Source: Patescibacteria group bacterium (GTDB lineage Bacteria; Patescibacteriota; 4484-211). Taken from it: a stretch of DNA of 51,842 nucleotides. Below, piece after piece: positions 1 through 51,842 of the stretch (positions are counted from its first letter, which is position 1; the number at the start of each line of letters is the position of its first letter). Under the pieces are notes generated by a model that ran no database searches, had not been told where the DNA came from, and worked only from the letters and a program-made list of their open reading frames with translations. The position numbers and the translations under genes were made by a program. Location: contig JAHISN010000078.1 of the NCBI GenBank assembly GCA_018818265.1, positions 1 through 51,842 on the forward strand, given 5' to 3'.

Positions 1-15
1 AGAGGCAAATATCGC

Positions 16-466
16 ATGTCGTCAGCACGTTTAAAAAATTGGAATTATGCAAATAATGGCTACTATTTCACAACCATTTGCGTCCAAAATAGGGGTGGAA
101 TTGGGTGAATTTGTGGTTATGCCCAACCATATTCACGGAATCGTTATTATCAATAATCCCCCGGTGCGGTCGCAATGGAATAATGTAAATAATGTAGAGA
201 CGCAAAATCTTGCGTCTCTACGAAAACGAAAACAACAACCGGGCAACCAATTCGGCCCCCAATCACGAAATTTAGGATCAATTGTCCGCGGATTTAAAAT
301 CGGGGTTAAAAAATGGACAACCATAAACAATGTTGATTTTGCATGGCAACCTAGATATTATGACCATATCATTCGCAATGAGAAATCGTTAAATCATATT
401 CGTCAATATATTACTGAAAATCCCGCAAAATGGGCAGAAGACCGTAACAATCCTGAAAATTTATAG
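16..466 (+). pseudogene. RAYT-like (REP-associated) IS200/IS605-family Y1/HUH transposase, disrupted by an internal deletion plus frameshift
   Basis: Frame 1 from ATG 16 reads MSSARLKNWNYANNGYYFTTICVQNR and stops at 106-108. Frame 2 continues from about 95 with VELGEFVVMPNHIHGIV (HUH motif) and ends WQPRYYDHIIRNEKSLNHIRQYITENPAKW (Tyr helix). The segment normally lying between the two blocks is missing. Confidence 0.6.
194..221 (+). repeat. GTAG-headed perfect palindrome (12-bp stem, 4-nt loop) embedded in the RAYT-like ORF
   Basis: GTAGAGACGCAA-AATC-TTGCGTCTCTAC read directly. It encodes NVETQNLASLR between the HUH and Tyr motifs. Confidence 0.85.
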
Positions 467-473
467 TGAAAAC

Positions 474-1475
474 ATGACCAAACTCACTCAACCGCCAAAC
501 AACCAAATTATCATCTACCAAACTGAGGATGGGCAGGCAAAAATTGAGGTCCGCTTTGAAAAAGAAACTGTCTGGCTCACTCAGGATCAAATGGCGGAGC
601 TTTTTGACAAGGCAAAATCTACAATAAACGAACACATACAAAATATTTATGACGAAAAAGAGCTTGTTGCAAGCCAAACAATGAGAAAATTCGGAATTTC
701 CGAATTTTCTACCAAACCCACCAATTACTATCACCTTGATGTGATTATTTCGGTAGGATATCGCGTTAAATCTCAAAGAGGCACTCAATTTCGCATCTGG
801 GCGACTAAACGTCTTCGCGACTATATTATCAAGGGCTTTGCGCTAGATGATGAACGAATGAAACAGGGCGGGCAGCGCGCACGCTATTTTGAAGAACTGC
901 TTCAGCGAGTCCGCGATATTCGCTCTAGCGAGCGCAATTTCTATCAAAAAGTAACCGATATTTACGCCACTAGTATAGACTACAGAAAAGACGACAAGTT
1001 AACCAAAGAATTTTTCGCCACGGTACAGAATAAGATGCACTATGCCGTGCATGGACACACTGCCGCAGAGATTGTTGCTGGACGCGCCGACAGCGCAAGG
1101 CTGATGATGGGGCTAACAAATTTTAAGGGGAAATATATTACTACCGGCGACACAAAAATCGCTAAAAATTATCTTTCCGAAAAAGAGCTTCATCAACTGA
1201 ATTTAATTGTTTCTCTTTATCTGGACTTTGCTGAACTGCAAGCAACAAGCGAGCAACCGATGAGAATGAATGGCTGGGTAGCAAAACTGGATGATTTTTT
1301 ACAATTAAGCGAGAAAAAACTCTTAACCCACGCCGGAAAGGTTAGTGCGAAGACAGCAAGTAGAAAAGCGGAAGTGGAATTTGTTAAGTATAGAAAAAAG
1401 CAGGATAAACAATATATCTCCGATTTTGACCGAGTTGCCACAAAACTATTAAAGAAAGGTAAAAAACAGACATGA
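474..1475 (+). CDS. RhuM family protein
   Basis: The N-terminus IIIYQTEDGQAKIEVRFEKETVWLTQDQMAELF and the block YHLDVIISVGYRVKSQRGTQFRIWATKRLRDYIIKGF are typical of RhuM-family proteins. Confidence 0.8.
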   Translation: MTKLTQPPNNQIIIYQTEDGQAKIEVRFEKETVWLTQDQMAELFDKAKSTINEHIQNIYDEKELVASQTMRKFGISEFSTKPTNYYHLDVIISVGYRVKSQRGTQFRIWATKRLRDYIIKGFALDDERMKQGGQRARYFEELLQRVRDIRSSERNFYQKVTDIYATSIDYRKDDKLTKEFFATVQNKMHYAVHGHTAAEIVAGRADSARLMMGLTNFKGKYITTGDTKIAKNYLSEKELHQLNLIVSLYLDFAELQATSEQPMRMNGWVAKLDDFLQLSEKKLLTHAGKVSAKTASRKAEVEFVKYRKKQDKQYISDFDRVATKLLKKGKKQT

Positions 1476-2674
1476 CCACACAAATTAAATGTCCCCACTG
1501 CAATAAGCTGTTTGAGCCGACGGAGGCATATAAGCATGAGCTGGAGGAGAGATTGCTTAGTGAAGCTCAAGCAAAGCATCAAAAAGAGGTTGAACAGCTA
1601 AAGCGCGAGAAACAGGAACTTACTCAGTCCAAAGAAAAAGAGATTGAGGAAGTTAAGAGAAAAACCGCGGAAACTGTCCGTAAAGAGGCTGGAGATAAAA
1701 TTAGGCGAGAATTGGAAACTAGAATCACTTCAACACAGGAAGAGGCGGAAGCTCGCGAGAAACAAAATAAAGAACTTCAAGATCAACTTAAAGATATGTT
1801 CAAGCAGATGCGCGGGCTTAAAGACGAAAAAGATAAACTGTCTATTGAGTACGAAAAGAAGTTATTGGAAGACCAAGATAAAATCAAACAGGCTGCCAAA
1901 GAAGAGGTTCGAGAGGAATTGGATATGAAAATAGCTGAAAAGGATAAGAAATTGAACGATGCTCTCAAGGCTAATGAAGAGTTACGCCGTAAATTGGAGC
2001 AAGGCTCTCAGCAACTTCAAGGCGAAGTGCAAGAATTAAAATTGGAAGAATTATTAAAAGAGGCATTCCCTTTTGACGAGATTAAGGAAGTGCCAAAAGG
2101 TGTCAGCGGCGCCGACACTCTCCAGATAGTCCGTACCCAGACAGGTGTTGCTTGTGGTGCTATCCTTTGGGAATCTAAACGAACAAAAAACTGGTCGCCC
2201 GGCTGGATACAAAAACTTAAGGAAGATCAACGAGCGATTAAGGCGGAATTAGCGGTGCTAGTATCGACAGCTTTGCCTCAAAGCGTCCGTTCTTTCGGGA
2301 TGATAGAGTCTGTATTTGTAACTGATTTATCGTCTGCTTTGAATGTTGCGCATCTACTAAGGCTGCAACTGATGAAAGTACACTCGGCTTATGTGGCAAA
2401 CAGCAATAAAGCAACAAAGGCGGAGGTGGTCTATAACTACCTTATTAGCAATGAGTTTACGCAGAGGATTGAAGTTTGGGTTGAGTATTTTAGGAATCGG
2501 CAGGAAAAGCTAAATAAAGAACGCGTTTATTTCAACAAAAAATGGCAAGAAGAAGAAAAGAATATACAAAAAGTAATTGCAAACACAGCGGGGATTTATG
2601 GCGATTTGCAGGGTTTGATAGGAAATGCTTTGCCAAAAGTGAGCTATCTTGAATTACCAGATTCTACAGATTAA
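1472..2674 (+). CDS. DUF2130-type protein (CxxC N-terminus, long E/K coiled coil, C-terminal PD-(D/E)xK-like core)
   Basis: MTTQIKCPHCNKLFEP is followed by about 170 aa of E/K-rich heptad-like sequence. The C-terminal part carries GADTL...ILWESKRTKNWS, a D...ExK pattern. ATGA overlap with the upstream gene. Confidence 0.7.
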   Translation: MTTQIKCPHCNKLFEPTEAYKHELEERLLSEAQAKHQKEVEQLKREKQELTQSKEKEIEEVKRKTAETVRKEAGDKIRRELETRITSTQEEAEAREKQNKELQDQLKDMFKQMRGLKDEKDKLSIEYEKKLLEDQDKIKQAAKEEVREELDMKIAEKDKKLNDALKANEELRRKLEQGSQQLQGEVQELKLEELLKEAFPFDEIKEVPKGVSGADTLQIVRTQTGVACGAILWESKRTKNWSPGWIQKLKEDQRAIKAELAVLVSTALPQSVRSFGMIESVFVTDLSSALNVAHLLRLQLMKVHSAYVANSNKATKAEVVYNYLISNEFTQRIEVWVEYFRNRQEKLNKERVYFNKKWQEEEKNIQKVIANTAGIYGDLQGLIGNALPKVSYLELPDSTD

Positions 2675-2782
2675 AAATGAAGCCGCGGGATTACTCGCCT
2701 CGTTTCGATCGAGCTCGCCTCGCTTCGCGGGTCGAAGCGGGTCTAGACGGGCGGACGGGGCTCCGCCACGTGGCAAGATTTT

Positions 2783-2871
2783 AACTTTTTCCGCCAGAGG
2801 CGGACCAGCCTTTGGCTGGAACTCTCAACTTTTTCCGCCAGAGGCGGATCAGCCCTTGGCTGAAACTTGAA
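2783..2871 (+). repeat. Two tandem copies of a double-hairpin module (TCCGCC-AGA-GGCGGA + YCAGCC-YTT-GGCTGR)
   Basis: Copy 1 is 2783-2826 and copy 2 is 2827-2871. Hairpin 2 differs by a compensatory pair (CCAGCC/GGCTGG vs TCAGCC/GGCTGA). Copy 2 is identical over 45 nt to 19264-19308. Confidence 0.9.
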
Positions 2872-2873
2872 CC

Positions 2874-3350
2874 ATGCCTGATTTATCAGTTCACCTACTC
2901 ACAACCTATATCGCCAATCACAAGCTCAAGTTGGAGCCGTATTTAGTTTTAGTCGGGGCAATGTTCCCCGATATTCTTGGGCGGGTTTTTATTGTGCTCT
3001 GGCCGCAAAATTATGTGCTGAATTGGGTATCTGTACTTCTGCATTCGCCCATACTGGTTTTATTAGGTGTATATTTAGCAGTAATGCTCTTTAGAGAATC
3101 GGAGCGAAAAGTCTGCTTTCTCGCCCTTAGCATCGGCGCTTTGGGACATCTTTTATTAGATATGCTACAGCGGCATTATCGGCCCTCCTATTATTGGTTT
3201 TTTCCCTTTACTTTTAGAACTTTTGAAATCCCCCTATTCTGGTCCGATGAATTTGTCCTCACAATTCCTTTCTGGTTTCTTCTGACTGTGCTAATTTGGC
3301 GCAGAACGCACCGGCAAAGTTTAGTACGCCGTCCGACAAATTTTGATTAG
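2874..3350 (+). CDS. Membrane-bound metal-dependent hydrolase-like protein (YdjM/DUF457-like)
   Basis: Polytopic hydrophobic protein carrying FPDILGR, LLHSPIL and GHLLLDML motifs. Confidence 0.5.
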   Translation: MPDLSVHLLTTYIANHKLKLEPYLVLVGAMFPDILGRVFIVLWPQNYVLNWVSVLLHSPILVLLGVYLAVMLFRESERKVCFLALSIGALGHLLLDMLQRHYRPSYYWFFPFTFRTFEIPLFWSDEFVLTIPFWFLLTVLIWRRTHRQSLVRRPTNFD

Positions 3351-3361
3351 TTAGCAGATGT

Positions 3362-3512
3362 TTGTAGCGGCGGCGCTTCCACGCGATGCCGCATGGCGTC
3401 GTAGCGCCGCGCCACGTCTGACGTGGCCGCGCCAGAAAGGGCCGCCTTCTTCGGATGCTAGGCTTCAGCCAGAGGCTGATCCGCCTTTGGCGGAAAAGCC
3501 TAGCCGCTACAA
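3362..3512. repeat. GC-rich composite REP-like element bounded by TTGTAGCGGC / GCCGCTACAA
   Basis: Left part is GTAG plus the imperfect palindrome GCGGCGCTTCCACGCGATGC-C-GCATGGCGTCGTAGCGCCGC. Middle part is GCCACGT-CTG-ACGTGGC. Right 56 nt (3457-3512) are identical to 46074-46129. Confidence 0.85.
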
Positions 3513-3673
3513 GCTACGGGCAAGTATTAGCCCTTACAGCCCCGGAGGGAAGAACTAATTTCTGCTATAATGACGGAATGGAGGGGTCGCATAGATGGTC
3601 CACTCGCCACGTCGCATGGCGTGGTTGCGCTGTTTTTGTTTGTTGGAGTATCGTGCCCGCCTGTGTTCACTGA

Positions 3674-3763
3674 GGAGGGGTGCCGGAGTGGTTTAACGGG
3701 CTGCTCTCGAAAAGCATGCGCCTCGCAAGGGGCACGAGAGTTCAAATCTCTCCCCCTCCGCCA
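3674..3763 (+). tRNA. tRNA-Ser (anticodon CGA), CCA encoded
   Basis: Acceptor stem GGAGGGG/CCCCTCC, anticodon loop CTCGAAA, long variable arm, T-arm GAGAG-TTCAAAT-CTCTC, discriminator G plus CCA. The backbone resembles what I recall of E. coli tRNA-Ser(CGA) (from memory, no alignment run). Confidence 0.85.
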
Positions 3764-3773
3764 GATAAAACTT

Positions 3774-3802
3774 GCAAAGGCTAATTAGAAGGCAGCCTTT
3801 GC
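3774..3802 (+). terminator. Hairpin downstream of tRNA-Ser (possible terminator)
   Basis: GCAAAGGCT-11 nt-AGCCTTTGC gives a 9-bp stem. The downstream T-tract is weak. Confidence 0.35.
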
Positions 3803-3804
3803 TT

Positions 3805-4070
3805 AGTTGCCTCTGGCCACGTTAGTCCCGAGCTTTGCGAGGGATTTTACCGTGGCCACCGCGTGTCAGACGTGGCTCCGCAAATTTAAACGCGATTTTG
3901 TCGCATTAAGCTGAGCCGCGCGAAACTCTCATCGCGATGAGCCGCGTTTAAATCCGTTGCACGGATTTATCACGCGGCCATAACTAGACCGTGGCCACCC
4001 TGCCACGCTATACACTACGCAATGCTGCATAGCGTTGGCATTGCGTAGCGCATGGCATCGTATTTTGCGA
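3805..4070. repeat. Cluster of GC-rich palindromes and REP-like fragments
   Basis: ACCGTGGCCACC occurs twice. ATTTAAACGCG...CGCGTTTAAAT is an 11-bp inverted repeat. AAATCCGT-TGC-ACGGATTT is a hairpin. CTACGCAATGC-12 nt-GCATTGCGTAG lies at 4015-4048. No credible ORF. Confidence 0.7.
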
Positions 4071-4158
4071 TTGGGCCAACTCGAGGTGGAGTTGTATATC
4101 GCGCGCGCCGCAACGTTAGCATAAATCGAAAAAAAAGGTATGTTAGAATGTCCAAAGC

Positions 4159-4737
4159 ATGAAGATCTTTTTTATTCGCCACGGGGAAGCCATGGACGAT
4201 ATAAATGATGAATATGGAGGATGGCACGATCCCGACCTTAGCCCAAAGGGATGGGTACAGGCCGTGGAGCTTGGTTTAAAGCTTAAGAGCAAAGGTCTTA
4301 AGCCGGATATTATTCTGACTTCTCCCCTTAAGAGAGCAGTTCAAACGGCTCAGGCTATTGGGGAAGTATTGAGCACAGAAGTGGAAGTATTTCAATATAT
4401 TAAAGAAAGAAACACTTACGGTTTACTTTGCGGTTTGAACAAAACCGAGGCAAAGGAAAATTATCCAGAGCTTGTGGAGGCATATGAACAAGACGAAGAG
4501 GTCCTTGGATATGAGTCTTACGAATTTGTTCTTAAAAGGATAAAAATAGCCCTCGAGAAAATCCAGCAGAGGACCGAACAAACGATTATTTGCGCAAGCC
4601 ACAGCAAGTTTCTAAAAGCTATGCTGGAAGAGATCTTCAATAAGTCAATTAAAGACATGAGCAAAAGCGCAATTATTGAGATTTTAGTCAAAGATAGCAA
4701 GCTGGAAATTGTTTCAATGGAGGGTGTAGAAGAATAA
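4159..4737 (+). CDS. Histidine phosphatase (phosphoglycerate mutase-like) family protein
   Basis: N-terminal MKIFFIRHGEA (RHG motif), SPLKRAVQTA, and a late SH motif. Confidence 0.8.
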   Translation: MKIFFIRHGEAMDDINDEYGGWHDPDLSPKGWVQAVELGLKLKSKGLKPDIILTSPLKRAVQTAQAIGEVLSTEVEVFQYIKERNTYGLLCGLNKTEAKENYPELVEAYEQDEEVLGYESYEFVLKRIKIALEKIQQRTEQTIICASHSKFLKAMLEEIFNKSIKDMSKSAIIEILVKDSKLEIVSMEGVEE

Positions 4738-4738
4738 A

Positions 4739-5284
4739 ATGGCAGTAAAAATTACTTATTTTGTCCACGGGACCACAACTGACAACGAACAGGGCATTTC
4801 TTCTGGCTGGTATGATGTAGAACTTTCCGAGCTGGGAATTGAGCACGCTCTCGCTAATAAGGCGGGTACCGAAGGAAAGCAATTTGATGCTGTTTTTTGT
4901 TCCGATCTAAAAAGAGCCGTTGTTTCAGCAGAGTTGGTTTTCAAAGATAAAGTCAAAATTATTCAAGATAAAAGATTGAGGGAGTGTAATTATGGAAAGT
5001 ATAATGCCCAACCTTCCGAAATTGTTGAACCTTTGCAAGAACAGGCTATTACACAGAGATTTCCCGAAGGCGAAAGCTATGAAGATGTAAAAAAACGAAT
5101 AGGTGAATTTCTTGATTTTTTGAAAGAAGATTATGATGGCAAATCAGTTGCAATTGTTGCCCATAAAGCTCCCCAGTTAGCGTTGGATGTTTTGCTTAAA
5201 GGCAAGACTTGGAAGCAAGCATTTGCAGATGATTGGAGAAAAAAGAAAGCATGGCAGCCCGGGTGGGAATATATTATTGAGTGA
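4739..5284 (+). CDS. Histidine phosphatase family paralog with a non-canonical VHG in place of RHG
   Basis: ITYFVHGTTTDN, SDLKRAVVSA, RLRECNYG, PEGESY and VAHKAP follow the family motif order, but the first Arg is Val. Confidence 0.65.
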   Translation: MAVKITYFVHGTTTDNEQGISSGWYDVELSELGIEHALANKAGTEGKQFDAVFCSDLKRAVVSAELVFKDKVKIIQDKRLRECNYGKYNAQPSEIVEPLQEQAITQRFPEGESYEDVKKRIGEFLDFLKEDYDGKSVAIVAHKAPQLALDVLLKGKTWKQAFADDWRKKKAWQPGWEYIIE

Positions 5285-5304
5285 AACTTCGCTCAATAAC
5301 GGAT

Positions 5305-5327
5305 CAGCCCGCCGATTAGGCGGGCTG
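5305..5327 (+). repeat. GC hairpin related to the double-hairpin module
   Basis: CAGCCCGCC-GATTA-GGCGGGCTG, preceded by GGAT as in GGCGGATCAGCCC. No T-tract follows. Confidence 0.6.
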
Positions 5328-5555
5328 GCATACTCCGCTTCAACTATCCGACACACTTTAGTCTTCAAGCATATCTTTAGCTAGCCAAGTGGACTTGGTG
5401 CCTCAGTTCGCCCCTTGGTCTATGCAAGGTAAATCACTGAACAGGTGGTGTGAATGTTCTGGCTTTCGAATGATAGAATACCAGGTGGCGGGACATCAAA
5501 TGCACACGCACGTTAGGCAAAGTTGCCTATTCTCTGAGGGTATAACACACTCGTT

Positions 5556-5966
5556 ATGAAAAAGGCAGTAAAGATCATACTAGTAAACAAAGATAATAAG
5601 GTACTCCTTCAACTAAGAGATGCACAGCATTCTCATTCTGGCAGTTGGTCATTATTTGGCGGCCACATCGACGAAGGCGAAACTCCCGCTGATGCTCTTA
5701 TTCGTGAAATAAAAGAAGAATTGAATCACGAACTAACTAACTTCCAATTCATTAAGAAAACTATGGTTGATACCTTTGGTGAAGTATATTGGTATCAGGG
5801 AATAATGAATGTTGGACTATCAGAATTAACATTAATTGAAGGAGATGACTTTAATTTTTTTACTTATGGTGAGTTATCTAAACTGAAAATCTCTCCTGAA
5901 TCTAAAAAAAGACTAATAGAATTTTTTGAAAAGGAGAATGCGGAGGCGCCACAGCCGCCACAGTAG
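5556..5966 (+). CDS. NUDIX hydrolase
   Basis: Nudix box GGHIDEGETPADALIREIKEELN. Confidence 0.85.
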   Translation: MKKAVKIILVNKDNKVLLQLRDAQHSHSGSWSLFGGHIDEGETPADALIREIKEELNHELTNFQFIKKTMVDTFGEVYWYQGIMNVGLSELTLIEGDDFNFFTYGELSKLKISPESKKRLIEFFEKENAEAPQPPQ

Positions 5967-6024
5967 GATACCCTACGTGGTTTCCTATAAGACCGTGGGG
6001 ATCCACAACTAAGAAACAGGAAAA

Positions 6025-6885
6025 ATGACAAATATTAAAGGTGTAATTTTAGACGTAGATGGAGTTATAGTTGGCGAAAAAATCGGCATTAATTCGCCTA
6101 ATCCCCATCCATCTGTTATAAAAAGACTTAAAGAATTGCACAAAAATGGCATAGGAATAAGTTTATGCACAGGAAAGCCTCACTTTGCAATTAGGCAAAT
6201 CATTAGTAACGCTCAGCTCAATAATTTACATATCACCGACGGTGGCGGAGTAATCATTAATCCAATTAATAATGTCATTATTAAAAAACATACAATAACC
6301 AGCGAGCTAGCTAGGCACGTCTTAAAGAAATACTTGGACAATAATGTTTATGTAGAATTTTATACCCCTAAGGGCTATTTTATTCAAAAAGATAAGGTAT
6401 CAAAAATTACAGAGGGCCACACACACGTCTTGCAACAAGAGCCAATTTTACTCGATAACCTGCCTAAAGATTCAGTTCCGCACGAGATTACAAAAATAAT
6501 GCCTATTGCCGAAAACGAAACAGATAAAGAGCGGGTCGCTAGCTTGTTCCAAGATTTTCGGGATAGATTAACACTAAGTTGGGGAGTTCATCCAGTTATA
6601 TTGCCTCTACAGTTTGGAATTATTACCGCGCCGGGGATATCCAAAAAGCAGGGCGCTATTAACATATCAGAAGCCTCTAAAATCTCTTTTGAGAATATGT
6701 TAGGAATTGGCGACAGCAAGAGTGACTGGCAGTTTATAGAATTATGTAAATATGCAGCCGCAATGGGTAATGCCAGTCTAGAACTTAAAGACCTTGTTTT
6801 AACAAAAGGCAAAGATTGTTCTTTTATCGGCCCATCAGTTGATGAACACGGAGTCTTGAAAATTCTGGACCATTTTTTGGGCTGA
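6025..6885 (+). CDS. HAD-superfamily hydrolase, Cof-like (subfamily IIB)
   Basis: Motif I ILDVDGV, a cap-domain-sized insert, and motif IV GIGDSKSDWQF. Confidence 0.75.
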   Translation: MTNIKGVILDVDGVIVGEKIGINSPNPHPSVIKRLKELHKNGIGISLCTGKPHFAIRQIISNAQLNNLHITDGGGVIINPINNVIIKKHTITSELARHVLKKYLDNNVYVEFYTPKGYFIQKDKVSKITEGHTHVLQQEPILLDNLPKDSVPHEITKIMPIAENETDKERVASLFQDFRDRLTLSWGVHPVILPLQFGIITAPGISKKQGAINISEASKISFENMLGIGDSKSDWQFIELCKYAAAMGNASLELKDLVLTKGKDCSFIGPSVDEHGVLKILDHFLG

Positions 6886-6927
6886 TTGATATCGAGTTAC
6901 CGCAAAACAAATTTACATAGTCCCTTG

Positions 6928-7032
6928 TTGTAGCGGTTGAAGAACACGATCCTTTCTAACGCGGCGCTGCGACGCCATGCGCTACGCAATGCTGCATAGC
7001 GTTGGCATCGCGTGGAAGCGCCGCCGCTACAA
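6928..7032. repeat. GC-rich composite REP-like element bounded by TTGTAGCGGT / GCCGCTACAA
   Basis: The right part is the reverse complement of the 3362-3415 palindrome and carries an extra 23-nt segment. A fragment of it recurs at 14307-14337. Confidence 0.8.
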
Positions 7033-7043
7033 GTATTCATAAA

Positions 7044-7066
7044 GCAGAATAAATTCTGCTATTACA
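7044..7066 (-). repeat. REP-like 23-nt hairpin (stem GCAGAAT)
   Basis: GCAGAAT-AA-ATTCTGC followed by TATTACA. Confidence 0.85.
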
Positions 7067-7099
7067 AGCAAGAAAGAATGGTATTTCCTGATTTTTCAC

Positions 7100-7339
7100 A
7101 TGAAATCTTTAATTCTCACCCTCATCCGTTTTCATCAACGACACTTATCTTCTTCCGCTCACTGGTTAGCTCGAAGTGTTGGCCTTAGTGAAGTAGGATG
7201 TCGGTTTACGCCGCGATGTTCCGAATATACCTATCAGGCCATAGAAAAATATGGCCTGATAAAGGGCGGCTGGCTGAGTTTTAAGCGTATCATCCGCTGC
7301 CATCCCTTTAGTCGCGGCGGCTATGACCCAGTCACGTAA
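7100..7339 (+). CDS. yidD: Membrane protein insertion efficiency factor YidD
   Basis: [45 protein letters not shown]. Confidence 0.9.
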
Positions 7340-7386
7340 AACGAAAATGTATATGGCCCTAATATAGCTACCCTGAATCAAATTCA

Positions 7387-7409
7387 TGTAGTAGCAGAAT
7401 TTATTCTGC
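7387..7409 (+). repeat. REP-like 23-nt hairpin (stem GCAGAAT)
   Basis: TGTAGTA followed by GCAGAAT-TT-ATTCTGC. Confidence 0.85.
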
Positions 7410-7436
7410 GTATATTAAGGGTTAATTGTTTGAATC

Positions 7437-7459
7437 GCGAAATGAATTTCGCTACTACA
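7437..7459 (-). repeat. REP-like 23-nt hairpin (stem GCGAAAT)
   Basis: GCGAAAT-GA-ATTTCGC followed by TACTACA. Confidence 0.85.
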
Positions 7460-7494
7460 AAATATTACCTTTTGTTTTGAGTTAGCTGTAGCTA

Positions 7495-9144
7495 CTACTT
7501 ACGAATATCTTTTATTTTCGCCTCCACGCTTGGTAATTCAAAGTAATCGTTCTCCTCCAGTTGATAGGCTACATCAACTGACTCCCCTTCATTAATTTCT
7601 TGGTTTAAATGACCCAAAGAAAAACCAATAGCAGAAATAGCCGTACCCGTTTCCGGGTCCTGCAAATTTAGTTTGAGATGCCGCCCGTCACTGCCAACGG
7701 TGCGGATATTAAAAGCGCGAACCTGGCGGCTGGCAAAAACCGGGGATGGGTTGCCAATCCCGTGCGGTTCCAATTTTTTGAGCAAATCAACAAGTTCCAA
7801 ACCCGCCTGCGGCAGTTCAAGTTCAAGGTCAATTTTCAAGACGGGCTTGCTCTCCCGCAATGAAGTTTCTTTTTGCCCTAACTCTTGCACCCGCTGGCGG
7901 AATTCATCTAAGTGCTTGGTACGTAGACTAAACCCGGCGGCCATAGCGTGCCCACCGCAACCAATAAGTAAGTCATCCGCTTGATGTAAAAAGTCAACAA
8001 TGTTAAAACCTTTTATTGACCGGGCCGAACCTTTGGAAACCTCTTCCTTTTGAGAAATAGCCAAGGAAGGTAAAAAGAATTTTTCAGTAACCTTTGCGGC
8101 AATTAAACCAATAATGCCTTCGGGCCAGTCGGAATGAGTCAAAACTAGAATGTTTTGCATCTCCGTATCAACCATTTTTTCGGCCTGACTGGTTGCCTGC
8201 ATAGTCAGATCCTGACGGCGGGAGTTGAGCTCTTCCAAATGTTGAGCCAGCTGGCGTGCCAGGTCACGATTGTGAGTGGCTAGTAAACGCAGACTGTCTA
8301 AAGCGTGGCCTAGGCGGCCCGAAGCATTGAGCCGCGGCCCAATAAGCCATCCCAGGTGATAGGGTGTAAATTCCTTGCCGTCAATTTTTGCCAGTTGGTA
8401 AAGCTCTTGCAGACCAGGGCGGGCGGTTTGGGATAAAATTTTTAATCCCTCAGCCACTAGCCCGCGGTTGTAACCAGTTAGGGGAACACAATCGGCCACT
8501 GTGGCTAGTGAAACCAGTTCCAAAAACTCCTCGGCGCTGGAATTCAGCAAACGAGCAGACAGTAACCAGGCAACGCCAGCGCCGCTCAGTTCGGTAGTAT
8601 GTAAAAGAGCATCTACGGAAGGCAGGCGCGCAGGCGGCAAATGATGATCAGTTAGAATAACTTGCCCACCATCATGTCGGAACTTCTCTAATTCTTTTGC
8701 GGAAGAAATACCGCAGTCCACAGTAATAAGTAATGGCGGCTGAACAGAAAGGCTCCGGCTAACTTTTTTAACTTCCTGCAGTGAAGCAGTTGAAATTCCA
8801 TAACCATGTTTCTCGCGGTGAGGAATTAGCGGCCGCACCAAAGGATAATTGAGACGACGATACAAAGTTTCCCATAGAATTGCAGTCGCGCAAATTCCGT
8901 CCACATCATAGTCGCCGTGAATAACAATGGGCCGATTTTGCCTAATTGCCTGATTAACTAATCCTTCGGCCTTAACCAGTTCAGCTTCGCTAAGCAATTG
9001 ACTAACCAGTTGCTGATTTACCTGCGGGTTTAAAAACTCCTCGCTCATTGATTCATTAACTCCGCGGTTTTTCAAAAGCAGATGTAAGATTTTTTCGGGG
9101 GAGAGATTTTGCGTTGGGGTAGGGTTGATAATCTGCCAGTACAC
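7495..9144 (-). CDS. recJ: Single-stranded-DNA-specific exonuclease RecJ
   Basis: DHH motif IHGDYDVDGICATAIL, DHH/DHHA1 architecture, GTG start. Confidence 0.9.
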   Translation of the reverse strand: MYWQIINPTPTQNLSPEKILHLLLKNRGVNESMSEEFLNPQVNQQLVSQLLSEAELVKAEGLVNQAIRQNRPIVIHGDYDVDGICATAILWETLYRRLNYPLVRPLIPHREKHGYGISTASLQEVKKVSRSLSVQPPLLITVDCGISSAKELEKFRHDGGQVILTDHHLPPARLPSVDALLHTTELSGAGVAWLLSARLLNSSAEEFLELVSLATVADCVPLTGYNRGLVAEGLKILSQTARPGLQELYQLAKIDGKEFTPYHLGWLIGPRLNASGRLGHALDSLRLLATHNRDLARQLAQHLEELNSRRQDLTMQATSQAEKMVDTEMQNILVLTHSDWPEGIIGLIAAKVTEKFFLPSLAISQKEEVSKGSARSIKGFNIVDFLHQADDLLIGCGGHAMAAGFSLRTKHLDEFRQRVQELGQKETSLRESKPVLKIDLELELPQAGLELVDLLKKLEPHGIGNPSPVFASRQVRAFNIRTVGSDGRHLKLNLQDPETGTAISAIGFSLGHLNQEINEGESVDVAYQLEENDYFELPSVEAKIKDIRK

Positions 9145-9153
9145 CGTGACAGT

Positions 9154-9182
9154 AGTATAGCATTAACTTTTTCTGCTATACT
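9154..9182. promoter_or_regulatory. Divergent extended -10 promoters formed by a perfect 9-bp inverted repeat
   Basis: AGTATAGCA (9154-9162) and TGCTATACT (9174-9182) are inverted copies. Each TGcTATACT lies 9 nt upstream of a start codon: recJ GTG 9144 and antiporter ATG 9192. Confidence 0.5.
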
Positions 9183-9191
9183 GTTCCTCGT

Positions 9192-10145
9192 ATGATGCTT
9201 TTCCACTTATTAATTTTACTAATTTCTTCTCTAGCCCTGATTCAGGCAACGATCAAAATTATCCACGCGCTGGAGAAAATATCGCATTTCTTTGCCCTGC
9301 GTGATTTTTCTATCGCCTTTATTCTTATGGCGGTAGCCACTTCCCTGCCAGAACTTTTTGTTGGTATTACCAGCGCGGTAGCCGACGCGCCAGCTCTGTC
9401 CTTAGGAAATGTCCTGGGTTCAAACATTGTAAATTTAACACTGGTTATCGGGCTTGTTGTGCTTGTGAGCGGCGGGATTAATGCCCGCAGTATTATTGTG
9501 CGCCGTGACGCTCTTTACATGGCTGTTTTTGCTACCGTGCCGATTCTAATGCTCTTAGATGGGCTCTTTTCCCGCATCGATTCCATCATTGTTTTAGTCT
9601 TTTACTTCTTATATCTAACACGACTTCTGTCTCAGCGAACTGCCTTTAAGGAACGTCACAACCATGTTACGGCCAAAGAGGCACTACTTAATTTTTGGAT
9701 TTTTATAGCTGGGGTGGCCGTCCTGCTTTTGTCTGCGGAAGGTATTGTTTTTGCCTCGAAGCGGATTGCTCTGGATTTAGGAATTGCTCTCAGCCTGGTA
9801 GGAATGTTTTTCGTTTCTCTGGGAACTTCTTTGCCGGAAATTGTTTTTGAACTAAAAGCAGTTAAAAGGAATCAATCCGGCCTGGCTCTTGGTGATTTAG
9901 TGGGCAGTGTAGTAGCTAATGCTACGTTGGTGCTCGGAGTCACTGGACTGATACGCCCAATTGAGGTTGATTTTTTGAATGTATTTTTAGCGCCAGTTAT
10001 CTATCTGCTTGTTGCGTTACTGATTTTTGAAGTTTTTGTGCGCACAGATAAAAAACTGGTCAGTTGGGAAGGGTTGCTTCTGGTCCTGATGTATATTATG
10101 TTTTTGCTTACCGAAATCGGCCTTCAGTACTATCGCCCAGTCTAA
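9192..10145 (+). CDS. Ca2+/cation antiporter (CaCA family, YrbG-like)
   Basis: Two alpha-repeat motifs, GNVLGSNIVNLTLVIG and GDLVGSVVANATLVLG, in a polytopic membrane protein. Confidence 0.85.
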   Translation: MMLFHLLILLISSLALIQATIKIIHALEKISHFFALRDFSIAFILMAVATSLPELFVGITSAVADAPALSLGNVLGSNIVNLTLVIGLVVLVSGGINARSIIVRRDALYMAVFATVPILMLLDGLFSRIDSIIVLVFYFLYLTRLLSQRTAFKERHNHVTAKEALLNFWIFIAGVAVLLLSAEGIVFASKRIALDLGIALSLVGMFFVSLGTSLPEIVFELKAVKRNQSGLALGDLVGSVVANATLVLGVTGLIRPIEVDFLNVFLAPVIYLLVALLIFEVFVRTDKKLVSWEGLLLVLMYIMFLLTEIGLQYYRPV

Positions 10146-10196
10146 CCTCAGTTATTGTACGTCATGGGAAGCAGAATAATTTCAGAAAACTAATAA

Positions 10197-10225
10197 TTGC
10201 AATCCTGATAATTCTTTGTTACAAT
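10197..10225 (+). promoter_or_regulatory. Sigma70-type promoter of the rplC operon
   Basis: TTGCAA, 17-nt spacer, TACAAT. Confidence 0.55.
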
Positions 10226-10362
10226 ACGCACCGCTCATGAAAATGCTCATGCGCCATCTGAATATTAATATCTCTAAACGAGTTAGGAGTTCATTTTTTA
10301 GACGAACGGGGATGTTTTAGTCTTCCCTTCGTGTATATTTGCATTACGCTGATACTTTTGGC

Positions 10363-10390
10363 GGCAGAGCTCTGGCTCTGTCTTTTTTTT
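10363..10390 (+). terminator. Intrinsic-terminator-like hairpin plus U8 in the rplC leader (candidate attenuator)
   Basis: 8-bp stem (GGCAGAGC/GCTCTGTC with one G-U pair), tetraloop TCTG, then T8 ending 1 nt before ATG 10392. Confidence 0.55.
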
Positions 10391-10391
10391 T

Positions 10392-11009
10392 ATGATTAAA
10401 TCACTACTCGGCAAGAAAGTTGAAATGTCTCAGGTTTTCCTTGATGACGGGACAGTAGCACCCGTGACAATTCTAACTGTAGGCCCTTGTTGGATAACTC
10501 AGATTAAAACCTTAGATACCGACGGATATTCAGCTATCCAAATTGGTTACGGTCGAAAAAAAAGGCCAGTCCGTGCTATGCTCGGGCACTGTAAAAAGTG
10601 TGGGGTTACCCCACGTTTTTTTCGAGAGATAGAATTGGACGAGGAGGAAAAAGCCAAGGTCGGCGATGAGTGCAGGGTGGCTGATGTTTTTTCTGTAGGC
10701 GAGAAGGTTAGCATTACGGGAATTTCTAAGGGCAAGGGATTCGCCGGGGTAGTCAAACGCTGGGGATTCCACGGGGGTCCCAAAACTCACGGCCAAAGTA
10801 CCACCCATCGTTCTGCCGGCTCTATAGGTTCTCAAGGTGTAGGGCGAGTCTTTAAAGGAAAGAAAATGCCCGGCCGTATGGGACGGGACAAAATTACAGT
10901 CAAGGGGCTAGAGGTGATTGAGATTGATAAAAAGACTAACTTGATTAAAATAAAGGGAGCAGTACCGGGAAATCGACATGGTCTCGTAATTGTTAAGAAA
11001 GAGACCTAA
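10392..11009 (+). CDS. rplC: 50S ribosomal protein L3
   Basis: MIKSLLGKKVEMSQVF...FKGKKMPGRMG, plus operon position. Confidence 0.95.
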   Translation: MIKSLLGKKVEMSQVFLDDGTVAPVTILTVGPCWITQIKTLDTDGYSAIQIGYGRKKRPVRAMLGHCKKCGVTPRFFREIELDEEEKAKVGDECRVADVFSVGEKVSITGISKGKGFAGVVKRWGFHGGPKTHGQSTTHRSAGSIGSQGVGRVFKGKKMPGRMGRDKITVKGLEVIEIDKKTNLIKIKGAVPGNRHGLVIVKKET

Positions 11010-11095
11010 TCTAACTCTGGGGCCGCCTAGAATCACCTTGAATATACGGTATGGACAAACCGTAATTTTACGCTTTGCGTTCTGTCTATATTTTT

Positions 11096-11716
11096 ATGCA
11101 AACCGAACTTATAAATCAAAAAGGAAAATCAATTGGGAAAGTAGATCTAAACCCTGTTATCTTCGGGGCCAAAATTAATCTTAACCTAATGGCACAGGCA
11201 GTGCGGGTTTATCAGTTTAATAATCGCAGGGGGACCGTAAAAACTAAGGCTCGTGGCGAAGTTAGGGGTGGAGGAATTAAACCTTGGCGGCAAAAAGGTA
11301 CTGGGCGAGCTCGTCACGGGTCTCGCCGTTCCCCAATTTGGGTTGGCGGAGGTCATGGTCATGCTAAAATACCCCGTGATTATAGTTTAATAATGCCCAG
11401 GAAGATGCGGCGCAAAGCTTTGTTTTCGGCTATGTCCGCTCAGCTCAAAAACAATAATTTGCTTGTAGTTGACAAAATAGGTCTTAAAAAAATTAGCTCC
11501 AGGGAAGCAGCTCAGATGCTAAAAGCCTTATCGGGAGACACAAAAACACTAATTGTACTTCCGGAAAGCAACCCTATTTTGGAAAATTCAATTCGAAACA
11601 TTCCTTCGGCAAGAACACGCCTGGCGAGAATGTTAAATACGTACGAGATATTGAATTGTGCAAAACTAGTTTTACTGAAGGATAGTATTGAAGTTATGGA
11701 AAAGACATTTTTGTAG
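11096..11716 (+). CDS. rplD: 50S ribosomal protein L4
   Basis: KPWRQKGTGRARHGSRRSPIWVGGGHGH. ATG 11096 is preferred over the TTG at 11075. Confidence 0.93.
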   Translation: MQTELINQKGKSIGKVDLNPVIFGAKINLNLMAQAVRVYQFNNRRGTVKTKARGEVRGGGIKPWRQKGTGRARHGSRRSPIWVGGGHGHAKIPRDYSLIMPRKMRRKALFSAMSAQLKNNNLLVVDKIGLKKISSREAAQMLKALSGDTKTLIVLPESNPILENSIRNIPSARTRLARMLNTYEILNCAKLVLLKDSIEVMEKTFL

Positions 11717-11754
11717 AGTGCGTTTAAATGTGAAACACTCAAAAAACAAACACC

Positions 11755-12063
11755 ATGAAAATTAACGAAGTAATCATAAAACCAGTTCTTACAGAAAAAT
11801 CTAGTTCGCATGTGGCACGAAATCAATACACTTTCGAGGTATACCGAAAAGCCACCAAGCTAGATATTACCAGGGTGGTAGAAGAATTATTCGGCGTGGA
11901 AGTTTACAAAGTTCGGGTTATCAATCGTCGCGGTAAACGCAAACATGTTGGGCGGACCCGTCGGGAAAAAACCATGCCATCTAGGAGATTTGCTGTTATA
12001 ACTATCAATCCGAAGCAGAAAATCGACCTATTCGAAGTAGAAGAAGAATCGGCAGGCAAATGA
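11755..12063 (+). CDS. rplW: 50S ribosomal protein L23
   Basis: IIKPVLTEKSS and synteny. Confidence 0.93.
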   Translation: MKINEVIIKPVLTEKSSSHVARNQYTFEVYRKATKLDITRVVEELFGVEVYKVRVINRRGKRKHVGRTRREKTMPSRRFAVITINPKQKIDLFEVEEESAGK

Positions 12064-12082
12064 AAGTTTAATGTGAAAACCT

Positions 12083-12901
12083 ATGGCAATCAAACGATAC
12101 AAACCCACATCCCCTGGCCAGAGACAGCGGGTATCAATAGATTATAGTGAACTGGACAAAATTAAGCCGCTTAAGTCCAAGACGCGGATACTGCCTAAGA
12201 AGTCCGGCCGATCCGGGGGCAAAATCACCGTGCGTCATCAGGGCGGTAGGAACAAACGCTTATATCGCACGATTGATTTCGTCCGCCGCGATAAGGAAGG
12301 CGTGCCATCAAAAGTTGCCTATTTGGAGTATGACCCCAACCGCACAGCCTTTATTGCACGCCTGCATTACACTGACGGGGAGAAACGGTACATTGTCGCC
12401 CCGGACGGGTTAAAAAGGGACGACATCGTTAGTTCTGGGGATAAAGCACCGATAAAGCCTGGCAACGCCAAGACATTAGAGAAAATGCCTCAGGGAACGA
12501 TAATTCACAATATCGAAATGGAGCCAGGCAGGGGAGCTCAAATCGTCCGTTCGGCAGGTCAGTGTGCGCAGCTTATGTCCACAGACGGAAAGTATTCACA
12601 AGTAAAACTGCCTTCTGGTGAGACTCGTTTGTTTTTAAAGAAATGTTATGCTACCATTGGGCAGGTCAGCAACCCAGACCACGGATTAATTAAGCTAGGC
12701 AAGGCTGGACGTTCCCGCCATCGCGGGATTCGTCCTTCAGTGAGAGGCGTGGCCATGCCAGCGGGCGTACACCCACATGGTGGAGGAGAAGGTCATACCG
12801 GCACAGGTCGCAACCCAAGAACCATTTATGGCAAACCTGCGGCGGGAAAAACAAGGAAGCGCAAGAAAAGTGACAAATTGATAGTTAAAAGGAAAAAGTG
12901 A
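12083..12901 (+). CDS. rplB: 50S ribosomal protein L2
   Basis: [14 protein letters not shown]...[10 protein letters not shown]. Confidence 0.97.
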
Positions 12902-12914
12902 CAGCTTTTTTAAT

Positions 12915-13205
12915 ATGTCGAGATCTGCAAAAAAGGGACCCTACATGGATCCCAAACTACTAAAAAAAATAGCTAAGATGGAAAAGGAGGGACGGCGAGA
13001 CGTTATCAAAACTTGGGCGCGGGGCTCGGACATTTCGCCCGAAATGGTTGGACACCGACTCGCTATACACAACGGCAAGCAGTTCATCGAGATATTAGTT
13101 ATCGAAAGCATGGTCGGTCATAAACTCGGAGAATTTTCTCCAACACGCAAATTTATTTCGCACAGCAGGAAAGGTTATATAAAACCGGTCGAACCAAAAG
13201 AATAG
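12915..13205 (+). CDS. rpsS: 30S ribosomal protein S19
   Basis: [18 protein letters not shown]...HNGKQFIEI. Confidence 0.96.
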
Positions 13206-13254
13206 CAAGAAGCAGATTCTCTAAACTGCTTGTGCTTCGAACATTTAACTAGAA

Positions 13255-13608
13255 ATGCCAAATAAAGCAAACACAACTGAGATAATTGCGACAGCGAAAT
13301 ATATTCGTCAATCTCCTCGTAAAATAATGGCGGTGGCAAATTTAGTTCGAGACTTACCACTAATAGAGGCTACAGAACAGCTTGAGGTCAGCATAAAGAG
13401 AGCGGCACAACCCTTGTATAAGGTTTTAATGTCGGCCATCGCGAATGCTAAGAACAATTTTGGATTTGAAATTGAGAATTTAAATATTAAAGCATTGCAG
13501 ATTTCGCCCGGCCCAACCATTAAACGTGTTAGCGCCAGGGCAAAAGGCAGAAGTGATGTCATTAAAAAGAGGAGTTCGCACATAAGGGTTGTATTGGAAA
13601 AGAAGTAA
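13255..13608 (+). CDS. rplV: 50S ribosomal protein L22
   Basis: AKYIRQSPRKIMAVANLVR and synteny. Confidence 0.93.
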   Translation: MPNKANTTEIIATAKYIRQSPRKIMAVANLVRDLPLIEATEQLEVSIKRAAQPLYKVLMSAIANAKNNFGFEIENLNIKALQISPGPTIKRVSARAKGRSDVIKKRSSHIRVVLEKK

Positions 13609-13641
13609 AAATTGTTTTACATCACTTATAATTCTCATTAA

Positions 13642-14301
13642 ATGGGACAGAAAACAAATGCCTTGGGCTTTAGACTACAAATAAATAAAAATTGGAAATC
13701 TCGCTGGTATTGTGATCCACATTCTTATGCCGATCAGGTTTTGCAAGACCTCACAATCCGGCGGTTGTTGACCGAAGAGCTTAAAGCGGCTGGGATTGTT
13801 CGTATAGAAATCGAGCGGACAAGTAACGACCTAACTGTTGATATGCGCGTTGCCCGACCGGGCGTGGTTATTGGTAAAGGCGGGAAACGTATTGAGGAAC
13901 TGAAAAGAAATATTCGGGACGTTATCGGCAAAGAAGTAAAATTGCGCTTTGATGTAAAACAGATAAGAAAATCCGAAGTCTCGGCGCGGTTATTGGCCGA
14001 AGACATTAGCCGCCAGTTGGAAAGGCGAGGTTCCTACAAACGTATAATCAGTAAAGTTATTGAGAAAACGATGGACCAAAGTCGTATTGCCGGCATCGAA
14101 ATTGTCATAAGCGGGCGACTGAACGGAGTTCGAATTGCTCGGACAGAAAAGAAATCCTCCGGTAGTATACCAATGCAGACTATCTCGGCAGATATTGATT
14201 ATTATCAATCGGAAGCTCAAACTAAATACGGCTTGCTCGGAGTTAAAGTCTGGCTGCACAAGAAGGAAATTGATGATTCTATGGAGAACCCCGCGCTATG
14301 A
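13642..14301 (+). CDS. rpsC: 30S ribosomal protein S3
   Basis: MGQKTNALGFRLQINKNWKSRWY and a KH domain. Confidence 0.96.
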   Translation: MGQKTNALGFRLQINKNWKSRWYCDPHSYADQVLQDLTIRRLLTEELKAAGIVRIEIERTSNDLTVDMRVARPGVVIGKGGKRIEELKRNIRDVIGKEVKLRFDVKQIRKSEVSARLLAEDISRQLERRGSYKRIISKVIEKTMDQSRIAGIEIVISGRLNGVRIARTEKKSSGSIPMQTISADIDYYQSEAQTKYGLLGVKVWLHKKEIDDSMENPAL

Positions 14302-14306
14302 TAGCT

Positions 14307-14337
14307 ATGCGCTACGCAATGCTGACATCGCGTGGAA
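14307..14337. repeat. Fragment of the GC-rich REP-like palindrome in the rpsC-rplP spacer
   Basis: ATGCGCTACGCAATGCTG plus CATCGCGTGGAA match 6977-7017 apart from an internal deletion. Confidence 0.8.
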
Positions 14338-14362
14338 ACACGAGGATTCTTATTTATAAGTT

Positions 14363-14785
14363 ATGATGGAACCCAAGAGACTCAAATACAGAAGACACTT
14401 TCGCGGGCGGCGAAAGGGACTAGCTCAGCGTGGGCAGTTCATTGATTTTGGCGACATTGGTTTAAAAGCGCTAGGTCGCGGCTGGCTTAAATCAAACCAG
14501 ATCGAGGCGGCCCGCAAAGCTATTCGGAATTATACCAAGCGCTCCGGTAAGTTATGGATACGCGTTTTCCCGAACAAGCCGGTTACAAAAAAGCCTCCCG
14601 AGGTTCGTATGGGCGCTGGGAAAGGGCCGCTTAGTCATTATGTGGCTGTAATCCGTCCGGGAGCTATCCTTTTTGAATTAGCAGGTATTGAAAAAGAAAC
14701 TGCTAAAGAAGCCTTACGACTGGCACAGCACAAATTACCAATTAGAACAAAAGTTGTTACCAAAGACGGCGAATTAAGGGTATAA
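14363..14785 (+). CDS. rplP: 50S ribosomal protein L16
   Basis: [16 protein letters not shown]...RMGAGKG. Confidence 0.96.
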
Positions 14786-14795
14786 ACTGACACTC

Positions 14796-15014
14796 ATGAC
14801 AAAAAGGCAAGAGCAACTACAACAATTAAAAGCCATGGCAACCTCTCAGCTAAAATCTGAGGAGCAGAAAATTCGAAAAGGCTTAACCAATCTGCGCATT
14901 GATCTTAATATGGGACGATTAAAAGATACCAGTAAAATTAAAAAGGAAAAGAAAAAATTAGCGCGTGTACTAACGATACTTAACGAAAAACGCAGGGAAG
15001 AGGATAATAGTTAA
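14796..15014 (+). CDS. rpmC: 50S ribosomal protein L29
   Basis: Size, helical K/E-rich sequence, synteny. Confidence 0.88.
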   Translation: MTKRQEQLQQLKAMATSQLKSEEQKIRKGLTNLRIDLNMGRLKDTSKIKKEKKKLARVLTILNEKRREEDNS

Positions 15015-15090
15015 TTGATTAACTAGGTAATTAGTTAATTTGTTAACCAGTTAACCAATTACCTAATTAACGGGCAGACGAAGTCTGCCC
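15011..15090 (+). repeat. TAGGTAATTAG-word inverted repeat followed by an 8-bp GC hairpin
   Basis: TTAACTAGGTAATTAGTT pairs with AACCAATTACCTAATTAA. GGGCAGAC-GAA-GTCTGCCC lies at 15072-15090, 10 nt before the rpsQ ATG. Confidence 0.8.
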
Positions 15091-15100
15091 ACTCAAAACC

Positions 15101-15337
15101 ATGTCTCGAAAAAAAGTTACCGGAACAGTTACCTCCAACAAAATGCAAAAGACAGTTGTCGTTGAGGCTGAGCGGCTGGTTAAACACCCGCGTTATCACA
15201 AATACATACGACGGCGCAAGAAGTTCTATGCTCATTGTGAAAAGCTAATTGATATGGGAACCAAAGTAGTTATCGAAGAAACAAGACCATTATCGAAAAC
15301 AAAGAGGTGGAGGGTAATATGTGTAGTTAAAAAATAG
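15101..15337 (+). CDS. rpsQ: 30S ribosomal protein S17
   Basis: [28 protein letters not shown]. Confidence 0.95.
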
Positions 15338-15483
15338 AAGTTAAAAGTGAAAAGTTGCTGAAGTTTACCAGAGTTTAGAAGTTGTCTAATCCGTGGTTGC
15401 AAACACCCATTAAGCACCATGAGGGTTTCTTTGAATATAACATTTCTAACTTTTAACTTTTCATTTTTAACTTTTAACTTGAA
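15337..15483 (+). repeat. Long imperfect hairpin built of AAGTTAAAAGT words (rpsQ-rplN spacer)
   Basis: Left arm GAAGTTAAAAGTGAAAAGTTG. Right arm CTAACTTTTAACTTTTCATTTTTAACTTTTAACTTG, ending 2 nt before ATG 15484. Confidence 0.8.
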
Positions 15484-15852
15484 ATGATCCAAACTCATAG
15501 TCGATTAAATGTTACAGATAATAGCGGAGCCAGAGAGGTTATGTGCCTCTCCATTCCCGGGCACAGCAGAAAAGTTTATGCTGGTATTGGAGATATTATT
15601 TCAGCCGTAGTTAAATTGGCTTCTCCAAATGGGACTGTTTCCAAGGCCGAGATTGTAAGAGCTCTAATAGTACGAACAAGAAAAGAAAAACGTCGCACGG
15701 ACGGTTCTCATGTGCGTTTTGATGATAACGCAGTGGTGATTATTGACAAAAAGAGAAACCCCGTCGGGACACGCGTCTTTGGTCCAATTGCTCGAGAAAT
15801 CAAAAACCTAGGTTATGATAAGATTGCATCTTTGGCACCGGAAATCGTATGA
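15484..15852 (+). CDS. rplN: 50S ribosomal protein L14
   Basis: MIQTHSRLNVTDNSGAREVMC. Confidence 0.97.
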   Translation: MIQTHSRLNVTDNSGAREVMCLSIPGHSRKVYAGIGDIISAVVKLASPNGTVSKAEIVRALIVRTRKEKRRTDGSHVRFDDNAVVIIDKKRNPVGTRVFGPIAREIKNLGYDKIASLAPEIV

Positions 15853-15860
15853 TTTGCTTT

Positions 15861-15941
15861 CTAGCCTTTTAGCTTCGCTAGCTTATTAGGAATACCTAGT
15901 GAAGCTAGTAAGTTAATGAAGCTAATGAAGCTAATGAAGCT
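15861..15941 (+). repeat. AGCT-word hairpin (rplN-rplX spacer)
   Basis: Left arm CTAGCCTTTTAGCTTCGCTAGCTTATTAGG. Right arm CCTAGTGAAGCTAGTAAGTTAATGAAGCTAATGAAGCTAATGAAGCT, running into ATG 15942. Confidence 0.85.
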
Positions 15942-16265
15942 ATGACAACAAACAAACTCGGAATCAAAAAGGGCGATAAAGTTCAAGTTATTACCGGGAA
16001 CTACCGCGGCAAACAAGGAGTTGTAGAGCGCGCACTGCCGAAAGAGAGGAAGGTTGTTGTTTCGGGCATTAACATCGTTAAGAGACATATGAAACCGCGC
16101 GGACAGCAAAAACCCGGTGGCATTATTGAAATAACCAAGCCCATTGATGTATCCAAGGTTATGTTCGTTTGTCCGAGTTGCAGCCAAAAAACACGAATCG
16201 GATACGACGCGAAAGGAAAAGAAAAGCATCGTATTTGCAAGAAATGCGGCAAGACAATTAGCTAA
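15942..16265 (+). CDS. rplX: 50S ribosomal protein L24 (with C-terminal CxxC...CxxC)
   Basis: KKGDKVQVITGNYRGKQGVV (KOW) and CPSC...CKKC. Confidence 0.93.
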   Translation: MTTNKLGIKKGDKVQVITGNYRGKQGVVERALPKERKVVVSGINIVKRHMKPRGQQKPGGIIEITKPIDVSKVMFVCPSCSQKTRIGYDAKGKEKHRICKKCGKTIS

Positions 16266-16355
16266 TTAGCTTATAGCTTGATTAGCTTTTTAGATGTACC
16301 CATCAGTCTAACTAAACTAATAAGCTAATGAAGCTAGTAAGCTAACGAAGCTAAC
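16262..16355 (+). repeat. AGCT-word hairpin (rplX-rplE spacer)
   Basis: Left arm CTAATTAGCTTATAGCTTGATTAGCTTTTTAG. Right arm ACTAATAAGCTAATGAAGCTAGTAAGCTAACGAAGCTAAC. Confidence 0.85.
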
Positions 16356-16358
16356 AAA

Positions 16359-16910
16359 ATGTCTCGACTTAAAGATCTATACCAAAAGAAAATAGTTCCT
16401 GAACTCCAAAAAGAACTTGGCCTCTCAAGTTTCTATCAAGTGCCGCAATTATCAAAGGTTGTCTTAAATATGGGAGTGGGAAAAGCAGTAAAGGACAAAA
16501 AGGAATTAGAAGAGGCCGCGGCAGACTTAAGAGTGATTACTGGACAGCAACCAGCAATTACTCGCGCGAAAAAATCAATTTCGAGCTTTATGCTTCAAGC
16601 AGGGATGCCTATCGGCTGTATGGTTACGTTAAGACGCCAGAGGATGTATGAATTTTTGGATAAACTGTATAATATCATCTTACCTCGCACGCGTGATTTT
16701 CATGGCCTCGAGGTTAAAGGCTTCGATGGTCAGGGAAACTATTCTCTGGGCTTAACCGAACAAACTGTTTTCCCTGAAATTGATCCCAACAATGTTGCCA
16801 AAATCCGCGGGTTACAGATAACAGTTGTTACTACAGCAGGCAACAATCAAAAGGCGGAGTTATTGCTGAGAAAGTTAGGATGCCCATTACAGAAGCGTGA
16901 AGAAAATTAA
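16359..16910 (+). CDS. rplE: 50S ribosomal protein L5
   Basis: [21 protein letters not shown]...[15 protein letters not shown]. Confidence 0.96.
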
Positions 16911-16936
16911 TATTGGATACTCTAATAACTGAACTC

Positions 16937-17122
16937 ATGGCGAAAACATCTCAAATTATTAAATCTCAAAGAAAAACAAAGTATCCGTCTCAGACTTACA
17001 ACCGTTGTCATATTTGTCACCGGGCACGTAGTTATATTCGCAAGTTCAAGATGTGCCGAATCTGTTTTCGCAAGCTAGCTCTTACAGGTGAACTGCCGGG
17101 AGTAACAAAGAGCAGTTGGTAA
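16937..17122 (+). CDS. rpsZ: 30S ribosomal protein S14 type Z (zinc-binding)
   Basis: [13 protein letters not shown]...[25 protein letters not shown] 16937 is preferred over the upstream alternative start. Confidence 0.93.
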
Positions 17123-17129
17123 ATTATTT

Positions 17130-17513
17130 ATGGTTACCGATCCAGTTGCCGACACATTAATAAGTGTAAAAAATGGGTACCTCGCCTCGCGAGTGGATAT
17201 CCGTATGCCCTACACCAAAATGCGCGAATCCATACTTAAAGTCCTTAAGCAGTATGGTTTTGTTGAGGATTACAAGAAAAACACCGATGGCAAATTCCCA
17301 GTTTTTATCGTTTACTTGTACGAGAAAGGCAAATTAACTAATGTTAAACAAATTTCCAAGCCTGGTTGCCGCGTGTATATCAACGCCAAAGACATTCCCG
17401 TTATCAGGGACGGTTTTGGTATTTGTGTTTTATCTACATCCAAAGGTGTAATGAGCGGAGAAGAAGCCAAAAAGAAGAAGTTAGGAGGAGAGTTATTGGC
17501 AAAAGTTTGGTAG
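17130..17513 (+). CDS. rpsH: 30S ribosomal protein S8
   Basis: VTDPVADTLISVKNG...STSKGVMSGEEAKKKKLGGELLAKVW. Confidence 0.96.
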   Translation: MVTDPVADTLISVKNGYLASRVDIRMPYTKMRESILKVLKQYGFVEDYKKNTDGKFPVFIVYLYEKGKLTNVKQISKPGCRVYINAKDIPVIRDGFGICVLSTSKGVMSGEEAKKKKLGGELLAKVW

Positions 17514-17648
17514 AAGAAGTTAAAAGTCAAAAGTCGTAGTTCAAAATTGAAAACTACCACAGGGTTTTCTAGTCCTGGGTTATTCTTACTAATTTTGAAT
17601 TTTGCATTTCAACTTTGCACTTTGCATTTTTAACTTTGAATTTGAAAT
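17514..17648 (+). repeat. Long imperfect hairpin of AAGTTAAAAGT / TTGAATTTTGCA words (rpsH-rplF spacer)
   Basis: Left arm 17514-17557 includes the GTAG-headed hairpin GTAGTT-10 nt-AACTAC at 17536-17557. Right arm 17589-17648 ends at ATG 17649. Confidence 0.8.
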
Positions 17649-18200
17649 ATGTCTAAAATAGGAAAACAACCCATCACTATACCAAAGAACGTCGAAGTCT
17701 TAATTGATGGCCAAAGTGTTGTTATTAAAGGCACTAAGGGAGAGTTAGCCTATACATTACCGGAACTTGTAAACGCAGGGATTGAGGATAGTGAATTACG
17801 GGTTAATCGTGTAAATGATCTACCCACAGCCAAGGCGCTTCACGGAACCTGGCGGGCGCATTTGCAAAATGCAGTTATTGGTGTTGATAAAGGTTATGAA
17901 AAAATATTGGAGCTGGTGGGCTTGGGCTATCGAGCAGAATTAAAGGAGGGCAAATTGGTTTTACTGGTTGGGTTTTCCCATTCGGTAGAAGTTAAAATTC
18001 CCGAGGGCATTAAAGCATCTGTAGTCAAAAACAAGATATCCGTTGAAGGAATTGATAAACATCAAGTCGGCCAGATAGCCGCAATCATTCGCCGAGTCCG
18101 CCCACCGGAACCATATAAAGGCACCGGAATTCGCTATGCGGACGAAGTAATTCGACTTAAGCCCGGTAAGTCAGCCAGGGCGGTAGGAGCGGGAACATAA
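17649..18200 (+). CDS. rplF: 50S ribosomal protein L6
   Basis: MSKIGKQPITIPKNVEV...PEPYKGTGIRY. Confidence 0.96.
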   Translation: MSKIGKQPITIPKNVEVLIDGQSVVIKGTKGELAYTLPELVNAGIEDSELRVNRVNDLPTAKALHGTWRAHLQNAVIGVDKGYEKILELVGLGYRAELKEGKLVLLVGFSHSVEVKIPEGIKASVVKNKISVEGIDKHQVGQIAAIIRRVRPPEPYKGTGIRYADEVIRLKPGKSARAVGAGT

Positions 18201-18613
18201 TGAGTCAAAAGCGAGAAGGGAAAAGTCTATTAATTATGAGTTGCGCAAAAAATCAACAAAAAAAAATAGTAACCCAAAGAGCCCGCCGACAAAGTCGTAC
18301 ACGTGCTAAAATATGGGGCACAGGGGATCGGCCGAGGTTAACAGTGTTTCGTTCTAATAAACACATTCGCGTGCAGGTCATTAATGATGACCAACAGCAC
18401 ACCTTAGCATCAGCCTGCGATAGTCAACTCGAAAAAAAATCATTCGCGGGCAAGACCAAAAAAGAAGCCTCCTTTGAAGTTGGTAAATTAATTGCCGATA
18501 AAGCTTCGTCCATAAACATTAAACTGGTCGTTTTCGACCGCGGAGCATACAAATATCACGGAAGGATTAAAGCATTAGCCGAAGGAGCAAGGAAGGGAGG
18601 GCTGGTGTTTTAA
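18200..18613 (+). CDS. rplR: 50S ribosomal protein L18 (alternative start ATG 18236)
   Basis: RPRLTVFRSNKHIRVQVI...FDRGAYKYHGRIKALAEGARKGGL. Confidence 0.93.
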   Translation: MSQKREGKSLLIMSCAKNQQKKIVTQRARRQSRTRAKIWGTGDRPRLTVFRSNKHIRVQVINDDQQHTLASACDSQLEKKSFAGKTKKEASFEVGKLIADKASSINIKLVVFDRGAYKYHGRIKALAEGARKGGLVF

Positions 18614-18635
18614 GTTTTATGCATTAGAAATTACT

Positions 18636-19211
18636 ATGTTTGAAAGAAAAGAAAGACAACAAGAGAAAGACGATCTCATCCGGAGAGTTATTCAGATTAA
18701 GCGAGTCTCAAAAAAGACCAAGGGAGGGAATCGTTTGGGATTTACGGCGTTGGTTGCCGTAGGAGATGGCAAGGGGCATGTAGGAGTCACGGCCTGTCAT
18801 GCCAAGGATGTTTTCTTGGCCATCCAGAAAGCTAACCACAAGGCCAAAGGCAAAATGCAGGAAATAAGATTAGTGCATGAGCACCGCACAATTCCCCATT
18901 ATGTAGAAATTAAGAATGGCGCGGCCCATGTTTTGTTAAAGCCAGCGCCGGCTGGCACTGGAATTATTCTCGGCGGCGCAATGCGAGCAGTGGCCGAAGC
19001 CGCTGGGATTAAAAATATCGTAGGCAAAAACCTTGGCACACGGAATAAGAAAAACACTGCGGACGCGATGATGATAGCGCTCGCACAGTTGAAGGGAAAA
19101 GAAGAGAGACTAGTAGGAAAAAAGCGTAAAGCTCAAAGCCCTGCCTCGCCCGCCTCGGCACGCCGAAGACGAGACGGGCCGGCAGGCGGGTCAAAACGCA
19201 AAACGAAGTAA
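18636..19211 (+). CDS. rpsE: 30S ribosomal protein S5 with a 25-30 aa basic C-terminal extension
   Basis: VIQIKRVSKKTKGGNRLGFTALVAVGDGKGHVG. The tail AQSPASPASARRRRDGPAGGSKRKTK is encoded by a GC-rich palindromic segment. Confidence 0.93.
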   Translation: MFERKERQQEKDDLIRRVIQIKRVSKKTKGGNRLGFTALVAVGDGKGHVGVTACHAKDVFLAIQKANHKAKGKMQEIRLVHEHRTIPHYVEIKNGAAHVLLKPAPAGTGIILGGAMRAVAEAAGIKNIVGKNLGTRNKKNTADAMMIALAQLKGKEERLVGKKRKAQSPASPASARRRRDGPAGGSKRKTK

Positions 19212-19263
19212 AGGTAATTAGGTCCAGCTGAACTGGACCGGTAATTTTCAACTTTTAATTTTT
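19212..19263 (+). repeat. GGTAATT-flanked 7-bp hairpin plus AACTTTTAA words (rpsE-rplO spacer)
   Basis: GGTAATTA [GGTCCAG-CTGAA-CTGGACC, 19221-19239] GGTAATTT, then TTCAACTTTTAATTTTTAAC. Confidence 0.75.
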
Positions 19264-19308
19264 AACTTTTTCCGCCAGAGGCGGATCAGCCCTTGGCTGA
19301 AACTTGAA
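19264..19308 (+). repeat. 45-nt double-hairpin module identical to 2827-2871
   Basis: AACTTTTTCCGCCAGAGGCGGATCAGCCCTTGGCTGAAACTTGAA, ending 2 nt before the rplO ATG. Confidence 0.9.
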
Positions 19309-19310
19309 AC

Positions 19311-19760
19311 ATGCGCCTACATAATTTACCAAAAATCACCCAACGGAAAAAGAAACTTCTTGGGCGTGGGCCGGGAAGCGGCAAAGGAAAAACATCCGGA
19401 CGAGGCATGAAAGGGCAAAAAGCCCGATATAAAGTCCGTCCCGGCTTTGAAGGCCGCCAGCCCAGATTGACCAAGCGATTACCTAAACTAAGAGGGAAAG
19501 GGAGATTGTTGCCGCACAAGCCCAAACCAAAGACAATTGATATTGCGCGCCTCAACATATTCCGCGCCGGTTCACGGGTAACACCGGAAATACTGGTAGA
19601 AAAAGGCCTAGTTAAAAAAATCCCCCCTGCCGGCATTAAAATACTTGCCAAGGGCAAACTTGAAAAAAAACTAACCTTGGAAGGCTTTAAGATCTCTAAG
19701 GGCGCGAGAGAGCAGGTGGAAGAGTTGGGAGGGAAAATAAAGGAAATCTCAAGCGACTAA
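19311..19760 (+). CDS. rplO: 50S ribosomal protein L15
   Basis: MRLHNLPKI...GRGPGSGKGKTSGRGMKGQKAR. Confidence 0.95.
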   Translation: MRLHNLPKITQRKKKLLGRGPGSGKGKTSGRGMKGQKARYKVRPGFEGRQPRLTKRLPKLRGKGRLLPHKPKPKTIDIARLNIFRAGSRVTPEILVEKGLVKKIPPAGIKILAKGKLEKKLTLEGFKISKGAREQVEELGGKIKEISSD

Positions 19761-19783
19761 TGACAACTGCTCACTAACCAACC

Positions 19784-21058
19784 ATGTTCTCTAATCTGAA
19801 AACCATCTTCCGCAACAAGGAAATTCGCTCAAAGATCATCTTTACTATCTCCATTATAACTATCTTTCGCTTCTTAGCGCACATTCCCTTGCCCGGAGTG
19901 GACCTAGAAGCATTTAGTCAACTATTCAAGAGCAGTGAGTTTTTAAATCTCCTAAACCTATTTTCTGGCGGCGCTTTAAGCAATTTCTCTATTATCGCCT
20001 TAGGTCTAAATCCCTATATTAATGCCTCTATCGTACTGCAACTTCTAATGATGATCTTCCCCGCCCTGGAAAAGATTGCCAAAGAGGACAAAGACGGCCA
20101 GCGCAAAATCAACCAGTACACCCGGCTTCTTACCGTACCACTAGCAATTATTCAATCTATCGGCATATACTTTCTACTGCGCAATCAGGGTATTATCGGA
20201 ACAATGTCCTTACTAAAGCTGGGACTAATGTCCCTATCTTTGGTGACTGGCTCGGTCTTTTTGATTTGGCTGGGTGAGTTAATTAATGAACACGGCGTCG
20301 GCAACGGCATCTCAGTATTGATTTTTGCCGGTATTTTATCAGGAATGTCAATCTCTTTTGTTCGCACACTCATGGTACAAACGGCACACAGCACCTTTAG
20401 CCTCATTTTATTTGTGGGCGTTCTAATAACTACTATCGCCGGCATTATTCTTATTACCGAGGCCCAAAGGGAAATACCCATCCAATATGCTCAAAGAGTA
20501 CGCGGACGGAAAATCTACGGCGGCCAACTCACCCACCTGCCACTGAGATTAAACCAGGCTGGGGTTATGCCAATTATTTTTGCCATGTCGCTGTTATTAC
20601 TACCCAACATGGCGTTCACCTTTTTAGGCAACGCCAACTGGGGATGGCTCTCGCGGGCAGCACAAATAGCTTCCGGCATTCTAGCAAATCAGGCCATTTA
20701 CGCGGCACTATACTTTCTACTTGTTGTTGGTTTTACCTACTTTTATACAGCTGTTCAGTTTAACCCTCAGGAAATTGCGGAAAATCTGCAAAAGCAGGGC
20801 GGCTTTATTCCCGGTATCCGCCCGGGCCGCGGCACCACAAAAGCTTTAAATCGTATTGTTTCCCGCATTACCCTGGTAGGAGCGTTCTTCCTGGGTGGCA
20901 TTGCCATTTTGCCGATGCTTACGCCTAAACTTACAGGCGTAACGACATTCACCCTGGGCGGTACGGGTATTCTAATCGTTGTCTCCGTTATTGTGGAAAC
21001 TGCCAAGCAACTAGAATCCATGCTGGTAATGAGAGACTATGATGGATTCCTCCGGTAG
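19784..21058 (+). CDS. secY: Preprotein translocase subunit SecY
   Basis: Ten-TM profile, [35 protein letters not shown]. Confidence 0.96.
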
Positions 21059-21274
21059 TTAAAAGTCAAAAGCATGCCACGTGGGCTGAGCTTGTCGAAG
21101 CCTTTTCGTGGTTAAAAATTTAAAGTCAAATATCCAAAACTGACAAATTTTTCAGCTCAGCCGCAACACCAGGGCGTAATTTTGGCAGGCTCAGCAAACA
21201 AAGTCGAGCGATGAAAAGGGAAACCATGAGTTATGTTTTGAGCATTCGGAATTTCGTATATTCGGACATTCACT

Positions 21275-21856
21275 ATGACAATCGTAGTTATGGGCCCTCA
21301 GGGGTCCGGCAAATCAACTCAGGCAAAATTTCTGGCGGAGGAAATGGGACTGTTGTATGTCTCAACCGGAAATATTTGTCGAGAGGCTTCGGAAAAAGAC
21401 ACAGCCGAGGGCCGCAAGATTGCATGGCAGCTAAAGGAGGGTTTATTACCGCCAAGCGACCTCATGACCAAAATTCTCATTAACTGGCTAGATGAACATG
21501 GAAATGTTAAAGGCATCGTCACCGATGGTTATCCTCGGAGCCTAGAAAATGTTGAAGATATTGAAGAAAAGATACTCCCTGCCTACGGCCCCCTTGAGAA
21601 AGTTATTTACATTGACACATCCAAAGAAGAATGTCTTAAAAGACTAACCAAACGGGCCGAAATTGAACATCGGATTGATGAGACTCCCGAGGCAATCAGC
21701 ATGCGGCTAAAACTGTATTTTGAACGAACAGTTCCCGTACTGGATTATTATCGCGAGAAGGGACTTCTAGTTAAGATAAATGGGAATAAGGGTATTGAGG
21801 AAATACAAGAAGACATATTGAAAATAATTAACCCCCAACCCTCCATCACCATCTAA
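21275..21856 (+). CDS. adk: Adenylate kinase
   Basis: P-loop MGPQGSGKSTQAKFLAEE, DGYPRS, synteny after secY. Confidence 0.9.
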   Translation: MTIVVMGPQGSGKSTQAKFLAEEMGLLYVSTGNICREASEKDTAEGRKIAWQLKEGLLPPSDLMTKILINWLDEHGNVKGIVTDGYPRSLENVEDIEEKILPAYGPLEKVIYIDTSKEECLKRLTKRAEIEHRIDETPEAISMRLKLYFERTVPVLDYYREKGLLVKINGNKGIEEIQEDILKIINPQPSITI

Positions 21857-21893
21857 AAAGGTTTGCGCGTTCTGATTTTTTCACATAAAACAT

Positions 21894-21922
21894 TTGTGAA
21901 TATTTCTTCTCAGTGTTATAAT
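21894..21922 (+). promoter_or_regulatory. nusA promoter, extended -10, near-leaderless geometry
   Basis: TTGTGA, 17-nt spacer (ending TGt), TATAAT. The -10 ends 8 nt before ATG 21931 and there is no SD. Confidence 0.55.
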
Positions 21923-21930
21923 GCCCCCAC

Positions 21931-23082
21931 ATGATCAGATCCGAGTTTATGGCCGCCGTTAATCAAATTTGCTCCGAGCGAGGCATTGAGCCCAAAGTAG
22001 TTATCGAGACACTTCAGAAGGCTATCCATGCAGCTTATCGTAAAGATTACGAAGATCATGAGGACGTTGAAGTCCAAATCAGCAAAAAAACCGGCGCCGT
22101 GAGAATACTGGAAGAAGGTAAAGATATCACTCCTCCAGGATTCGGCCGCATCGCGGCTCAAACAGCCAAGCAGGTTATTTTGCAGGGTGTGCGGGAGGCT
22201 GAAAAAGATGCCATTATTAATGAATACCAAGACAAAGTGGGTACGATAGTTTCGGGAATGCTTCAGCGGCGCGAGGGTCAAGACTGGATTGTTGGGTTAG
22301 GCCGTACAACAGGGACCCTGCCCCGTGAGGAACAGATTCACTACGAAGATTACCGCAACAACCAACGCTTATTCTTTTATATTAAAGAGATCAGTGAACA
22401 ACACCACAAAACGCAGATTGTTCTTTCGCGCTCTCACCAGGAACTTCTATGCGGTCTTTTTAAGCAAGAAATCCCCGAGATAGCAAATAAAGCTATTGAA
22501 ATTAAAGCGGTAGCCCGTGAGCCGGGGCACCGATCGAAAGTCGCCGTTGCCTCAACCCAAGACGGAGTTGATGCCGTTGGTTCCTGCGTAGGTCAGCGTG
22601 GTATACGGATACAAGCAGTAACTGATGAGCTTAACGGTGAAAGGATAGATGTTATTTTATGGAACGAAGCTCCAGAAAAGTTTATCTCCGCCGCCCTTTC
22701 GCCTGCTGATGTAACTAATATTAAAATCAACGAAAAAGAGGGTACCGCCTATGTACAGGTGCCTGATGATCAAATTTCTCTAGCTATTGGGAAAAAGGGA
22801 CAAAATGCCCGCTTGGCGGCAAAACTAACTGGCTGGCGCATCGACATCCACGGTGAAAAGGAATCGTTAGAACTGTCCCCGGCAGCAGAAGAGGGGTTAG
22901 AAGAGAAAGTTCCTGCCAATATCTTAACCCGTTTAGAAAAAGCCGAAACTAGCTGGGAAGAAGCAACAAAAATGAGCAGTGAAGAGCTTTCAGCCCTAAA
23001 GGGTGTTGGGGCGAAAACTGTGGAAAAAATTAGAGAGATTATAGAAAACTCAATCCCTAACGAAGTAAAAGAAGGTGAATGA
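21931..23082 (+). CDS. nusA: Transcription termination/antitermination factor NusA
   Basis: N-terminal domain, S1 and two KH domains (GSCVGQRGIRIQAV, AIGKKGQNARLAAKLTGWRIDI). Confidence 0.95.
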   Translation: MIRSEFMAAVNQICSERGIEPKVVIETLQKAIHAAYRKDYEDHEDVEVQISKKTGAVRILEEGKDITPPGFGRIAAQTAKQVILQGVREAEKDAIINEYQDKVGTIVSGMLQRREGQDWIVGLGRTTGTLPREEQIHYEDYRNNQRLFFYIKEISEQHHKTQIVLSRSHQELLCGLFKQEIPEIANKAIEIKAVAREPGHRSKVAVASTQDGVDAVGSCVGQRGIRIQAVTDELNGERIDVILWNEAPEKFISAALSPADVTNIKINEKEGTAYVQVPDDQISLAIGKKGQNARLAAKLTGWRIDIHGEKESLELSPAAEEGLEEKVPANILTRLEKAETSWEEATKMSSEELSALKGVGAKTVEKIREIIENSIPNEVKEGE

Positions 23083-23339
23083 CCAATGCCAGCTTGCCAT
23101 CCATCCTTACTCTACGAACATGTATTGGTTGTCATATTATCAATAAAAAAGAAGATATGCTGCGTCTTTCGCTCAATCCCAATCAGGAAGCTATTGTTAA
23201 CGGAAAGGGAGGGGCAGGAGGGCGTGGCGCTTATGTTTGTAACTTATCATGCCTAAAAAGAGCCCTGGAGAAAAATCAACTAAGTCGCGCCTTCCGGCAG
23301 AAAGTCAACCTCAACCGACTCATGAAGCTGGTCAGTTAA
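23079..23339 (+). CDS. ylxR: YlxR/DUF448 family RNA-binding protein
   Basis: LRTCIGCHIINKKEDMLRL...GRGAYVC, positioned between nusA and infB. Confidence 0.85.
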   Translation: MTNASLPSILTLRTCIGCHIINKKEDMLRLSLNPNQEAIVNGKGGAGGRGAYVCNLSCLKRALEKNQLSRAFRQKVNLNRLMKLVS

Positions 23340-24850
23340 TCTCCCGCCCCCCGATCGTCTGTTTTTTGGGCCATGTTGACCACGGCAAAACCAGTATTCT
23401 TGATTTTATCCGCCAAACCCATGTACAAAAAAGCGAGGCGGGCGGCATTACCCAATCTATTGGCGCTTGTCATGTGGAAGGTATTACTTTTATCGACACA
23501 CCAGGTCATGCCGCCTTTACAGCTATGCGCGCCCGTGGAGGACAAACGGCCGATATTGCCGTATTGGTTGTTGCCGCAGACGATGGGATAATGCCTCAAA
23601 CCATTGAGGCGATTGCTCACATTAAGGCGGCTGGTGTGCCCATGCTGGTGGCTATAAACAAGATGGATATACCGTCAGTTACTTCCGATAAAGTTAAGCA
23701 GCAATTAGTCGAACAGGGGATATTGCTGGAAGGGTGGGGTGGAGACGTTGTTAACGTGGAGTGTTCAGCAATAACCGGTAAGGGGGTTGACAATCTTTTG
23801 GAAATGTTAAAACTAATGGCAGAAATCGAGGAGTTTAAATCAGACCCCAAAGCTAGACCCGAGGGCATTTTACTGGAATCATTTTTAGATAACCGCCGCG
23901 GCCCGATTGCCACGGTTATTGTTAAGCAGGGAACCCTTGAAAAGGGACAAAATTTGGTTGCCGAAGACACTAGCGGTCGTATTAAAGGCCTCTGGGACTG
24001 GCAGGGAAAAATACTTAATAAGGTTGGTCCCGGTTTCCCAGCAGAAATTTTGGGTCTTAAAAACATTGTGCGCGGCGGAGTCAAGTTCACCGTCACGGGC
24101 ACAGGAAAAGAAGCACTGGCTTTGTGCAAGCCGACGCTTATAAAAGCGCCTGCTAAACCAAAGGCCAAACATGTAAAGAGCGACATTGACCAAAACAAAG
24201 ACGAGGAGGGAAATGATACAAGCGAAGAGGAAGAAAAAGTTAGACTAATTAAATTAGTAATTAAAACTGATACCGACGGCAGTCTGGACGCTTTACGTTA
24301 CTCTATTATCCATTTAGAAAACGAGAAAGTGCAAGTTCTCTTTGTACACGAAAGCGTGGGGAATATTACCGAGGCCGATGTTTTGCTCGCTCAAAGCAGT
24401 GGCGCTTCTATTGTAGGACTCAAGGTTAAAGCCGATGCTGTTGCTCGCCAGCTTATTAAGCAAGAGGGCGTTCCGACAAAGACCTACGAAATTATTTATC
24501 ACTTGCTGGAAGATTTGGCAAAAATTATTAAAGGGAAAGAGAAAGAAGGCGAATTGGTACGAACAGGTCTGGCCACGGTCTTAAAAGTATTTGTGCTTTC
24601 TAATAAATCTATGGTTGCTGGAAGCAAAGTGAAAGAAGGCGCGTTTAAACTGAACCAGCAAGTGAGAATTTGGCGAGACAAAAAACAGGTCGGTGAAAGT
24701 AGAATCGTTTCTCTGAAAATTCTTAAAAAGGAAATTAGAAAAGTCTCAGAGGGTGAGGAATGCGGCATTATCATTTCACCCGCGTTTGAATTTAAGCAAG
24801 GCGATATTATAGAAGCTATGGAAGAATCAAAAGTAGATTATTCGTTGTAG
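23249..24850 (+). CDS. infB: Translation initiation factor IF-2 (minimal form, about 33 aa before the G domain)
   Basis: RPPIVCFLGHVDHGKTS, DTPGHAAF, NKMD. No alternative in-frame start lies between 23249 and the G domain. Confidence 0.92.
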   Translation: MPKKSPGEKSTKSRLPAESQPQPTHEAGQLISRPPIVCFLGHVDHGKTSILDFIRQTHVQKSEAGGITQSIGACHVEGITFIDTPGHAAFTAMRARGGQTADIAVLVVAADDGIMPQTIEAIAHIKAAGVPMLVAINKMDIPSVTSDKVKQQLVEQGILLEGWGGDVVNVECSAITGKGVDNLLEMLKLMAEIEEFKSDPKARPEGILLESFLDNRRGPIATVIVKQGTLEKGQNLVAEDTSGRIKGLWDWQGKILNKVGPGFPAEILGLKNIVRGGVKFTVTGTGKEALALCKPTLIKAPAKPKAKHVKSDIDQNKDEEGNDTSEEEEKVRLIKLVIKTDTDGSLDALRYSIIHLENEKVQVLFVHESVGNITEADVLLAQSSGASIVGLKVKADAVARQLIKQEGVPTKTYEIIYHLLEDLAKIIKGKEKEGELVRTGLATVLKVFVLSNKSMVAGSKVKEGAFKLNQQVRIWRDKKQVGESRIVSLKILKKEIRKVSEGEECGIIISPAFEFKQGDIIEAMEESKVDYSL

Positions 24851-24890
24851 CGGCCATCCTTACCCCTTCCTCACCACCCCAAAAGGATGG
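24845..24890 (+). repeat. GTAG-headed hairpin overlapping the infB stop codon
   Basis: TTGTAGCGG (the TAG is the infB stop), then CCATCCTT-21 nt-AAGGATGG. Confidence 0.7.
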
Positions 24891-24918
24891 TATGTTCTGA
24901 TTTTTTCACATAGAAAAC

Positions 24919-24943
24919 AGGGCCGGCTGTTAAAACCGGCCCT
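24919..24943 (-). terminator. Hairpin terminator between the convergent genes infB and 24970-25629
   Basis: AGGGCCGG-9 nt-CCGGCCCT. On the minus strand it is followed by GTTTTCTA. Confidence 0.5.
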
Positions 24944-24969
24944 ATTGGCACTTGACTCCTGGCGCACTT

Positions 24970-25629
24970 CTACGCTGAGTGTTTGTGCCGCTTTCGGTCA
25001 ATGCGCCATAAGCGCAAGTGTGCAATAAGATAGTGTCCCATCCAACCTGCTAAAGACACCGCCATAGCGGCGTACAGCCCAGCGGAGCCGGACCATAAAC
25101 AAAGGACAGCTACCTTTGGAGTTACTCTCAGCGCTCCCTCCGCTTTCCTCTCGACAGCCAGTGCCGACAGAATAACGGCGACTGCGCCAGCCACCCAAAG
25201 TGGAAAATAGGCGGCAAAACTCTCCACTATTGTTGCCAGTAACAGCGTATCTATAAACAACAGGTAGAACATCATGAACAAACGGTGGGACAAAGGCTCC
25301 TGCCAAATCTGGACAAGCTCCTTTCCCCGTTGTTTCTCCGAAACGCTAGCCATGTAAATTCCGGAGATTAGTAACTGAGATACTACTCCGACCCCAAATC
25401 CCCGGACTACTAAGCGCAGATCGGGCGCTTTGAAATACCGAAGCGAAGGGATTGTCAACAATAGCATCGCAGCTAGGTCAATGGCGACCATTCTCCACCA
25501 CTCCGCTCTTGTCGAGACCTTTTCCTCGCCGCCACAATGCCGGCGATAAATAAGAAAAGCCATTACAGCCAAGCACAAAATTACCTTCCACATTTTTCTT
25601 TCAACCTCCAAATTTTCTTTTGACATCAA
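24970..25629 (-). CDS. Hypothetical polytopic membrane protein (high-GC gene)
   Basis: About six hydrophobic segments. Sampled GC is about 55%, against about 40% in neighbouring genes. Confidence 0.55.
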   Translation of the reverse strand: MMSKENLEVERKMWKVILCLAVMAFLIYRRHCGGEEKVSTRAEWWRMVAIDLAAMLLLTIPSLRYFKAPDLRLVVRGFGVGVVSQLLISGIYMASVSEKQRGKELVQIWQEPLSHRLFMMFYLLFIDTLLLATIVESFAAYFPLWVAGAVAVILSALAVERKAEGALRVTPKVAVLCLWSGSAGLYAAMAVSLAGWMGHYLIAHLRLWRIDRKRHKHSA

Positions 25630-25756
25630 GCTCAGCCCTCAAAATTTGTCCAATTCTTTGTAAAGAGCCCCGCGCGCACGCTATGAGCCGTAGTATAACA
25701 TAGCAAATCACCTATTGCAAACAGAGATATGCCAGCGCACTGCAGTACCATACAGT

Positions 25757-26416
25757 TCAGTACTCTCTAGTGGAAATAACATTGCGGAGGGAAACAGAGG
25801 ACTTGTATTCCTGACGATTGGGAGCATCCAAACCCTGCTCTAAAGTTATCTCAATTATTACCTGGTCGGGACGCAATGCTCCCCCATCAGTTACTACAAA
25901 ATTTAATGAAGCTATATTAATACCGGTAACGCGGTCGTCGCTTGTTATAACTCCCGCCCCCACAGCGCTATCCTCACAGTCGGAAAGGGATTTAAGAAGT
26001 CGTCCGTTAAAATCATCGGTTGGTCCGGGAGTTTCCAATTGAAGTATTACTGTTTCGCATCTTCCGTTTTGCTTATATTCTAACGAATCAAGGTCCAAGG
26101 TTGCTGTTAACGAACCCCCGCCGCCAGTCAGGTTACCGGCCCCCTGTACAATTCTGGTAACTTCTTCCATTATTCTGGAGCCTTCTTTACGTAAGTTGTT
26201 ACTGATTACTGCCTTAGCATACAACTGAGTCACAAACAGCAGGATTGTTATTCCCACCCCCGCTACCACTGCCAGTACTCCCAGCGATATGAGTACCTCA
26301 ATGAGGGTATAGCCGGAGGGAAACCGATTATCGCCCCTTGAGCTAAGTTTCGCCCGTCTCGTTTTGTTAAACCAACCTCTCTTACTATTTAATTTCGTAC
26401 TTTTAATTTTAAACAT
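25757..26416 (-). CDS. Type IV pilin-like protein (prepilin-type N-terminal cleavage/methylation domain)
   Basis: Class III signal G|YTLIEVLISLGVLAVVAGV after an unusually long basic leader of about 35 aa. Confidence 0.8.
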   Translation of the reverse strand: MFKIKSTKLNSKRGWFNKTRRAKLSSRGDNRFPSGYTLIEVLISLGVLAVVAGVGITILLFVTQLYAKAVISNNLRKEGSRIMEEVTRIVQGAGNLTGGGGSLTATLDLDSLEYKQNGRCETVILQLETPGPTDDFNGRLLKSLSDCEDSAVGAGVITSDDRVTGINIASLNFVVTDGGALRPDQVIIEITLEQGLDAPNRQEYKSSVSLRNVISTREY

Positions 26417-26544
26417 AGCTGTACCTTGTATTCATTCTACACTGCCAGAACATTAAGTCAATTAATAGAACTTGTTTGCACCCGCTCTTGGAGAGATAGG
26501 CGGGTATTCGGCAGGCGAGGCTGGTTGCGCACTTTGACTCAAAT

Positions 26545-26564
26545 TGTAGTAGCGCAATCTTGCC
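26545..26564 (+). repeat. REP-like variant TGTAGTAGCGCAATCTTGCC
   Basis: Identical 20-mer at 31981-32000. Confidence 0.8.
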
Positions 26565-26631
26565 GTGTGCCTGAAAGGGTGATACCCTGCGTGGTTCATC
26601 CTCACGTGATACTGCGGTCATTGCGACAAAT

Positions 26632-26654
26632 TGTAGTAGCGCAATTTATTGCGC
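26632..26654 (+). repeat. REP-like 23-nt hairpin (stem GCGCAAT)
   Basis: TGTAGTA followed by GCGCAAT-TT-ATTGCGC. Confidence 0.85.
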
Positions 26655-26676
26655 GCAGAATGAATTCTGCTATTAC
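26655..26676 (-). repeat. REP-like hairpin (stem GCAGAAT), abutting the previous copy
   Basis: GCAGAAT-GA-ATTCTGC followed by TATTAC. Confidence 0.85.
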
Positions 26677-27046
26677 GGGTAGAAATCGTAATTATACCCC
26701 GCTTCAATCAATTAATTCGTTTGTAAATAGAATACGCCCCCATTTAATTGAGTGAAGCTGACACAGCGCTATCAAACCACATAATGTCTTTTCGTATCAC
26801 CAAGCCCAAGCCTAGTGGTTATTAACTTTACTTTCGCCCCATAGTGGGCTATAATGAGTGTATGAGGTGTTAAAAGCACCTCAAATGGCACCTTATATTG
26901 TAAATCAAAAAAAGGCGTCCTTGCGATGTAAATGAGGCTAATATACTCCTTTATGTTGCTGGGCCGCTTTTCGCACCATTGTGGGCGAGATCCTATTAAT
27001 GGATTCTAAGCGGCTGCGCTTTTCACATAAAATGGGAGGTTTTAAA

Positions 27047-27427
27047 ATGAAGCATTTTTCTCAGCTTTGGTCAGGTTTAGCGATCATTGTCATGGTGGCG
27101 GCGATTGCCTTGGTCGGTGGAGAACCCGCCGAAAGTCCGGAAGGGTTCACGCGCTGGCCCCCCGCGTACGAGGAGGGGGGAACTATCAATGTGTCGCCGC
27201 CTTGGACCGCCCGCTGGCACACGGGCCTGAACGTCGCCGGCGAGGTGCCAGTAGTCGTCTTCTACGAGGACGGCAGTGGAAATCACGTCACTGCTGACTA
27301 TGACTACGTCGGCAAAGGTGAGTACCAGATCGAACTCACCGATGCCACCCTAGTTTTCCGGGTCTTCCCGTATGAGGGCCCAGGTGGAGTGAAGTTTGAC
27401 CTCTACTACCGTGTAGAGACCAAGTAG
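27047..27427 (+). CDS. Hypothetical small secreted or anchored protein (very high-GC gene)
   Basis: GGGAGG SD 7 nt upstream of ATG 27047. Signal/anchor MKHFSQLWSGLAIIVMVAAIALVGG. A sampled 60-nt stretch is 72% GC. Confidence 0.6.
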   Translation: MKHFSQLWSGLAIIVMVAAIALVGGEPAESPEGFTRWPPAYEEGGTINVSPPWTARWHTGLNVAGEVPVVVFYEDGSGNHVTADYDYVGKGEYQIELTDATLVFRVFPYEGPGGVKFDLYYRVETK

Positions 27428-27438
27428 CAGCAAAAGGA

Positions 27439-27517
27439 AGGGCGGGATGCGTCTCTAATTCAGTTGCCTAACTAGCAATGAGTTATGAGGCGCAATATCC
27501 CGCCCTCTTCTTTTTTG
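27439..27517 (+). terminator. Rho-independent terminator with a long interrupted stem
   Basis: AGGGCGGGAT...ATCCCGCCCT, with inner GCGTCTC/GAGGCGC pairing, followed by CTTCTTTTTT. Confidence 0.6.
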
Positions 27518-27563
27518 CACACATTTTTTCAAGAATCCAAAATTGGAAATCACTGGACACTGC

Positions 27564-27586
27564 GCGAAATTAATTTCGCTATTACA
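27564..27586 (-). repeat. REP-like 23-nt hairpin (stem GCGAAAT)
   Basis: GCGAAAT-TA-ATTTCGC followed by TATTACA. Confidence 0.85.
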
Positions 27587-27593
27587 ATTAGCC

Positions 27594-27616
27594 TGTAATA
27601 GCAGAATTCATTCTGC
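27594..27616 (+). repeat. REP-like 23-nt hairpin (stem GCAGAAT)
   Basis: TGTAATA followed by GCAGAAT-TC-ATTCTGC. Confidence 0.85.
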
Positions 27617-27690
27617 GCATATCTACCTCTGGAAACGGCGGTCCCACAACATATTGCCATGGCATGCTTTAGGGTCGCGCTTGCATGTAA

Positions 27691-27724
27691 AATAGGGTTT
27701 AACCCTATTTTAGGGTTAAACCCT
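27691..27724. promoter_or_regulatory. Two adjacent 13-nt palindromes AGGGTT-N-AACCCT (candidate operator) upstream of the GT2 promoter
   Basis: AATAGGGTTTAACCCTATT (27691-27709) and AGGGTTAAACCCT (27712-27724), with centres 18 nt apart. They are followed by TTGACT (27735-27740), an 18-nt spacer and CATAAT (27759-27764). Confidence 0.45.
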
Positions 27725-27783
27725 CTGCTTAAATTTGACTTGAATAGACACTCTTTGTCATAATAAGGCAGAATTGACCTCTT

Positions 27784-28731
27784 ATGAACAAAAATGTTCC
27801 CTCTGTCGCCATTATCACCATTAACCTAAACTTAAAAAGGCTTACCGAGAGCTTTATTGACGAAGTTGAAAAACAAAGTTACCCAAGCTTTCATCTTTAC
27901 ATTATTGACAATGGTTCGCTTAAAGAACAGAAAATTGATGATAAATCTCTTCAAGCGCCATGGTTGACATATCATCAACTAGATAAAAACACCGGATTCA
28001 CCGGCGGTAATAATAAAGGCATTGAACTGGCACTTAAAGACGGCCATAAGTTTATCTGGCTGGTTAATAACGATACTTCCCTGGAATTGGACTGTCTGGA
28101 GAAACTGGTTGATTGCTTGGGTCAGAACCCGCAAGTGGGCATTGTTGGCCCCAAAATTCTTTATGAAAACCCACCAGATATAATTTGGTTTGCTGGAGGT
28201 AAAATTAATTGGAAAAACCCGTTCCCTTATACTGTCTGTACCCATATAGGAGAACGAATCAAAGATAAAGGACAGTTTAATGAGTCTAAAGAAGTTGATT
28301 TTATTACCGGCTGCAGCATGCTGATTCGGCGAGAAGTTCTGGAAAAAATCGGGAGATTGGATGATGATTATTTCGCTTATTTTGAAGATTCCGACTTTTG
28401 CCTGAGAGCAAAGAATGCTGGCTGGATGAGTAATTACTGTCCGCAAGCAATAATGCGGCACCAAGTGGGAGCTTTGAGCGGTGTTACTTCGCCGCGCTCG
28501 TCTTATTACCAAATAAGAAACAGCTTGCTTTTTGTGACCCGCTGGGGAACTTTGTCAAGTCAATTCCTGGCTTATCTAAACGCTGTCATCATCACCTTCA
28601 AAAACATTATCAAACTGCTTATACCCGCTAAGCGCGCCTTTGCCCGCGCGCAGTTAAGGGCCGTTTTTGATTTTGCTAGGCGTAGATTTGGGGGACTTGA
28701 AGAAACAAATGACACACCGACATATGCCTAG
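27784..28731 (+). CDS. Glycosyltransferase family 2
   Basis: IITINLN...YIIDNGS...WLVNNDT...AYFEDSDFCLR (DxD-like). Confidence 0.85.
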   Translation: MNKNVPSVAIITINLNLKRLTESFIDEVEKQSYPSFHLYIIDNGSLKEQKIDDKSLQAPWLTYHQLDKNTGFTGGNNKGIELALKDGHKFIWLVNNDTSLELDCLEKLVDCLGQNPQVGIVGPKILYENPPDIIWFAGGKINWKNPFPYTVCTHIGERIKDKGQFNESKEVDFITGCSMLIRREVLEKIGRLDDDYFAYFEDSDFCLRAKNAGWMSNYCPQAIMRHQVGALSGVTSPRSSYYQIRNSLLFVTRWGTLSSQFLAYLNAVIITFKNIIKLLIPAKRAFARAQLRAVFDFARRRFGGLEETNDTPTYA

Positions 28732-28751
28732 ATCATAAGACGGCTAAATTA

Positions 28752-29018
28752 CTACTTATAAATACCGCCGCGATAACCAACCTTGTAAACTTCCAGCCAC
28801 TGTTGTTTTTCATTCTGATAAAAGAGAATACGAACATTGCCTAGCCTTAGTCTCCAAGCGTGGCGCTTGGCAGATAATTTTTTAAGGTTGGGGATATCTT
28901 GGGTCGTAGAAAAATATTCGCCTAACTTGTCTAGAGCTCTAGTAACTTTATTGGCATCACATGGATGGAGGGCATTGATCTGTTTAACAACTCGGCGGTC
29001 AATATAGACTTTATACAT
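28752..29018 (-). CDS. RelE/ParE-family type II toxin
   Basis: 88 aa with KKLSAKRHAWRLRLGNVRILFYQ...VYKVGYRG. 8-nt overlap with the upstream antitoxin gene. Confidence 0.75.
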   Translation of the reverse strand: MYKVYIDRRVVKQINALHPCDANKVTRALDKLGEYFSTTQDIPNLKKLSAKRHAWRLRLGNVRILFYQNEKQQWLEVYKVGYRGGIYK

Positions 29019-29289
29019 TAATATCTTTCTTTGTCTTTTCCCAAAAAATCAACTCCGAAGAAGTCTTACGAGCCAGCTCAAGCTCATTCAAATCAGAAAC
29101 ATCTTCAAATCTCTCCATCAGGGTTTCAAAATCTTCCCAGCTTAAAAGTACTCCTATCGGCTCAGCCCGATTAAATACATAAAGAGGACTTTCCTTCTGA
29201 CGCGCAAGCGCAAATAAGGAAATTGGATCGGTTCTTAAGTCGGTTATATTCTTTACTAATTCTTTTCTAATCATGAGCTTATCATACAC
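29011..29289 (-). CDS. Phd/YefM-like type II antitoxin
   Basis: 92 aa with PLYVFNRAEPIGVLLSWEDFETLMERFED, located upstream of and overlapping the toxin gene. Confidence 0.7.
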   Translation of the reverse strand: MYDKLMIRKELVKNITDLRTDPISLFALARQKESPLYVFNRAEPIGVLLSWEDFETLMERFEDVSDLNELELARKTSSELIFWEKTKKDINV

Positions 29290-29319
29290 TTTAACAACCC
29301 TATTGTCAATGGCAAATAG

Positions 29320-31944
29320 TCATTTGTTGAACGTCAGCTCCCCCTTCTTATCCACCCCAATCTTGACTGTATCCCCCGGCATAAACTCTTCTCCAATAAT
29401 CTTTTCCGATAGGAAATTTTCAATACGGCGCTGGATGGTGCGGCGCAGAGGACGAGCGCCAAATTGGGGGTCAAAGCCAATTTCAGCAATTTTTTCCCGG
29501 GCCTTTGTATTTACTTCGAGTTTAATTCCCTGCGCGTTAGTTAGTCTTTCGGTTTCTTCTAAAAGAAGATCAACTACCAGTAGGATTTGCTCTTTTGTGA
29601 GGGAATGAAAGATAACAAATTCGTCCACTCGGTTTAGAAATTCGGGCCTAAAATTTTGTTTTAATAGTTCTTCAACTTGCTTTCCCAGTTTATCCTGCGG
29701 AATATTATCTTCCTGAGCTTTTTGAATTAAGGAACTCCCCAAATTGGATGTCATAATAATTATGGTATTTCTAAAGTTTACCGTGCGGCCCTTGCCATCA
29801 GTGAGCCGTCCGTCCTCCAGAACTTGCAGGAGCAGGTTGAAAATGTCTGCATGGGCTTTTTCGATTTCGTCCAGCAGAATAATGGAAAAGGGATGCCGAC
29901 GGACTTTTTCGGTTAATTGCCCACCTTCTTCAAAGCCAACATATCCAGGTGGCGAGCCGATTAGCCTCGCTACCGAGTGGCGTTCCTGATATTCGCTCAT
30001 ATCCAACCGAACAATGGCCTCATCAGAACCATAAAGAGCTTCGGCTAAAACCTGACTTAGATGAGTTTTACCCACACCGGTAGGGCCAAGAAATACAAAT
30101 GAACCAATGGGACGAGTTTTACTTTTTAGCCCCGCTCGGGAACGACGCACTGCTTCAGCAACCAGATTAACAGCTTCGGCCTGACCAATAACCTTTTCGT
30201 GTAATTTCTTCTCCAAATTTAGAAGCTTTTCCCGTTCTTCTTCGGTAAGTTTGGTTACGGGGATACCAGTCATTTTGGAAACAACACTGGCAATATCTTC
30301 TATAACAACTTCTGGTTGTTCAGTCCCGCGAGTATGCTGCCAAATTTCTTCAATTTCTTTACGCGACTCCTCTAATTTATTAAGTTCTTTCTGAATTTTC
30401 TTAACACGCTCTTTCTCCTTAGCTCTTTCAGCGGCCTCTTTCTCCTGTTCCGATCTTTGAATTTGATCTTTTAATTGCACCAAATTCTCCGGCGGCTCAA
30501 TAGCCCTAAGACGAACATGTGCCGAAGCCTCATCAATTAGGTCAATAGCTTTATCCGGCAGGAACCGGTCGGCAATGTAGCGATCAGAAAGCCGCGCCGC
30601 CGCCTCAATAGCTTCATCGGTAATTTTCACGCGATGATGAGCTTCGTACCGATCACGCAAACCAATAAGAATTTTCATTGTTTCCTCTACTGTGTTTTCG
30701 GGAATAATAATAGATTGAAAACGGCGTTCCAGAGCGGCGTCCTTCTCCACATATTTTTTGTATTCGCTTAAAGTTGTAGCCCCAACGGCCTGTAGATCTC
30801 CACGCGCTAAAGCTGGCTTTAAAATATTAGCGGCATCAATAGCGCCCTCGGCGCCGCCAGCCCCTATCAAGGTGTGCAGTTCGTCAATAAAGAGAATAAT
30901 TTTGCCCTTGGCTTCTACAATTTCATCCAAGGCCTCTTTTAGGCGCTTTTCAAATTCGCCGCGATACTTAGTACCAGCGACCATACCGGCCAAATCAAGT
31001 GCTATAACACGTTTATCTTTAATTAAATCCGGAACCTCGCCCTTTATGATACGCATGGCCAAGCCTTCGGCAATGGCTGTTTTACCCACGCCGGGTTCGC
31101 CAATTAAGACGGGATTATTCTTGGTGCGGCGGGATAGAATATTAATCACGCGCCCAATTTCGTTTTGCCGGCCAATGACGGGATCTAATTTGCCTTCGTG
31201 AGCCATTTGCGTTAAGTCACGGGAAAACTGATCTAGCGTAGGGGTGGAGGATGGTTCAGCGGCTTTTTCGCCTTCTTTAAGGCCTTCTCCAACAAGTTTT
31301 ATTACTGCTGAGCGAGCCTTTGGTAAATCTAATCCGAACTTCTTTAGAGTTTGGGCGGCCAGTCCCTCGCCCTCGCGGATTAAACCTAAGAGAAAATGTT
31401 CCGAACCTACATAATTATGGTTAAGCTGGCGGGATTCATCATAAGCTAATTGTAAGGCACGCTTGGTGCGTGGTGAGATGTCGGGAATTTCCTCTTTGCT
31501 GGCGCCTTTGGGAAGAGTGTTTATTAAATACTTGGCTAGTTCCTGCGGCTTAATACCAGCCTCCTGCAATACCTTAGCGGCAACTTCGTCCTCCTCTGTT
31601 ACAGCCAACAGCAGGTGCTCTGTGTCAATTGTCTGATGATTCATCTCCACAGCCTGCTGTGCCGCCTGCTGGATAGTCTTCTTAGCTCGCTGGGAAAATT
31701 TTTCGGTAATATCTACTGCTTCCTCCCGCGGAGGCTGACGAAAGGCAGAGAAGGGGGAATCGCCGAAAAAACTATCAAAGGGGGAGCGAAGGGATTCACC
31801 TTCGGGATCCGCTCCATTGCGCGACCCTGCCCGCGCTTGGCGGGAACACACATCACAGACATTGGTCACCTGACGGCCTTTCCCGGTTACCGTTATTCGT
31901 TTGGTGGTTGCGGGACGCTCCCCGCAAATGTCGCATAGGATCAT
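29320..31944 (-). CDS. clpC: ClpC-type AAA+ chaperone (Clp ATPase) with an N-terminal C4 zinc-ribbon extension
   Basis: Clp_N repeats, two Walker A motifs ([25 protein letters not shown]), short middle domain. The N-terminal 35 aa read CDICG-x22-CDVC. Confidence 0.9.
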
Positions 31945-31980
31945 ACTTCTACAATGTATAGCTATCCGAAATTGAATTTA

Positions 31981-32000
31981 TGTAGTAGCGCAATCTTGCC
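31981..32000 (+). repeat. REP-like variant TGTAGTAGCGCAATCTTGCC
   Basis: Identical to 26545-26564. It lies in the clpC upstream region. Confidence 0.8.
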
Positions 32001-32096
32001 TATATTGTACCAGAAGTTAAAAAGGGGAGTTTTCTAAAGATACGGAGATTTGTGGGACGCAGCGACAGAGGTGCCGTCTGCAAAAATGTCGACACA

Positions 32097-34205
32097 CTAA
32101 ACTTCTAGTTCGTACAAAATCACTCCATTTTCTTCTGCTACAACTTTTGCCTTGCTTGGAATCAATTCGTGCGACATTACTTGATATCCCTGATAGGTCC
32201 TAATCTTTGCCTCCGTCCAGCCCACGGCTTCTTCGTCTGTCCAGTAATCCCGCACCGGTGTTTCCGGTCGAGGGGGCAATACAGTCATAATATGAGTAAT
32301 TTTATTTTCGCCAAACATTTTTAACAGGTCATCCATAATTTCTATTTTGGAATAGTCGTATTTAGACTGGCCATCAATACGCCCGCGTTCGTAGGGGATA
32401 TCTAGAAAATAGCCGAATAGCCCTTGCAGGATTAATATTTTGTCTCTTTCAGGATCCAAGTTTTTGTTAACCCATTCAGAAACGGCATATTCCGGTGTGC
32501 GCAACCCTCCGCTCCACGGGTCTGGCAAAGTGCGGTAATAGCTGTCACGATAGGTTTTGTCCACAACGGCCCTGGGATTTATAGCAATGGCAAGCTTGGC
32601 CTTTTGTATTTTAACAGTAGTGAGAGTACTCAGGGCAAGGGAAGCAAGAATAAGGGTCAGAACAAAAAAACGGGAAATTCGACTTACAAACACTTTCTGC
32701 ACTCCCACCGCCACTAATACTGCCCAGATCGGGAATACCGGCACTAAATATCTGGTACTGTGAAAAGTTAACAGCCAAATAACAAAATAAAGGGCTGTAA
32801 AAATAACGGCAACTCCGCTGGCCGTAAGACGTTTTCCTCTGCAGTATTTCAAACTCAAAAGAACTGGGGCTAAACCTAACATCAACGGTCCGATTTTAGG
32901 AGCATCTCCTCCAAACTCATGCGGAAAGAAATTCATACGCCAGGGTTTAGAAATGATTTTTTTAAGTGATTGGCTCAACGCCTGCCAGTGAGTTGAGCTT
33001 TCCACTGGTTGAATAATTTTACCCACGGCGGGGATATTGCTTGTTTGGGTAAAGGAATGGGGTAAGTACCTAGTCCCAGGAAAACCCAGAAAGAAAGGCC
33101 AAAAAGGATTACCAGCAAAAATCCAACTTTTAAGATACCAGGGAAAGGCAACTACCGCGGACACCAACAGCAATTTCCCCGCCGCTACAAGCCTTCCAAG
33201 AACCGTCTCCTTCCATACCCCTCTGCTTTTCCCGCTTATTAACAAAAGTGCCGGCGGGATAATCAAAAACGGCAAATTTGTATATTTGGTCGCCGCCAAA
33301 TAGCCAGTGAATATAGAAATCAGTGACCAGTTTTCAGTTGTCAGTTTCTCCGTTCCCCGATTCTTTAGAAATAAATACAACACTAATCCCGCATAAAACG
33401 CCGAAGGTATCTCCGTGTGCGCCTCAGGCACGCAAAACAAAACGACGGAAACAGAAAGCAGGATAACTAAATAAATTAAGTATAAATAACTTTTTGACGG
33501 ACTAATATCCCGACAGTTTTGCGCGCATTGGTTTGATGATGCGAAGTACACGGTATTTTGGGGAGACAATCGCCGCAGTAGTAGACTCATCAATGCCAAA
33601 AGGGCAATAAAGTAAATATAAACCAACCCCTGCGCCATTACATCGTTTCCTATCCCCATTAAAAAAAGATACTGAAATTGTATTGGTAGGGGGAAGTGGC
33701 TGTGCTGAAGCGTTGAAGTACTAACAATGTGCTGATGTTGCAAGTAAATCTTAGGAACCGCCAAGTGGTAATTAAGAGCATCCCAGCCTACTGGCGGAGT
33801 GAATGCCGCCAACCCGAGGATTATAATGTTAAAAAGGACTAATCCCGCTCCGATGATATAAAGCCAATTTCTAAGCGGGTACCTCAAACAATCCCTTACA
33901 CTACACACTCCGATTCCCCAAATCTCCCTTGCAATCACCGCTAGGTCCTTAATTAACTCTCTCCACAACGCAAAACCCGTCAAAGCTAACCCTCCCAGCA
34001 GAACTAATAAGTACTCCCTTGAAAGCCACCCAGCCCAGCCAAATAAATAGGTTAGGAAAGAGGCAATTACCCATCCTAAACCAAAACCAACAAGAACCCT
34101 CTCGCCGGCTTCCTGAAAACGGATTTTGAAAAACCTCAATAGCGCCCCGCCCGCAGCAGTGACGAGAAAAGATATTATAAGAAGGGGAATTATAATAGTA
34201 AACAT
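32097..34205 (-). CDS. Large polytopic membrane protein, candidate GT-C (ArnT/PMT-like) glycosyltransferase
   Basis: More than 12 TM segments, the early loop motif PPVGWDALNYHLAVP, and a C-terminal soluble domain of about 150 aa. Assignment is by architecture only. Confidence 0.4.
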   Translation of the reverse strand: MFTIIIPLLIISFLVTAAGGALLRFFKIRFQEAGERVLVGFGLGWVIASFLTYLFGWAGWLSREYLLVLLGGLALTGFALWRELIKDLAVIAREIWGIGVCSVRDCLRYPLRNWLYIIGAGLVLFNIIILGLAAFTPPVGWDALNYHLAVPKIYLQHQHIVSTSTLQHSHFPLPIQFQYLFLMGIGNDVMAQGLVYIYFIALLALMSLLLRRLSPQNTVYFASSNQCAQNCRDISPSKSYLYLIYLVILLSVSVVLFCVPEAHTEIPSAFYAGLVLYLFLKNRGTEKLTTENWSLISIFTGYLAATKYTNLPFLIIPPALLLISGKSRGVWKETVLGRLVAAGKLLLVSAVVAFPWYLKSWIFAGNPFWPFFLGFPGTRYLPHSFTQTSNIPAVGKIIQPVESSTHWQALSQSLKKIISKPWRMNFFPHEFGGDAPKIGPLMLGLAPVLLSLKYCRGKRLTASGVAVIFTALYFVIWLLTFHSTRYLVPVFPIWAVLVAVGVQKVFVSRISRFFVLTLILASLALSTLTTVKIQKAKLAIAINPRAVVDKTYRDSYYRTLPDPWSGGLRTPEYAVSEWVNKNLDPERDKILILQGLFGYFLDIPYERGRIDGQSKYDYSKIEIMDDLLKMFGENKITHIMTVLPPRPETPVRDYWTDEEAVGWTEAKIRTYQGYQVMSHELIPSKAKVVAEENGVILYELEV

Positions 34206-34277
34206 AGACTAGATATTTTCCCTAGATACTCATCATTCAAAGTCATTAAGCGATTAAGTTAATAAACGATTGGACAA

Positions 34278-34520
34278 TTACAATCCAATTAACTTCAATA
34301 ACTCTTCCATCCTTCCCTGACTAAGGCCGACACAATAGACATAAAGGCTAAAGATAGCGGTTAACCAAAAAAGGGTAAAATGGGGGAGCCATTTTCGAAA
34401 CCATTGCCGAAACCATTGCCGAAACCATTGCCGAAACCATTGCCGAAACCATTGCCGAAACCATTGCCGAAACCATTGCCGAAACCATTGCTCCCGCAAT
34501 TTGGGTTTAACTGATTCCAT
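34278..34520 (-). CDS. Small membrane-anchored protein with a (QWFR)8 repeat
   Basis: MESVKPKLRE-(QWFR)x8-KWLPHFTLFWLTAIFSLYVYCVGL. Lies 72 nt upstream of, and co-oriented with, the GT-C-like gene. Confidence 0.5.
   Translation of the reverse strand: MESVKPKLREQWFRQWFRQWFRQWFRQWFRQWFRQWFRQWFRKWLPHFTLFWLTAIFSLYVYCVGLSQGRMEELLKLIGL
34396..34491. repeat. Perfect tandem repeat, 12 nt x 8 (CGAAACCATTGC)
   Basis: Eight identical units counted directly. They are in frame within ORF 34278-34520. Confidence 0.95.
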
Positions 34521-34574
34521 TAATGAATATTTTACCAGAAAAAGTTATGATACACTGTTGGTATTCTCCCGAAT

Positions 34575-34970
34575 ATGGAAAAAATAATTGGAATTACCTC
34601 AGAACTAATAACCTACCTTAGAACTCTTTTGAGTGATATTTTTACGACTTCCGCAGGGCTGTATTTACTGCTTCTGGCTATAGAAAAAACGAAACCCGGG
34701 TTTGTGGGTAACGCAATTTCGGAACAGGTCTTTTTGTATATAACTATAGCTGCAGTCGGATTATTAATTTTGCTACCTAAAGAAAGAATCGGGATTGAAA
34801 GGAGAACCAATTTGCTAACATATTTGTGGGTGATAACAGCAGCCATACTGGGCGGCTATATTGTCTATAAAGACACGCCCAGCCTCGGGACCACCGGCAT
34901 CGTCATCGGCGTTTTGACCTCGCTCTTGATTGTATCATTGTCAATGATAGTAAGAAGTGAGCAGTCCTAG
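34575..34970 (+). CDS. Hypothetical small membrane protein (about 4 TM)
   Basis: Hydrophobicity pattern only. Confidence 0.5.
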   Translation: MEKIIGITSELITYLRTLLSDIFTTSAGLYLLLLAIEKTKPGFVGNAISEQVFLYITIAAVGLLILLPKERIGIERRTNLLTYLWVITAAILGGYIVYKDTPSLGTTGIVIGVLTSLLIVSLSMIVRSEQS

Positions 34971-35084
34971 GCCCAAAGTTGTAAAAAGCGGAATTAAACC
35001 GATTAAATTTTCTGGCCGATTGCAGTTGCCAGATCACTTAATCGCTCTTTTCCTAGCTTTTTTTCGAGTATCCAGGCATTCCTA

Positions 35085-35987
35085 GTGCCCTATATGTGCA
35101 ACTCAGAAAGAACTATCAAATTATTAACAACCGCCCACCGTCTGTTTCTGCTTCTTCTCGTAATGGGCTTATTAAGCTATCTCGCCTGGTACGACATCCA
35201 GCCAGCAGTGGAATTCACTTTTACCCCGAATGAAACTCGTTTATTGACTAAACGCAACAATAGTCCAGCTGATTCACCGATAGTCCACTTTGAAGGCAAA
35301 GATGTTTGGTTACTTAATCAGCCCAGTACCCACTTTGAGCTTGAAATGACCGATATCTTTGAGACAATAACAATCCGAGCCCACTATCAGACACCTACAC
35401 CGAAACAAATAGTTATTGCTACCGATCGCTCTCGTACTCTGCCGCTTATCGATCCCGCAGAAATCTCCCTTCTGCAACAGCTTAACGATCCGGATTGGCC
35501 GTGGACAGGCCAAACTTCGGCCCTAGCAAATAATCTAACTTTTTATGCTAAACCGGGGCTTCCGGAGGGCTTTCCCTCCTTCGAAACATTTGTGCAAGAA
35601 AATATCCCCGGGATTCAGACCGGCACTACAGAAAGGATATTTAACAACGGCGAAGTCTTTGTCGTTAAAAATGATCAGAATATTGAATATCGCCCGTTGG
35701 CCGGAAGATTTGATCTGCCTTACATTGCCTATCTGCTGGTCCCACAAGTTGATGCTTTAGAATTTGTTGATGCCGTTCAACTGGTTGATAATAGTTCTTA
35801 TGTATTGGAATTGAGAGAAACTTTAAGTGAAGAAGAAAGACAACTCGGGGGAAAACTAAATTTCCGCCTGAACCTGTCCGATTACGTTTCTGGCGATTGG
35901 GCTGTAGTGGAAAAAATTAGCATTATTGCCGCCCGCCAGCCGGTAACTTTTGAAGGTGTTGTTAATTTTATGAAAAAAGTTTTCTAG
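35085..35987 (+). CDS. Hypothetical N-terminally anchored protein
   Basis: Single N-terminal TM (LFLLLLVMGLLSYLAWY) and no recognisable motif. The start could be ATG 35094. Confidence 0.5.
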   Translation: MPYMCNSERTIKLLTTAHRLFLLLLVMGLLSYLAWYDIQPAVEFTFTPNETRLLTKRNNSPADSPIVHFEGKDVWLLNQPSTHFELEMTDIFETITIRAHYQTPTPKQIVIATDRSRTLPLIDPAEISLLQQLNDPDWPWTGQTSALANNLTFYAKPGLPEGFPSFETFVQENIPGIQTGTTERIFNNGEVFVVKNDQNIEYRPLAGRFDLPYIAYLLVPQVDALEFVDAVQLVDNSSYVLELRETLSEEERQLGGKLNFRLNLSDYVSGDWAVVEKISIIAARQPVTFEGVVNFMKKVF

Positions 35988-36028
35988 CCCGCCCGCACCA
36001 TTGACAAATGTCCAGCAAAGACCTGCTG

Positions 36029-36706
36029 TCAGTTATAACTACCCACGGCGTTGTCTTCAACCACTACACCTTCTTCAATGCGGACAACTCGGTTGCGGAG
36101 AGAATTAACAATATCACGATCGTGAGTGGCCATAATCACAGTAGTTCCCCATTGATTAATTTGCTGTAACAGCTGAATTATTTCCCACCCGGTACTGTAA
36201 TCCAAATTTCCCGTAGGTTCATCTGCTAACAATACCTTAGGTTCCTGTACCATAGCTCGGGCAATAGAAACTCGCTGGGCCTGACCAGAAGACAATTGGT
36301 GTGGATAACAATTCATTTTATCTTCCAAGCCAACTAATTTAAGAATGTAAGGGACAAGCTCACGAACTTCCTGGTGGGGACGACCTACTGCTTCCATACC
36401 AAAAGCAACATTTTCGTGAACAGTTAGCCTGGGTAATAACTTAAAGTCTTGGAAGATCATTCCAATTTCCCGTCTTAGTCCGGGGATGTAACGAGATGGC
36501 ATCTTGCCAACATTACGGTCCTGATACCACACACTACCCTCTGTCGGCAAATAACGGCGGATTAGTAAATTCAAGAGAGTTGTCTTGCCCGCCCCCGAAG
36601 GCCCAACTACGAAAATGAAACCCTTCTCGTCAAAAACAAGATCAACATCCCTTAAAGCAACTGTTCCATCGGGAAAAACTTTGGAGACTTGTTCGAATCT
36701 TATCAT
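36029..36706 (-). CDS. ftsE: Cell division ATP-binding protein FtsE
   Basis: MIRFEQVSKVFPDGTVALRDV...GPSGAGKTTLLNLL...LSSGQAQRVSIARA...LLADEPTGNLD. Confidence 0.85.
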   Translation of the reverse strand: MIRFEQVSKVFPDGTVALRDVDLVFDEKGFIFVVGPSGAGKTTLLNLLIRRYLPTEGSVWYQDRNVGKMPSRYIPGLRREIGMIFQDFKLLPRLTVHENVAFGMEAVGRPHQEVRELVPYILKLVGLEDKMNCYPHQLSSGQAQRVSIARAMVQEPKVLLADEPTGNLDYSTGWEIIQLLQQINQWGTTVIMATHDRDIVNSLRNRVVRIEEGVVVEDNAVGSYN

Positions 36707-37099
36707 TTTTAATAATAACTAAAGATGTCACATTACAAGAATGCACTAGAAACATCTTTTTAAGAATAACGTGGAAAACCTACGGTTTTCCTTTGGGAAA
36801 ATTGACATTTGGTATTCAATAGAACAATTTTCCACATTTACTATTTCTAGTGTGAGGATAAAATGTTATATCTATAGCAAAAACTAAATGGTTTCTGCTC
36901 GGTTGAACCTACCCTACACAGTCTTGGTAACTCAGAACTAATCCTCTATGACTTTAGTAAAGGAAGACAACTTCAGTATAGCATATGGTCAGCAAGCGTC
37001 AATCTCAAAACAACCGACCGCCGGGAACTCCAAAACGGTTTGTAACAATACCAGTTAACTGTTAATATGTATATTCAACATTTTGTGTACCCATAAACA

Positions 37100-38749
37100 A
37101 TGCCCGTTCCGCTAGAAAATCAAACATTACCCAAGCCAGCTACTGAGCTGGAAAAAATTAGAAATGAAGAGGCCCGTCAGAAAGCATCAATTGTGCGATT
37201 TACGGCAATTACTGTAACAATTGTTGTTGCCTGCTGGTCTTTAGCAGAATGGCTCATCTACGCAAGACCAGTTCAAGCAATTACTGAATTTCTTGGGACG
37301 ATAGCAGGCATAGTATTTTTGTGGTGGCAAAGCAAAACTTCTAACCAAGCCGCTGTAGGACGAGTATTCAGCATAGTTCTAACAGTTTGCTTATTAATAG
37401 TCAATCTAACTTACATAACTCAGCATGAATTAAGTCTAGCCGCTTCAAATATTTTTTGGCTTTTCTTAATCCCGCCAATTGTTTTCTTTAATACAGGACA
37501 AAGAGGCGGACTATTCGCCGCAATTCTTGTTGGAATTTGGACAATTGTTTTTTTTGTATTAACCGAACTCGGCATTGTCGGTCACCCCGTAGGAGCTGAG
37601 TACATACTAGACCTCCTAATAGCTTTCGCTGTAGTGTCCGCCTTTCTGTTCCTTTATGAACGGGTTAAGGATAAGGTGCACACAGGATTAGCAACTGCCC
37701 TTACTAAAAACCGCGCTGTTTTAGATACTATCAGCGATGGAATTATAGTAATAGATCTCGAAAGCAAAATACAGGTTTTTAATCATGCCGCTGAACGTCT
37801 TCTTGAGTGGAAAGATACTGAAGTGATTTCGCACAATATTGAAAAGATATTCACTAAAACTAATCTAGAAACTATTCTCGGCAAAGTACCTACAAAATCA
37901 GCGGTGCAGTCCGGAGTAAAAATCGAAACCAAGAACAACCGCATTATCTATGCTGATTTAACAGTCTCGCCCTTACACATTAAAGAGAGTTCGGAAAAAT
38001 TAAAACCAGGAATAATGCTTACCCTCCATGATGTGACCGGCGAAAAAGAGCTGCAACAGATGAAACTTGATTTTGTAGCTATGGCCGCTCACGAATTAAG
38101 AACACCCACTACCTCAATTGTGGGACACCTTTCGGTTCTCAAGGATGAATTGGGTCCAAATTTAGACCCCGAACACTACCAGTTTCTCTCCCGCGCCATT
38201 ACCTCTGGTAAACAATTGACAACTTTAATGGAGAACCTTTTATCTGTAACTAAAATAGAACGCGATACCGTCGCGCTCCAGAAGGCGCCAATTGGCTGGG
38301 AGGAGTTTGTAAGAGAAACAATATCTAAGTTTAGCGCCGCGGCCCAGAAGAAAGGATTATCTATAAAGTGGATAACGCCAAAATATCCACTTCCCAAGGT
38401 AATGGCTGATCTATTGCGAATATCGGAAGTCTTAAGCAACCTTCTAGACAATGCGATAAAATATACAAACGCAGGGAAAATTATTGTCTGGTGCGAGATA
38501 GATCACAATAACAAAATGATAATTACTCACATTAAGGATAGCGGTTGCGGGATCTCCAAGGAGGATCAAGCTCGTATATTTCAAAAATTCTATCGTATCG
38601 GTGGATCTCTAGAAATGGCGGCAGAGGGCGCGGGATTGGGGCTCTATATAACCAAGTCGATTATCAACATGCATGATGGCGAAATCTGGGCCGATTCCGA
38701 GTTGGGACTAGGTTCAACTTTTAGCTTCAGTCTGCCGTATCAACCTTAA
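37100..38749 (+). CDS. Sensor histidine kinase (membrane domain, PAS, HisKA, HATPase_c)
   Basis: H-box MAAHELRTPTTSI, N-box LLDNAIKYT, G-boxes DSGCGI and GAGLGL. The N-terminal half has about 6 TM segments. Confidence 0.9.
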   Translation: MPVPLENQTLPKPATELEKIRNEEARQKASIVRFTAITVTIVVACWSLAEWLIYARPVQAITEFLGTIAGIVFLWWQSKTSNQAAVGRVFSIVLTVCLLIVNLTYITQHELSLAASNIFWLFLIPPIVFFNTGQRGGLFAAILVGIWTIVFFVLTELGIVGHPVGAEYILDLLIAFAVVSAFLFLYERVKDKVHTGLATALTKNRAVLDTISDGIIVIDLESKIQVFNHAAERLLEWKDTEVISHNIEKIFTKTNLETILGKVPTKSAVQSGVKIETKNNRIIYADLTVSPLHIKESSEKLKPGIMLTLHDVTGEKELQQMKLDFVAMAAHELRTPTTSIVGHLSVLKDELGPNLDPEHYQFLSRAITSGKQLTTLMENLLSVTKIERDTVALQKAPIGWEEFVRETISKFSAAAQKKGLSIKWITPKYPLPKVMADLLRISEVLSNLLDNAIKYTNAGKIIVWCEIDHNNKMIITHIKDSGCGISKEDQARIFQKFYRIGGSLEMAAEGAGLGLYITKSIINMHDGEIWADSELGLGSTFSFSLPYQP

Positions 38750-38756
38750 TCATAGC

Positions 38757-38762
38757 TATAAT
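38757..38762 (+). promoter_or_regulatory. Consensus TATAAT 6 nt upstream of the comM ATG (leaderless-type geometry)
   Basis: catagcTATAATcagtttATG, with no SD. Confidence 0.4.
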
Positions 38763-38768
38763 CAGTTT

Positions 38769-40322
38769 ATGCTGGCGAAAATCTATTCTGCCTCCATCTT
38801 AGGTTTAGAGGGCAATAAAGTAGAAGTAGAAGTGGATTTAGTAAAAAAGGGCTTTCCTTCTTTTAAAATCGTCGGCTTACCCAGTAAGGCAGTAAACGAG
38901 GCACGAGACCGTGTCCGCAGCGCCCTTATTAATACTAGCGCGGATTTCCCCAGCTATCGTCTTACCGTTAATCTAGCTCCGGCCGATTTGCCTAAAGAGG
39001 GCAGCGCCTTTGATCTTCCCATCGCCGTAGGGATTTTACTTGCCTCCGGCCAATTACCACTAAGAGCAGAGCTTGAAAAAAGCATCTTTTTAGGCGAACT
39101 ATCTTTAGAGGGCAAACTACGCGCTACCGCCGGGGCGTTGCCGGTAACCTTGTGGGCAAAAGAGAAAGGTTATGAACAGATCTTTTTGCCAGCAGGTAAT
39201 GCACAGGAAGCGGCCGTAGTAAGCGGTATTAGGATTTTACCGCTAACTTCTCTAAAAGACCTTTTTTATCATTTACAGGAAATATGCCCCATCCATCCCC
39301 ACCCAGCCACAGATATTAGTGATTTGATTAGAGAAGATGTTGAAAGCGAATTCGACTTGGCTGATGTGCAAGGCCAAACACAGGCTAAACGGGCATTGAT
39401 TATTGCAGCTGCCGGCGGGCACAATCTATTTATGCTTGGGCCGCCGGGATCAGGCAAAACATTATTAGCGCGAACACTACCGTCAATTCTGCCCTATTTA
39501 ACTAAGAGTGAAGCACTCGAGGTTAGTAGAATCTACTCCGTCTCCGGCAACCTGCCTGCCGGACAAGCTCTAATTACGCAACGAGTTTTCCGTTCACCCC
39601 ACAACACCATCTCGCGAGTGGGCATTATTGGCGGAGGCAGGTACCCCCAGCCGGGAGAAATCTCTCTCGCTCACCATGGCGTACTTTTTTTAGACGAATT
39701 TGCCGAATTCCCCCGCCATGTATTGGAAAGTCTAAGACAACCAATGGAAGATGGTCGAGTAACGATTAATCGTGCTTTAAACTCGGTAACATTTCCTTCT
39801 CGATTTATGGTAGTAGCGGCTTCGAATCCATGTCCCTGCGGCTATCTGGGTAGCAAAAAGAGCGTTTGCAGCTGTGCACCACCCCAGGTAAAACGCTATC
39901 ATCATCGTATCAGTGGGCCAATTATGGACCGGTTTGATTTACATGTTCGGGTACAGGAGGTAGAAAGGGACAAATTAATTTCGTTACACGGAAAAAGAGT
40001 AGAAAAAGATTCTCTCACTTCAAAAGAAGCACAGCGGATGATACAAAAAGCGCGTAACCGCCAGGCGGCACGGTTTAAGGCTACCCCCCAAATCACCTGT
40101 AACGCCGAAATTGGTCCTAAGAGAATTAGTTCTTTTTGTAAAATTAATAGCGACGGGTGTCAACTATTGCGTCAGGCATATTCTCAAATGAAACTCACCG
40201 CCCGCGGCTATCACAAAATTCTTAAAGTCGCCCGCACCATTGCTGATTTGGAGGGTACAGAAGAAATCTCCACTCAGGCTATCAGCGAGGCGCTATGCTA
40301 TCGAAAGAAACAATGGGCATAG
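38769..40322 (+). CDS. comM: YifB/ComM family Mg-chelatase-like ATPase
   Basis: MLAKIYSASILGLEGNKVEVEVD, Walker A GPPGSGKTLLA, FLDEFAEF, C-terminal ChlI-like domain. Confidence 0.9.
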   Translation: MLAKIYSASILGLEGNKVEVEVDLVKKGFPSFKIVGLPSKAVNEARDRVRSALINTSADFPSYRLTVNLAPADLPKEGSAFDLPIAVGILLASGQLPLRAELEKSIFLGELSLEGKLRATAGALPVTLWAKEKGYEQIFLPAGNAQEAAVVSGIRILPLTSLKDLFYHLQEICPIHPHPATDISDLIREDVESEFDLADVQGQTQAKRALIIAAAGGHNLFMLGPPGSGKTLLARTLPSILPYLTKSEALEVSRIYSVSGNLPAGQALITQRVFRSPHNTISRVGIIGGGRYPQPGEISLAHHGVLFLDEFAEFPRHVLESLRQPMEDGRVTINRALNSVTFPSRFMVVAASNPCPCGYLGSKKSVCSCAPPQVKRYHHRISGPIMDRFDLHVRVQEVERDKLISLHGKRVEKDSLTSKEAQRMIQKARNRQAARFKATPQITCNAEIGPKRISSFCKINSDGCQLLRQAYSQMKLTARGYHKILKVARTIADLEGTEEISTQAISEALCYRKKQWA

Positions 40323-40352
40323 GTTGAAATTACTCACATATTTTCTTAATCA

Positions 40353-40381
40353 TTGAGAAGCTGGCAAGAGTTTGCTATAAT
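40353..40381 (+). promoter_or_regulatory. Sigma70-type promoter of the infA-rpmJ-rpsM operon
   Basis: TTGAGA, 17-nt spacer (ending TGc), TATAAT. Confidence 0.6.
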
Positions 40382-40410
40382 AAGCTCCGTTCCGTAGATA
40401 GGGCTGTTTT

Positions 40411-40626
40411 ATGTTAAAAAAACAAAAATTAATCGATGCGGGTATAATAAGCGAAACCCTACCCGACGGCCATTTCAAGGTTAAACTAGATTCCGATGAG
40501 GAGATAACTGCATACATCTCCGGGAAGATGCGTATCTACAGAATCCGCATTCTCACAGGCGATCGTGTTAGGGTTGAACGCTCATCATATGATCTCAAAA
40601 GAGGAAGAATTGTGTATAGGTCCTAA
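40411..40626 (+). CDS. infA: Translation initiation factor IF-1
   Basis: GHFKVKLDSDEEITAYISGKMRIYRIRILTGDRVRVERSSYDLKRGRIVYR. Confidence 0.95.
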   Translation: MLKKQKLIDAGIISETLPDGHFKVKLDSDEEITAYISGKMRIYRIRILTGDRVRVERSSYDLKRGRIVYRS

Positions 40627-40629
40627 AAT

Positions 40630-40755
40630 ATGAAAGTAACTCCATCTATAAAAAAAAGATGTCCCAAGTGTAAAATTACTACCCGGCGCAAAAGCGGCAA
40701 ACGGGTGAAACTTGTTATTTGCGAAAACCCTAGACATAAACAAAGGCAGGGGTAA
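40630..40755 (+). CDS. rpmJ: 50S ribosomal protein L36 (not in the supplied ORF track)
   Basis: Hand translation gives [41 protein letters not shown]. The position between infA and rpsM fits. Confidence 0.9.
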
Positions 40756-40759
40756 AAAA

Positions 40760-40846
40760 TAGCTTTTTAGCTTTTAGATTCATTAGCTTGTTAGATTAAG
40801 AAAAAAAACTAAGAAGCTAGTGAAGCTAACGAAGCTATCAGCTAAT
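40760..40846 (+). repeat. AGCT-word hairpin (rpmJ-rpsM spacer)
   Basis: Left arm TAGCTTTTTAGCTTTTAGATTCATTAGCTTGTTAG. Right arm CTAAGAAGCTAGTGAAGCTAACGAAGCTATCAGCTAA. Confidence 0.85.
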
Positions 40847-40851
40847 AAATT

Positions 40852-41250
40852 ATGGCCAGAATTAGCGGGATTAACATTCCCAATGACAAAACAATTGAAT
40901 ATGCACTCACTTCCATCTACGGAATCGGTCTAACTCGTTCCAGAAAAATACTTAAACAAGCTCGGGCAGACCTGAAAACCCGCACTAGTGATATAAACGA
41001 ACAAGATTTGTCCCGCATTAGCCGGGTTATTGATAATAGCTACAAGGTTGAGGGTGAGTTGCGCATGCAAGTAAGAGACAACATACGGAGACTCAAAGCC
41101 ATCGGCACTTACCGTGGGTCACGACACAAAAAGAAACTACCTTGCCGAGGCCAAAAAACTCGCTGTAATGCCCGCACTACTAAGGGACGCAAGCGTATGG
41201 CAGTTGGCGGATTATCGTCCAAGAAAAAGGCGGCAAAGGCGAAAACCTAG
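40852..41250 (+). CDS. rpsM: 30S ribosomal protein S13
   Basis: MARISGINIPNDK...YRGSRHKKKLPCRGQKT. Confidence 0.96.
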   Translation: MARISGINIPNDKTIEYALTSIYGIGLTRSRKILKQARADLKTRTSDINEQDLSRISRVIDNSYKVEGELRMQVRDNIRRLKAIGTYRGSRHKKKLPCRGQKTRCNARTTKGRKRMAVGGLSSKKKAAKAKT

Positions 41251-41254
41251 GCAG

Positions 41255-41356
41255 TTTATAGCTTATAGCTGCATTAGCTTATTAGGTCAGAAACAGAAAA
41301 CCAAGAGACTAATCAGCTAGTGAAGCTAACGCAGCTAGCGAAGCTAGCTGGCTAAT
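41255..41356 (+). repeat. AGCT-word hairpin (rpsM-rpsK spacer)
   Basis: Left arm TTTATAGCTTATAGCTGCATTAGCTTATTAGG. Right arm CTAATCAGCTAGTGAAGCTAACGCAGCTAGCGAAGCTAGCTGGCTAA. The 17-mer AGCTAGTGAAGCTAACG is shared with 40815-40831. Confidence 0.85.
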
Positions 41357-41361
41357 TCAAA

Positions 41362-41760
41362 ATGGCAACTAAGAAAAAAATCAAGCCAACTAAAAAACGA
41401 AAGCGTCAACCCGCCCCTGAGCGGGCACAAGTTCATATCCTCGCTTCTTATAACAATACTATTATTACGATCACCGATTGGAACGGCAACACTATCGTAA
41501 CTGGCAGCACAGGGAGCGCTGGTTTTAAGAACACTCGCAAATCCACACCCTATGCTGCTACTGTCGCCTCGGGAAAGATTGCTAAAGAAGCGGCCGCTTT
41601 GGGAGTTAAAAATGTTGACGTTCGTGTCCGCGGCCCTGGAATAGGTCGGGAATCAGCCATCCGAGCTTTAAGAACTTCTGGTTTGCAAATTAATTCAATC
41701 TCAGACGTTACGCCTATCCCGCACAACGGGTGCCGCCCAAAAAAGAAAAGAAGAGTGTGA
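41362..41760 (+). CDS. rpsK: 30S ribosomal protein S11
   Basis: [18 protein letters not shown]...[13 protein letters not shown]...[17 protein letters not shown]. Confidence 0.96.
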
Positions 41761-41763
41761 AAT

Positions 41764-41869
41764 CAGCTTCGCTAGCTTATAGCTTCGTTAGCTTGTTACG
41801 CATAAGAGGAAAACTAACAAGCTAGTGAGACTGATAAAGCTAATGAAGCTAACGAACCTAGCAAGCTAA
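41764..41869 (+). repeat. AGCT-word hairpin (rpsK-rpsD spacer)
   Basis: Left arm CAGCTTCGCTAGCTTATAGCTTCGTTAGCTTGTTA. Right arm CTAACAAGCTAGTGAGACTGATAAAGCTAATGAAGCTAACGAACCTAGCAAGCTAA. Confidence 0.85.
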
Positions 41870-41874
41870 TTATT

Positions 41875-42504
41875 ATGGCCAGATATACTAACGCCAAATG
41901 CAAATTGTGTCGCCGCGAAGGCAAAAAGCTCTACCTAAAGGGCAAGAGGTGCTACACAGCCAAATGCCCTGTCGAGAAAAAGGGGGCCGTGCCGCCTGGA
42001 GAACCACCGAAAAGACGTTCTCGTATTACCGATTACGGCGTACGTCTTCGGGAAAAGCAGAAACTCAAACGAACTTACGGTGTACTGGAAAACCAGTTCA
42101 GGCGCTATATTCGTGAAGCCGAAAAAAAGCAGAAGCAGAGTGAGTTCGGTGTAGCTTTACAGCAAATATTAGAAACCCGCCTAGATAACATCGTGCGACG
42201 ATTAGGATTCTGCTGGTCTCTAAATCAAGCTCGGCAACTTGTACGACACGGTCACATCTTAATTGACAATAAAAGAATTGACATCCCCTCGTATAATGTT
42301 AGGGTAGGTCAGAAAATAACTCTTGCTCCCACTGCTTTAAACTTGTTTAATGTACAAGAAGCTCTGAAAAATTTTCCCAGAGAAAATATACCTTCGTGGT
42401 TATTAAGAGAGGAAAGTTACGGGAAAATAGAGAGACTTCCTGAGAAAGAAGATTTTGGTGCTGAGTTTAACATTAGCCTTGTGGTTGAGTATTATTCAAG
42501 ATGA
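41875..42504 (+). CDS. rpsD: 30S ribosomal protein S4
   Basis: MARYTNAKCKLCRREGKKLYLKGKRC... and an S4 domain. Confidence 0.96.
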   Translation: MARYTNAKCKLCRREGKKLYLKGKRCYTAKCPVEKKGAVPPGEPPKRRSRITDYGVRLREKQKLKRTYGVLENQFRRYIREAEKKQKQSEFGVALQQILETRLDNIVRRLGFCWSLNQARQLVRHGHILIDNKRIDIPSYNVRVGQKITLAPTALNLFNVQEALKNFPRENIPSWLLREESYGKIERLPEKEDFGAEFNISLVVEYYSR

Positions 42505-42546
42505 ACAACTATTTGCTTACCTGTTCATCTGAGTATAACTTTTCGC

Positions 42547-42575
42547 CAGTTACCTAATTACCTAGTTAACTAAAT
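42547..42575 (-). repeat. TAGGTAATTAG-word element, opposite orientation to 15018-15040
   Basis: CAGTTACCTAATTACCTAGTTAACTAAAT. Its reverse complement contains TTAACTAGGTAATTAGG. Confidence 0.75.
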
Positions 42576-42581
42576 ACAACT

Positions 42582-43529
42582 ATGCCTCGTTTTGAACCAC
42601 AAATAAAAGCAAAAAAGGAAACCTCTACCGAAGCCGAATTGATTATTGGTCCCTTTGAACCAGGAATGGGCCATACTGTCGGTAACGCTTTGCGTCGCGT
42701 TCTTCTTTCTTATTTGCCTGGGGCCGCTGTCACCGAGTTACGTATTGAAAATATCCTCCACGAATTTTCTACAATTGAGGGTATTAAAGAAGACGTTATC
42801 GAAATCATACTCAATATCAGAAAAGTTAATTTTAAAATGGATCTGCCTAAACCTCTCATTGTTACCCTAGATATTGAAGGAATTACACAGGCAAAGGCTG
42901 GTAACCTACATTGCCCGGCAAATATTGAGGTGATTAATAAGGATCTAGTTATTGCCAATCTTACAACTAAAAAATCTACTCTCAAAATGGAACTCAAAGT
43001 AGAATTTGGGCGGGGATATCATCTTTCTGATGAACAAAAAGCAAAGGTTGGTGTCATTTTATTCGATGCTGACTTTTCTCCCATCAAGCGCGTTTCCTAT
43101 AAAGTTGAACCCGCCCGTGTTGGTCGCGTGTCCGACTTAGATCAAGTTCATTTTGAAATAGTAACCGACGGAACTACTACTCCTCGTGATGCCCTCTACC
43201 AAGCTGCAGCAGAACTTAATGAGCATTTTAACATCCTTAAACAGGAAACCGCAGTAAAAAGAGTCTGGGAGGAAATTAAAGAGGAAAAGAGAATGCCTGC
43301 ACAAAGAAAGCTTAAACCTATCTATCTGGAAGAATTTAATCTACCCACACGGCTACTAAACGCTCTTAAAGAAGGCGGTGTCCAAACGATAGAAGATATT
43401 AATAATCTGGGCAGTGAAGGAATTAAGAAAATTAAAAACGTCGGCCCTAAAAGCGTAACCCTCATCAATCGAGTAATTGAGGAAAGGCAAAAAGAAAAAG
43501 AAGAAAAGGAACAGGAAAAAGAAGAATAA
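42582..43529 (+). CDS. rpoA: DNA-directed RNA polymerase subunit alpha
   Basis: GPFEPGMGHTVGNALRRVLLS, C-terminal HhH-like domain, low-complexity KE tail. Confidence 0.95.
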   Translation: MPRFEPQIKAKKETSTEAELIIGPFEPGMGHTVGNALRRVLLSYLPGAAVTELRIENILHEFSTIEGIKEDVIEIILNIRKVNFKMDLPKPLIVTLDIEGITQAKAGNLHCPANIEVINKDLVIANLTTKKSTLKMELKVEFGRGYHLSDEQKAKVGVILFDADFSPIKRVSYKVEPARVGRVSDLDQVHFEIVTDGTTTPRDALYQAAAELNEHFNILKQETAVKRVWEEIKEEKRMPAQRKLKPIYLEEFNLPTRLLNALKEGGVQTIEDINNLGSEGIKKIKNVGPKSVTLINRVIEERQKEKEEKEQEKEE

Positions 43530-43882
43530 TGCGAAAACACAATAAAGGGAAAAAATTTTCGCGCAAAATTGGTCACCGACGGGCATTATTTAAAAGCCTT
43601 GCCAAAGAACTTTTTCTACATGAGAAGATAAAGACCACTCTGCCAAAAGCGCGGGTATTACGTCCATACGCAGAAAAATTGATTACCAAAGCCAAAAGTG
43701 CCCGGCCCGGAGATATCCAGAAACTGCGCCAAGTTTTTCCTTACCCTCACATTATGAATAAGCTGATCAAAGACATCGCCCCCCGGTTTGTAAACCGTCC
43801 TGGGGGATATATCCGTATTCTTAAACTAGGACCAAGAAGAGGAGATAGTGTCGAGGAGGCGATAGTTGAGTTAGTAGAGTAG
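43529..43882 (+). CDS. rplQ: 50S ribosomal protein L17
   Basis: MRKHNKGKKFSRKIGHRRALFKSL. Confidence 0.95.
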   Translation: MRKHNKGKKFSRKIGHRRALFKSLAKELFLHEKIKTTLPKARVLRPYAEKLITKAKSARPGDIQKLRQVFPYPHIMNKLIKDIAPRFVNRPGGYIRILKLGPRRGDSVEEAIVELVE

Positions 43883-44150
43883 TAACCTTTGACCATTGAC
43901 ATTAGACTTTTGACTCTTTGACTTTCGCCTTTATAATAATTTACAAATTCCAAGCACCAAATAGCAAACAATGTCAAATGACCAAAGCACAAAATTCTAA
44001 GCATATTCGCGCGACTAGATATATGTTTGGAACATTGACAATTTGAATTTTGTATTTGTTTGTGATTTGGAATTTGTGATTTGGAATTTACTGTTGATAA
44101 AACTAATACTGTTACTACCGATCTAATTATGGCAAACTGAGAAAACGCTT
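43883..44150. repeat. 268-nt spacer of nested low-complexity inverted repeats (TTGAC words; TTGGAATTTGTGA words)
   Basis: CTTTGACCATTGACAT pairs with ATGTCAAATGACCAAAG. AAATTCCAAGCACCAAATAGCAAACA pairs with TGTTTGTGATTTGGAATTTGTGATTTGGAATTT. Confidence 0.75.
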
Positions 44151-44585
44151 ATGACACTCTTCAACCACAACATCAAACCCAATCAAATCACACGCTCTTG
44201 GTATCTCGTTGATGCTTCCGATAAAGTTTTGGGGCGAATCGCGACCCGAATTGCCGATATCCTGCGAGGCAAACACCAACCATATTTTAGCCCCCAGTGG
44301 GATATGGGTGATTATGTTATTGTTACTAACGCCGTTAAGGTCAAGCTAACAAGCAATAAAGATGACACAAAGATTTATTATCGCCATACTGGGTACCCAG
44401 GCGGCATCCGGTCGGAAACAGCTGGGGAGTTACGTGCCCGTAAACCCGAAGAACTGATTATCCGCGCCGTTAGGCGTATGCTACCAAAAAACAGACTGTC
44501 AAGACAAATCATCAAAAAGCTCTTCGTTTATGCGGGAGAAACACACCCACATGGAAAGAGAAAATTCGAGAAGCTAAATTTGTAA
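44151..44585 (+). CDS. rplM: 50S ribosomal protein L13
   Basis: RSWYLVDASDKVLGRIATRIADILRGKH. Confidence 0.95.
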   Translation: MTLFNHNIKPNQITRSWYLVDASDKVLGRIATRIADILRGKHQPYFSPQWDMGDYVIVTNAVKVKLTSNKDDTKIYYRHTGYPGGIRSETAGELRARKPEELIIRAVRRMLPKNRLSRQIIKKLFVYAGETHPHGKRKFEKLNL

Positions 44586-44591
44586 CAAGTA

Positions 44592-44990
44592 ATGGCTAAC
44601 ACAACAACCATCTGGACATCCGGCGGAAGAAAAACTTCCACCGCCCGTATAAAACTAAGTCCCGGGAAAGGGACATTAACGATCAACGATCGGTCACTGG
44701 AGGAGTACTTTCCCCTTAAAGACGATCAGGTCCGCCTTTTCGAACCATTCAAAACTGTTGACCTAGAGGCAGGAACGTTTGATGTTTCTCTTAAAGTCGC
44801 TGGCGGTGGTAAAAAGGGACAATTAGATGCCTGTCGTCATGCTATTACTCGCGGCTTGGAAAAATATAATCCCGACTTACGAACTAAACTAAAAAGCGCC
44901 GGCCTGCTTACTCGCGATCCACGAGCTAAAGAGCGTAAGAAATACGGCCTTCGCAAAGCTCGCCGCGCCCCGCAATTCTCGAAGAGATGA
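44592..44990 (+). CDS. rpsI: 30S ribosomal protein S9
   Basis: GGRKTSTARIKL...GGGKKGQLDACRHAITRGL...RKKYGLRKARRAPQFSKR. Confidence 0.96.
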   Translation: MANTTTIWTSGGRKTSTARIKLSPGKGTLTINDRSLEEYFPLKDDQVRLFEPFKTVDLEAGTFDVSLKVAGGGKKGQLDACRHAITRGLEKYNPDLRTKLKSAGLLTRDPRAKERKKYGLRKARRAPQFSKR

Positions 44991-45012
44991 AAACGACCCC
45001 TTTCTCCTTATC

Positions 45013-45897
45013 TTACACACCCGCTACTAATTTCCAAAGCTGGGTTTCCAAATCCTGCCCACCCATTTTTGTCGATAAATCAATCTCCAACAAATGAGAA
45101 TAAATCTCTTTTAATATAGCCACTTCCCAGCGCGGAGACTGTTTTATAAGTTTAGCAGTTACAAATGGGTGTAGCCCTTTAAGACCATCTTTGTATTTAG
45201 ACAGAAGAAGCAAACGAAACTGGCGCACCAGCATATGAAAGATATAACTCGCTTCCTGACCTTCAGTCAATAGCTTTTTCAAACAACTTGCGGCATATTT
45301 TCTGTCGCGCCCACTTAAGGCATCAGTAAACTCAAAAATATTCTCCTCTACACTTTTAGCGCTAAGAGCGGCCACATCCTGAATCGTAATTTTGCGTTCC
45401 GCTGTATAGGCAGTGAGCTTATTTAGCTCGTTTGTGAGCCGCCACAAATCACTACCATGATATTCAATAAGCTTCTCGATAGCCGCACCATCAATTTTGT
45501 CTGCACCTATATAGCCTAAAAGCCACCGCCGTAGCGCTGGCTTCCTTAGCGGCGCAAACTCAAAAACTTGTGCTTCTTTCCTAAGCCACTTGGTAAATTT
45601 GAACCGCTTGTCAATTTCCCCTGATTGATAGATGATAACCACTTGCGAAGCGACTGCTTTTTCTAAAGCCTCTTGCAGGTCACTAAAAAAATCAGGATCG
45701 CGCGAAAAGTCCAAAACATCACGCAAGATAAGAACTGAGCTGTTCCCAAAAAGAGAAGTCTGATTAACCGACAAGGAACTAATATCAAAACTTTGTGCCG
45801 TACCATCAATAACCCTTAGGGACTTTTTATCCGGCGCAAGTTCGTCAATTTTTTTTCGCGCCCGGTAAGTATCAGGCCCGCAGATTAGATGAAGCAT
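45013..45897 (-). CDS. holA: DNA polymerase III delta subunit
   Basis: N-terminus MLHLICGPDTYRARKKIDEL, size, helical C-terminal domain. The motif match is weaker than for other calls. Confidence 0.6.
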   Translation of the reverse strand: MLHLICGPDTYRARKKIDELAPDKKSLRVIDGTAQSFDISSLSVNQTSLFGNSSVLILRDVLDFSRDPDFFSDLQEALEKAVASQVVIIYQSGEIDKRFKFTKWLRKEAQVFEFAPLRKPALRRWLLGYIGADKIDGAAIEKLIEYHGSDLWRLTNELNKLTAYTAERKITIQDVAALSAKSVEENIFEFTDALSGRDRKYAASCLKKLLTEGQEASYIFHMLVRQFRLLLLSKYKDGLKGLHPFVTAKLIKQSPRWEVAILKEIYSHLLEIDLSTKMGGQDLETQLWKLVAGV

Positions 45898-46021
45898 AAT
45901 GTTTTAATATCCGAAACTCGAATATCGAAATTCTAAACAGTAAGCAGTGGGATTGCGATGCTATATAGTAACCGCAAAACAAACTTACCACATTTTTAAT
46001 TAACATCCAGTCTATGGGTGC

Positions 46022-46129
46022 TTGTAGCGGCGGGTCTTTAGACCCGCGTCAGGAGAGATTACGTCCTTCTGTCGCTAGGCTTCAGCCAGAGGCTGATCCG
46101 CCTTTGGCGGAAAAGCCTAGCCGCTACAA
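46022..46129. repeat. Composite REP-like element bounded by TTGTAGCGGC / GCCGCTACAA
   Basis: Left part is GTAG plus GCGGGTC-TTTA-GACCCGC. The right 56 nt are identical to 3457-3512. The outer flanks CAAAACAAACTTAC (about 45972) and CATGTAAATTTGTTTTG (46139-46155) are also inverted. Confidence 0.85.
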
Positions 46130-46162
46130 CAAGAAACCATGTAAATTTGTTTTGAATCTTGG

Positions 46163-47263
46163 TTATTTGTGCTTCGAATTTGTCTTCCTTAAATCTATCA
46201 TATTTGCCTCCTTTAAAATCTCCGGCTGGGTGACTGCCGTTATCAGAGTTTGCTGTTTAGTAAACGAAGGCAAAAGCGCTTCTCTGGCTTTGTTATCCAG
46301 CTCCGAAAAAATATCATCACACACAAAAACTGGTCGTTGACCAAGTTTTTCCTCCATCAGATCCAACTGGCCAGTTTTTAGGCGCACCACTGCCAGGCGC
46401 TGCTGCCCTCGCGATCCAAAGAAAGATAAATCTTCCACAGAGCCGTTAGCAATAATGGGGCCAAGAATTTTCACCTCATCTCTCTGGGGACCAATAAGCG
46501 TAAAGCCCATTTCTCTTTCTCTTTCTTGAGTCTGTTTAAGTTTATTTCTAATCAACTCCTGAACCTGAGATTCTTCCCATCCTGATTCTAATTCACGACG
46601 AATAACCCGCGGACTGGGGTAATAATCTAATTTGAGTTTCCATTGACTCAACCGACAATTTAGTTCTTGCACCAATCGGTAGCGCTGTACAATGATCATG
46701 CCCCCAAAACTAACCAGTTTTTGATTCCAAAAAGCCATTTGCTCATCCATATCACGAGCCTGAGAAAGAAGTTTATTGCGCTGGTGTAAAACATGTCGAT
46801 ACTGTCCGACTATTTCCTCATACTCACTAGAAAGACCAACAAGAATATCATCAAGAAAGGCTCTTCTTAGAGCAGGGGAATCGGTAATGATGTCTAAATG
46901 ACGCGGAGAAAAAATAACCGCCTGAAAACGAGAAAAAAAATCCCGCGGCAAACAACTCTTCCCATTAAACAACAACTTCCTTCCGGAAGACTCCAAAGAA
47001 ACTGCCAGTTTAAATTTTGTTAAATCACCAGTAGAAATGACCCCCTCGGATACGGATTGCTTCTGTCCTTGTTTAATAAGATATTTTAACTTGGCTGAGC
47101 GGAAAGACTTTCCTACGGCCAGCAAACCAATAGCTTCCAGAAGATTGCTTTTCCCTGCGCCATTTGGCCCAACAATTATATTTAACCCCGAACTGAACTC
47201 GACGGCAAATTTCTCAAAATTGCGAAAGTTATGGAGACGAAAACTAGAAATATACACGGCCAT
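46163..47263 (-). CDS. recF: DNA replication and repair protein RecF
   Basis: FRLHNFRNFEKFAVEFSSGLNIIVGPNGAGKSNLLEAI and the C-terminal signature region. Confidence 0.9.
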   Translation of the reverse strand: MAVYISSFRLHNFRNFEKFAVEFSSGLNIIVGPNGAGKSNLLEAIGLLAVGKSFRSAKLKYLIKQGQKQSVSEGVISTGDLTKFKLAVSLESSGRKLLFNGKSCLPRDFFSRFQAVIFSPRHLDIITDSPALRRAFLDDILVGLSSEYEEIVGQYRHVLHQRNKLLSQARDMDEQMAFWNQKLVSFGGMIIVQRYRLVQELNCRLSQWKLKLDYYPSPRVIRRELESGWEESQVQELIRNKLKQTQEREREMGFTLIGPQRDEVKILGPIIANGSVEDLSFFGSRGQQRLAVVRLKTGQLDLMEEKLGQRPVFVCDDIFSELDNKAREALLPSFTKQQTLITAVTQPEILKEANMIDLRKTNSKHK

Positions 47264-47301
47264 CCTATTTTAACAGAGGGTGGCTGGTTAAGACAATTCA
47301 A

Positions 47302-47375
47302 TAATCCACAGGGCTGTGCCGCGCACTTATCCACAAACTTACGCCTTGACAATTATCCACAATGATTAATATAGT
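47302..47375 (+). promoter_or_regulatory. Three DnaA boxes overlapping the dnaA promoter
   Basis: TAATCCACA 47302-47310, TTATCCACA 47327-47335, TTATCCACA 47353-47361. TTGACA (47346-47351), 18-nt spacer, TATAGT (47370-47375), ending 9 nt before ATG 47385. Confidence 0.75.
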
Positions 47376-47384
47376 GTAGCAATA

Positions 47385-48785
47385 ATGAGCCAGTCATCTC
47401 CCAGCTCCTTTCCAAAATCTCCGCAAGAAACCAAGCAAATCTGGCAAAGTGTTCTAGGCCAAATCGAATTGAAACATTCGGCATCAATTGTTAATACATG
47501 GTTCAACAATACCCATTTGGAAAGTATCAACAAAAGCTCCGCAGTTATTTCCTGTCAATCACCATATACTCAAGATGTACTTCAAAAACGCTACAATAAA
47601 ACAATTGTTGAGTGTCTGGAAAAATCAACTCAGAAAAAGCTAGATTTAGAGTTTATTATTCAAAAAACTAAAGAAGGCCCGGATTCTGGCCCCTTATTTG
47701 ATCAGACTCCAGAAGAAGCAACCATTGGCGATAATTTCAAAACCCACGAAGAACACCAACACAATGTTAATCCGCGGTTTACCTTTGAAAATTTTGTCGT
47801 TGGTAATTGCAACCGCGTCGCCCACGCCGCCGCCTTAGCTGTTACCTCCGACCCGGGCACTGCTTACAATCCCTTATTCATTCACGGTGGATCAGGAATG
47901 GGAAAGTCCCATCTGTTGCACGCCATTGGCAACCATCTCCTTCAAAACCCAAAATGTGACCATCTATTGTGCTTCCCTGTAGAAACATTTATTAACGATT
48001 TTATAGACTCAATCCGCTATAAAAAAACTAAAGAATTTAAAAAGAAATACCGCCAATCCGACGGCCTGCTTATTGATGACATTCAGTTCATTGGCGGCAA
48101 CAAGATTTCCACTCAAGAAGAATTTTTTCATACTTTTAACGAACTCTATAGCGGCAATCGACAAATCATTATTTGTTCCGATCGGCCACCGGAAGAAATT
48201 GATCAATTAACTAAAAGACTTGTGACACGTTTTGCCGGGGGACTAATGGTAGAAATTAGCCCTCCCGACTTTGAAACCCGCCTGGCAATCATCCAAACCA
48301 AAGCCGCCGTGCTAGGAATGGATTTTAATACGGAAAGCGCCGAATTCGTAGCCCAATGCACCGAATCTAGTATACGAGAAATTGAGGGGATTCTTTTAAA
48401 AATTCGCAGCGAAACACTAGTCCGTGAACTCACTCCTACTTTGGGAGTTATTAAAAGCATCTTGATTGACAACAATTCAACAAAGAAAAATAAACAGACA
48501 ATGACTCCTGAATTAATTTTTAGATTAGTTAACGAGAGATTCGGCACCACCATGTCACAGCTGTGCGGACGGCGTCGCAAATCCGAAATTGTTATCCCGC
48601 GACAAATCGCCATGTATTTACTTCGCAACGACTTGGGTCTAAACCTGGAACATATCGGAGACCTGCTAGGAGGAAGAGACCATACCACAGTAATGCACGG
48701 CACCGACAAAATCAGTAGTTTATTAAAAAAGAAGAAACCTCTTATCTGCGAGGCAGTAAGATATATAAGACAGGAGATTTATTAG
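47385..48785 (+). CDS. dnaA: Chromosomal replication initiator protein DnaA
   Basis: FENFVVGNCNRVAHAAA, GGSGMGKSHLLHAIGN, LIDDIQF, C-terminal HTH GGRDHTTVMHG. Confidence 0.96.
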   Translation: MSQSSPSSFPKSPQETKQIWQSVLGQIELKHSASIVNTWFNNTHLESINKSSAVISCQSPYTQDVLQKRYNKTIVECLEKSTQKKLDLEFIIQKTKEGPDSGPLFDQTPEEATIGDNFKTHEEHQHNVNPRFTFENFVVGNCNRVAHAAALAVTSDPGTAYNPLFIHGGSGMGKSHLLHAIGNHLLQNPKCDHLLCFPVETFINDFIDSIRYKKTKEFKKKYRQSDGLLIDDIQFIGGNKISTQEEFFHTFNELYSGNRQIIICSDRPPEEIDQLTKRLVTRFAGGLMVEISPPDFETRLAIIQTKAAVLGMDFNTESAEFVAQCTESSIREIEGILLKIRSETLVRELTPTLGVIKSILIDNNSTKKNKQTMTPELIFRLVNERFGTTMSQLCGRRRKSEIVIPRQIAMYLLRNDLGLNLEHIGDLLGGRDHTTVMHGTDKISSLLKKKKPLICEAVRYIRQEIY

Positions 48786-48856
48786 CTTCATTAGCTTCAC
48801 TAGCTTCATTAGCTTCACTAGCTTCATTAGCTTCATTAGCTTTTTAGCTTGTTAGA
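48784..48856 (+). repeat. Tandem 9-mers AGCTTCAYT (about 6 to 8 units), left-arm-only AGCT-word element after dnaA
   Basis: AGCTTCATT AGCTTCACT AGCTTCATT AGCTTCACT AGCTTCATT AGCTTCATT AGCTTTTT AGCTTGTT. No complementary arm lies nearby. Confidence 0.85.
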
Positions 48857-48869
48857 GATTAGCAAAACA

Positions 48870-48892
48870 TGTAGTAGCGTAATTTATTACGC
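48870..48892 (+). repeat. REP-like 23-nt hairpin (stem GCGTAAT)
   Basis: TGTAGTA followed by GCGTAAT-TT-ATTACGC. Confidence 0.85.
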
Positions 48893-49051
48893 GCTTCTCG
48901 CCCACAACTTGTGCATAACTGTGCCCCTCGCGTTGATAACTTGTGAACAAGTCGCCGCCTTTGTGGGCAATTTGCATGGCGCAAATTTTCCTCTCCACTT
49001 TCTATCCACTCTTCATCCCACCATTTTTAGCTCACTTTATAAGCAACAGAT

Positions 49052-49077
49052 AATAAAAAAGCCTCCGTTAGGAGGCT
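49052..49077 (-). terminator. Rho-independent terminator of the AAA+ ATPase gene
   Basis: AGCCTCC-GTT(A)-GGAGGCT, followed on the minus strand by TTTTTTATTAT. Confidence 0.7.
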
Positions 49078-49172
49078 GACAAAATCCACAATCGCAACTA
49101 TTGAATATGCCCGTTATCACAACTAATTAACCTACCATCTACATATCCACGAGGATTACTATTATTACTAAT

Positions 49173-50528
49173 TTAGAAAGAGAATTTATTAATTAACCAG
49201 AAAGGAATAAAATGGATAGTTGTTTGTTTATATTTAGTCTGATCCAGTAAATTTCGGTTTAGAAAAAATCCCTGTTCCGGGTGATATTGATTTAGAAAAC
49301 TTAAGAAAGAACGTGAGGTGCGGGGTAAAGTCATTTCTTGACTTTTTACTTCTATAGGTATTATTTCTTCTCCTTGTCGAATGACAAAATCTACTTCGGC
49401 GCCGGTTTGTGTTCGCCAGAAGTGAAATGTTGATGGTGGATGAATTTTCCTTGTTAGTTCATTGAAAACAAAGTTTTCTATTAGCGCTCCGTGATCGCCT
49501 CTGGTAGTAATAGAAGTAAAATTATTGATAATAAAGTTCCGAAGCCCGTTATCAAGCCAAAAGACTTTTTGGTTTTTAACAAGTTCTCGCTTGCGATTGG
49601 TAAAAAACGGGGGCAGCATTGTTAAAACAAAGCTGTCCTGCAGGACGGTGAGATATTTTTTGACGGTAGCCCGGGTTATTTGAAGAGAAGATGCCAGTTC
49701 GCTAAAATTAACAAGATTTCCCAACTGAAAGGCGGAAAGAGAAACCAGTTTGTTAAAGGCTTCCACATTTTCTACTCCCAGGTAATCTTGCACATCCTTT
49801 TTTAGGTAGCTGGAATATATTTCTGCTAATTCGGCAATTTTATCCTGTGGGTCAGGTGTCATTACTACTTTGGGGTAACCACCGTACAAGAGGTACTCAC
49901 AAGCCGCTTTCCAGATGGCTTCTCCGTAAAGGTGGGTGAAATCTAGGAGTTCATTTTTGTTTTGTAGAGAAGGAATGCTTTCAACTTTTTTTCTTAGGCT
50001 TTGTTTTAGAAATTCGGCAAAGCTTAAGGGCGTTAAAAGAAATTCTTTCTTTCTACCAGTTAGGTGTTCTTTGGTTTTTGCTTTAACCTCTAAAGAGGAA
50101 GAACCAGAGATAATTAGTTTAAAGGGCATATCTAAATCCTGAATTTGTTTTAGAAATAAACCGGCATTCTTTACGCGCTGAATCTCGTCAATAAAGATAT
50201 AGGCGCGTTTATTATTAGTTGATTTAGACTGAATAAATTTGACAAATGAGGATACTTGTTTAAACAGAGCCTGTAGGTTTTCGTTGTCTAGGTTGAAATA
50301 AAAAATGCTATTGTTAAGTCCTTTTTCTACCAAAGATTGAATTTGTCGTTTGATGAGTGTTGTTTTCCCGCTTTGTCTGGGACCGAGAATTACTAAAACG
50401 TCCGGATTTTCCAGCCAATGGGAAAGCCAGGTAGAAGCGTCTCTTTCGATAAAAGGATGAACGTGAAAACTCTTTTCTCGACGCCAAGGATTTTGAAGGT
50501 TAAAGATTGATAATGGGTCCATAAACAA
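49173..50528 (-). CDS. AAA+ ATPase with a C-terminal DUF4143-type (PD-(D/E)xK-like) domain
   Basis: Walker A GPRQSGKTTL, Walker B YIFIDEIQ, C-terminal GAEVDFVI...IPIEVK. Confidence 0.8.
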   Translation of the reverse strand: MFMDPLSIFNLQNPWRREKSFHVHPFIERDASTWLSHWLENPDVLVILGPRQSGKTTLIKRQIQSLVEKGLNNSIFYFNLDNENLQALFKQVSSFVKFIQSKSTNNKRAYIFIDEIQRVKNAGLFLKQIQDLDMPFKLIISGSSSLEVKAKTKEHLTGRKKEFLLTPLSFAEFLKQSLRKKVESIPSLQNKNELLDFTHLYGEAIWKAACEYLLYGGYPKVVMTPDPQDKIAELAEIYSSYLKKDVQDYLGVENVEAFNKLVSLSAFQLGNLVNFSELASSLQITRATVKKYLTVLQDSFVLTMLPPFFTNRKRELVKNQKVFWLDNGLRNFIINNFTSITTRGDHGALIENFVFNELTRKIHPPSTFHFWRTQTGAEVDFVIRQGEEIIPIEVKSQEMTLPRTSRSFLSFLNQYHPEQGFFLNRNLLDQTKYKQTTIHFIPFWLINKFSF

Positions 50529-50566
50529 CTTTGTTATTTGATATCACTAGTGTACAAACAACAAGG

Positions 50567-51331
50567 TTATTTGTCAAGAGGCGTCTTCGCTGGGGAAGGC
50601 TTGGCGGATTTAATCTCGTCCCTTAGCAATACCAAAGTCTCTTGTTTGAGGGTTTTACGGATACGGTTAAATTCTTCGTAGGGTAAAAGAAAATTTAGAT
50701 CTTGAGTAATGACGTTTTCGGTAATTTTTTCCTCAACAAAATCGCTTAATTCTTTTAAATATTTCTTGCAAGGAATACCACGTCTTTCTTCAATAATTTT
50801 TGGTTTATAAGTTAAGCCCTGGGTGAAAAAATGATGAATATCGTAAATATCGCGTCCGGCAATGGAATTGTTCTTCTCATATCGCTCTTTAAGCGCGACC
50901 AGCTTGTTGGCAAACATTGTTTCGATAGTCTGACAAACGGCATAACGGTCAATTTCTTTAAGATACTGAGGTTTGTAGTCGTTACTTTTTGCAGGAATAT
51001 CAGATATATCCAGTTTGAGAGTATTCCTTTGCTGGGGTTTAGATGGGTACTTTAGAAAAAATTGCAGGACACGCTGACTTTCGTCTTTAATTGAGTAATC
51101 CAGTTTTTTAAACAGCCGATGCAGGTTTTTTTCAATTTCGTTCTTGTTGGCGTTTTTACTGAGGTCAAAGTCAAGGTCAATGGAGAAGCGATCCAGGAAA
51201 CCCAGGAGTGAGGCACAGGTGCCGCCTTTAAAGTAAAGGGTTCTCGCCAGGAGATTGTCATCCAAAATATTGATGAGTAGGCGGTACATTTGGGCTTTGT
51301 GCAGGGCGTCCTGCGGTCGAGGTAAAATCAT
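50567..51331 (-). CDS. Nucleotidyltransferase AbiEii/AbiGii-family toxin
   Basis: LYFKGGTCASLLGFLDRFSIDLDFD. 4-nt overlap with the upstream AbiEi-like gene. Confidence 0.8.
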   Translation of the reverse strand: MILPRPQDALHKAQMYRLLINILDDNLLARTLYFKGGTCASLLGFLDRFSIDLDFDLSKNANKNEIEKNLHRLFKKLDYSIKDESQRVLQFFLKYPSKPQQRNTLKLDISDIPAKSNDYKPQYLKEIDRYAVCQTIETMFANKLVALKERYEKNNSIAGRDIYDIHHFFTQGLTYKPKIIEERRGIPCKKYLKELSDFVEEKITENVITQDLNFLLPYEEFNRIRKTLKQETLVLLRDEIKSAKPSPAKTPLDK

Positions 51332-51842
51332 AAGTACCCGATGATTTGTTGGAGCTTTTTGACCTGCTCCCAGTCGATTAATTTTCGCGCATCAAAAAAG
51401 TAGCGGGTATTAAAGTAGAGGATGTCCGCTACCGCTCTTTCCACGGTGGCTTTGGCAATATTGTCCTCTTTTATCAATCCCGCGCTTTGGAACAGATATT
51501 CGTCTTTTAACTGTCGTACTAGATAATTATGCGAGCCTAGAGTGAATTTTTTAGATTGGCTGGAGATTAGCGTGATATAGTTGCTACCCTGGAAAATAAT
51601 GCCGTTTTGGACTAGAACGCTCTCGGTGCTCAAATAGGCGTAAGTATGTAAATAACTAATACCTAGTATGACCGGATCAAGTTGTTCAATGGGAACAGTA
51701 GAGTAGAATCCTTTGTGGATACGAAGCAGAATTCCTTTGTGAGCGTATCTTTTGATGGTGGTATAAAGCGTATTTTTGTTGTTAATTTGCCAGAGCAAGG
51801 CCAAGTCTTGGGTGTGAAAGATTTTTTGGTTCTGTTTAAGAA
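51328..51842 (-). CDS. AbiEi-family antitoxin/transcriptional regulator (5' end beyond the window)
   Basis: The frame stays open to the window edge (...LKQNQKIFHTQDLALLWQINNKNTLYTTIKRYAHKGILLRIHKGFYS). Confidence 0.7.
   Translation of the reverse strand, partial: LKQNQKIFHTQDLALLWQINNKNTLYTTIKRYAHKGILLRIHKGFYSTVPIEQLDPVILGISYLHTYAYLSTESVLVQNGIIFQGSNYITLISSQSKKFTLGSHNYLVRQLKDEYLFQSAGLIKEDNIAKATVERAVADILYFNTRYFFDARKLIDWEQVKKLQQIIGYL

Follow-up and report, generated by a model that had tools for sequence, protein, structure and literature searches.

In-gene REPs were described as a hallmark of subclass 2.4 of the Y1 transposases by Quentin, Siguier, Chandler and Fichant (2018, BMC Genomics 19:475; PMC6006769). 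In that article, the subclass is defined by the motifs NH[IFV]H, WQ and YIxNNP and by a median length of 194 aa, and recognition of the GTAG foot is assigned to the region of the W motif. REPs of subclass 2.4 often have a "double foot", with GT[AG]G at the 5′ end and C[TC]AC at the 3′ end. Its beta3-alphaC insertion varies in length, contains short repeats and lies, in the published model, away from the DNA-binding and catalytic sites; the published reading of the in-gene copies is that of a REP insertion tolerated in a linker (PMC6006769). Bertels et al. (2017; PMC5581495) reported that Group 4 RAYTs are common in Cyanobacteria, Chlorobia and Caldilineae, and that their flanking 16-mers are repeated only to a modest degree. 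The REP transposase of Escherichia coli, TnpA_REP (subclass 2.2), binds the REP hairpin on single-stranded DNA and requires its GTAG foot (PDB 4ER8; PMC3733652), and it is the only one of these enzymes for which cleavage and strand transfer of single-stranded REPs have been shown (PMC3733652). REPs inserted in frame into other genes were described by Di Nocera et al. (2013; PMC3733652). The literature matches to the DNA or peptide sequence itself were confined to unrelated primers.

Since the internal REPs of subclass 2.4 were published in 2018, the phenomenon itself is already known. What we add is a test of synonymous sites, an account of reading frame usage, a prediction of disorder, a metagenome census of one REP type and a decayed example. 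Tests of third codon positions and of frame usage do not appear in the available text and supplements of PMC6006769.

The DNA analysed here (the window), a 51,842-bp contig, comes from a metagenome-assembled genome named "Patescibacteria group bacterium". A RAYT/TnpA_REP gene occupies positions 1-466 in two reading frames, with the break at about 92-95. Our preferred account, which we consider very probable, is that this locus is a pseudogenised subclass 2.4 RAYT that carries an in-frame double-foot REP, the putative substrate of its clade, in a disordered beta3-alphaC loop.

The first-pass annotation of this DNA had proposed a RAYT-like Y1 transposase from the letters of the sequence, and family searches support this assignment. 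The gene matches Pfam PF01797 (Y1_Tnp) at 26.2 bits, over the cut-off of 23 bits, as well as the NCBIfam model NF047646 REP_Tyr_transpos ("REP-associated tyrosine transposase"; E = 1e-12 to 4e-15) at scores of 48-56 bits, which lie under the 80-bit equivalog cut-off of that model. The search for homologues returned 2398 proteins, many of them labelled RayT by their source databases. A profile of the family (alignment A1) matches E. coli TnpA_REP (4ER8; E = 3.6e-6) in an alignment that spans the HuH strand and WQPRF.EH.IRN....YI.NP; the same structure was not reached by a single-sequence phmmer search of the full-length homologue P0003 against the PDB, which gave no match. The AlphaFold (AF2) model of P0003 has a mean pLDDT of 79, with values >90 in the core, and its top fold match is again 4ER8 (E = 1.2e-6), followed by the IS608 and ISDra2 transposases.

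All three motifs of the family can be located on the forward strand of the window. The HuH motif NHIH (125-136) fits the subclass 2.4 pattern NH[IFV]H. WQPRYYDH (344-367, with WQ at 344-349), which had first been read as the tyrosine motif, is the W motif involved in GTAG recognition according to PMC6006769; the profile alignment to 4ER8 residues 82-123 pairs it with the part of E. coli TnpA_REP that touches the GTAG foot. The catalytic tyrosine lies further downstream in YITENP (407-424), which has the class 2 signature Y---NP, aligns with YIYINP of 4ER8 and departs from the subclass 2.4 consensus YIxNNP at one position (E for N). The gene family is TnpA_Y1 subclass 2.4, which equals RAYT Group 4 of Bertels et al.

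The locus shares with described subclass 2.4 members the NH[IFV]H, WQ and Y..NP motifs, a 28-nt GTAG...CTAC REP that lies in frame within the variable beta3-alphaC insertion, a variable linker with short repeats and a patchy distribution over several phyla. It differs from them in that the window copy is truncated and frameshifted, has one REP with none flanking it within the window, and resides in a Patescibacteria-group genome. With E. coli TnpA_REP it has in common the Y1 HuH fold and a W-Q...R region that reads the GTAG foot, and by analogy the window family would also act on a single-stranded DNA hairpin. The E. coli REPs, in contrast, flank the gene instead of lying inside it and are long, bulged and single-footed; the E. 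coli enzyme also has DHLH as its HuH motif, a short linker from HuH to W and a C-terminal extension. TnpA of the IS200/IS605 elements (subclass 1.1) shares the Pfam Y1_Tnp domain, the HuH and tyrosine chemistry and the recognition of DNA hairpins. Its signature is Y---Q, whereas the window gene has Y---NP, and IS200 elements occur as multi-copy insertion sequences whose subterminal hairpins are not part of the ORF; an IS200/IS605 transposase was ruled out on the Y motif and on the lack of a second copy in the window. Intragenic REPs and the Rickettsia palindromic elements are likewise short palindromic repeats that are translated in frame at permissive sites (PMC3733652). The genes that host those elements are unrelated ones (uvrA, recB, dnaE), whereas the host gene in the window is the presumed mobilising enzyme.

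The N-terminal stub of the gene (1-108, frame 1, forward strand) reads RGKYRMSSARLKNWNYANNGYYFTTICVQNR and then GGIG out of frame up to a stop codon at 106-108, and within it the ORF at 16-108 encodes MSSARLKNWNYANNGYYFTTICVQNRGGIG. At the junction (92-95) about 34 codons are absent and the frame switches. The C-terminal two-thirds of the gene (95-466, frame 2, forward strand) run from VELGEFVVMPNHIHG to NPENL, with a stop codon at 464-466. The frame 2 ORF at 47-466, forward strand, encodes a protein of 139 aa (P0001, KKB83_05155) that contains VELGEFVVMPNHIHG...WQPRYYDHIIRNEK, and its meaningful part (VELGEFVVMPNHIHG...WQPRYYDHIIRNEKSLNHIRQYITENPAKW...) begins at about 95. Alignment to full-length homologues of 180-200 aa places the roughly 34 absent residues between TICxxNR and the HuH-bearing strand; in P0003 they read KCYFGNIL...EHFPF. 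Structurally they are the beta-hairpin and the helix that follow beta1 and precede the HuH strand (elements E50-59 and H61-76 of the P0003 model). Both belong to the confident core of that model, and to judge from it the truncated protein is hardly able to adopt the Y1 transposase fold. Because about 34 codons are deleted, the frame is shifted and the longest ORF measures 139 aa, compared with a subclass 2.4 median of ~194 aa that includes an intact upstream sub-domain, the gene is a remnant of a member and not a functional member.

These coordinates reproduce the split between frames 1 and 2, the stop codon at 106-108 and the junction near 91-95 with its lost segment, all of which had been noticed at first pass, and the gene is indeed decayed. 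The gene start that had been placed at 16 was revised, as the ATG at that position is an internal codon. The closest database protein (P0002; 139 aa, 88% identical) is encoded on a contig from another sample, L081, which extends 5′ beyond window position 1 and reads MQHTDPDLEQTKFRGKYRMSSARL..., so the gene starts upstream of the window; L081 supplies the missing 5′ part as MQHTDPDLEQTKF. The gene sits at the extreme end of its contig, the least reliable part of an assembly, and the frameshift and deletion might on this ground be taken for assembly artefacts and the palindrome for a one-off. The same junction is found base for base in L081 (ENA ERZ27247128), an independent assembly of a diverged strain, from which it follows that the break is not an assembly indel, and the palindrome recurs in dozens of homologues. 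We rejected the artefact explanation on the identical junction and regard it as barely credible. In annotation, the ORF at 47-466 deserves the label of RAYT pseudogene.

The palindrome GTAGAGACGCAA-AATC-TTGCGTCTCTAC lies at 194-221, between the HuH motif and the WQ and tyrosine motifs. As a 28-bp double-foot REP, it can be written GTAG-AGACGCAA-AATC-TTGCGTCT-CTAC and is translated in frame as VETQNLASL. The 12-nt arms are 100% complementary around a 4-nt loop, in agreement with the flawless 12-bp stem reported at first, and single-stranded folding gives -13.4 kcal/mol (z = -7.6). The sequence combines a 5′ GTAG foot (GT[AG]G form), a stable stem-loop and a 3′ CTAC foot (C[TC]AC form), and the suggestion that the transposase gene hosts a GTAG-headed hairpin of the type that its enzyme class would recognise is supported by the sequence evidence. 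Table S1 of PMC6006769 lists several of the 28-mers that we saw in the present homologues, and also GTAGAGACGCAATGCATTGCGTCTCTAC from Chlorobium chlorochromatii, a subclass 2.4 double-foot REP whose 12-nt arms are those of the window palindrome.

Within the 51.8-kb window the 28-mer occurs once, against a chance expectation of 0, and neither the arm GTAGAGACGC nor the core hairpin has a further copy; the available sequence thus does not show this REP to be repetitive in the present genome. There is no hairpin between the stop codon of the remnant (466) and the next gene (474), and the 5′ side lies beyond the window. The window holds no second HuH gene, and no Rfam family matches anywhere in it. 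A resemblance of the palindrome core to two dispersed 20-mers (26545 and 31981) had also been noted at first pass. The 20-mers exist, with only the 8-mer AATCTTGC in common with the palindrome; this 8-mer occurs six times in the window where 3.2 are expected, and 9 of 100 shuffles reach six. A relation of the palindrome to the TGTAGTAGC repeats of the window was rejected, since the likeness is at chance level and the arm has no other copy there.

The two 20-mers belong to a second, different population of GTAG-type repeats in the window, which comprises 21 heads of the form TGTA[GA][TC][AG]GC followed by short hairpins (TTGTAGTAGC..., TTGTAGCGGC...). Such heads are found at 3363, 3511(-), 7031(-), 7066(-), 7387, 7459(-), 24846, 26545, 26632, 27586(-), 27594, 31981, 33189(-), 46023, 46128(-) and 48870. 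Several of them form inverted pairs in a REPIN-like arrangement, and the matching RAYT gene is absent from the window. A 34-nt double-hairpin element, TTTTCCGCCAGAGGCGGATCAGCCCTTGGCTGAA, is present in five copies in both orientations (2787-2818, 2831-2864, 3464-3497(-), 19268-19301 and 46081-46114(-)), some of which adjoin TTGTAGCGGC heads. A 9-nt unit (AAGCTAATG or its complement TAGCTTCAT) forms arrays at six sites, again in both orientations (15893-15951, 16322-16371, 40797-40846, 41306-41346, 41811-41860 and 48766-48851), and about nine copies of the 12-nt unit CCATTGCCGAAA stand in tandem at 34389-34496. Two more long, perfect hairpins were seen at 684-710 (13-bp stem), inside a RhuM-family ORF (474-1475), and at 27694-27724 (14-bp stem; AGGGTTTAACCCT-ATT-...). 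The neighbours of the remnant are typical of variable or defence regions (window 474-2674; L081 1-4327): the RhuM-family gene and a DUF2130 gene downstream of it in the window, and genes for an MmeI/Type ISP-like methylase-nuclease and a DUF234 ATPase upstream of it in L081.

We sampled 80 loci from species-representative genomes across many phyla, including Planctomycetota, Bacteroidota, Cyanobacteria, Chloroflexota, Gammaproteobacteria, Spirochaetia and CPR, and counted the 62 in which the HuH and WQ motifs could both be located. A perfect palindrome of at least 8 bp lies in the HuH-WQ linker of 47 of these 62 genes, where we estimate that roughly 0.04 per linker would be expected. The remaining 15 have a short linker and no palindrome in it, which makes the feature predominant and not universal. 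The idea that a palindrome in this linker is a systematic feature is supported.

Most of these palindromes are 28-mers of the form GTAG...CTAC and fall into several sequence types: GTAGAGACGCAAAATTTTGCGTCTCTAC, the type of the window, translated as VETQNFASL; GTAGAGACGCATTGCAATGCGTCTCTAC (VETHCNASL); GTAGAGACGTTGCATGCAACGTCTCTAC (VETLHATSL or RDVACNVST); GTAGGGGCGAAAAATTTTTCGCCCCTAC (VGAKNFSPL); and GTAGGGACAACGCATGCGTTGTCCCTAC (VGTTHALSL). The 30-odd nearest homologues carry the window's own palindrome (VETQN[FL]ASL) and the other 28-mers occur in more distant clades, so that the first-pass statement that homologues bear differing palindromes at this site holds for the distant clades and fails for the nearest relatives. 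The association of palindrome type with protein clade gives a weak signal in mean core identity (0.54 within types, 0.48 between them) and is visible by eye in the alphaC region; no conclusion is drawn from it here. Some homologues carry extra REP copies at the N-terminus, at the C-terminus or in another loop. In L031 (10277-10417; a 21-nt unit repeated 6.7 times) and L072 (382-531; a 30-nt unit repeated five times), as well as in L070, L025 and L069, a single complete palindrome is preceded by half-palindromes that are repeated in tandem and in frame. These arrays may have been left behind by hairpin-dependent slippage, or else by cleavage followed by rejoining.

The peptide VETQN[FL]ASL is near-invariant across the closest 30-odd homologues, as would be expected if it were a functional conserved peptide motif whose coding sequence is palindromic by accident. 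The codons argue otherwise. In 15 genes picked by peptide motif alone, the majority base at the third position has a frequency of 1.00 at eight of the nine codons of V-E-T-Q-N-x-A-S-L and of 0.93 at the ninth, compared with 0.63-0.66 in the MPNHxHG, FGPQS..GV and WQxRFYDH blocks of the same family; invariance at third positions means that synonymous codons are not used. The GTAG occurs in two reading frames: frame 0 (GTA-G..) in 25 loci and frame 1 (x-GT-AG.) in six, which translate the same DNA as RD..V.ST. In no locus is it read in the frame that would create a TAG stop codon. Where residues change they do so in pairs that preserve the stem: in VEAQNFAPL, A replaces T and P replaces S, and in VDTQNLAYL, D replaces E and Y replaces S. 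In other clades unrelated peptides are encoded by equally perfect palindromes. In the P0003 model the linker residues 105-123 have pLDDT <50 compared with >90 in the core, and the linker-encoded peptide is predicted to be disordered. The 28-mer is, moreover, common outside RAYT genes. We rejected a functional peptide motif on third positions, frame usage and the low-pLDDT linker, and consider it extremely unlikely. What is conserved in the linker is the nucleotides and not the peptide, and where database proteins contain the strings VETQNFASLQ, RDxxxxVST and VGAKNFSPL, these represent REPs in translation rather than protein motifs.

The dispersal of the 28-mer was followed in a scan of metagenome contigs with the exact pattern, leaving two loop positions free. 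At least 140 copies were found in at least 120 contigs; among the matches listed, 10 copies lie inside RAYT genes, six within 300 nt of one and 124 elsewhere. A first census of flanks, based on the 12-nt arms and with the surroundings of the genes excluded, gave few copies. With a relaxed core pattern, the copies were seen mostly to abut the genes, and many RAYT genes have further copies directly next to them, including genes that have no internal copy (for example, those of L023, L030 and L040). The palindrome of the window belongs to a dispersed repeat family.

The comparison with L081 also bears on how the remnant has evolved. The two contigs are 100% identical at window positions 1-139 and 415-555, and between these flanks, window 140-414 differs from L081 5084-5368 by 28 substitutions and a 9-nt indel. 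Over the 121 codons of the frame 2 part dN/dS is 0.22, with numerous synonymous changes in WQPRYYDHIIRNEKS. This ratio counts against the pseudogene account, as it is unexpected for a dead gene unless 140-414 was imported. Together with an ORF that is intact in both the window and L081, it would also fit a truncated protein, such as a regulator or DNA-binding fragment, that remains under selection from 47 to 466. Against such a protein, the ORF lacks beta1 in frame and the beta-hairpin and helix of the confidently modelled core, and the confinement of the divergence to 140-414 between identical flanks fits an imported patch. We consider continued selection on a fragment quite improbable. The sequence pattern suggests instead that recombination with a functional allele brought in the patch; the low dN/dS would then reflect the history of the donor.

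The stem is perfect in both contigs, and the loop differs at two positions (AATC in the window, GATT in L081). The lack of stem substitutions in a patch that has diverged by about 10% is weakly significant (P ~0.08, our own estimate). L081 also carries an intergenic perfect palindrome, ACAGACGCAAGATCTTGCGTCTGT (4341-4364), 650 nt upstream of the remnant and directly after the Type ISP/MmeI-like restriction-modification gene; its core arms are as in the internal REP, and it may be a decayed flanking REP.

Under the account that we prefer, that of a pseudogenised subclass 2.4 RAYT with its REP as a passenger, enzymes of this subclass would mobilise the double-foot 28-mer and would act preferentially near their own gene, so that REP copies would land both within the gene and beside it. 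Internal copies would survive only where the protein tolerates about ten extra residues, for which the disordered beta3-alphaC loop would be the only place, and they would have to lie in one of the two frames without the TAG stop codon. A copy would stay perfect either through renewal, by repeated insertion or conversion, or through the constraint of being recognised by the enzyme. In the present genome, the transposase gene is broken and its REP remains as a solitary relic.

The internal REP could alternatively be a selected cis element. It could serve as a master or seed copy that keeps REP and transposase together through horizontal transfer, as a binding or cleavage site by which the RAYT limits its own gene, or as an mRNA hairpin that tunes translation or decay. 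Such a role would agree with the synonymous invariance of the 28-mer across many phyla, when conserved protein blocks vary freely at third positions, with the lack of a further copy in the surrounding +/-10 kb of most loci, and with the perfect stem of the window and L081 in a diverged patch whose loop has changed. The element is nonetheless absent from 15 of the 62 homologues, and its position, copy number and frame vary, with extra copies at termini and in other loops that look like repeated landing and not like a fixed element; the stem comparison itself falls at the weak significance given above. On balance we regard a selected cis element as rather unlikely.

As matters stand, the locus is an unremarkable, decayed representative of a known class. 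It contributes a case from the Patescibacteria group, together with nucleotide-level evidence, to a published, unexplained oddity, namely a domesticated transposase whose coding sequence habitually includes its own target hairpin. If the internal REP were selected, the gene would carry a perfect copy of its substrate on horizontal transfer and could seed a new REP population, and the enzyme might sense or limit its own gene. Selection would also account for the invariance of one 28-mer, synonymous sites included, across RAYT genes from many phyla. A functional internal copy would thereby bear on the persistence and spread of REP-RAYT pairs.

Follow-up and report, generated by a model that had tools for sequence, protein, structure and literature searches.

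A 30-nt double-hairpin repeat resembling miniature mobile DNA, found before two start codons of a Patescibacteria genome and in many bacterial phyla

The small dispersed repeats (SDR) of heterocystous cyanobacteria, reported by Elhai et al. in 2008, are said to be dispersed and apparently mobile units of 21-27 nt, some of which form hairpins and are nested; we know of no transposase for them. Rickettsia palindromic elements (RPE), of ~100-150 nt and found in Rickettsia only, insert in frame in genes and have no known nuclease partner. REP, BIME and REPIN sequences are short GC-rich palindromes, often inversely paired and non-autonomous, that are thought to move as single-stranded hairpins (PMC3116915, PMC2817692, PMC3733652). 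The double-hairpin elements (DHE) and GC clusters of fungal and other mitochondria are GC-rich mini-elements of two hairpins, dispersed in AT-rich genomes, that occupy intergenic sequence, variable parts of RNA genes and coding regions by a mechanism that is unknown (PMC4478555, PMC2800124, PMC7218506). Free-standing GIY-YIG homing endonucleases, such as SegB of phage T4, are encoded by small genes beside the tRNA genes that they target, and these homing genes spread by cleavage and repair (PMC2330249, PMC13096335). Among the genes predicted to have been transferred from subsurface Patescibacteria to other bacteria is one for a GIY-YIG domain protein (PMC12455944).

The DNA analysed here, called the window, is a stretch of 51,842 nt from a Patescibacteria group bacterium (GCA_018818265.1, JAHISN010000078.1:1-51842). 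A preliminary description had reported in it a 45-mer, AACTTTTTCCGCCAGAGGCGGATCAGCCCTTGGCTGAAACTTGAA, at 2827-2871 and again at 19264-19308, each copy followed by 2 nt and then an ATG. This was borne out: the two copies have 0 mismatches, where chance would give no match, and the dinucleotides are CC at the former and AC at the latter. The ORF that starts at the first of these ATGs (2874-3350) encodes a YdjM-like membrane protein (PF04307), for which an exact-protein look-up returned no record, and the other (19311-19760) is rplO, encoding L15 (PF00828). As had been stated, neither ATG has a Shine-Dalgarno sequence, there being no GGAGG-like motif in the 20 nt upstream; most genes of the window likewise have none before their start. 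Also confirmed were a tandem third copy at 2783-2826, in which hairpin 2 is CCAGCC/GGCTGG rather than TCAGCC/GGCTGA and its loop TTT rather than CTT, and reverse-complement relatives within 3457-3512 and 46074-46129 (34 nt, 91% complementary). At 5305-5327 the hairpin described, CAGCCCGCC-GATTA-GGCGGGCTG, is real, but its assignment to the family is not upheld by the covariance model (E=1.2). Exact-protein look-ups for closer strains gave only two unitig-type contigs of the same organism and sample (SRR6514274, Logan), one ending and the other beginning inside the 45-mer, as expected of a repeat, and no strain with an empty rplO or ydjM-like site.

A covariance model was built from 58 copies in other genomes. 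Run over the whole window, it gave exactly five matches, with E-values of 6e-16 to 4e-15, three of them forward and two reversed (Table 1), and no sixth below E=1; the count of five for the source organism refers to these 51,842 nt. The repeated unit is 30 nt only, and what is left of the 45-mer, 15 nt, belongs to the host leader. Copy A, the element of the tandem third copy, has C-G where the others have T-A to close hairpin 2 and is placed one leader heptamer-pair upstream of copy B. Copies B and C each lie 10 nt upstream of an ATG, those of the ydjM-like gene and rplO, respectively. For the reversed copies D and E the next gene is 181-665 nt away. Copy D occupies the loop of a host hairpin, GCTAGGCT/AGCCTAGC, with a CTAC-tagged REP-like unit at its end (3457-3512); copy E, between recF and holA, has the same hairpin around it (46074-46129). 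The two regions are alike over 86 nt at 85% (repeat family D8), and copies D and E have clearly propagated together with their host hairpin. The window also holds other REP-like palindromes with GTAG/CTAC tags. GC skew was considered as a guide to replication-strand bias and set aside, as skew in the window tracks gene orientation.

Table 1. Copies of the 30-nt element in the window, and the heptamer-repeat leaders with and without it
Feature	Coordinates	Strand	Basis or remark
Copy A, 30-nt element	2790..2819	+	59 bits, E 6e-16
Copy B, 30-nt element, TCCGCC-AGA-GGCGGA / TCAGCC-CTT-GGCTGA	2834..2863	+	57 bits, E 4e-15
Copy C, 30-nt element, same sequence as copy B	19271..19300	+	covariance model
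Copy D, 30-nt element, reversed	3465..3494	-	covariance model
Copy E, 30-nt element, reversed, identical to copy D	46082..46111	-	covariance model
rplO leader, AATTTTC AACTTTT AATTTTT AACTTTT ^ AACTTGAAAC	19243..19310	+	copy C at TTTT^AACT
ydjM-like leader, ..TTTTAACTTTT ^ AACTCTCAACTTTT ^ AACTTGAACC	2776..2873	+	broken twice, by copies A and B
rplN leader, uninterrupted, ..TTTTTAACTTTTAACTTGAA ATG	15448..15483 (match 15466-15486)	+	paralogous empty site
rplF leader, uninterrupted, slightly diverged, TTTTTAACTTTGAATTTGAAAT ATG	17611..17648 (match 17629-17651)	+	family D3 and upstream sequences

The element has the form T-CCGCC-NNN-GGCGG-A / Y-CAGCC-NNN-GGCTG-R, that is, two abutting 15-nt hairpins, each of a 6-bp stem and a 3-nt loop (consensus YCCGCC-NNA-GGCGGR and YCAGCC-TNN-GGCTGR; NNA prevails in loop 1 and TNN in loop 2). 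Its halves are near reverse complements of one another and the whole is nearly self-reverse-complementary, with the exception of a conserved C/A difference that disfavours one long hairpin. Other genomes were searched with the pattern CCGCCNNNGGCGGNNCAGCCNNNGGCTG, in which the stems are fixed and the loops and linker free. Since the core stems were set by this pattern, their invariance in the 132 copies listed is ascertainment and no evidence of conservation. The closing pairs were left free by the pattern, and they covary: at hairpin 1 the pair is T-A in 121 and C-G in 7 of the 132 listed copies, with four non-pairs, and at hairpin 2 the figures are 89, 37 and six. Because these pairs next to the core covary, the unit is taken as two abutting hairpins of 30 nt in total. 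Copies found by the model only show compensatory changes in the stems themselves (TGTGCC/GGCACA, TGCGCC/GGCGCA and TGAGCC/GGCTCA). The loops of some copies hold nested insertions, among them one of 30 nt at locus L064. The loop CTT in hairpin 2 is rare, being found in two of the 132 listed copies, both in the window. The flank consensus of the listed copies is T-Y-T ... R-N-R, which is symmetric. An outer stem, P1, was tried as part of the motif and rejected: positions -2/+2 do not covary, there is therefore no intrinsic outer stem, and outer pairing, in those copies that have it, comes from the host hairpins. A U-tract was sought after the hairpins on both strands and is absent. T-runs precede hairpin 1 and R-N-R or A-rich sequence comes after hairpin 2, so that on either strand the element departs from the form of an intrinsic terminator.

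The pattern matches at least 118 loci in a collection with one genome per GTDB species, against ~1 match expected by chance for 20 fixed bases and 1.2e12 positions at uniform base composition. By record title, the hosts include numerous Patescibacteria as well as Omnitrophota, Ignavibacteria, Planctomycetota, Verrucomicrobiota, Lentisphaerota, Elusimicrobia, Bacteroidota, Leptospira, Bdellovibrionales, Thermodesulfobacteriota, Binatia and Gammaproteobacteria, these phylum labels being those of the MAG records; some of the contigs that bear the element are 200-650 kb long. Low-scoring matches in very GC-rich genomes (L004, L019, L081 and L087; 24-29 bits) are probably due to chance. The flanks of the element are unrelated between loci. 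In the JGI metagenome collection, from which the window's own genome is absent, 12 contigs contain the exact 28-mer of the window, rare CTT loop included, and are otherwise unlike the window throughout. A sequencing-adapter artefact was considered and rejected, the element being present in many independent assemblies, including long-read and single-cell ones, and at orthologous sites with diverged loops. BLAST searches with the element found no match among PLSDB plasmids and INPHARED phages. In Rfam, the ribosomal-protein leaders included, the window had no match at the gathering threshold, and by E-value the best matches (0.6-8) were to unrelated families only; the position of the element relative to genes is also variable. 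A full-text literature search on the sequence, the peptides described below and related element types found no description of it, and it looks like an apparently unreported family of miniature mobile DNA.

Insertion is seen where filled and empty sites can be compared. A number of copies break into the D-, T- or anticodon loop of a tRNA-like sequence, with an intact paralogue 70-300 nt away in the same locus. At four such loci (L029, L098, L086 and L041) the filled tRNA paralogue has exactly 30 nt more than the empty one and no target duplication; the junctions are gattc^gaacc at L029 and gattt^gaacc at L098, and removal of the 30 nt at L041 gives back a tRNA-Ser according to ARAGORN. The possibility that the element is a tRNA intron was rejected: a tRNA is restored for ARAGORN in L041 only, the other interrupted sequences are degenerate fragments beside intact genes, and no sign of RNA-level splicing was seen in the interrupted tRNA-like sequences.

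Protein-coding genes provide a second set of sites. On a crude ORF map, 38 of the 132 listed copies lie within ORFs, and in real genes the element is in frame and appears as recurring decapeptides, SAxGGPAxGW and PPxADQPxAE or, reversed, QPxAGPPxAE. Its length of 30 nt and its near lack of stop codons allow it to survive there as a 10-residue loop. MiaA of locus L063 aligns over its full length to structure 2qgn with an 11-residue gap at the element, and GAPDH of L075 keeps its full length on either side of it. Of the 120 orthologues closest to the CCA-adding enzyme of L030, nine have the decapeptide at one site (..L-x-F^x-I-E-x-K-T), five have a degenerate decapeptide and 103 show a clean gap of 10 columns. 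Sequences nearest to the carriers, at 76-90% identity, are without the decapeptide. Behind the distribution at this site is either a hot spot (TTTT^GAAA) where the element was gained repeatedly or its precise loss, and the element turns over either way. Over all copies the target consensus is (T)TY^RA(A), quasi-palindromic and without target-site duplication. Flank-to-flank pairing of -8 kcal/mol or below is found for 14.7% of copies against 6.3% with permuted flanks, and mean flank pairing is ~5 SD below the permuted control; given this enrichment, a subset of copies sits in the loops of host hairpins, of which copies D and E are examples.

The register that drew attention to the 45-mer can be traced to the sequence around the element. 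The 15 nt outside it (AAC/TTTT before the element, AACTTGAA after it) are part of an AT-rich heptamer-repeat leader (family D3) of the form TTTTTAACTTTT^AACTTGAA(N0-2)ATG. Before rplO the order is TTTTTAACTTTT, 30 nt, AACTTGAAAC, ATG, and before the ydjM-like gene it is ..AACTTTT, 30 nt, AACTCTCAACTTTT, 30 nt, AACTTGAACC, ATG. The rplN leader reads TTTTTAACTTTT AACTTGAA ATG and the rplF leader has the variant TTTTTAACTTTGAATTTGAAATATG, both without the element; the empty sites compared are such paralogous leaders together with distant relatives (L15 identity <=69%). The three occupied TTTT^AACT junctions, 2789/2790, 2833/2834 and 19270/19271, fit the target preference of the family. Between the end of the leader and the ATG there is a fixed few bases, so the element owes its register to the leader. 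We conclude, with a probability of roughly 0.85, that the module is a mobile miniature insertion whose register to the ATG comes from the leader in which it lies. The preliminary description had offered a strongly site-specific insertion next to start codons as one of two options; the inserted, mobile-type element and a short target preference stand, and start codons as the target do not.

The ORFs of the element-bearing loci (3435) were clustered, and one recurrent non-housekeeping family emerged, a protein of ~80 aa with a GIY-YIG domain (PF01541; E 4e-13 to 4e-18). It is present in 18 loci, with 13 of the genes no more than 50 nt from an element. The other large clusters, read by eye, look like housekeeping families (CCA enzyme, HU, Fpg, RuvB, ABC ATPase and others), with the single exception of an IS copy family of one genome. 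A reciprocal test was blind to the element: six homologues, 71-85% identical and from different Patescibacteria classes, were fetched by protein identity, and the model matched at all six and in nine of the ten loci (E 2e-13 to 5e-8). In nine of the ten loci the element ends 10-60 nt upstream of the GIY-YIG ATG, and in nine a tRNA-Ser (TGA, GCT or CGA) starts 3-12 nt after the GIY-YIG stop, while L162, the tenth, reaches just 34 nt beyond the stop codon, too little to show one. Upstream there is an 8-21-nt copy of the 5' end of the same tRNA-Ser, and the element lies inside this copy at GGCT^GAGTGG or nearby. The cassette thus runs from the tRNA-Ser 5' fragment with the element through the GIY-YIG gene to the tRNA-Ser, and the orientation of the element in it varies. 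Loci L155 and L156, which encode the same protein, differ by a 50-nt block that includes the element. The closest solved proteins by sequence are UPF0213 members 1zg2 and 1ywl, of unknown function.

In the window, hmmsearch found no nuclease or transposase gene. There is, in the same stretch, a tRNA-Ser at 3674-3763, and upstream of it a 5' fragment resembling tRNA-Ser. TCN^GA, the site cut by the GIY-YIG restriction enzyme Hpy188I, is similar to the TY^NR junctions of the element and offers a lead. The association of nuclease and element is strong but correlative, and mobilisation by the nuclease is what we infer from it; the association could also stem from a preference, shared by element and cassette, for tRNA-like D-arm sequences. 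That the GIY-YIG nuclease is the mobilising enzyme is a possibility to which we give somewhat less than even odds. Cassette elements, too, sit shortly upstream of an ATG, and may have a role in expression there.

The other option of the preliminary description was a function in the 5' UTR, in translation initiation or in mRNA stability or processing. Spelled out, this would be an RNA element that acts in cis, as a Shine-Dalgarno substitute or on the stability or processing of the rplO and ydjM-like mRNAs, and whose position is selected relative to the start codon. Two identical copies in identical register to the ATG suggest as much, as do the double hairpin in the predicted fold of the rplO leader (z = -4.0), the covariation of the closing pairs and the placement of cassette elements before the GIY-YIG ATG. 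When copies elsewhere are mapped against starts, however, the 156 listed have a median distance of ~100 nt with no peak and occur in both orientations; between co-directional flanking genes, 27 of the listed copies have the same orientation as the genes and 28 the opposite one. Distance and orientation of the other copies being random in this way, the fixed register and orientation that had been reported do not hold at the level of the family. Copies also lie between convergent and divergent genes, in frame within ORFs and in tRNA-like loops, and two of the five in the window are reversed and far from starts. The same leader, free of the element, serves rplN and rplF, a spacer of 2-34 nt is enough for rplO to be expressed in relatives, and no Rfam family matches, all of which makes 5'-UTR function very improbable. 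The rplO copy had further been said to occupy the slot where rpmD lies in most bacteria. Patescibacteria generally lack L30. L15 directly follows S5 in the window, with no rpmD (L30) gene, and the relatives compared (CPR3-like Patescibacteria, L15 identity 58-69%) are also without rpmD and have rpsE-rplO spacers of 2-34 nt that lack the element, so the slot has no significance and the location of the element in it is a coincidence. A dedicated role in translation initiation or termination is not supported. The effect on expression of rplO and the ydjM-like gene is probably neutral or incidental, and a stable structure 10 nt upstream of the AUG may have such an incidental effect. A conserved site of benefit to the host, be it a terminator or attenuator, a nucleoid or gyrase binding site or an RNase processing site, would account for GC-rich hairpins in AT-rich spacers and for a structure kept through covariation. 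Such a site is hard to reconcile with the lack of a U-tract after either hairpin on either strand, with scattered presence at one site among close orthologues, with in-frame copies within enzymes and with near-identical sequence in distant phyla and unrelated contexts, and we give it hardly any credence.

Two further explanations bear on how the copies arose. The two 45-mers may be one insertion that was copied between similar leaders by gene conversion or segmental duplication, and they would then be uninformative on target choice. Their likeness reaches 58 nt at 93% (family D6), their shared rare CTT in loop 2 implies a very recent common ancestor of both copies, and D and E show that copies do spread along with a host hairpin. 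On the other hand, the leader family fully explains the flanks, which are equally similar before rplN where there is no element, three separate TTTT^AACT junctions are occupied, and unrelated genomes show the same TTY^RAA preference. Copying of this kind seems rather unlikely to us; it concerns the origin of the second copy only and is compatible with the mobile-element explanation. The element might also be a REP/BIME/REPIN or an IS200/IS605-derived, PATE-like repeat, moved as single-stranded DNA by a HUH Y1 transposase (RAYT or TnpA) and not by a GIY-YIG nuclease. Like REP it is a short GC-rich paired palindrome, and paired hairpins, the absence of target duplication, the preference for hairpin loops and nested insertions are typical of single-strand transposition; in the window, moreover, one kind of GTAG/CTAC-tagged REP-like palindrome houses two of the copies. 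But REP have a GTAG/CGTC tag and a Y1 transposase and are extragenic and species-specific or at least lineage-specific, while none of these was seen for the element in the loci analysed: it carries neither GTAG nor CGTC, is found across phyla and is also intragenic. PATE, which have subterminal hairpins and a TnpA(Y1) acting in trans, resemble it in hairpins and lack of duplication; their signal is one-sided, with insertion 3' of one specific tetra- or pentanucleotide, and that of the element is the symmetric (T)TY^RA(A) within TYT...RNR, with no guide tetranucleotide on one side. Among the ORFs of ~150 element-bearing loci no Y1-like family is recurrent, and no TnpA was seen there by ORF clustering; among the same 3435 ORFs GIY-YIG recurs in 18 loci. 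Movement by a HUH enzyme we consider improbable.

The mobile-insertion reading also has to be set against the remaining families. The decapeptides of the element behave like the in-frame insertions of RPE; with 30 nt, a cross-phylum distribution and a link to GIY-YIG, the element otherwise differs from these. It resembles SDR in being very small, dispersed, hairpin-forming and nested, whereas SDR have different sequences, belong to one lineage and have not been described with a double-hairpin anatomy or a nuclease cassette. DHE and GC clusters are organellar and unrelated in sequence, with no linked free-standing nuclease shown. As in MITEs, near-inverted-repeat halves are present, but filled and empty sites differ by exactly 30 nt with no duplication. 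Related loci, though not the window, recall a GIY-YIG homing cassette in that they abut tRNA-Ser and carry a duplicated 5' fragment of the tRNA, while the C-terminal DNA-binding domain of Seg and Tev enzymes (>=100 aa) has no counterpart in the proteins found here, which are a bare catalytic domain of ~80 aa. The element works like the miniature palindromic selfish repeats, yet it fails the defining features of each named family.

On the mobile-insertion reading the module would be a non-autonomous miniature mobile DNA element together with host leader sequence, and no regulatory device of either gene. Three landings at TTTT^AACT junctions of the heptamer-repeat leader would have given the two identical 45-mers in identical register. 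Movement would pass through a single-stranded or cruciform intermediate in which both hairpins form, and would be driven in trans, the best candidate being the small (~80 aa) stand-alone UPF0213-like GIY-YIG nuclease. A more tentative proposal is that these elements form a new class, driven by a bare ~80-residue GIY-YIG nuclease that has the hairpin pair as its dispersed satellite or its recognition module. The nuclease would be resident upstream of tRNA-Ser genes, and the hairpin pair would be cut-and-pasted or copied into TTY^RAA of single-stranded or cruciform DNA. To our knowledge no homing endonuclease disperses a 30-nt satellite.

For the window, these results remove a tempting false lead, as the element is neither a Shine-Dalgarno substitute nor a replacement of rpmD. 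For bacterial genomes more widely, a 30-nt sequence, near-identical across many phyla whose members are mostly uncultivated, puts loops of 10 residues into essential enzymes, interrupts tRNA-like sequences and breaks assemblies. The covariance model can flag it in MAG annotation, where it leads to spurious N-terminal extensions, split tRNAs and contig breaks, and its scattered insertions are potential strain markers. How tiny palindromic elements move is a question shared with REP-like repeats that have no RAYTs, cyanobacterial SDR and mitochondrial GC clusters, and the coupling of GIY-YIG and tRNA-Ser provides a concrete, testable candidate. If the new class is real, the element, in its spread across phyla, would be smaller than any transposable unit known from bacteria, and its movement would represent a GIY-YIG-based transposition or homing chemistry that is new for bacteria.

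The tRNA-Ser-like 5' fragment and the tRNA-Ser(CGA) gene in the window (Table) resemble in layout a GIY-YIG/tRNA-Ser cassette minus its nuclease gene. The cassette has a conserved order, in which the tRNA-Ser 5' fragment with the double hairpin is followed by an ORF for the GIY-YIG nuclease-domain protein (~80 aa) and then by tRNA-Ser. Many Patescibacteria carry it, as do members of some other phyla, and its GIY-YIG proteins share 70-85% identity between classes. Some loci carry it in tandem arrays (L086 and L094, loci fetched from other genomes), and the partner is not always tRNA-Ser, being tRNA-Val at L010 and tRNA-Gly at L085.

Certain copies of the double-hairpin element hold a further insertion within one of their own 3-nt loops; at the three loci listed, these nested insertions derive from other hairpin families. 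In a Moanabacter MAG (L023, L038, L107 and L113), one double-hairpin copy keeps a constant place next to a transposase-like ORF of ~600 aa that is present in multiple copies. This double-hairpin copy recurs identically together with that insertion sequence and so seems to be hitch-hiking on a different mobile element.

The window also contains several families of GC-rich, REP-like palindromes with GTAG/CTAC ends (TTGTAGCGGCGG..., TGTAGTAGC...), which are a second repeat system in the same genome, unrelated to the double-hairpin element. One hairpin of the GTAG/CTAC type hosts nested double-hairpin elements (n = 2). A different tandem repeat, of 12 nt in ~9 copies, encodes the (QWFR)n stretch of a small ORF.

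Features discussed, by location (positions in L-numbered loci are local to each locus)
Feature	Source	Positions	Details
tRNA-Ser-like 5' fragment	window	3579-3600	GGAGGGGTCGCATAGATGGTC; ~75 nt upstream of tRNA-Ser(CGA)
tRNA-Ser(CGA)	window	3674-3763	
GIY-YIG/tRNA-Ser cassette	L153-L162, L013, L042, L072, L076, L094	e.g. L158 1443-1836	L153-L162 chosen blind to the double hairpin
Nested insertion in double-hairpin copy	L064	3052-3119	30 nt
Nested insertions in double-hairpin copies	L062; L027	6822-6887; 5774-5831	~25-28 nt
GTAG/CTAC palindromes	window	3362-3390 with 7004-7032; 46024-46129	
GTAG/CTAC palindromes	window	7387, 26632, 27594, 48870	
GTAG/CTAC palindromes	window	7043, 7436, 26654, 27563	
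Small ORF	window	34278-34520	- strand; contains repeat 34389-34496
rpsQ-rplN spacer	window	15336-15487	AAAAGTT repeats left, AACTTTT repeats right
rpsH-rplF spacer	window	17514-17652	AAAAGTT repeats left, AACTTTT repeats right
9-nt repeats	window	15863-15942, 16267-16358, 40768-40850, 41259-41360, 41773-41874, 48766-48851	TAGCTTNNT / AAGCTAATG
9-nt-repeat spacers	L134 (relative)	771-873, 1196-1290	
Grouped holA, recF and dnaA genes	window	45013-48851	

The region in which holA, recF and dnaA are grouped is a likely replication origin region; the cumulative GC skew reaches its minimum near 48-49 kb, adjoining a 9-mer array. This tandem array lies directly after dnaA and uses the same 9-mer as the hairpin-like spacers between ribosomal protein genes.

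Upon folding, the spacer repeats before rplN and rplF are predicted to form a single long AT-rich stem (z -2.3 to -2.8) ending ~14 nt upstream of the AUG. Such a stem might serve in processing or translational coupling, within an operon that lacks Shine-Dalgarno sites. Spacers of the 9-nt-repeat type are also present in a relative at 69% L15 identity, and are therefore a feature of the lineage.

Follow-up and report, generated by a model that had tools for sequence, protein, structure and literature searches.

Introduction

GTAG-tagged REPs, BIMEs and REPINs have been described together with RAYT (TnpA-REP) enzymes in Escherichia coli, Pseudomonas and Stenotrophomonas (PMC3733652, PMC3116915, PMC2817692, PMC3479197). 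In the published examples, GTAG-tagged REPs frequently occur as inverted dimers around structured spacers, at sites downstream of genes (PMC3733652), and the recognition of the tagged hairpin on single-stranded DNA by RAYT, with cleavage next to it and rejoining, has been established in E. coli and Pseudomonas (PMC3479197, PMC8266576, PMC3116915). Work on REP/RAYT systems has so far been almost confined to Proteobacteria; the case analysed here is a reduced CPR genome that is rich in GTAG-tagged REPs and whose nearest relatives are without them.

The window, as the whole 51,842-nt stretch of DNA is called here, contains three GC-rich composites (A, B and C), which an earlier note had read as MITE- or REPIN-like mobile units assembled from modules. 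The composites are best explained, with a probability of about 0.75, as pairs of GTAG REPs that a RAYT-type HUH enzyme copies, or formerly copied, on single-stranded DNA, and whose complexity stems from the nested insertion of hairpins.

Genomic setting

The window is a CPR3-like chromosome segment of a member of the Patescibacteria and carries dnaA, recF, holA, a ribosomal-protein/secY block and one tRNA-Ser gene. The best named relatives of its SecY, at 74-78% identity, belong to candidate division CPR3 and other Patescibacteria; over 13-21 kb they are free of twin hairpins and of REP heads with hairpins (both described below). The spacers between their ribosomal-protein genes are compact and element-free, whereas nearly all spacers of the window are enlarged by repeats, and no alignable intergenic DNA was found between the two sets of ribosomal-protein spacers. 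Synteny at the site of composite A is lost in the relatives of the ydjM-like gene. Contigs from an independent run (Logan assembly of SRR6514274) match the window at 100% identity and break off inside repeats, so that the elements are real and not an assembly artefact; short-read assemblies of CPR genomes are broken by repeats of this kind. Rfam gave no match at the gathering score over the whole window, and a permissive scan (E<=10) of 2650-4160 returned only the tRNA-Ser, by which known RNA families were ruled out as an identity for the composites.

Structure of the composites

The three composites have the sequences, termini and boundaries claimed for them, and can be divided as follows.

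3362-3512, plus strand: composite A, with the head TTGTAGCG (3362-3369) at its left end
3370-3410, plus strand: REP hairpin of composite A, GCGGCGCT...AGCGCCGC, with the nested hairpin CGATGCC-GCAT-GGCGTCG
3411-3427, plus strand: second hairpin of composite A, GCCACGTC-T-GACGTGGC
3428-3456, plus strand: spacer of composite A
3457-3512, plus strand: 56-mer of composite A, the REP hairpin GCTAGGC/GCCTAGC with a twin hairpin in its loop
3505-3512, plus strand: inverted head of composite A, CGCTACAA, forming the end of the 56-mer
6928-7032, minus strand: composite B, opposite in orientation to A
46022-46129, plus strand: composite C, with its head at 46022-46029
46030-46047, plus strand: REP hairpin of composite C, GCGGGTC-TTTA-GACCCGC
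46048-46073, plus strand: variable spacer hairpin of composite C
46074-46129, plus strand: 56-mer of composite C

The 10-nt terminal inverted repeats that had been described, TTGTAGCGG/CCGCTACAA, do bear GTAG, but those of composite B are complementary at only nine of ten positions, since it starts with TTGTAGCGGT. As markers of element boundaries the termini hold: TTGTAGCGG occurs exactly eight times in the window, six occurrences being the six composite termini and the other two solitary sites at 24845 (at the end of an ORF) and 33182 (inside an ORF). They are REP heads, however, and not the ends of a DDE-type transposon, and no target duplication was seen at these GTAG repeats.

The composites are GC-rich (66, 59 and 57% in A, B and C, respectively, against 43% for the window). 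The 56 nt at 3457-3512 are exactly those at 46074-46129, a match of which none is expected in shuffled sequence, and their proposed three-way junction was recovered as a single-stranded DNA fold of -18.8 kcal/mol (z = -4.66). Taken whole, composites A, B and C each adopt a multibranch junction that the terminal repeat closes (z = -6.41, -3.99 and -6.17, respectively).

Positions 3362-3390 are 100% complementary to 7004-7032 and, in an alignment made by eye of 3362-3413 with the reverse complement of 6961-7032, the left palindrome of A departs from its counterpart in B by a single 23-nt indel, AACGCTATGCAGCATTGCGTAGC (6981-7003), as the earlier note had stated; the indel is a small hairpin in itself. 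Read on the minus strand, composite B thus consists of a head, the REP hairpin of A with this extra nested hairpin, a 25-nt spacer and an inverted head. Both A and B (the latter on the minus strand) read GTAGCGGCGGCGCT...AGCGCCGC, an insert and then CGCTAC, with the insert at an equal position. Removal of 46048-46121 from composite C leaves a perfect palindrome, TTGTAGCGGCGGGTC-TTTA-GACCCGCCGCTACAA.

Intrinsic terminators were ruled out as an identity for the composites: none was called in a scan of 2600-7600, and no T run follows the termini of A, B or C on either strand.

The GTAG-tagged REP family

The termini of the composites are heads of GTAG-tagged REPs and are shared with a larger REP family of the genome, of the general form TGTA(G/A)(T/C)(A/G) followed by GC-stem-TTTA-stem-GC. 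In the window the head motif TGTARYRGC was counted 21 times, a number that no shuffle reached, with 2.45 expected. Across the window, one relative (L124) and six sister contigs (L148-L153), 23 of 52 heads directly precede a perfect 7-8-bp GC...GC hairpin, with loops tt, tc or ta bordered by T and A (effectively TTTA). These 23 are perfect examples of a GTAG tag at one end of a short palindrome, a form which the composite termini fit. Nine different stems were found (GCAGAAT, GCGCAAT, GCGAAAT, GCGTAAT, GCGGACT, GCGGATT, GCAAAAT, GCGGGTCT and GCGGTGCT), all of them perfectly compensated. The AT-rich stem GCAGAAT stands behind TGTAGCG and TGTAGTA heads alike (L153:300/331), which unites the GC-rich and AT-rich elements in one family. 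Beyond the composites, the window contains the following members.

7043-7067, minus strand: AT-stem REP
7387-7409, plus strand, and 7436-7460, minus strand: AT-stem REP pair, heads outward
26545, plus strand: REP
26632-26680: two-hairpin unit, heads outward, bounded by TTGTAGTA/TATTACGG
27563-27587, minus strand, and 27594-27618, plus strand: REPs
31981 and 48870, both plus strand: further REP copies

Heads-outward pairs, as in REPINs, are formed by A, B, C, 7387-7460 and 26632-26680, with folds closed by the heads. As in other REP families the copies are many and mainly extragenic (21 heads in 52 kb and eight intergenic copies of the 56-mer), and the sister contigs hold many further REPs of the family, L149 alone having 11 heads in 9 kb.

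The RAYT-family gene

The REPIN-like part of the earlier reading gains from both the identity of the GTAG termini as REP heads and the presence of a RAYT-family gene in the window.

16-466, plus strand: remnant of a RAYT-family Y1/HUH transposase gene, in two frames, with an internal deletion and a frameshift

The N-terminus of the product is encoded at 16-~96 in frame 1 (26 residues, MSSARLKNWNYANNGYYFTTICVQNR) and the main part by ORF 47-466 in frame 2; compared with the intact homologue P0123, about 37 codons are missing between the two frames. This ORF matches Pfam Y1_Tnp with 26.2 bits (cutoff 23) and the NCBIfam model 'REP-associated tyrosine transposase' with an E value of 1.3e-12, its 47.9 bits lying below the cutoff of 80, and its sole match in the PDB is E. 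coli TnpA-REP bound to its REP (4ER8). Both the HUH motif (MPNHIHG) and the tyrosine motif of RAYT type (WQPRYYDHIIRNE...YITENP) survive in the remnant, which contains an in-frame REP, GTAGAGACGCAAAATCTTGCGTCTCTAC, at 194-221. Homologues of 185-230 residues with 55-66% identity occur in Patescibacteria, Omnitrophota, Ignavibacteria, Nitrospirae, Zixibacteria and others, and several are named RayT by JGI. A strain with an 89% identical product (L136; ERZ27247128) shares the defect, so that the deletion and the frameshift mark the window copy as a remnant; the two copies differ too little for an informative dN/dS.

At four unrelated loci, the palindrome GTAGAGACGCAAAAT.TTGCGTCTCTAC flanks an intact RAYT gene and also lies in frame within it, where it translates to VETQNFASL. 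In the window copy the REP of this clade is internal only, and it is absent from the 113 nt upstream of the gene in L136, the sequence of which stops 89 nt past the gene. The REP of the RAYT clade (GTAGAGACGC...) differs from TTGTAGCGGC in its stem and head extension. No REP of the TTGTAGCGGC type lay next to any RAYT gene seen, and neither the 52-kb window nor the 54 kb of sister contigs showed an intact RAYT gene. The remnant means that the genome possesses, or once possessed, an enzyme of the class by which REP systems are defined, and a RAYT enzyme would, by analogy with its relatives, be what moves the TTGTAGCGGC-type REPs of the window. We infer that the composite REPs are still active.

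Nested modules and the proposed mechanism

That the composites are assembled from modules, as had been proposed, is explained by small hairpins nested in other hairpins, at up to three levels. The 23-mer module lies in the loop of CGATGCC/GGCGTCG and the twin hairpin in the TTTA loop of GCTAGGC/GCCTAGC. A module starting with TCCACGCGATGC is found directly past the 5' arm in composite A and at L149:6018, and one starting with CTTGCCGTGT follows GCGCAAT or GCGAAAT at 26545, 31981 and L150:5037. The mosaic look is explained by successive insertions, either into hairpin loops or between a head and its stem.

The composites would accordingly be non-autonomous GTAG-tagged REPs arranged as heads-outward, REPIN- or BIME-like pairs. 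Each unit would consist of a head, TGTAG(C/T)(G/A), followed by a hairpin of GC-stem, TTTA loop and stem-GC, and two inverted units, equivalent to one long GTAG...CTAC palindrome, would enclose inserted small hairpins. A RAYT-type Y1/HUH transposase would recognise the GTAG head and hairpin on single-stranded DNA, cut next to them and rejoin the ends. Small hairpins that landed in loops or between head and stem may have produced the mosaic appearance and the multibranch fold, with the twin, a pair of 15-nt hairpins, as a putative independent module that inserts cleanly between TY and RA. Mosaic repeats can in this way arise as small hairpins insert into the loops of existing ones.

The twin hairpin

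Five twin hairpins, each composed of two abutting 15-nt hairpins, are present in the window.

3465-3494, plus strand: twin hairpin, TCAGCC-AGA-GGCTGA + TCCGCC-TTT-GGCGGA, in the REP loop of composite A
46082-46111: identical copy in composite C
2790-2819 and 2834-2863, minus strand: two stand-alone twins in the AT-rich leader upstream of the ydjM-like gene
19271-19300, minus strand: stand-alone twin that splits the leader before rplO between TTTTTAACTTTT and AACTTGAAAC

The unsplit leader stands before rplN (15464-15487) without the 30 nt, and the rplO and rplN leaders are a filled and unfilled twin pair within one genome.

A search with the pattern CAGCC-NNN-GGCTG-R-TCCGCC-NNN-GGCGGA, in which the stems are fixed and stem variation was therefore not sampled, found at least 118 twin loci elsewhere across many phyla (one genome per species). 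About half of the matches listed are from Patescibacteria, and the other hosts among them are Ignavibacteria, Omnitrophota, uncultured Gammaproteobacteria, Bdellovibrionales, Planctomycetota, Verrucomicrobiota, Bacteroidota, Elusimicrobia, Leptospira, Binatia and others. Viral twins are few, with only 11 matches in 2.9 million viral contigs. In the matches listed, the base before the pattern and the base at R combine as T-A in 91, C-G in 38, C-A in two and T-G in none, the loops are NNA and TNN, and the flanks are T-Y before and R-A after; the consensus is YCAGCC-NNA-GGCTGR + TCCGCC-TNN-GGCGGA. Insertion is clean, between TY and RA, without target duplication, and often in the loops of other hairpins.

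At least 33 long ORFs contain the twin in frame as ten codons, mostly in the frame S-A-x-G-G-P-A-x-G-W, which adds ten residues to annotated proteins. In Tgt it forms a clean ten-residue insertion relative to PDB entry 2ASH, and in TsaD, DNA polymerase I (PolA), MiaA, DnaJ and the CCA-adding enzyme it lies directly ahead of conserved motifs. GAPDH was rejected as a clean ten-codon example, its site being a variable loop, and Tgt was used instead. Twins also occur in copies of tRNA T-loops (between TTC and RAAT), in D-loops and in a 23S rRNA 3' region. ARAGORN found intact tRNAs, often tRNA-Ser, beside the twin-bearing tRNA fragments, which places these twins in displaced fragments and not in working tRNA genes. 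A tRNA intron was rejected as an identity for the twin: excision in silico (with 0-6 extra bases) restored a complete tRNA only at L037.

The twin is possibly a new, independent element that occurs across many phyla. In the literature, string searches for the twin, for its peptide and for the RAYT REP brought up nothing of relevance, an absence that is no proof of novelty. The occurrence of one precisely inserted 30-nt sequence in Patescibacteria, Omnitrophota, Ignavibacteria and Proteobacteria raises the question of which enzyme moves it. No RAYT gene was found near twin loci or on the sister contigs.

The only recurrent neighbour of the twin, at 13 of the 129 loci listed, is a GIY-YIG domain (Pfam PF01541) in single-domain nucleases of 79-99 residues. 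These genes are close to the twin (14 of 18 at <=150 nt, compared with about 10% expected in the same loci; p ~1.5e-11), which occupies a fixed position, either 37-55 nt upstream of the gene or just past its stop codon. At four loci (L066, L085, L060 and L038), the GIY-YIG cassette lies inside a tRNA gene, with the twin on the displaced 5' fragment adjoining it. Mobilization of the twin by GIY-YIG cassettes instead of RAYT, or its being part of them, is consequently conceivable, though still doubtful; the nuclease would cut between TY and RA, in tRNA genes as well as at other places, with the twin marking or forming the end of the cassette. Against this stand the five twins of the window, which has no GIY-YIG gene, and the majority of the twin loci listed, which have none within 8 kb, and the twin and the nuclease may each merely prefer tRNA genes. 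It is only tentatively that the twin may be regarded as an ultra-small mobile element of many phyla that essential genes tolerate as exactly ten codons, that also sits in fragments of tRNA genes, that is functionally tied to small GIY-YIG nucleases and for which REP loops are one landing site; if true, this would be a REP/RAYT-like partnership on a different nuclease fold.

Somewhat less probable is a minimal IS200/IS605-style element reduced to its end hairpins and moved on single-stranded DNA by a Y1 transposase, possibly of the RAYT clade found here. Such an origin would suit the two near-identical abutting hairpins (stems TCAGCC and TCCGCC), which are without a TIR or target duplication, the insertion after a short T-Y motif, often in hairpin loops, and the presence of the RAYT clade in several twin-bearing phyla (Patescibacteria, Omnitrophota and Ignavibacteria). 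Yet no Y1 transposase gene was found near any of the 129 twin loci listed, the twin has no GTAG head, and the base after the insertion is constrained as well (R-A), which is atypical for IS200/IS605.

The 56-mer and the C-type unit

The earlier note would have been weakened had no further copies existed outside the window; a scan of JGI metagenomes, using the last 24 nt of the 56-mer as the query and leaving the remaining 32 of 56 nt free, found six more loci, all on other contigs of metagenome Ga0180007, which may derive from one population or a few related ones. All eight copies of the 56-mer are intergenic, in either orientation relative to the neighbouring genes and usually just past a stop codon. 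They are identical in eight of eight cases, while their flanks are 87-91% identical (9-13% different); the REP stems are likewise invariant, and the spacer hairpin, linkers and TIRs vary among copies. The invariance of the 56-mer points to constraint, conversion or recent replacement of the module. Eight identical 56-mers beside diverged flanks could reflect selection or gene conversion rather than recent transposition.

Composite C is nested in a larger C-type unit.

45964-46154, plus strand: full C-type unit, of a type spanning ~190-215 nt
45964-45989, plus strand: outer left TIR, TATAGTAACCGCAAAACAAACTTACC, 26 nt, followed by a 32-nt linker
46138-46154, plus strand: degenerate right TIR, CATGTAAATTTGTTTTG, after an 8-nt linker

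The unit starts after TA with TAGnnnCCGCAAAACAAAYTTACC, followed by the 32-nt linker, the REP pair, TAAGGGACTA and GGTAAATTTGTTTTGCGGnnnCTA, and ends before TA. The outer inverted repeat reported previously, CAAAACAAAYTTAC, was found at 6903, 45975 and 46141 (minus strand), three occurrences against 0.08 expected, and the left flank of composite B (6900-6927) is the right-hand outer TIR of a C-type unit.

A rather unlikely alternative to copying as REP pairs is that the C-type composite is a ~215-nt MITE, moved through its outer 26-nt TIRs by a DDE-type transposase with duplication of TA, and that the REP pair is its cargo. The excess of the TIR core and the single TIR beside B speak for such a unit, as do four copies (window C, L149, L151 and L152) that share the full architecture with both TIRs and linkers at 87-91% identity over ~190 nt. 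Every complete end reads TA-TAG...CTA-TA; only this TA could be a duplication, since no longer one is common to the copies, and it may belong to the TIR itself. On the other hand, the 56-mer or the REP pair occurs without TIRs in A, in L153 (REP pair) and in L148 and L150 (56-mer alone), the window and L148-L153 showed no parent IS or other transposase with matching ends, and the AT-stem REPs would be left unexplained.

It is improbable that the composites are structured elements kept by the host (3'-UTR stabilisers, processing or termination signals, or protein-binding DNA) whose identity results from purifying selection or conversion: although the position of all copies between genes, usually just past a stop codon, the invariance of the 56-mer and REP stems beside variable linkers and spacers, and the report of such roles for REPs elsewhere (PMC3733652) would agree with it, there is no T-tract terminator signature and no Rfam family, the orientation to the upstream gene differs among A, B and C, the stems vary by Watson-Crick compensation only, without wobble asymmetry, and close relatives are without the elements.

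Comparison with known systems

Several described elements resemble parts of this locus. Yeast mitochondrial GC clusters are small GC-rich hairpin modules that invade AT-rich DNA, including coding regions, and nest in one another, as the modules of the window do; they are organellar and eukaryotic, however, and the twin, by keeping the reading frame, gives no sign of translational bypass. Rickettsia palindromic elements (RPEs) are, like the twin, selfish palindromes tolerated within RNA genes and, in frame, within conserved protein genes, but they are 100-150 nt long and known from one genus, whereas the twin has 30 nt, always exactly ten codons, and occurs in many phyla. Palindrome-associated elements derived from IS200/IS605 likewise have end hairpins, no TIR or duplication and a one-sided short target motif, and differ from the twin in that the latter is only 30 nt long, with no guide or linker and no associated TnpA found.

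Correia elements, MITEs of Neisseria for which DDE cut-and-paste with TA duplication has been proposed, are similar to the C-type unit in their length (~100-200 nt), their 26-nt TIRs starting with TATAG, the TA at both junctions, the folding of the whole element into a long hairpin and the lack of a transposase of their own. The homology is nevertheless limited to TATAG, and the C-type unit, known here from only four full copies, has a GTAG REP pair as its interior.

The closest likeness is to the REP/RAYT systems, with which the locus shares a short GC-closed hairpin preceded on its 5' side by a GTAG head, inverted pairing around structured spacers, an extragenic position after stop codons, compensated stem variants and a gene of the RAYT family with its HUH and tyrosine motifs in the genome; the Pseudomonas REP, TGTAGGAGC plus hairpin, resembles the TGTAG-nn-GC plus hairpin of the window. 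Unlike the known systems, this one belongs to a reduced CPR host, its RAYT copy is broken, the REP of the RAYT clade lies in frame inside the transposase gene, small hairpins are nested at up to three levels and, in contrast to the classical lineage-specific REPs, one nested module spans phyla. The composites are a REP/REPIN system of a known kind in a phylum in which such systems have been little studied.

Repeats and gene order within the window

The RAYT clade represented in the window has its own REP, GTAGAGACGCAAAAT.TTGCGTCTCTAC, which lies in frame within the coding sequence of the transposase, in the stretch that separates the HUH motif from the Tyr motif, and is also found in the flanks of the genes. 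Its sequence is nearly identical across genomes with GC contents of 32-46%.

REP of the RAYT clade
194-221, copy in the window
L137, L143, L154 and L155, copies at loci outside the window

Directly 3' of the RAYT remnant, a broken transposase gene of this family, the window encodes a RhuM-family protein (474-1475); at its right end (49173-51804) it encodes a DUF4143 ATPase and an AbiEii toxin whose gene has a partner ORF upstream. Gene order also differs from that of relatives, in which adk, map, infA and rpsM are contiguous: in the window (21931-40850), nusA, infB and approximately 16 kb of other genes, including those for ClpB, a histidine kinase and a Mg-chelatase-like ATPase, stand between adk and rpsM.

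Several start codons in the window are directly preceded by a conserved AT-rich leader, TTTTTAACTTT(T/G)AAYTTGAAAT(G), which in two of the four cases is interrupted, exactly at TT|AA, by the 30-nt twin hairpin (two abutting 15-nt hairpins). Inverted sets built of arrays of 9-nt words, with TAGCTTnnn on one side and AAGCTAnnG on the other, are found in the spacers of ribosomal-protein genes and 3' of dnaA, and would fold into long AT-rich hairpins a short way 5' of start codons. The motif GTTCTGATTTTTTCACATARAA recurs 3' of adk, 3' of infB and close to composite B, a GTAG-headed REP pair, and a 12-nt tandem repeat, CCATTGCCGAAA, is present in approximately nine copies (34389-34496) 5' of an ORF at 34575-34970.

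Short repeats of the window
2823-2876, 15464-15487, 17627-17651 and 19260-19313, AT-rich leader
15863-15942, 16267-16362, 40768-40846, 41259-41346, 41773-41860 and 48766-48851, 9-nt word arrays
7083-7103, 21869-21890 and 24894-24915, motif GTTCTGATTTTTTCACATARAA

Twin hairpins and tRNA genes, in other genomes and in the window

An uncultured gammaproteobacterium has a twin hairpin (L040, 4563-4592) inserted into what appears to be a 23S rRNA gene, in its 3' region. In Candidatus Moanabacter, a verrucomicrobial MAG (L020, L034, L098 and L104), the twin lies in the middle of a larger repeat (150 nt or more), of which at least five copies are found beside the same ORF of 540-570 amino acids.

In other phyla (L038, L060, L066, L078 and L085), tRNA genes, often for tRNA-Ser, are interrupted by small GIY-YIG nuclease genes, sometimes in tandem; the 3' end of the inserted gene re-creates the 5' part of the tRNA, and the old 5' fragment stays upstream, with a twin hairpin within. 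In the window, a 5' fragment resembling tRNA-Ser (GGAGGGGTCGCATAGATGGTCC, 3581-3602) lies 70 nt 5' of the real tRNA-Ser gene (3674-3763), and a GC-rich hairpin island (3764-4110) fills the 350 nt 3' of it. This arrangement recalls the displaced tRNA fragments that adjoin GIY-YIG cassettes in other phyla.

Follow-up and report, generated by a model that had tools for sequence, protein, structure and literature searches.

Five spacers in the ribosomal-protein operons of a Patescibacteria group bacterium (lineage 4484-211) are occupied by a hairpin-forming element made of short words containing AGCT. The window, by which we mean the whole stretch of DNA analysed, is the 51,842-nt contig JAHISN010000078.1 of a metagenome-assembled genome (assembly GCA_018818265.1). 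As judged from the sequences of their arms, the AGCT-word elements are a true repeat family. The best reading, to which we give a probability of roughly 45%, is that of a REP-like, slippage-prone family of word repeats, co-transcribed inside operons and filtered for orientation, in which the hairpin would be a consequence of the words and not a proven regulator. We found no published description of such elements in the literature, and they correspond to no Rfam family. Patescibacteria genomes are tiny and densely packed, and spacers of 90-115 nt in their most conserved operons are therefore unexpected.

All five elements lie on the forward strand and follow one order: TAGCTT-type words, a unique loop of 4-23 nt, then AAGCTA-type words. 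The element between rplN and rplX, flanked by L14 and L24, spans 15861-15942 (5' arm 15861-15890, loop 15891-15894, 3' arm 15895-15942; -33.3 kcal/mol, z -4.66), and the rplX ATG shares its A with the end of this 3' arm. In the rplX/rplE spacer, the element at 16260-16354 (5' arm 16260-16293, loop 16294-16316, 3' arm 16317-16354; -31.9 kcal/mol, z -5.47) contains the rplX stop codon TAA (16263-16265) within the 5' arm of its stem, and the rplE ATG follows at 16359. The remaining three stand close together: one between rpmJ and rpsM at 40760-40846 (5' arm 40760-40794, loop 40795-40808, 3' arm 40809-40846; -31.9 kcal/mol, z -5.11; rpsM ATG at 40852), one between rpsM and rpsK at 41259-41356 (5' arm 41259-41285, loop 41286-41308, 3' arm 41309-41356; -33.7 kcal/mol, z -2.39; rpsK ATG at 41362) and one between rpsK and rpsD at 41764-41869 (5' arm 41764-41798, loop 41799-41813, 3' arm 41814-41869; -34.1 kcal/mol, z -3.18; rpsD ATG at 41875). 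The gene names used here (L14, L24, L5, L36, S13, S11, S4, DnaA, IF-1 and S17) are all supported by NCBIfam. Folded as RNA, the five elements reach -31.9 to -34.1 kcal/mol, with z scores of -2.4 to -5.5 against dinucleotide shuffles, and the two-armed elements that the preliminary description had recognized were recovered in all five spacers. The predicted stems are 30-36 bp long and are interrupted by internal loops of 1-3 nt every 6-8 bp; they begin 3-8 nt past the stop codon, except at rplX/rplE where the stop lies within the stem, and end 1-7 nt ahead of the ATG. The five spacers measure 89, 93, 96, 111 and 114 nt. They are as unusual as had been supposed, the rplN/rplX and rplX/rplE spacers of other genomes being typically -4 to about 20 nt. 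As separate observations, an upstream mini-ORF (AUG AAG CUA repeated, with a UGA overlapping the start) lies in the 3' arm before rplX, and a 122-codon antisense ORF (15861-16229) starts within the same rplN/rplX element. A consistent mini-ORF in the 3' arms was rejected, being absent before the other four genes.

The unit of the family is a non-palindromic word of 7-9 nt, consisting of the hexamer TAGCTT and 1-3 linker bases. Across 244 words, the T before and the T after AGCT are each 91% conserved while the linkers vary; the word period is 7 in 29 cases, 8 in 86 and 9 in 68, and the two arms of a single element can differ in period (L077, L042 and L080). Both hexamers are over-represented in the window (TAGCTT, 31 observed vs 13.5 expected; AAGCTA, 38 vs 17.9), and the three-word pattern AAGCTAN{2,3}AAGCTAN{2,3}AAGCTA matches 10 times, as against 0 in 100 shuffles. 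Four of the left arms, 85-89% identical, are built in the order TAGCTT-A-TAGCTT-NNN-TAGCTT-NT-TAG, and the right arms can be aligned, in agreement with the homology proposed earlier; among the window copies the word order is common in both arms and the loops are unrelated. A 17-mer is indeed shared by positions 40815 and 41315, with copies differing by 1-2 mismatches at 15920, at 41838 and in an array after dnaA. The arms are imperfect, and the only exact-seed inverted repeat of at least 14 nt that links the two arms of an element is 41780-41794 / 41846-41860, in the rpsK/rpsD spacer. The dnaA array (48783-48853, forward strand, family D4), described earlier as a left arm only, consists of eight 9-nt TAGCTTCAY words (48783-48850), the first TAG being the dnaA stop codon; it has no AAGCTA partner arm and no significant fold (z -1.37).

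A genome scan with the AGCT-word array returned at least 118 matches, at least 42 of them with Patescibacteria-type names and about 12 more that look similar; gene calls at the relatives' loci are crude ORF calls. Among the matches listed, a two-arm hairpin is present at 24 of the Patescibacteria-type loci (about 25 other Patescibacteria genomes), and the word is in use from Peregrinibacteria to Saccharibacteria and Parcubacteria, in genomes of 29-54% G+C, an apparent universality that owes something to ascertainment since the scan itself used the AGCT word. As a negative control, 120 viral contigs with the same word array gave no real hairpin. In the window, all five hairpins fall in ribosomal-protein operon junctions, which make up 28 of the 68 junctions (p = 0.009). 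About 19 of 35 Patescibacteria hairpins among the matches listed adjoin ribosomal-protein genes, and the remainder adjoin, for example, atpE, ssb, nusB, ftsE and polA. One-armed arrays stand ahead of fusA, atpG, secD/secF, recA, nusA and rpsT, and behind dnaA. Overall, the elements stand beside core, highly expressed genes, those for ribosomal proteins included, about ten times as often as a rough baseline of 5-10% would give. Every copy is intergenic, and the hairpin contexts among the matches listed are about 28 co-directional, 3 convergent and 2 divergent. The proposal that the family has colonised the most highly expressed operons is partly supported. The family is not confined to ribosomal operons, being found also between convergent and divergent genes and in the form of one-armed arrays.

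The elements obey an orientation rule. The preliminary description had remarked on the common polarity of the five copies. Part of this is trivial, as a palindrome reads alike on both strands, but the opposite arrangement AAGCTA...TAGCTT is almost never used: about 35 hairpins have the order TAGCTT...AAGCTA and 3 the reverse (p < 1e-6, among the matches listed). One-armed arrays beside start codons follow the same rule, with AAGCUA in the sense strand in a ratio of 17:3 (14:3 by a conservative count). In 27 elements the stem base is separated from the stop by a median of about 3 nt and from the following start by about 7 nt. A 3' arm or lone array terminates 0-30 nt before an ATG, lone AAGCUA arrays standing 5-30 nt before start codons, and in several elements the first word supplies the stop UAG and the final AAGCUA word ends on the A of the AUG.

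Turnover is rapid. The elements are absent from the relatives L001, L003 and L004, and the relative L005 has an AGCT hairpin at rpmJ/rpsM, the same junction as in the window. Related genomes with the same spacer and no complementary arms had been named earlier as evidence that would speak against the hairpins, and this was encountered in part: in L325, the closest relative found (S11 87% identical), the rpsM/rpsK spacer is kept with residual similarity, but complementary arms are missing from it and its fold is not significant (z -0.3). A search of metagenomes found no close relative of L24, the best being 64% identical. In two Peribacteria the element is present at an orthologous junction, where the arms match at about 94% identity, far above the flanks; that arms are kept better than loops suggests a constraint on the arms. 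In UBA2135 (L033), four copies average 87% identity, loop included, which points to recent proliferation. At all three complete junctions the copy ends precisely at the ATG. The copies show no target-site duplication, with TAA/TAG to their left and ATG to their right.

According to the reading that we prefer, word arrays would lengthen and shorten through slipped-strand mispairing, entire elements would be copied into new gene junctions of the same genome, and selection would mainly retain the copies oriented to suit the neighboring genes. On the sense strand, U-rich UAGCUU words come after stops and A-rich AAGCUA words before starts; wherever both arrays share one stop-to-start spacer they are complementary of necessity. 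The polycistronic mRNA would bear a bulged stem of 30-36 bp, rooted about 3 nt beyond one stop codon and about 7 nt short of the following start, as a by-product of the words, and any influence on mRNA decay, processing or coupling would be secondary. Transcription is probable: scans for promoter and terminator consensus found no site inside any AGCT element, a strong promoter lies ahead of infA, and elements that are internal to operons and free of both kinds of consensus should be transcribed. Intrinsic (Rho-independent) terminators were considered and rejected, as the elements contain no terminator-like site and no U-tract and have A-rich 3' flanks. Several observations weigh against the repeat-family reading. 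Enrichment beside core, highly expressed genes is unexpected for a purely neutral repeat; the exact ends at the ATG in L033 and the tight bridging of stop and start in 27 elements could reflect function or target specificity; and no transposase domain was found by Pfam scans of the window proteins (52 kb), to which the missing target-site duplication in L033 may be added. Nor was slippage seen directly, the sole strain pair, L005 and L006, being identical in sequence. Among the roles offered in the preliminary description, that of a tolerated selfish element fits the evolutionary evidence best.

Next in standing, and rather unlikely in our estimate, is a dedicated intercistronic stem-loop, selected as an RNase III-type processing site and/or an exonuclease barrier, which would determine how stable each cistron is in operons that encode multi-subunit machines. 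Cleavage within the stem would also leave the downstream cistron with a short A-rich leader, and the two halves would resemble the one-armed arrays at fusA, recA, nusA, rpsT and dnaA. RNase III sites lie between the early genes of phage T7, and the predicted 30-36-bp stems are of a length compatible with RNase III substrates, for which about 20 bp or more of mostly continuous dsRNA is required; no rnc gene lies in the window. The stems are stable and have no U-tract, the elements sit inside ribosome, ATP synthase and SecDF operons, and their arms are conserved more than their loops. Stem-loops that set operon stoichiometry in Clostridium (PMC4423207, PMC8219983) provide a precedent; like these selectively processed and stabilized structures, the AGCT stems are stable, free of a U-tract and placed between cistrons for subunits of a complex. 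In contrast to such locus-specific, mapped sites, the AGCT elements are a dispersed repeat family that shows no covariation.

Tests for a conserved RNA structure argue against this function. Sense and antisense stabilities differ by a mean of -0.07 kcal/mol (11 vs 16 elements, p = 0.73), and G-U pairs, counted in a test of G-U vs A-C strand asymmetry, show no sense-strand excess (58 vs 65). The expectation of structure-preserving substitutions failed as well: in a covariation test, chimeric arms taken from different genomes fold like cognate arms (-28.8 vs -30.1 kcal/mol, p = 0.13). With no strand asymmetry, chimeras that fold equally, arms of unequal period and a closest relative that has no significant fold, the hairpin lacks the behaviour expected of a conserved RNA structure. 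Also at odds with a dedicated stem-loop are the one-armed arrays, the absence of the hairpin from the same junction in the closest relatives, and the equal stoichiometry of ribosomal proteins, which needs no differential stability.

It is distinctly unlikely that the elements serve translational coupling, in which the stem would join a stop to the next start and the terminating ribosome would melt the stem base to free a start lacking a Shine-Dalgarno motif, or would reinitiate across the stem. The geometry would suit such a role, given the median distances of the 27 elements from stop and start and the words that in several cases include the UAG and the A of the AUG, and so would an organism nearly devoid of Shine-Dalgarno motifs: these are found at 10% of window genes and at 12% of 334 genes in array-bearing tiles, as against 44-49% in control loci. 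RNA-unfolding models also have precedents at long spacing, in rpmI-rplT (+52 nt) and in genes VII/IX of phage f1 (PMC12548453). In a thermodynamic model with a ribosome on the stop, however, the unpaired probability at -15 to +3 of the start rises only from 0.44 to 0.50, because the freed words re-pair in another register. Furthermore, a library screen found a negative correlation between coupling and structure directly after the stop (PMC12548453), and the elements also occur between convergent and between divergent genes.

Recognition of the word itself is a long shot. Here TAGCTT/AAGCUA would be bound by a putative conserved trans factor, whether a protein that binds RNA, a part of the ribosome that serves as an enhancer independent of Shine-Dalgarno sequences, or a protein for DNA binding or DNA uptake, and the arrays would provide multivalent binding. 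Constancy of the hexamer while linkers and period vary would be expected of a binding site, as would the use of one word across the lineages and base compositions given above, the orientation rule and the position of lone AAGCUA arrays before starts. Against recognition, cruciform extrusion in double-stranded DNA is unlikely given loops of 4-23 nt and imperfect arms, the trans factor is hypothetical with no candidate identified, and the spread of the word reflects in part the word used for searching. An analogy can be drawn with TAACTGA repeats, which lie a few nt before starts in lineages with few ribosome-binding sites (PMC4679880).

Equivalent hairpins, moreover, are made of other words, among them AACTTTT, CCTAATT, GGTAATTAG and GCAGATT, both in the operons that carry the AGCT elements and in further genomes, and this too counts against recognition of one word. 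Adjacent spacers of the window operons carry comparable hairpins on the forward strand. The rpsQ/rplN spacer (15338-15483; families D3 and D13) has AAGTTAAAAGT words after the stop and AACTTTTAACTT words before the ATG, with long-range pairing at -35.3 kcal/mol, and the rpsH/rplF spacer (17514-17648; families D3 and D13) carries the same AAGTTAAAAGT / AACTTTG word family. In the rpmC/rpsQ spacer (15015-15071) a hairpin of TTAACTAGGTAATTAG-type words, detected by TRF at 15008-15054 with period 8, is followed by a GC-rich hairpin at 15072-15091.

A wider proposal, speculative and of low probability, sees in TAGCTT/AAGCUA a signal for gene expression used throughout the Patescibacteria. Highly expressed genes would favour AAGCUA arrays as a 5' leader that works independently of Shine-Dalgarno sequences, and UAGCUU arrays as a 3' trailer; at junctions between adjoining cistrons the two would pair into a dsRNA module that RNase III or a word-specific protein would cut into monocistronic mRNAs with short leaders, or across whose stem ribosomes would reinitiate. 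Finally, it is hardly credible that the elements are low-complexity sequence arisen by chance, an artefact of assembly or a ribosomal-protein leader RNA already known: the arms are simple repeats, but chance is excluded by the shuffle controls, an artefact by the recurrence of the architecture, flanking genes intact, across dozens of assemblies made independently, and the S4-binding leader of rpsM (Alpha_RBS, RF00140) because its sub-threshold match at the rpsM start (23.0 bits vs a gathering score of 38) is carried by the S13 N-terminal coding sequence and a generic hairpin. At gathering scores Rfam gave nothing anywhere in the window, and permissive scans gave, besides Alpha_RBS, chance miRNA-like hairpin matches only.

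Among known systems, REPs are transcribed within mRNA and can protect upstream mRNA. The REP, BIME and REPIN elements of Proteobacteria resemble the repeat family described here in being extragenic and multi-copy, with two inverted halves that form a hairpin of conserved arms and variable loop, and in lying commonly inside operons between co-directional genes; selfish-like dynamics within genomes are described for REPs and REPINs (PMC3116915). They differ in that the REP is a single imperfect palindrome of 20-35 nt (up to 40) with a GTAG/CTAC motif, whereas the AGCT arms are tandem 7-9-nt words that vary in number and period, even between the arms of one element, and their alignments have no GTAG-type terminal motif; no RAYT transposase lies within the 52 kb, and the host belongs to the Patescibacteria. 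The TAACTGA repeats of Beggiatoaceae, Cyanobacteria and Bacteroidetes (PMC4679880) and the cyanobacterial STRR heptamers are also tandem short words that contain stop codons and lie a few nt upstream of starts, as do AGCT words with periods of 7-9 and arrays ending 0-30 nt before the ATG. TAACTGA repeats are likewise more frequent than expected at translation genes and occur within ribosomal-protein operons (PMC4679880), with a patchy phylogenetic spread and no known mechanism. They are direct repeats without predicted structure, a single indirect repeat having been reported (PMC4679880), whereas the AGCT words, different in word and in host lineage from both TAACTGA and STRR, usually form two inverted arrays, whose stem of 30-36 bp takes up the entire spacer from stop to start. 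Like MITEs, the elements are short and non-coding with inverted ends, and near-identical copies occupy several L033 junctions; unlike them, they show no target-site duplication in L033, their arms are word arrays and not unique terminal inverted repeats, and there is no known parent transposon. CRISPR and TIGR guide arrays do not match, since the words are contiguous (1-3-nt linkers) with one unique loop per element, and the TIGR-Tas architecture is unrelated.

The elements illustrate how repeat DNA can invade the tightest gene junctions of a cell, and they call for caution in gene calling, as ORFs extend into them. If they are selfish, they would represent a new kind of extragenic palindrome made of slipping words, and could serve well for marking strains. 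Processing of the hairpins, or a role of theirs in coupling translation, would make them a simple and transferable intercistronic module. The gene-oriented rule, U-rich words after stops and A-rich words before starts, offers a way into the study of translation start in an extensive, uncultivated group that makes very little use of Shine-Dalgarno motifs. Should the words prove to be an expression signal, they would reveal an unrecognised mode of organising operon expression in bacteria without Shine-Dalgarno initiation.

Five spacers of the ribosomal-protein operons in the window (rplN/rplX, rplX/rplE, rpmJ/rpsM, rpsM/rpsK and rpsK/rpsD) measure 89, 93, 96, 111 and 114 nt, and every one has the same layout: words of the TAGCTT type come first, a unique 4-23-nt loop follows, and words of the AAGCTA type close the element. 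The preliminary description of these spacers as long, word-filled hairpins was confirmed by RNA folding (-31.9 to -34.1 kcal/mol; z -2.4 to -5.5 against dinucleotide shuffles), and the three-word pattern gave ten matches in the window versus none in 100 shuffles. It had also said that these genes normally lie close together, and in the sampled other genomes the spacers at rplN/rplX and rplX/rplE do mostly measure -4 to 20 nt, so that the long spacers of the window are unusual. Two copies have a 17-mer in common, as first reported, and four left arms present an identical order of 7-, 9- and 8-nt words with 85-89% identity. The right arms can be aligned and the loops are unrelated; the common word order and alignable right arms show that the window copies are homologous, beyond similar composition. 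The array said to consist of a left arm only was found on the 3' side of dnaA, where eight TAGCTTCAY words, the first beginning exactly at the stop codon, have no partner arm. Across 244 words in 34 elements, the T before and the T after AGCT are each 91% conserved, the linker of 1-3 bases is variable and the words recur every 7, 8 or 9 nt. The stem base (27 elements) lies at a median of about 3 nt past the stop and about 7 nt ahead of the next ATG; in several cases the TAG of the first word is the stop codon, or the final AAGCTA ends on the A of the ATG.

Words of the AGCT type are not the only ones. Adjacent spacers of the same operons contain AAGTTAAAAGT/AACTTTTAACTT-word and GGTAATTAG-type hairpins, and hairpins or arrays of 7-9-nt words other than AGCT (AAGTTAAAAGT/AACTTTTAACTT, TTAACTAGGTAATTAG and TTTGACT/TTTGGAATTTGTGA) occupy 15015-15100, 15338-15483, 17514-17648, 19212-19310, 42505-42581 and 43883-44150. 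Of the 68 junctions, 28 belong to ribosomal operons, and these 28 contain every one of the eleven word hairpins in the window (p = 1.4e-5; p = 0.009 for the five AGCT hairpins). Words of the type UUAACUUU stand directly ahead of rplN, rplF and rplO, and presumably resemble the 'epsilon' translational enhancer of phage T7 gene 10, UUAACUUUA. Dispersed repeats were present as well. The GC-rich double hairpin CCGCCAGAGGCGGATCAGCCCTTGGCTGA (families D6 and D7; 2776-2877, 19257-19314, 3427-3512 and 46044-46129, on both strands) lies directly upstream of a ydjM-like gene (2874) and of rplO (19311) with 93% identity over 58 nt, and the hairpin-forming GCTACGCAATGCTGCATAGCGTTGGCAT(C/T)GCGT (families D10 and D12; 4000-4046, 6967-7013 and 14304-14324) has one partial copy in the rpsC/rplP spacer. 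The motif GTTCTGATTTTTTCACATA (family D9), located upstream of nusA (21839-21890), downstream of infB (24864-24915) and at 7080-7099, could be an operator or belong to a promoter; its nusA copy includes the palindrome TTCACATAAAACATTTGTGAA.

NCBIfam and Pfam confirmed the gene map: rplC to rplO followed by secY and adk (10.4-21.9 kb), infA-rpmJ-rpsM-rpsK-rpsD-rpoA-rplQ followed by rplM-rpsI (40.4-45.0 kb), and dnaA (47385-48785). The S11 protein matches, at 100% identity, a record named 'Patescibacteria group bacterium', the MAG to which the contig belongs. The adk and infA genes, commonly neighbours in the spc/alpha cluster of ribosomal-protein genes, are about 18 kb apart (21931-40322); between them lie nusA-ylxR-infB, ClpB, a histidine kinase, a Mg-chelatase-like ATPase, an ABC ATPase and several ORFs without a Pfam match. 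Genes of mobile or defence type occupy both contig ends: RhuM-family and DUF2130 genes lie at the start (474-2674), and the end (49173-51804) has a DUF4143 AAA ATPase and an AbiEii toxin, the latter preceded by a partner ORF. The 60 nt upstream of dnaA (47302-47361) contain three DnaA boxes, of which two are perfect TTATCCACA; more box-like sites lie 3' of the TAGCTT array (48860-49172), recF is transcribed divergently from dnaA and the next gene is not dnaN, all of which makes this a likely origin region. An 80-codon minus-strand ORF (34278-34520) without a Pfam match contains eight tandem 12-nt units CGAAACCATTGC (34396-34491), and a 395-nt non-coding stretch after tRNA-Ser(CGA) (3764-4158; 51% G+C) is predicted to fold very stably (-154.7 kcal/mol) and has no Rfam match at gathering score. 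A spurious antisense ORF of 122 codons (15861-16229, minus strand) begins within the rplN/rplX hairpin, and the database S11 homologue P0003 is called at 207 aa, including an unusual extension of the N-terminus; such repeats and spacers are a hazard for gene calling.

A search for three AAGCTA words, using a single genome for each species, recovered at least 118 loci, with genes taken from crude ORF calls and MAG names as recorded, some labels being provisional. At least 42 of these records bear Patescibacteria-type names, from Saccharibacteria, Parcubacteria, Peregrinibacteria/Peribacteria, Altimarinota and Moraniibacteriota to Nomura-, Vogel-, Buchanan-, Dojka- and Yanofskybacteria. Among the matches listed, about 12 more unlabelled or oddly labelled MAGs were similar, 24 of these loci had a complementary arm within 90 nt, and those in named non-Patescibacteria isolates were mostly coding or simple tandem repeats. 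The control set, 120 viral contigs that carry this word array, had no real hairpins. The ribosomal-protein operon of UBA2135 resembles that of the window, having other-word hairpins and four AGCT hairpins (mean identity 87%, loop included), three of which end exactly at the ATG. TRF found arrays of 7-9-nt words to be common in array-bearing loci, often as inverted pairs of other words. The rplN/rplX spacer of six metagenome contigs of 57-61% G+C (L258 and L270-L274) carries GCAGATT/AATCTGC 7-nt word hairpins; thus the general class of word-built hairpins probably extends beyond Patescibacteria. In these contigs and in loci L250 and L255, the rplX/rplE spacer has a conserved stem CAAGGCCGGA...TCCAAGCCCTTGAGGAG just ahead of rplE, which might be an S8-type autoregulatory site.

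Among the matches listed, about 28 of some 35 hairpins have co-directional neighbours, 3 have convergent and 2 divergent ones. About 19 adjoin ribosomal-protein genes and the others atpE, ssb, nusB, ftsE, polA and the like; one-armed arrays precede fusA, atpG, recA, nusA, hrcA, rpsT, rpsC and secD/secF. The proposed link to ribosomal or highly expressed operons holds as an enrichment of roughly ten-fold next to core genes with high expression, not as a restriction. The uniform polarity first noted in the five spacers is partly trivial, since a palindromic element has the same sequence whichever strand is read, but the order of the arms is not: TAGCTT...AAGCTA occurred about 35 times versus 3 for the opposite order among the matches listed (p < 1e-6). 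The orientation of a one-armed array, unlike that of a palindrome, is not symmetric, and such arrays at start codons follow the same rule 17 to 3. On the sense strand, in every gene context, UAGCUU comes after stops and AAGCUA before starts. This orientation rule is the sole signal that relates the elements to the direction in which genes are expressed.

A consensus scan detected no promoter-like or terminator-like site inside the AGCT elements, and strong promoters ahead of infA and of rplM, so the elements should be transcribed within polycistronic mRNA. Shine-Dalgarno motifs precede 10% of window genes (5 of 52 long ORFs) and 39 of 334 genes (12%) in array-bearing Patescibacteria tiles (L007-L124), versus 44-49% in control loci; the window organism is nearly without them. 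For Bacteroidetes that likewise lack these motifs, one study describes mRNA structure and key nucleotides upstream of the start as tuning initiation (PMC6847099). Tuning of this type would offer a reason why the A-rich AAGCUA, not UAGCUU, is tolerated before starts.

Most tests gave no sign of a conserved RNA structure. In 27 co-directional elements the sense and antisense transcripts did not differ in stability (mean difference -0.07 kcal/mol; G-U pairs 58 versus 65; p = 0.73). Chimeric elements joining left and right arms from different genomes folded as well as cognate ones (-28.8 versus -30.1 kcal/mol, p = 0.13), which argues that pairing is a property of the words and not of arm co-evolution; the structure-preserving substitutions that had been anticipated were not indicated. 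Arms of one element can differ in period (9 versus 7 nt in loci L077 and L042), and in L080 one arm is homogenised to AAAAAGCT, which suggests that each array evolves on its own, as slippage would predict. The relatives L001, L003 and L004, with 71-75% S11 identity, have no elements, and in L005 one occurs at rpmJ/rpsM. The case weighed beforehand against the proposal, a relative keeping the spacer without complementary arms, occurs in part, at rpsM/rpsK of the closest relative found (L325; S11 87%), where a spacer of similar length and residual similarity has no significant fold (z -0.3). That spacer also has a GGCGGATCAGC motif. In two Peribacteria with the element at one orthologous junction, the arms are about 94% identical and the flanks much less so, pointing to some constraint or homogenisation of the arms.

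No Rfam family matches the elements, and a literature search found no description of AGCT word hairpins. Of the closest known kinds, REP/REPIN elements are alike in behaviour and position; their unit differs, and the window gave no RAYT evidence. TAACTGA and STRR short tandem repeats have in common with the AGCT words a place ahead of starts, an occurrence in ribosomal operons and a scarcity of ribosome-binding sites, but are direct repeats without structure (PMC4679880). A third close kind is the stem-loops between cistrons in operons with selective RNA processing and stabilisation. The best fit, to which we give a probability of about 0.45, is a REP-like family of slippage-prone word arrays.

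Neutrality leaves the core-gene enrichment and the tight stop-to-start bridging unexplained, which leaves room for functional readings. An intercistronic processing or stabilising stem is the strongest of these, though rather unlikely. Recognition of the words themselves is still more doubtful. Equally improbable is a translational coupling device: coupling by unfolding has precedents (PMC12548453), but placing a ribosome on the stop in a thermodynamic model raised start-region accessibility only from 0.44 to 0.50, the words re-pairing in other registers, which weakens the idea.

For the REP-like family, word arrays would proliferate in the intergenic DNA of Shine-Dalgarno-poor Patescibacteria, copies would be filtered by their orientation relative to genes, and an mRNA hairpin would arise whenever both arrays occupy one spacer.

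Follow-up and report, generated by a model that had tools for sequence, protein, structure and literature searches.

The question raised by this locus is what the short hairpins scattered between the genes of a Patescibacteria contig are, and whether the genome that carries them also encodes an enzyme able to handle them. The window, by which we mean the whole stretch of DNA analysed (51,842 nt), is a complete contig of a MAG labelled by NCBI as Patescibacteria (CPR), with locus tags of the form KKB83_, and its sequence is also present in the ENA assembly ERZ27247128 and in Logan SRR6514274. It carries the S10/spc/alpha ribosomal protein operons, secY, infB, clpB, recJ, dnaA and a pilin-like gene; the L30 gene is absent between those for S5 and L15. 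The first open reading frame matches hypothetical protein KKB83_05155 exactly, and the DnaA protein is MBU1111032.1. A tRNA scan of the window returned only a tRNA-Ser at 3674–3763, and no matches to Rfam were obtained across the whole window at the gathering threshold. The initial annotation described the hairpins as eight copies of one architecture belonging to a REP/REPIN population.

The window was searched with the pattern TGTARTAGCNNAATNNATTNNGC, composed of a TGTARTA head, a GCNNAAT arm, a loop of any two bases and an ATTNNGC arm, with both NN stem positions left free. Seven exact matches were found, against none in 100 dinucleotide-preserving shuffles, and with up to three mismatches allowed the window gave nine matches versus 0.37 in the shuffles. 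The count of eight copies therefore holds exactly for seven, while the eighth (26655–26677, minus strand) has a single mismatch, its head beginning CGTA in place of TGTA. Four stems are present in the window (GCAGAAT, GCGAAAT, GCGCAAT and GCGTAAT), each with its exact complement opposite, and all copies are fully paired, as originally described. Because the pattern leaves NN unconstrained, the probability that seven of seven copies would be complementary at these positions by chance is approximately (1/16)^7. The working unit of the repeat is about 24 nt, comprising a T, GTA(G/A), an unpaired TA and a 7-bp stem of the form GCxxAxT, whose complementary arms enclose a TT or TC loop, with a G at the end. 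Heads are evenly divided between GTAG (four of eight) and GTAA (four of eight), the latter differing from the canonical GT(A/G)G at the fourth base. Folded as single-stranded DNA, the window hairpins have energies of −4.9 to −6.7 kcal/mol with z-scores of −2.6 to −5.0; the computed fold is a 6-bp stem with a 4-nt loop, since the innermost T–A pair cannot span a loop of two nucleotides.

The positions and pair orientations given in the initial annotation were reproduced by the pattern search. A single copy with head TGTAATA and arms GCAGAAT and ATTCTGC around a TT loop occupies 7044–7066 on the minus strand, between a HAD hydrolase gene (6025–6885) and yidD (7100–7339). Beyond yidD, in the gap that separates it from the convergently oriented recJ, is a doublet with heads outward, its left half at 7387–7409 (plus strand, stem GCAGAAT) and its right half at 7437–7459 (minus strand, stem GCGAAAT), separated by a 27-nt spacer. 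A second heads-outward doublet has no spacer at all and is formed by 26632–26654 (plus strand, stem GCGCAAT) and the mismatched copy at 26655–26677 (minus strand, stem GCAGAAT), the head of which is CGTAATA, with C for the first T as its sole departure from the pattern; this doublet sits in a divergent promoter region. The third doublet has its heads inward and consists of 27564–27586 (minus strand, stem GCGAAAT) and 27594–27616 (plus strand, stem GCAGAAT), which are 7 nt apart. The remaining copy is single, at 48870–48892 on the plus strand; its stem is GCGTAAT, and it follows the stop codon of dnaA at a distance of 85 nt, beside a 9-nt tandem array and what is probably the origin region.

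All window copies lie between called genes, in agreement with the intergenic placement first reported. A 41-amino acid open reading frame in the ENA annotation (48852–48977) overlaps the copy at 48870 and is probably spurious. The region made up of 26653–26679 and 27594–27616 presents 27-nt inverted arms that are 96% complementary and enclose a segment of 912 nt. This REP-bracketed segment was considered as a mobile cassette and set aside, as its gene occurs in this one context only.

The 20-mer TGTAGTAGCGCAATCTTGCC is present at both 26545 and 31981, as the initial annotation had noted, and the two occurrences can be refined as a long-loop copy and a truncated copy of the same element. The first reads best as a long-loop REP copy that is more than a 20-mer: it spans 26545–26627 on the plus strand, with head TGTAGTA, 5′ arm GCGCAAT, a nested module of about 60 nt that begins CTTGCCGTGTGCC and finishes TACTGCGGTC, and a 3′ arm, ATTGCG(A)C, that carries a one-base bulge. 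The fold of this segment alone is not significant (z = −0.78), so the long-loop reading depends on a homologue in the same MAG at L161 7480–7575 (minus strand), in which the 3′ arm is exact. The second occurrence (31981–32000, plus strand) retains the head, the 5′ arm GCGCAAT and CTTGCC, and the sequence that follows lacks a 3′ arm. In the long-loop build, the usual REP head and closing stem surround a nested GC-rich hairpin, and besides the L161 copy the MAG contains further examples at L146 1622–1717 and L189 5922–6018 (minus strand).

Additional copies were sought in a metagenome scan limited to RR/YY stem variants, which returned 105 loci, many of them from the 0.1-µm fraction of Hainich groundwater and from metagenome Ga0180007. 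Ten Ga0180007 loci were assigned to the MAG of the window (L134, L146, L161, L168, L180, L189, L201, L206, L210 and L225) from exact protein look-ups, MBU1110xxx accessions and KKB83 locus tags, with L168 and L180 included because they share contigs with L189 and L206. A further MAG from the same metagenome, JAHJGY01 (L015, L034 and L054), was rejected as the genome of the window, for its protein accessions and locus tags differ and it is a separate MAG. The resulting same-MAG sample amounts to 142 kb and contains 51 GTARTAGC heads, 33 of which lead into a mismatch-free 7-bp stem around a 2-nt loop; one has a single stem mismatch and the other 17 have three to seven, giving a bimodal split. 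Several of the heads that lack a 2-nt-loop hairpin are long-loop copies. There are thus at least 34 hairpin copies with eight stem versions in the sampled 142 kb, a count that is biased because the additional loci were retrieved through their REP matches, and the number in the whole genome is probably in the dozens, whereas classic cases usually exceed 100. In this sample, 32 of the 34 hairpins fall outside open reading frames of at least 100 amino acids, where about 75% of bases are under frames of at least 120 amino acids in some reading frame.

The stems remain complementary as copies are added (33 of the 51 perfect and one with a single mismatch), which bears out the compensatory variation first seen in the window. 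For a quantitative comparison, 25 distinct 24-mers from the same MAG were used, chosen irrespective of the five inner stem pairs. Standard pairs are formed in 99.4% of stem cells, and three of the seven stem pairs vary on both sides. The number of double-change cells was 25, compared with 6.3 ± 1.9 after shuffling, and the observed value was reached in none of 500 shuffles; as a control, sliding the partner by one to three columns reduced pairing to 23–47%. There is no G–T pair among the 175 stem cells, and this absence of wobble pairs suggests that the constraint acts on DNA and not on RNA.

An intact RAYT of the PF01797 type, the kind of enzyme to which the initial annotation tied the repeats, is encoded in the same genome. 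The protein, MBU1110907.1, is a transposase of 303 amino acids at L189:5560–6471, adjoining KKB83_04795 and KKB83_04800, and is annotated merely as 'transposase'. It contains the motifs NHYHLL and YVHQNPVKHGY, and its score is 91.8 bits on NF047646 ('REP-associated tyrosine transposase'), for which the cut-off is 80, and 32.8 bits on PF01797; on the IS200 model NF033573 it reaches 17.6 bits, below the cut-off of 55. The only meaningful sequence match in the PDB is E. coli TnpA-REP (PDB code: 4ER8; E = 2e-7), with both motifs covered by the alignment. An AlphaFold model of the protein (pLDDT 82.8, pTM 0.74) was used to search the PDB with Foldseek, and 4er8_A was returned first, with probability 1.00 and a target-normalised TM-score of 0.70; ranks 2–28 include structures of the IS608 and ISDra2 transposases. 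The residues H63-Y64-H65 and Y250, the latter in the motif LNYxHxNPxKH, are invariant in alignments of homologues and are aligned with the motifs of 4ER8. Among 5.8 billion sequences no other protein comes closer than 55% identity, which would fit a single copy per genome; one RAYT of this type was detected in the MAG, which is incomplete.

The RAYT gene is itself bracketed by REPs of the window family. Upstream lies a doublet with stems GCGCAAT and GCGGACT (L189 5458–5508; units at 5458, plus, and 5487, minus), and the same doublet is repeated downstream (L189 6493–6543; units at 6493, plus, and 6522, minus), this flanking pair being the only identical doublets seen. A minus-strand copy with stem GCAGAAT (L189 6463–6484) holds the RAYT stop codon within its loop, and another minus-strand copy is found further downstream (L189 6630–6651). 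Taken together, the sequence evidence supports MBU1110907.1 as the cognate RAYT of the window REPs, with the link to the window made through MAG binning (locus-tag prefix and accession block) because the gene lies off the window, on another contig.

Two other candidates for the partner enzyme were rejected. The open reading frame at 26981–27427, between the two REP clusters, has no Pfam or NCBIfam match and encodes a small signal-peptide-like protein (58% GC). The Y1_Tnp gene at positions 1–466 of the window matches PF01797, and its score on NF047646 is 47.9 bits, below the cut-off of 80; it belongs to a different family (RayT/COG1943) and is broken, having lost about 38 residues and acquired a frameshift relative to full-length relatives. 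Those relatives have a different palindrome on their flanks, GTAGAGACGCAA-NNNN-TTGCGTCTCTAC, of which the window contains one copy, inside the gene (194–221).

The clade to which MBU1110907.1 belongs comprises about 50 clusters among 5.8 billion proteins. Members with a named organism are all CPR (Patescibacteria group, Parcubacteria and Gottesmanbacteria, with Blackburnbacteria added by exact look-up), and in every member examined the gene is flanked by REPs of the form GTA(G/A)TA plus 7-bp stem plus TY loop. Such loci include L223 (Hainich Patescibacteria), L229 (Blackburnbacteria), L232 (Gottesmanbacteria), L234, L236 and L237. In Poribacteria (L016) and Victivallis (L001), RAYTs of a sister clade that shares approximately 33% identity with the CPR enzyme have nearly the same REP on their flanks. 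Among the matches listed in a scan of a genome collection, TGTAGTAGCGCAATT(C/T)ATTGCGC occurs many times in Poribacteria chromosomes, and Lentisphaerae, Verrucomicrobia, Acidobacteriota, CPR3, Saccharibacteria and Patescibacteria MAGs are also represented, where the phylum labels of some MAG contigs may be binning errors. The NN positions are complementary in 103 of the 123 matches listed, one of them being the window's own ENA contig (L116). Chance is estimated to produce about 140 matches to the 17 specified bases in 596 Gb, only 1/16 of them complementary, so that single non-complementary matches can be regarded as noise and the rest as members of the REP family.

The window family has the same overall build as the REP of Pseudomonas, GTAG-GA-GCGAGC-TT-GCTCGC. 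The GTAG-1 and GTAG-2 repeats have two unpaired bases after the tag, stems of 6–9 bp and loops that are often TY (Di Nocera 2013, PMC3733652), and they too form sub-families through complementary stem changes and dimers with the tags outside or inside (PMC3733652). The window family resembles them in its GTAG-type tag, two unpaired bases, perfect 7-bp stem, 2-nt TY loop and conserved base after the stem, as well as in its complementary sub-families, its occurrence as singles and dimers and its extragenic location. It differs in that the stem is AT-rich (GCxxAAT) whereas theirs are GC-rich, in that about half of the copies have A at the fourth base of the head, and in that there are dozens of copies and not hundreds, in a Patescibacteria genome of about 1 Mb. 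Flanking of the gene by inverted REPs is a defining criterion for RAYTs (Nunvar 2010, PMC2817692), and the 'REPtron' layout by which they are defined (Nunvar 2010, PMC2817692; Quentin 2018, PMC6006769) is reproduced at L189. The enzyme shares with TnpA-REP (E. coli YafM, 4ER8; Nunvar 2010; Ton-Hoang 2012; Messing 2012) the HUH motif and catalytic tyrosine, the YxHxNPVKHG helix and the REP-flanked gene, and is longer (303 versus 165 amino acids). With the TnpA of IS200/IS605 it shares an HUH-Y1 fold, those enzymes recognizing a hairpin and adjacent tetranucleotide on single-stranded DNA; it differs in that the CPR transposase gene apparently does not move with the repeats, which are 23 nt long and lie far from the gene.

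While the REP part of the first reading is upheld by the architecture and by the RAYT, the REPIN part is not. Inverted doublets are common, as in REPINs (Bertels and Rainey 2011) and the BIMEs of E. coli, with three in the window and more at L054, L073, L112, L189, L201, L206 and L225. However, the partners in the window doublets never have the same stem (GCGCAAT is paired with GCAGAAT, for example) and their spacers vary (0, 7 and 27 nt). With its unlike stems a doublet is no symmetric long hairpin, and the doublets are closer to the Y/Z units of E. coli BIMEs than to the REPINs of Pseudomonas.

The window hairpins are, in our assessment, very probably REP elements whose cognate RAYT is encoded on another contig of the same MAG. 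A mechanism can be drawn by analogy with E. coli TnpA-REP and IS200/IS605 TnpA. For E. coli TnpA-REP, recognition of a hairpin with a GTAG-type tag on single-stranded DNA, cutting and rejoining have been shown. By this analogy we infer that the KKB83 RAYT would bind and cut single-stranded DNA carrying TGTAGTAGCGCAATTTATTGCGCG. It would bind the hairpin in its folded state on single-stranded DNA, most likely at replication forks, and would read the GTAG tag together with the base of the stem; its tyrosine would then cut and the DNA be rejoined elsewhere, and in this way single REPs and inverted doublets would spread. On the same grounds the window REPs would be mobile. The stem sub-families may persist because only copies that still fold are recognized and copied, as we propose. 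The activity of this particular RAYT is not certain, because the protein contains about 100 extra residues of REP-derived sequence.

The hairpins could conceivably be host RNA elements, that is, terminators, stabilisers of mRNA 3′ ends or processing sites kept by selection on transcripts, with the transposase incidental. Several copies do lie at gene ends (7387–7459 between the convergent yidD and recJ, and 48870 after dnaA), and REPs of E. coli are reported to stabilise mRNA and terminate transcription (PMC3733652, PMC6006769). None of the eight window hairpins is followed on either strand by a run of four or more T, however, and the lack of any G–T pair in the stems argues against selection at the level of RNA. 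Nor would a terminator have a role for the conserved one-sided head TGTARTA; copies also occur in the divergent promoter region at 26632–26677, and the same sequence flanks RAYT genes at nine or more loci in several phyla. This origin is very unlikely, although a secondary effect of the hairpins on RNA is possible. The motif has also been weighed as a site on double-stranded DNA, either the operator of a dimeric regulator or a competence uptake sequence such that DNA bearing TGTAGTAGC would be taken up preferentially. The motif lies in intergenic DNA and has a palindromic core of 16 bp, CPR carry type IV pilus and competence genes, and the window has a pilin-like gene at 25757–26416; uptake sequences in Neisseria are often inverted pairs. 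Changes on both arms at three stem positions, however, would not be required by a single sequence-reading protein, and a head conserved on one side points to strand-specific recognition. Uptake sequences are common inside genes, in contrast to the REPs, and RAYT genes in Poribacteria and Victivallis have a near-identical sequence on their flanks, which together leave a duplex site as an extremely improbable explanation.

A different doubt concerns the present state of the elements, for the REPs could be fossils that are no longer mobilised. On this view, either insertions derived from REPs have disabled the RAYT or the REPs came in on DNA gained by horizontal transfer. The long insertion in the RAYT, including the low-confidence residues 140–159, would fit such an account, as would the decayed window copies at 31981–32000 and 26545–26627, the latter with its bulged arm. 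Presence/absence polymorphism of individual copies, envisaged in the initial annotation, was not seen: no REP site covered by two of the NCBI, ENA and Logan assemblies differs between them, and the one difference found is a 12-nt tandem array that varies in copy number. Old neutral sequence would hardly retain perfect stems in 33 of 34 hairpins, however, and eight stem sub-families coexist in one genome of about 1 Mb. The RAYT itself has its HUH and tyrosine residues invariant, its frame is open through about 250 nt of REP-derived sequence, and most of the insertion is conserved in 35 homologues and predicted as confident helices. A fossil state is accordingly judged very unlikely, and REP elements with a cognate RAYT remain the preferred reading.

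The most unusual feature of the system lies outside the window and is the presence of in-frame REPs within the RAYT genes of CPR. In MBU1110907.1, an insertion of 100–130 residues, at roughly residues 112–222, separates the HUH strand from the tyrosine helix, and much of it is encoded by in-frame REPs. Three such copies, on the minus, plus and minus strands, lie between the catalytic HUH strand and the tyrosine helix of CPR RAYTs, and the peptides they encode (RELKFAxT, VLAQFIAR and YRGLKSAIT) are conserved in about 35 homologues with 45–63% identity. The part from VLAQFIAR to YRGLKSAIT is modelled by AlphaFold as confident helices, whereas residues 140–159 form a low-confidence stretch. It is possible, if somewhat doubtful, that this CPR clade turned copies of its own REP into protein, and a REP-RAYT partnership would then have lasted in epibiont genomes of about 1 Mb. 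Should the in-frame REPs be selected and not simply tolerated, they might represent a new coupling between a domesticated transposase and its repeats. The enzyme could then regulate itself by binding hairpins in its own gene or mRNA; alternatively, the in-frame REPs could serve as an added DNA-binding module. A near-identical REP shared from CPR to Poribacteria and PVC, with RAYTs of only about 33% identity, would in that case mean that the recognition code is very old and tightly constrained, or else that transfer between phyla has occurred.

Most descriptions of REP-RAYT systems come from Proteobacteria, with a few from Cyanobacteria, Chloroflexi and PVC, and in discussion the systems are treated as elements that stay for long periods in large free-living genomes and are inherited vertically. 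The results support an extension of this known repeat system to Patescibacteria, a lineage for which literature searches found no description. Phyla listed with GTAG repeats are Proteobacteria, Cyanobacteria, Chloroflexi and PVC, with CPR absent (Di Nocera 2013, PMC3733652). Our full-text literature searches returned no paper linking REP, REPIN or RAYT with CPR/Patescibacteria, in line with the novelty suggested at the outset, and none containing the REP sequence itself. The system can be called complete in that long-loop derivatives and a RAYT flanked by REPs accompany a population of repeats whose sub-families covary, and its presence in Patescibacteria indicates that extreme genome reduction does not purge such elements. 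With about 1,000 genes and a host-dependent lifestyle, the host offers a compact natural system for the effects of REPs. A 22-nt REP common to RAYT clades that are about one-third identical and come from different phyla likewise provides a handle on the bases read by the enzyme. On a practical level, these REPs break short-read assemblies and create spurious small open reading frames in CPR MAGs, examples being 26426–26755 and the 41-amino acid gene over 48870. The frame at 26426–26755 translates REPs as VVAQFIA.

Copies of the REP lie within the reading frames of the CPR RAYT genes themselves. This applies to L189:5560-6471, the REP-flanked RAYT gene on a contig assigned to the MAG of the window, and to the further CPR RAYT loci L223 (Hainich Patescibacteria), L229 (Blackburnbacteria), L232 (Gottesmanbacteria), L234, L236 and L237. 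The in-frame copies follow the part encoding the HUH strand and precede that for the Tyr helix. On translation they yield the blocks RELKFAxT, VLAQFIAR and YRGLKSAIT, all conserved in about 35 homologues of 45–63% identity. In the predicted model, the VLAQFIAR-YRGLKSAIT part forms confident helices (pLDDT ~93). The REP-encoded part of these proteins may be an exapted module, may serve self-regulation, or may be a permissive loop.

Positions 1-466 of the window hold a second Y1 transposase gene, which belongs to another RayT/COG1943 family. Its N-terminus (..KYRMSSARLKNWNYANNGYYFTTICVQNR) is in frame 1 and the remainder in frame 2, and since roughly 38 residues are absent in comparison to full-length relatives, the gene is a pseudogene. 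Another contig from the same sample (L119) carries a copy that is 89% identical and has the same 139-aa form. The pseudogene contains the palindrome GTAGAGACGCAAAATCTTGCGTCTCTAC (194-221), encoding the peptide VETQNLASL, a block that is conserved in this family. Full-length homologues have this palindrome on their flanks (L120-L126), which indicates that the second RayT family has its own REP-like repeat and that it, too, carries the repeat in coding sequence.

GC-rich multi-hairpin elements of 105–150 nt (GC 57–66%), closed by TTGTAGCGG...CCGCTACAA, are found at 3362-3511, 6927-7033 and 46022-46131, and their predicted folding as ssDNA amounts to −32 to −52 kcal/mol, with z-scores of −4.3 to −7.4. 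A REP built in the same way as those described above, GTAG-CG-GCGGGTCT-TT-AGACCCGC-G, makes up the left end of these elements. The inner hairpins reappear as separate modules (2776-2877, 19257-19314, 4000-4046 and 14304-14324) and within the long-loop REPs, in which the head and closing stem surround a nested GC-rich hairpin. Other contigs of the MAG hold copies that are 88–100% identical (L189 334-522 and L206 2555-2661). MAG contigs labelled Gammaproteobacteria (L005 and L078, from CAYIUF01) and Nanoarchaeota (L204) carry REPs of the window type, among them the same doublet with no spacer. These contigs match others from the Hainich 0.1-µm fraction at ~100% identity; the phyla given for them seem doubtful, and may stem from errors in binning or classification.

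Inverted arms of 27 nt, made of REPs and 96% complementary, bracket a 912-nt segment (26653-27618). Its sole gene (27047-27427, 126 aa; GC 58% versus 43% for the window) gave no family match, and no other context was found for it; the segment could be a REP-bounded acquired cassette. REPs also give rise to false small proteins in the annotation of CPR MAGs. A spurious ORF at 26426-26755 (+) runs through REPs; in its translation QIVVAQ comes from two REP heads and VVAQFIARRMNSAIT from one REP. The ENA annotation includes a probably spurious 41-aa gene call through a REP at 48852-48977 (−).

Directly after the REP at 48870, downstream of dnaA, several DnaA-box-like motifs (TATCCAC, AATCCACA and ATATCCAC) are seen at 48893-49170. 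The cumulative GC skew reaches its minimum towards this end of the window, and the region is probably the replication origin. AT-rich intergenic arrays of the 9-mer GAAGCTAAT (15863-15942, 16267-16354, 40768-40846, 41259-41346, 41773-41860 and 48775-48851) closely precede several ribosomal protein genes and also occur, in the opposite orientation, directly after dnaA. The arrays are preceded by a complementary TAGCTTnTAGCTT block and could form long hairpins. A perfect intergenic array of eight 12-nt units of CGAAACCATTGC is located at 34396-34491; the contig as assembled in ENA is 60 nt shorter at this point, corresponding to ~3 units, so that the copy number is either variable or collapsed by assembly. 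Short arrays of AACTTTT-like 7-mers occur between ribosomal protein genes (15441-15480, 17590-17644 and 19242-19270).
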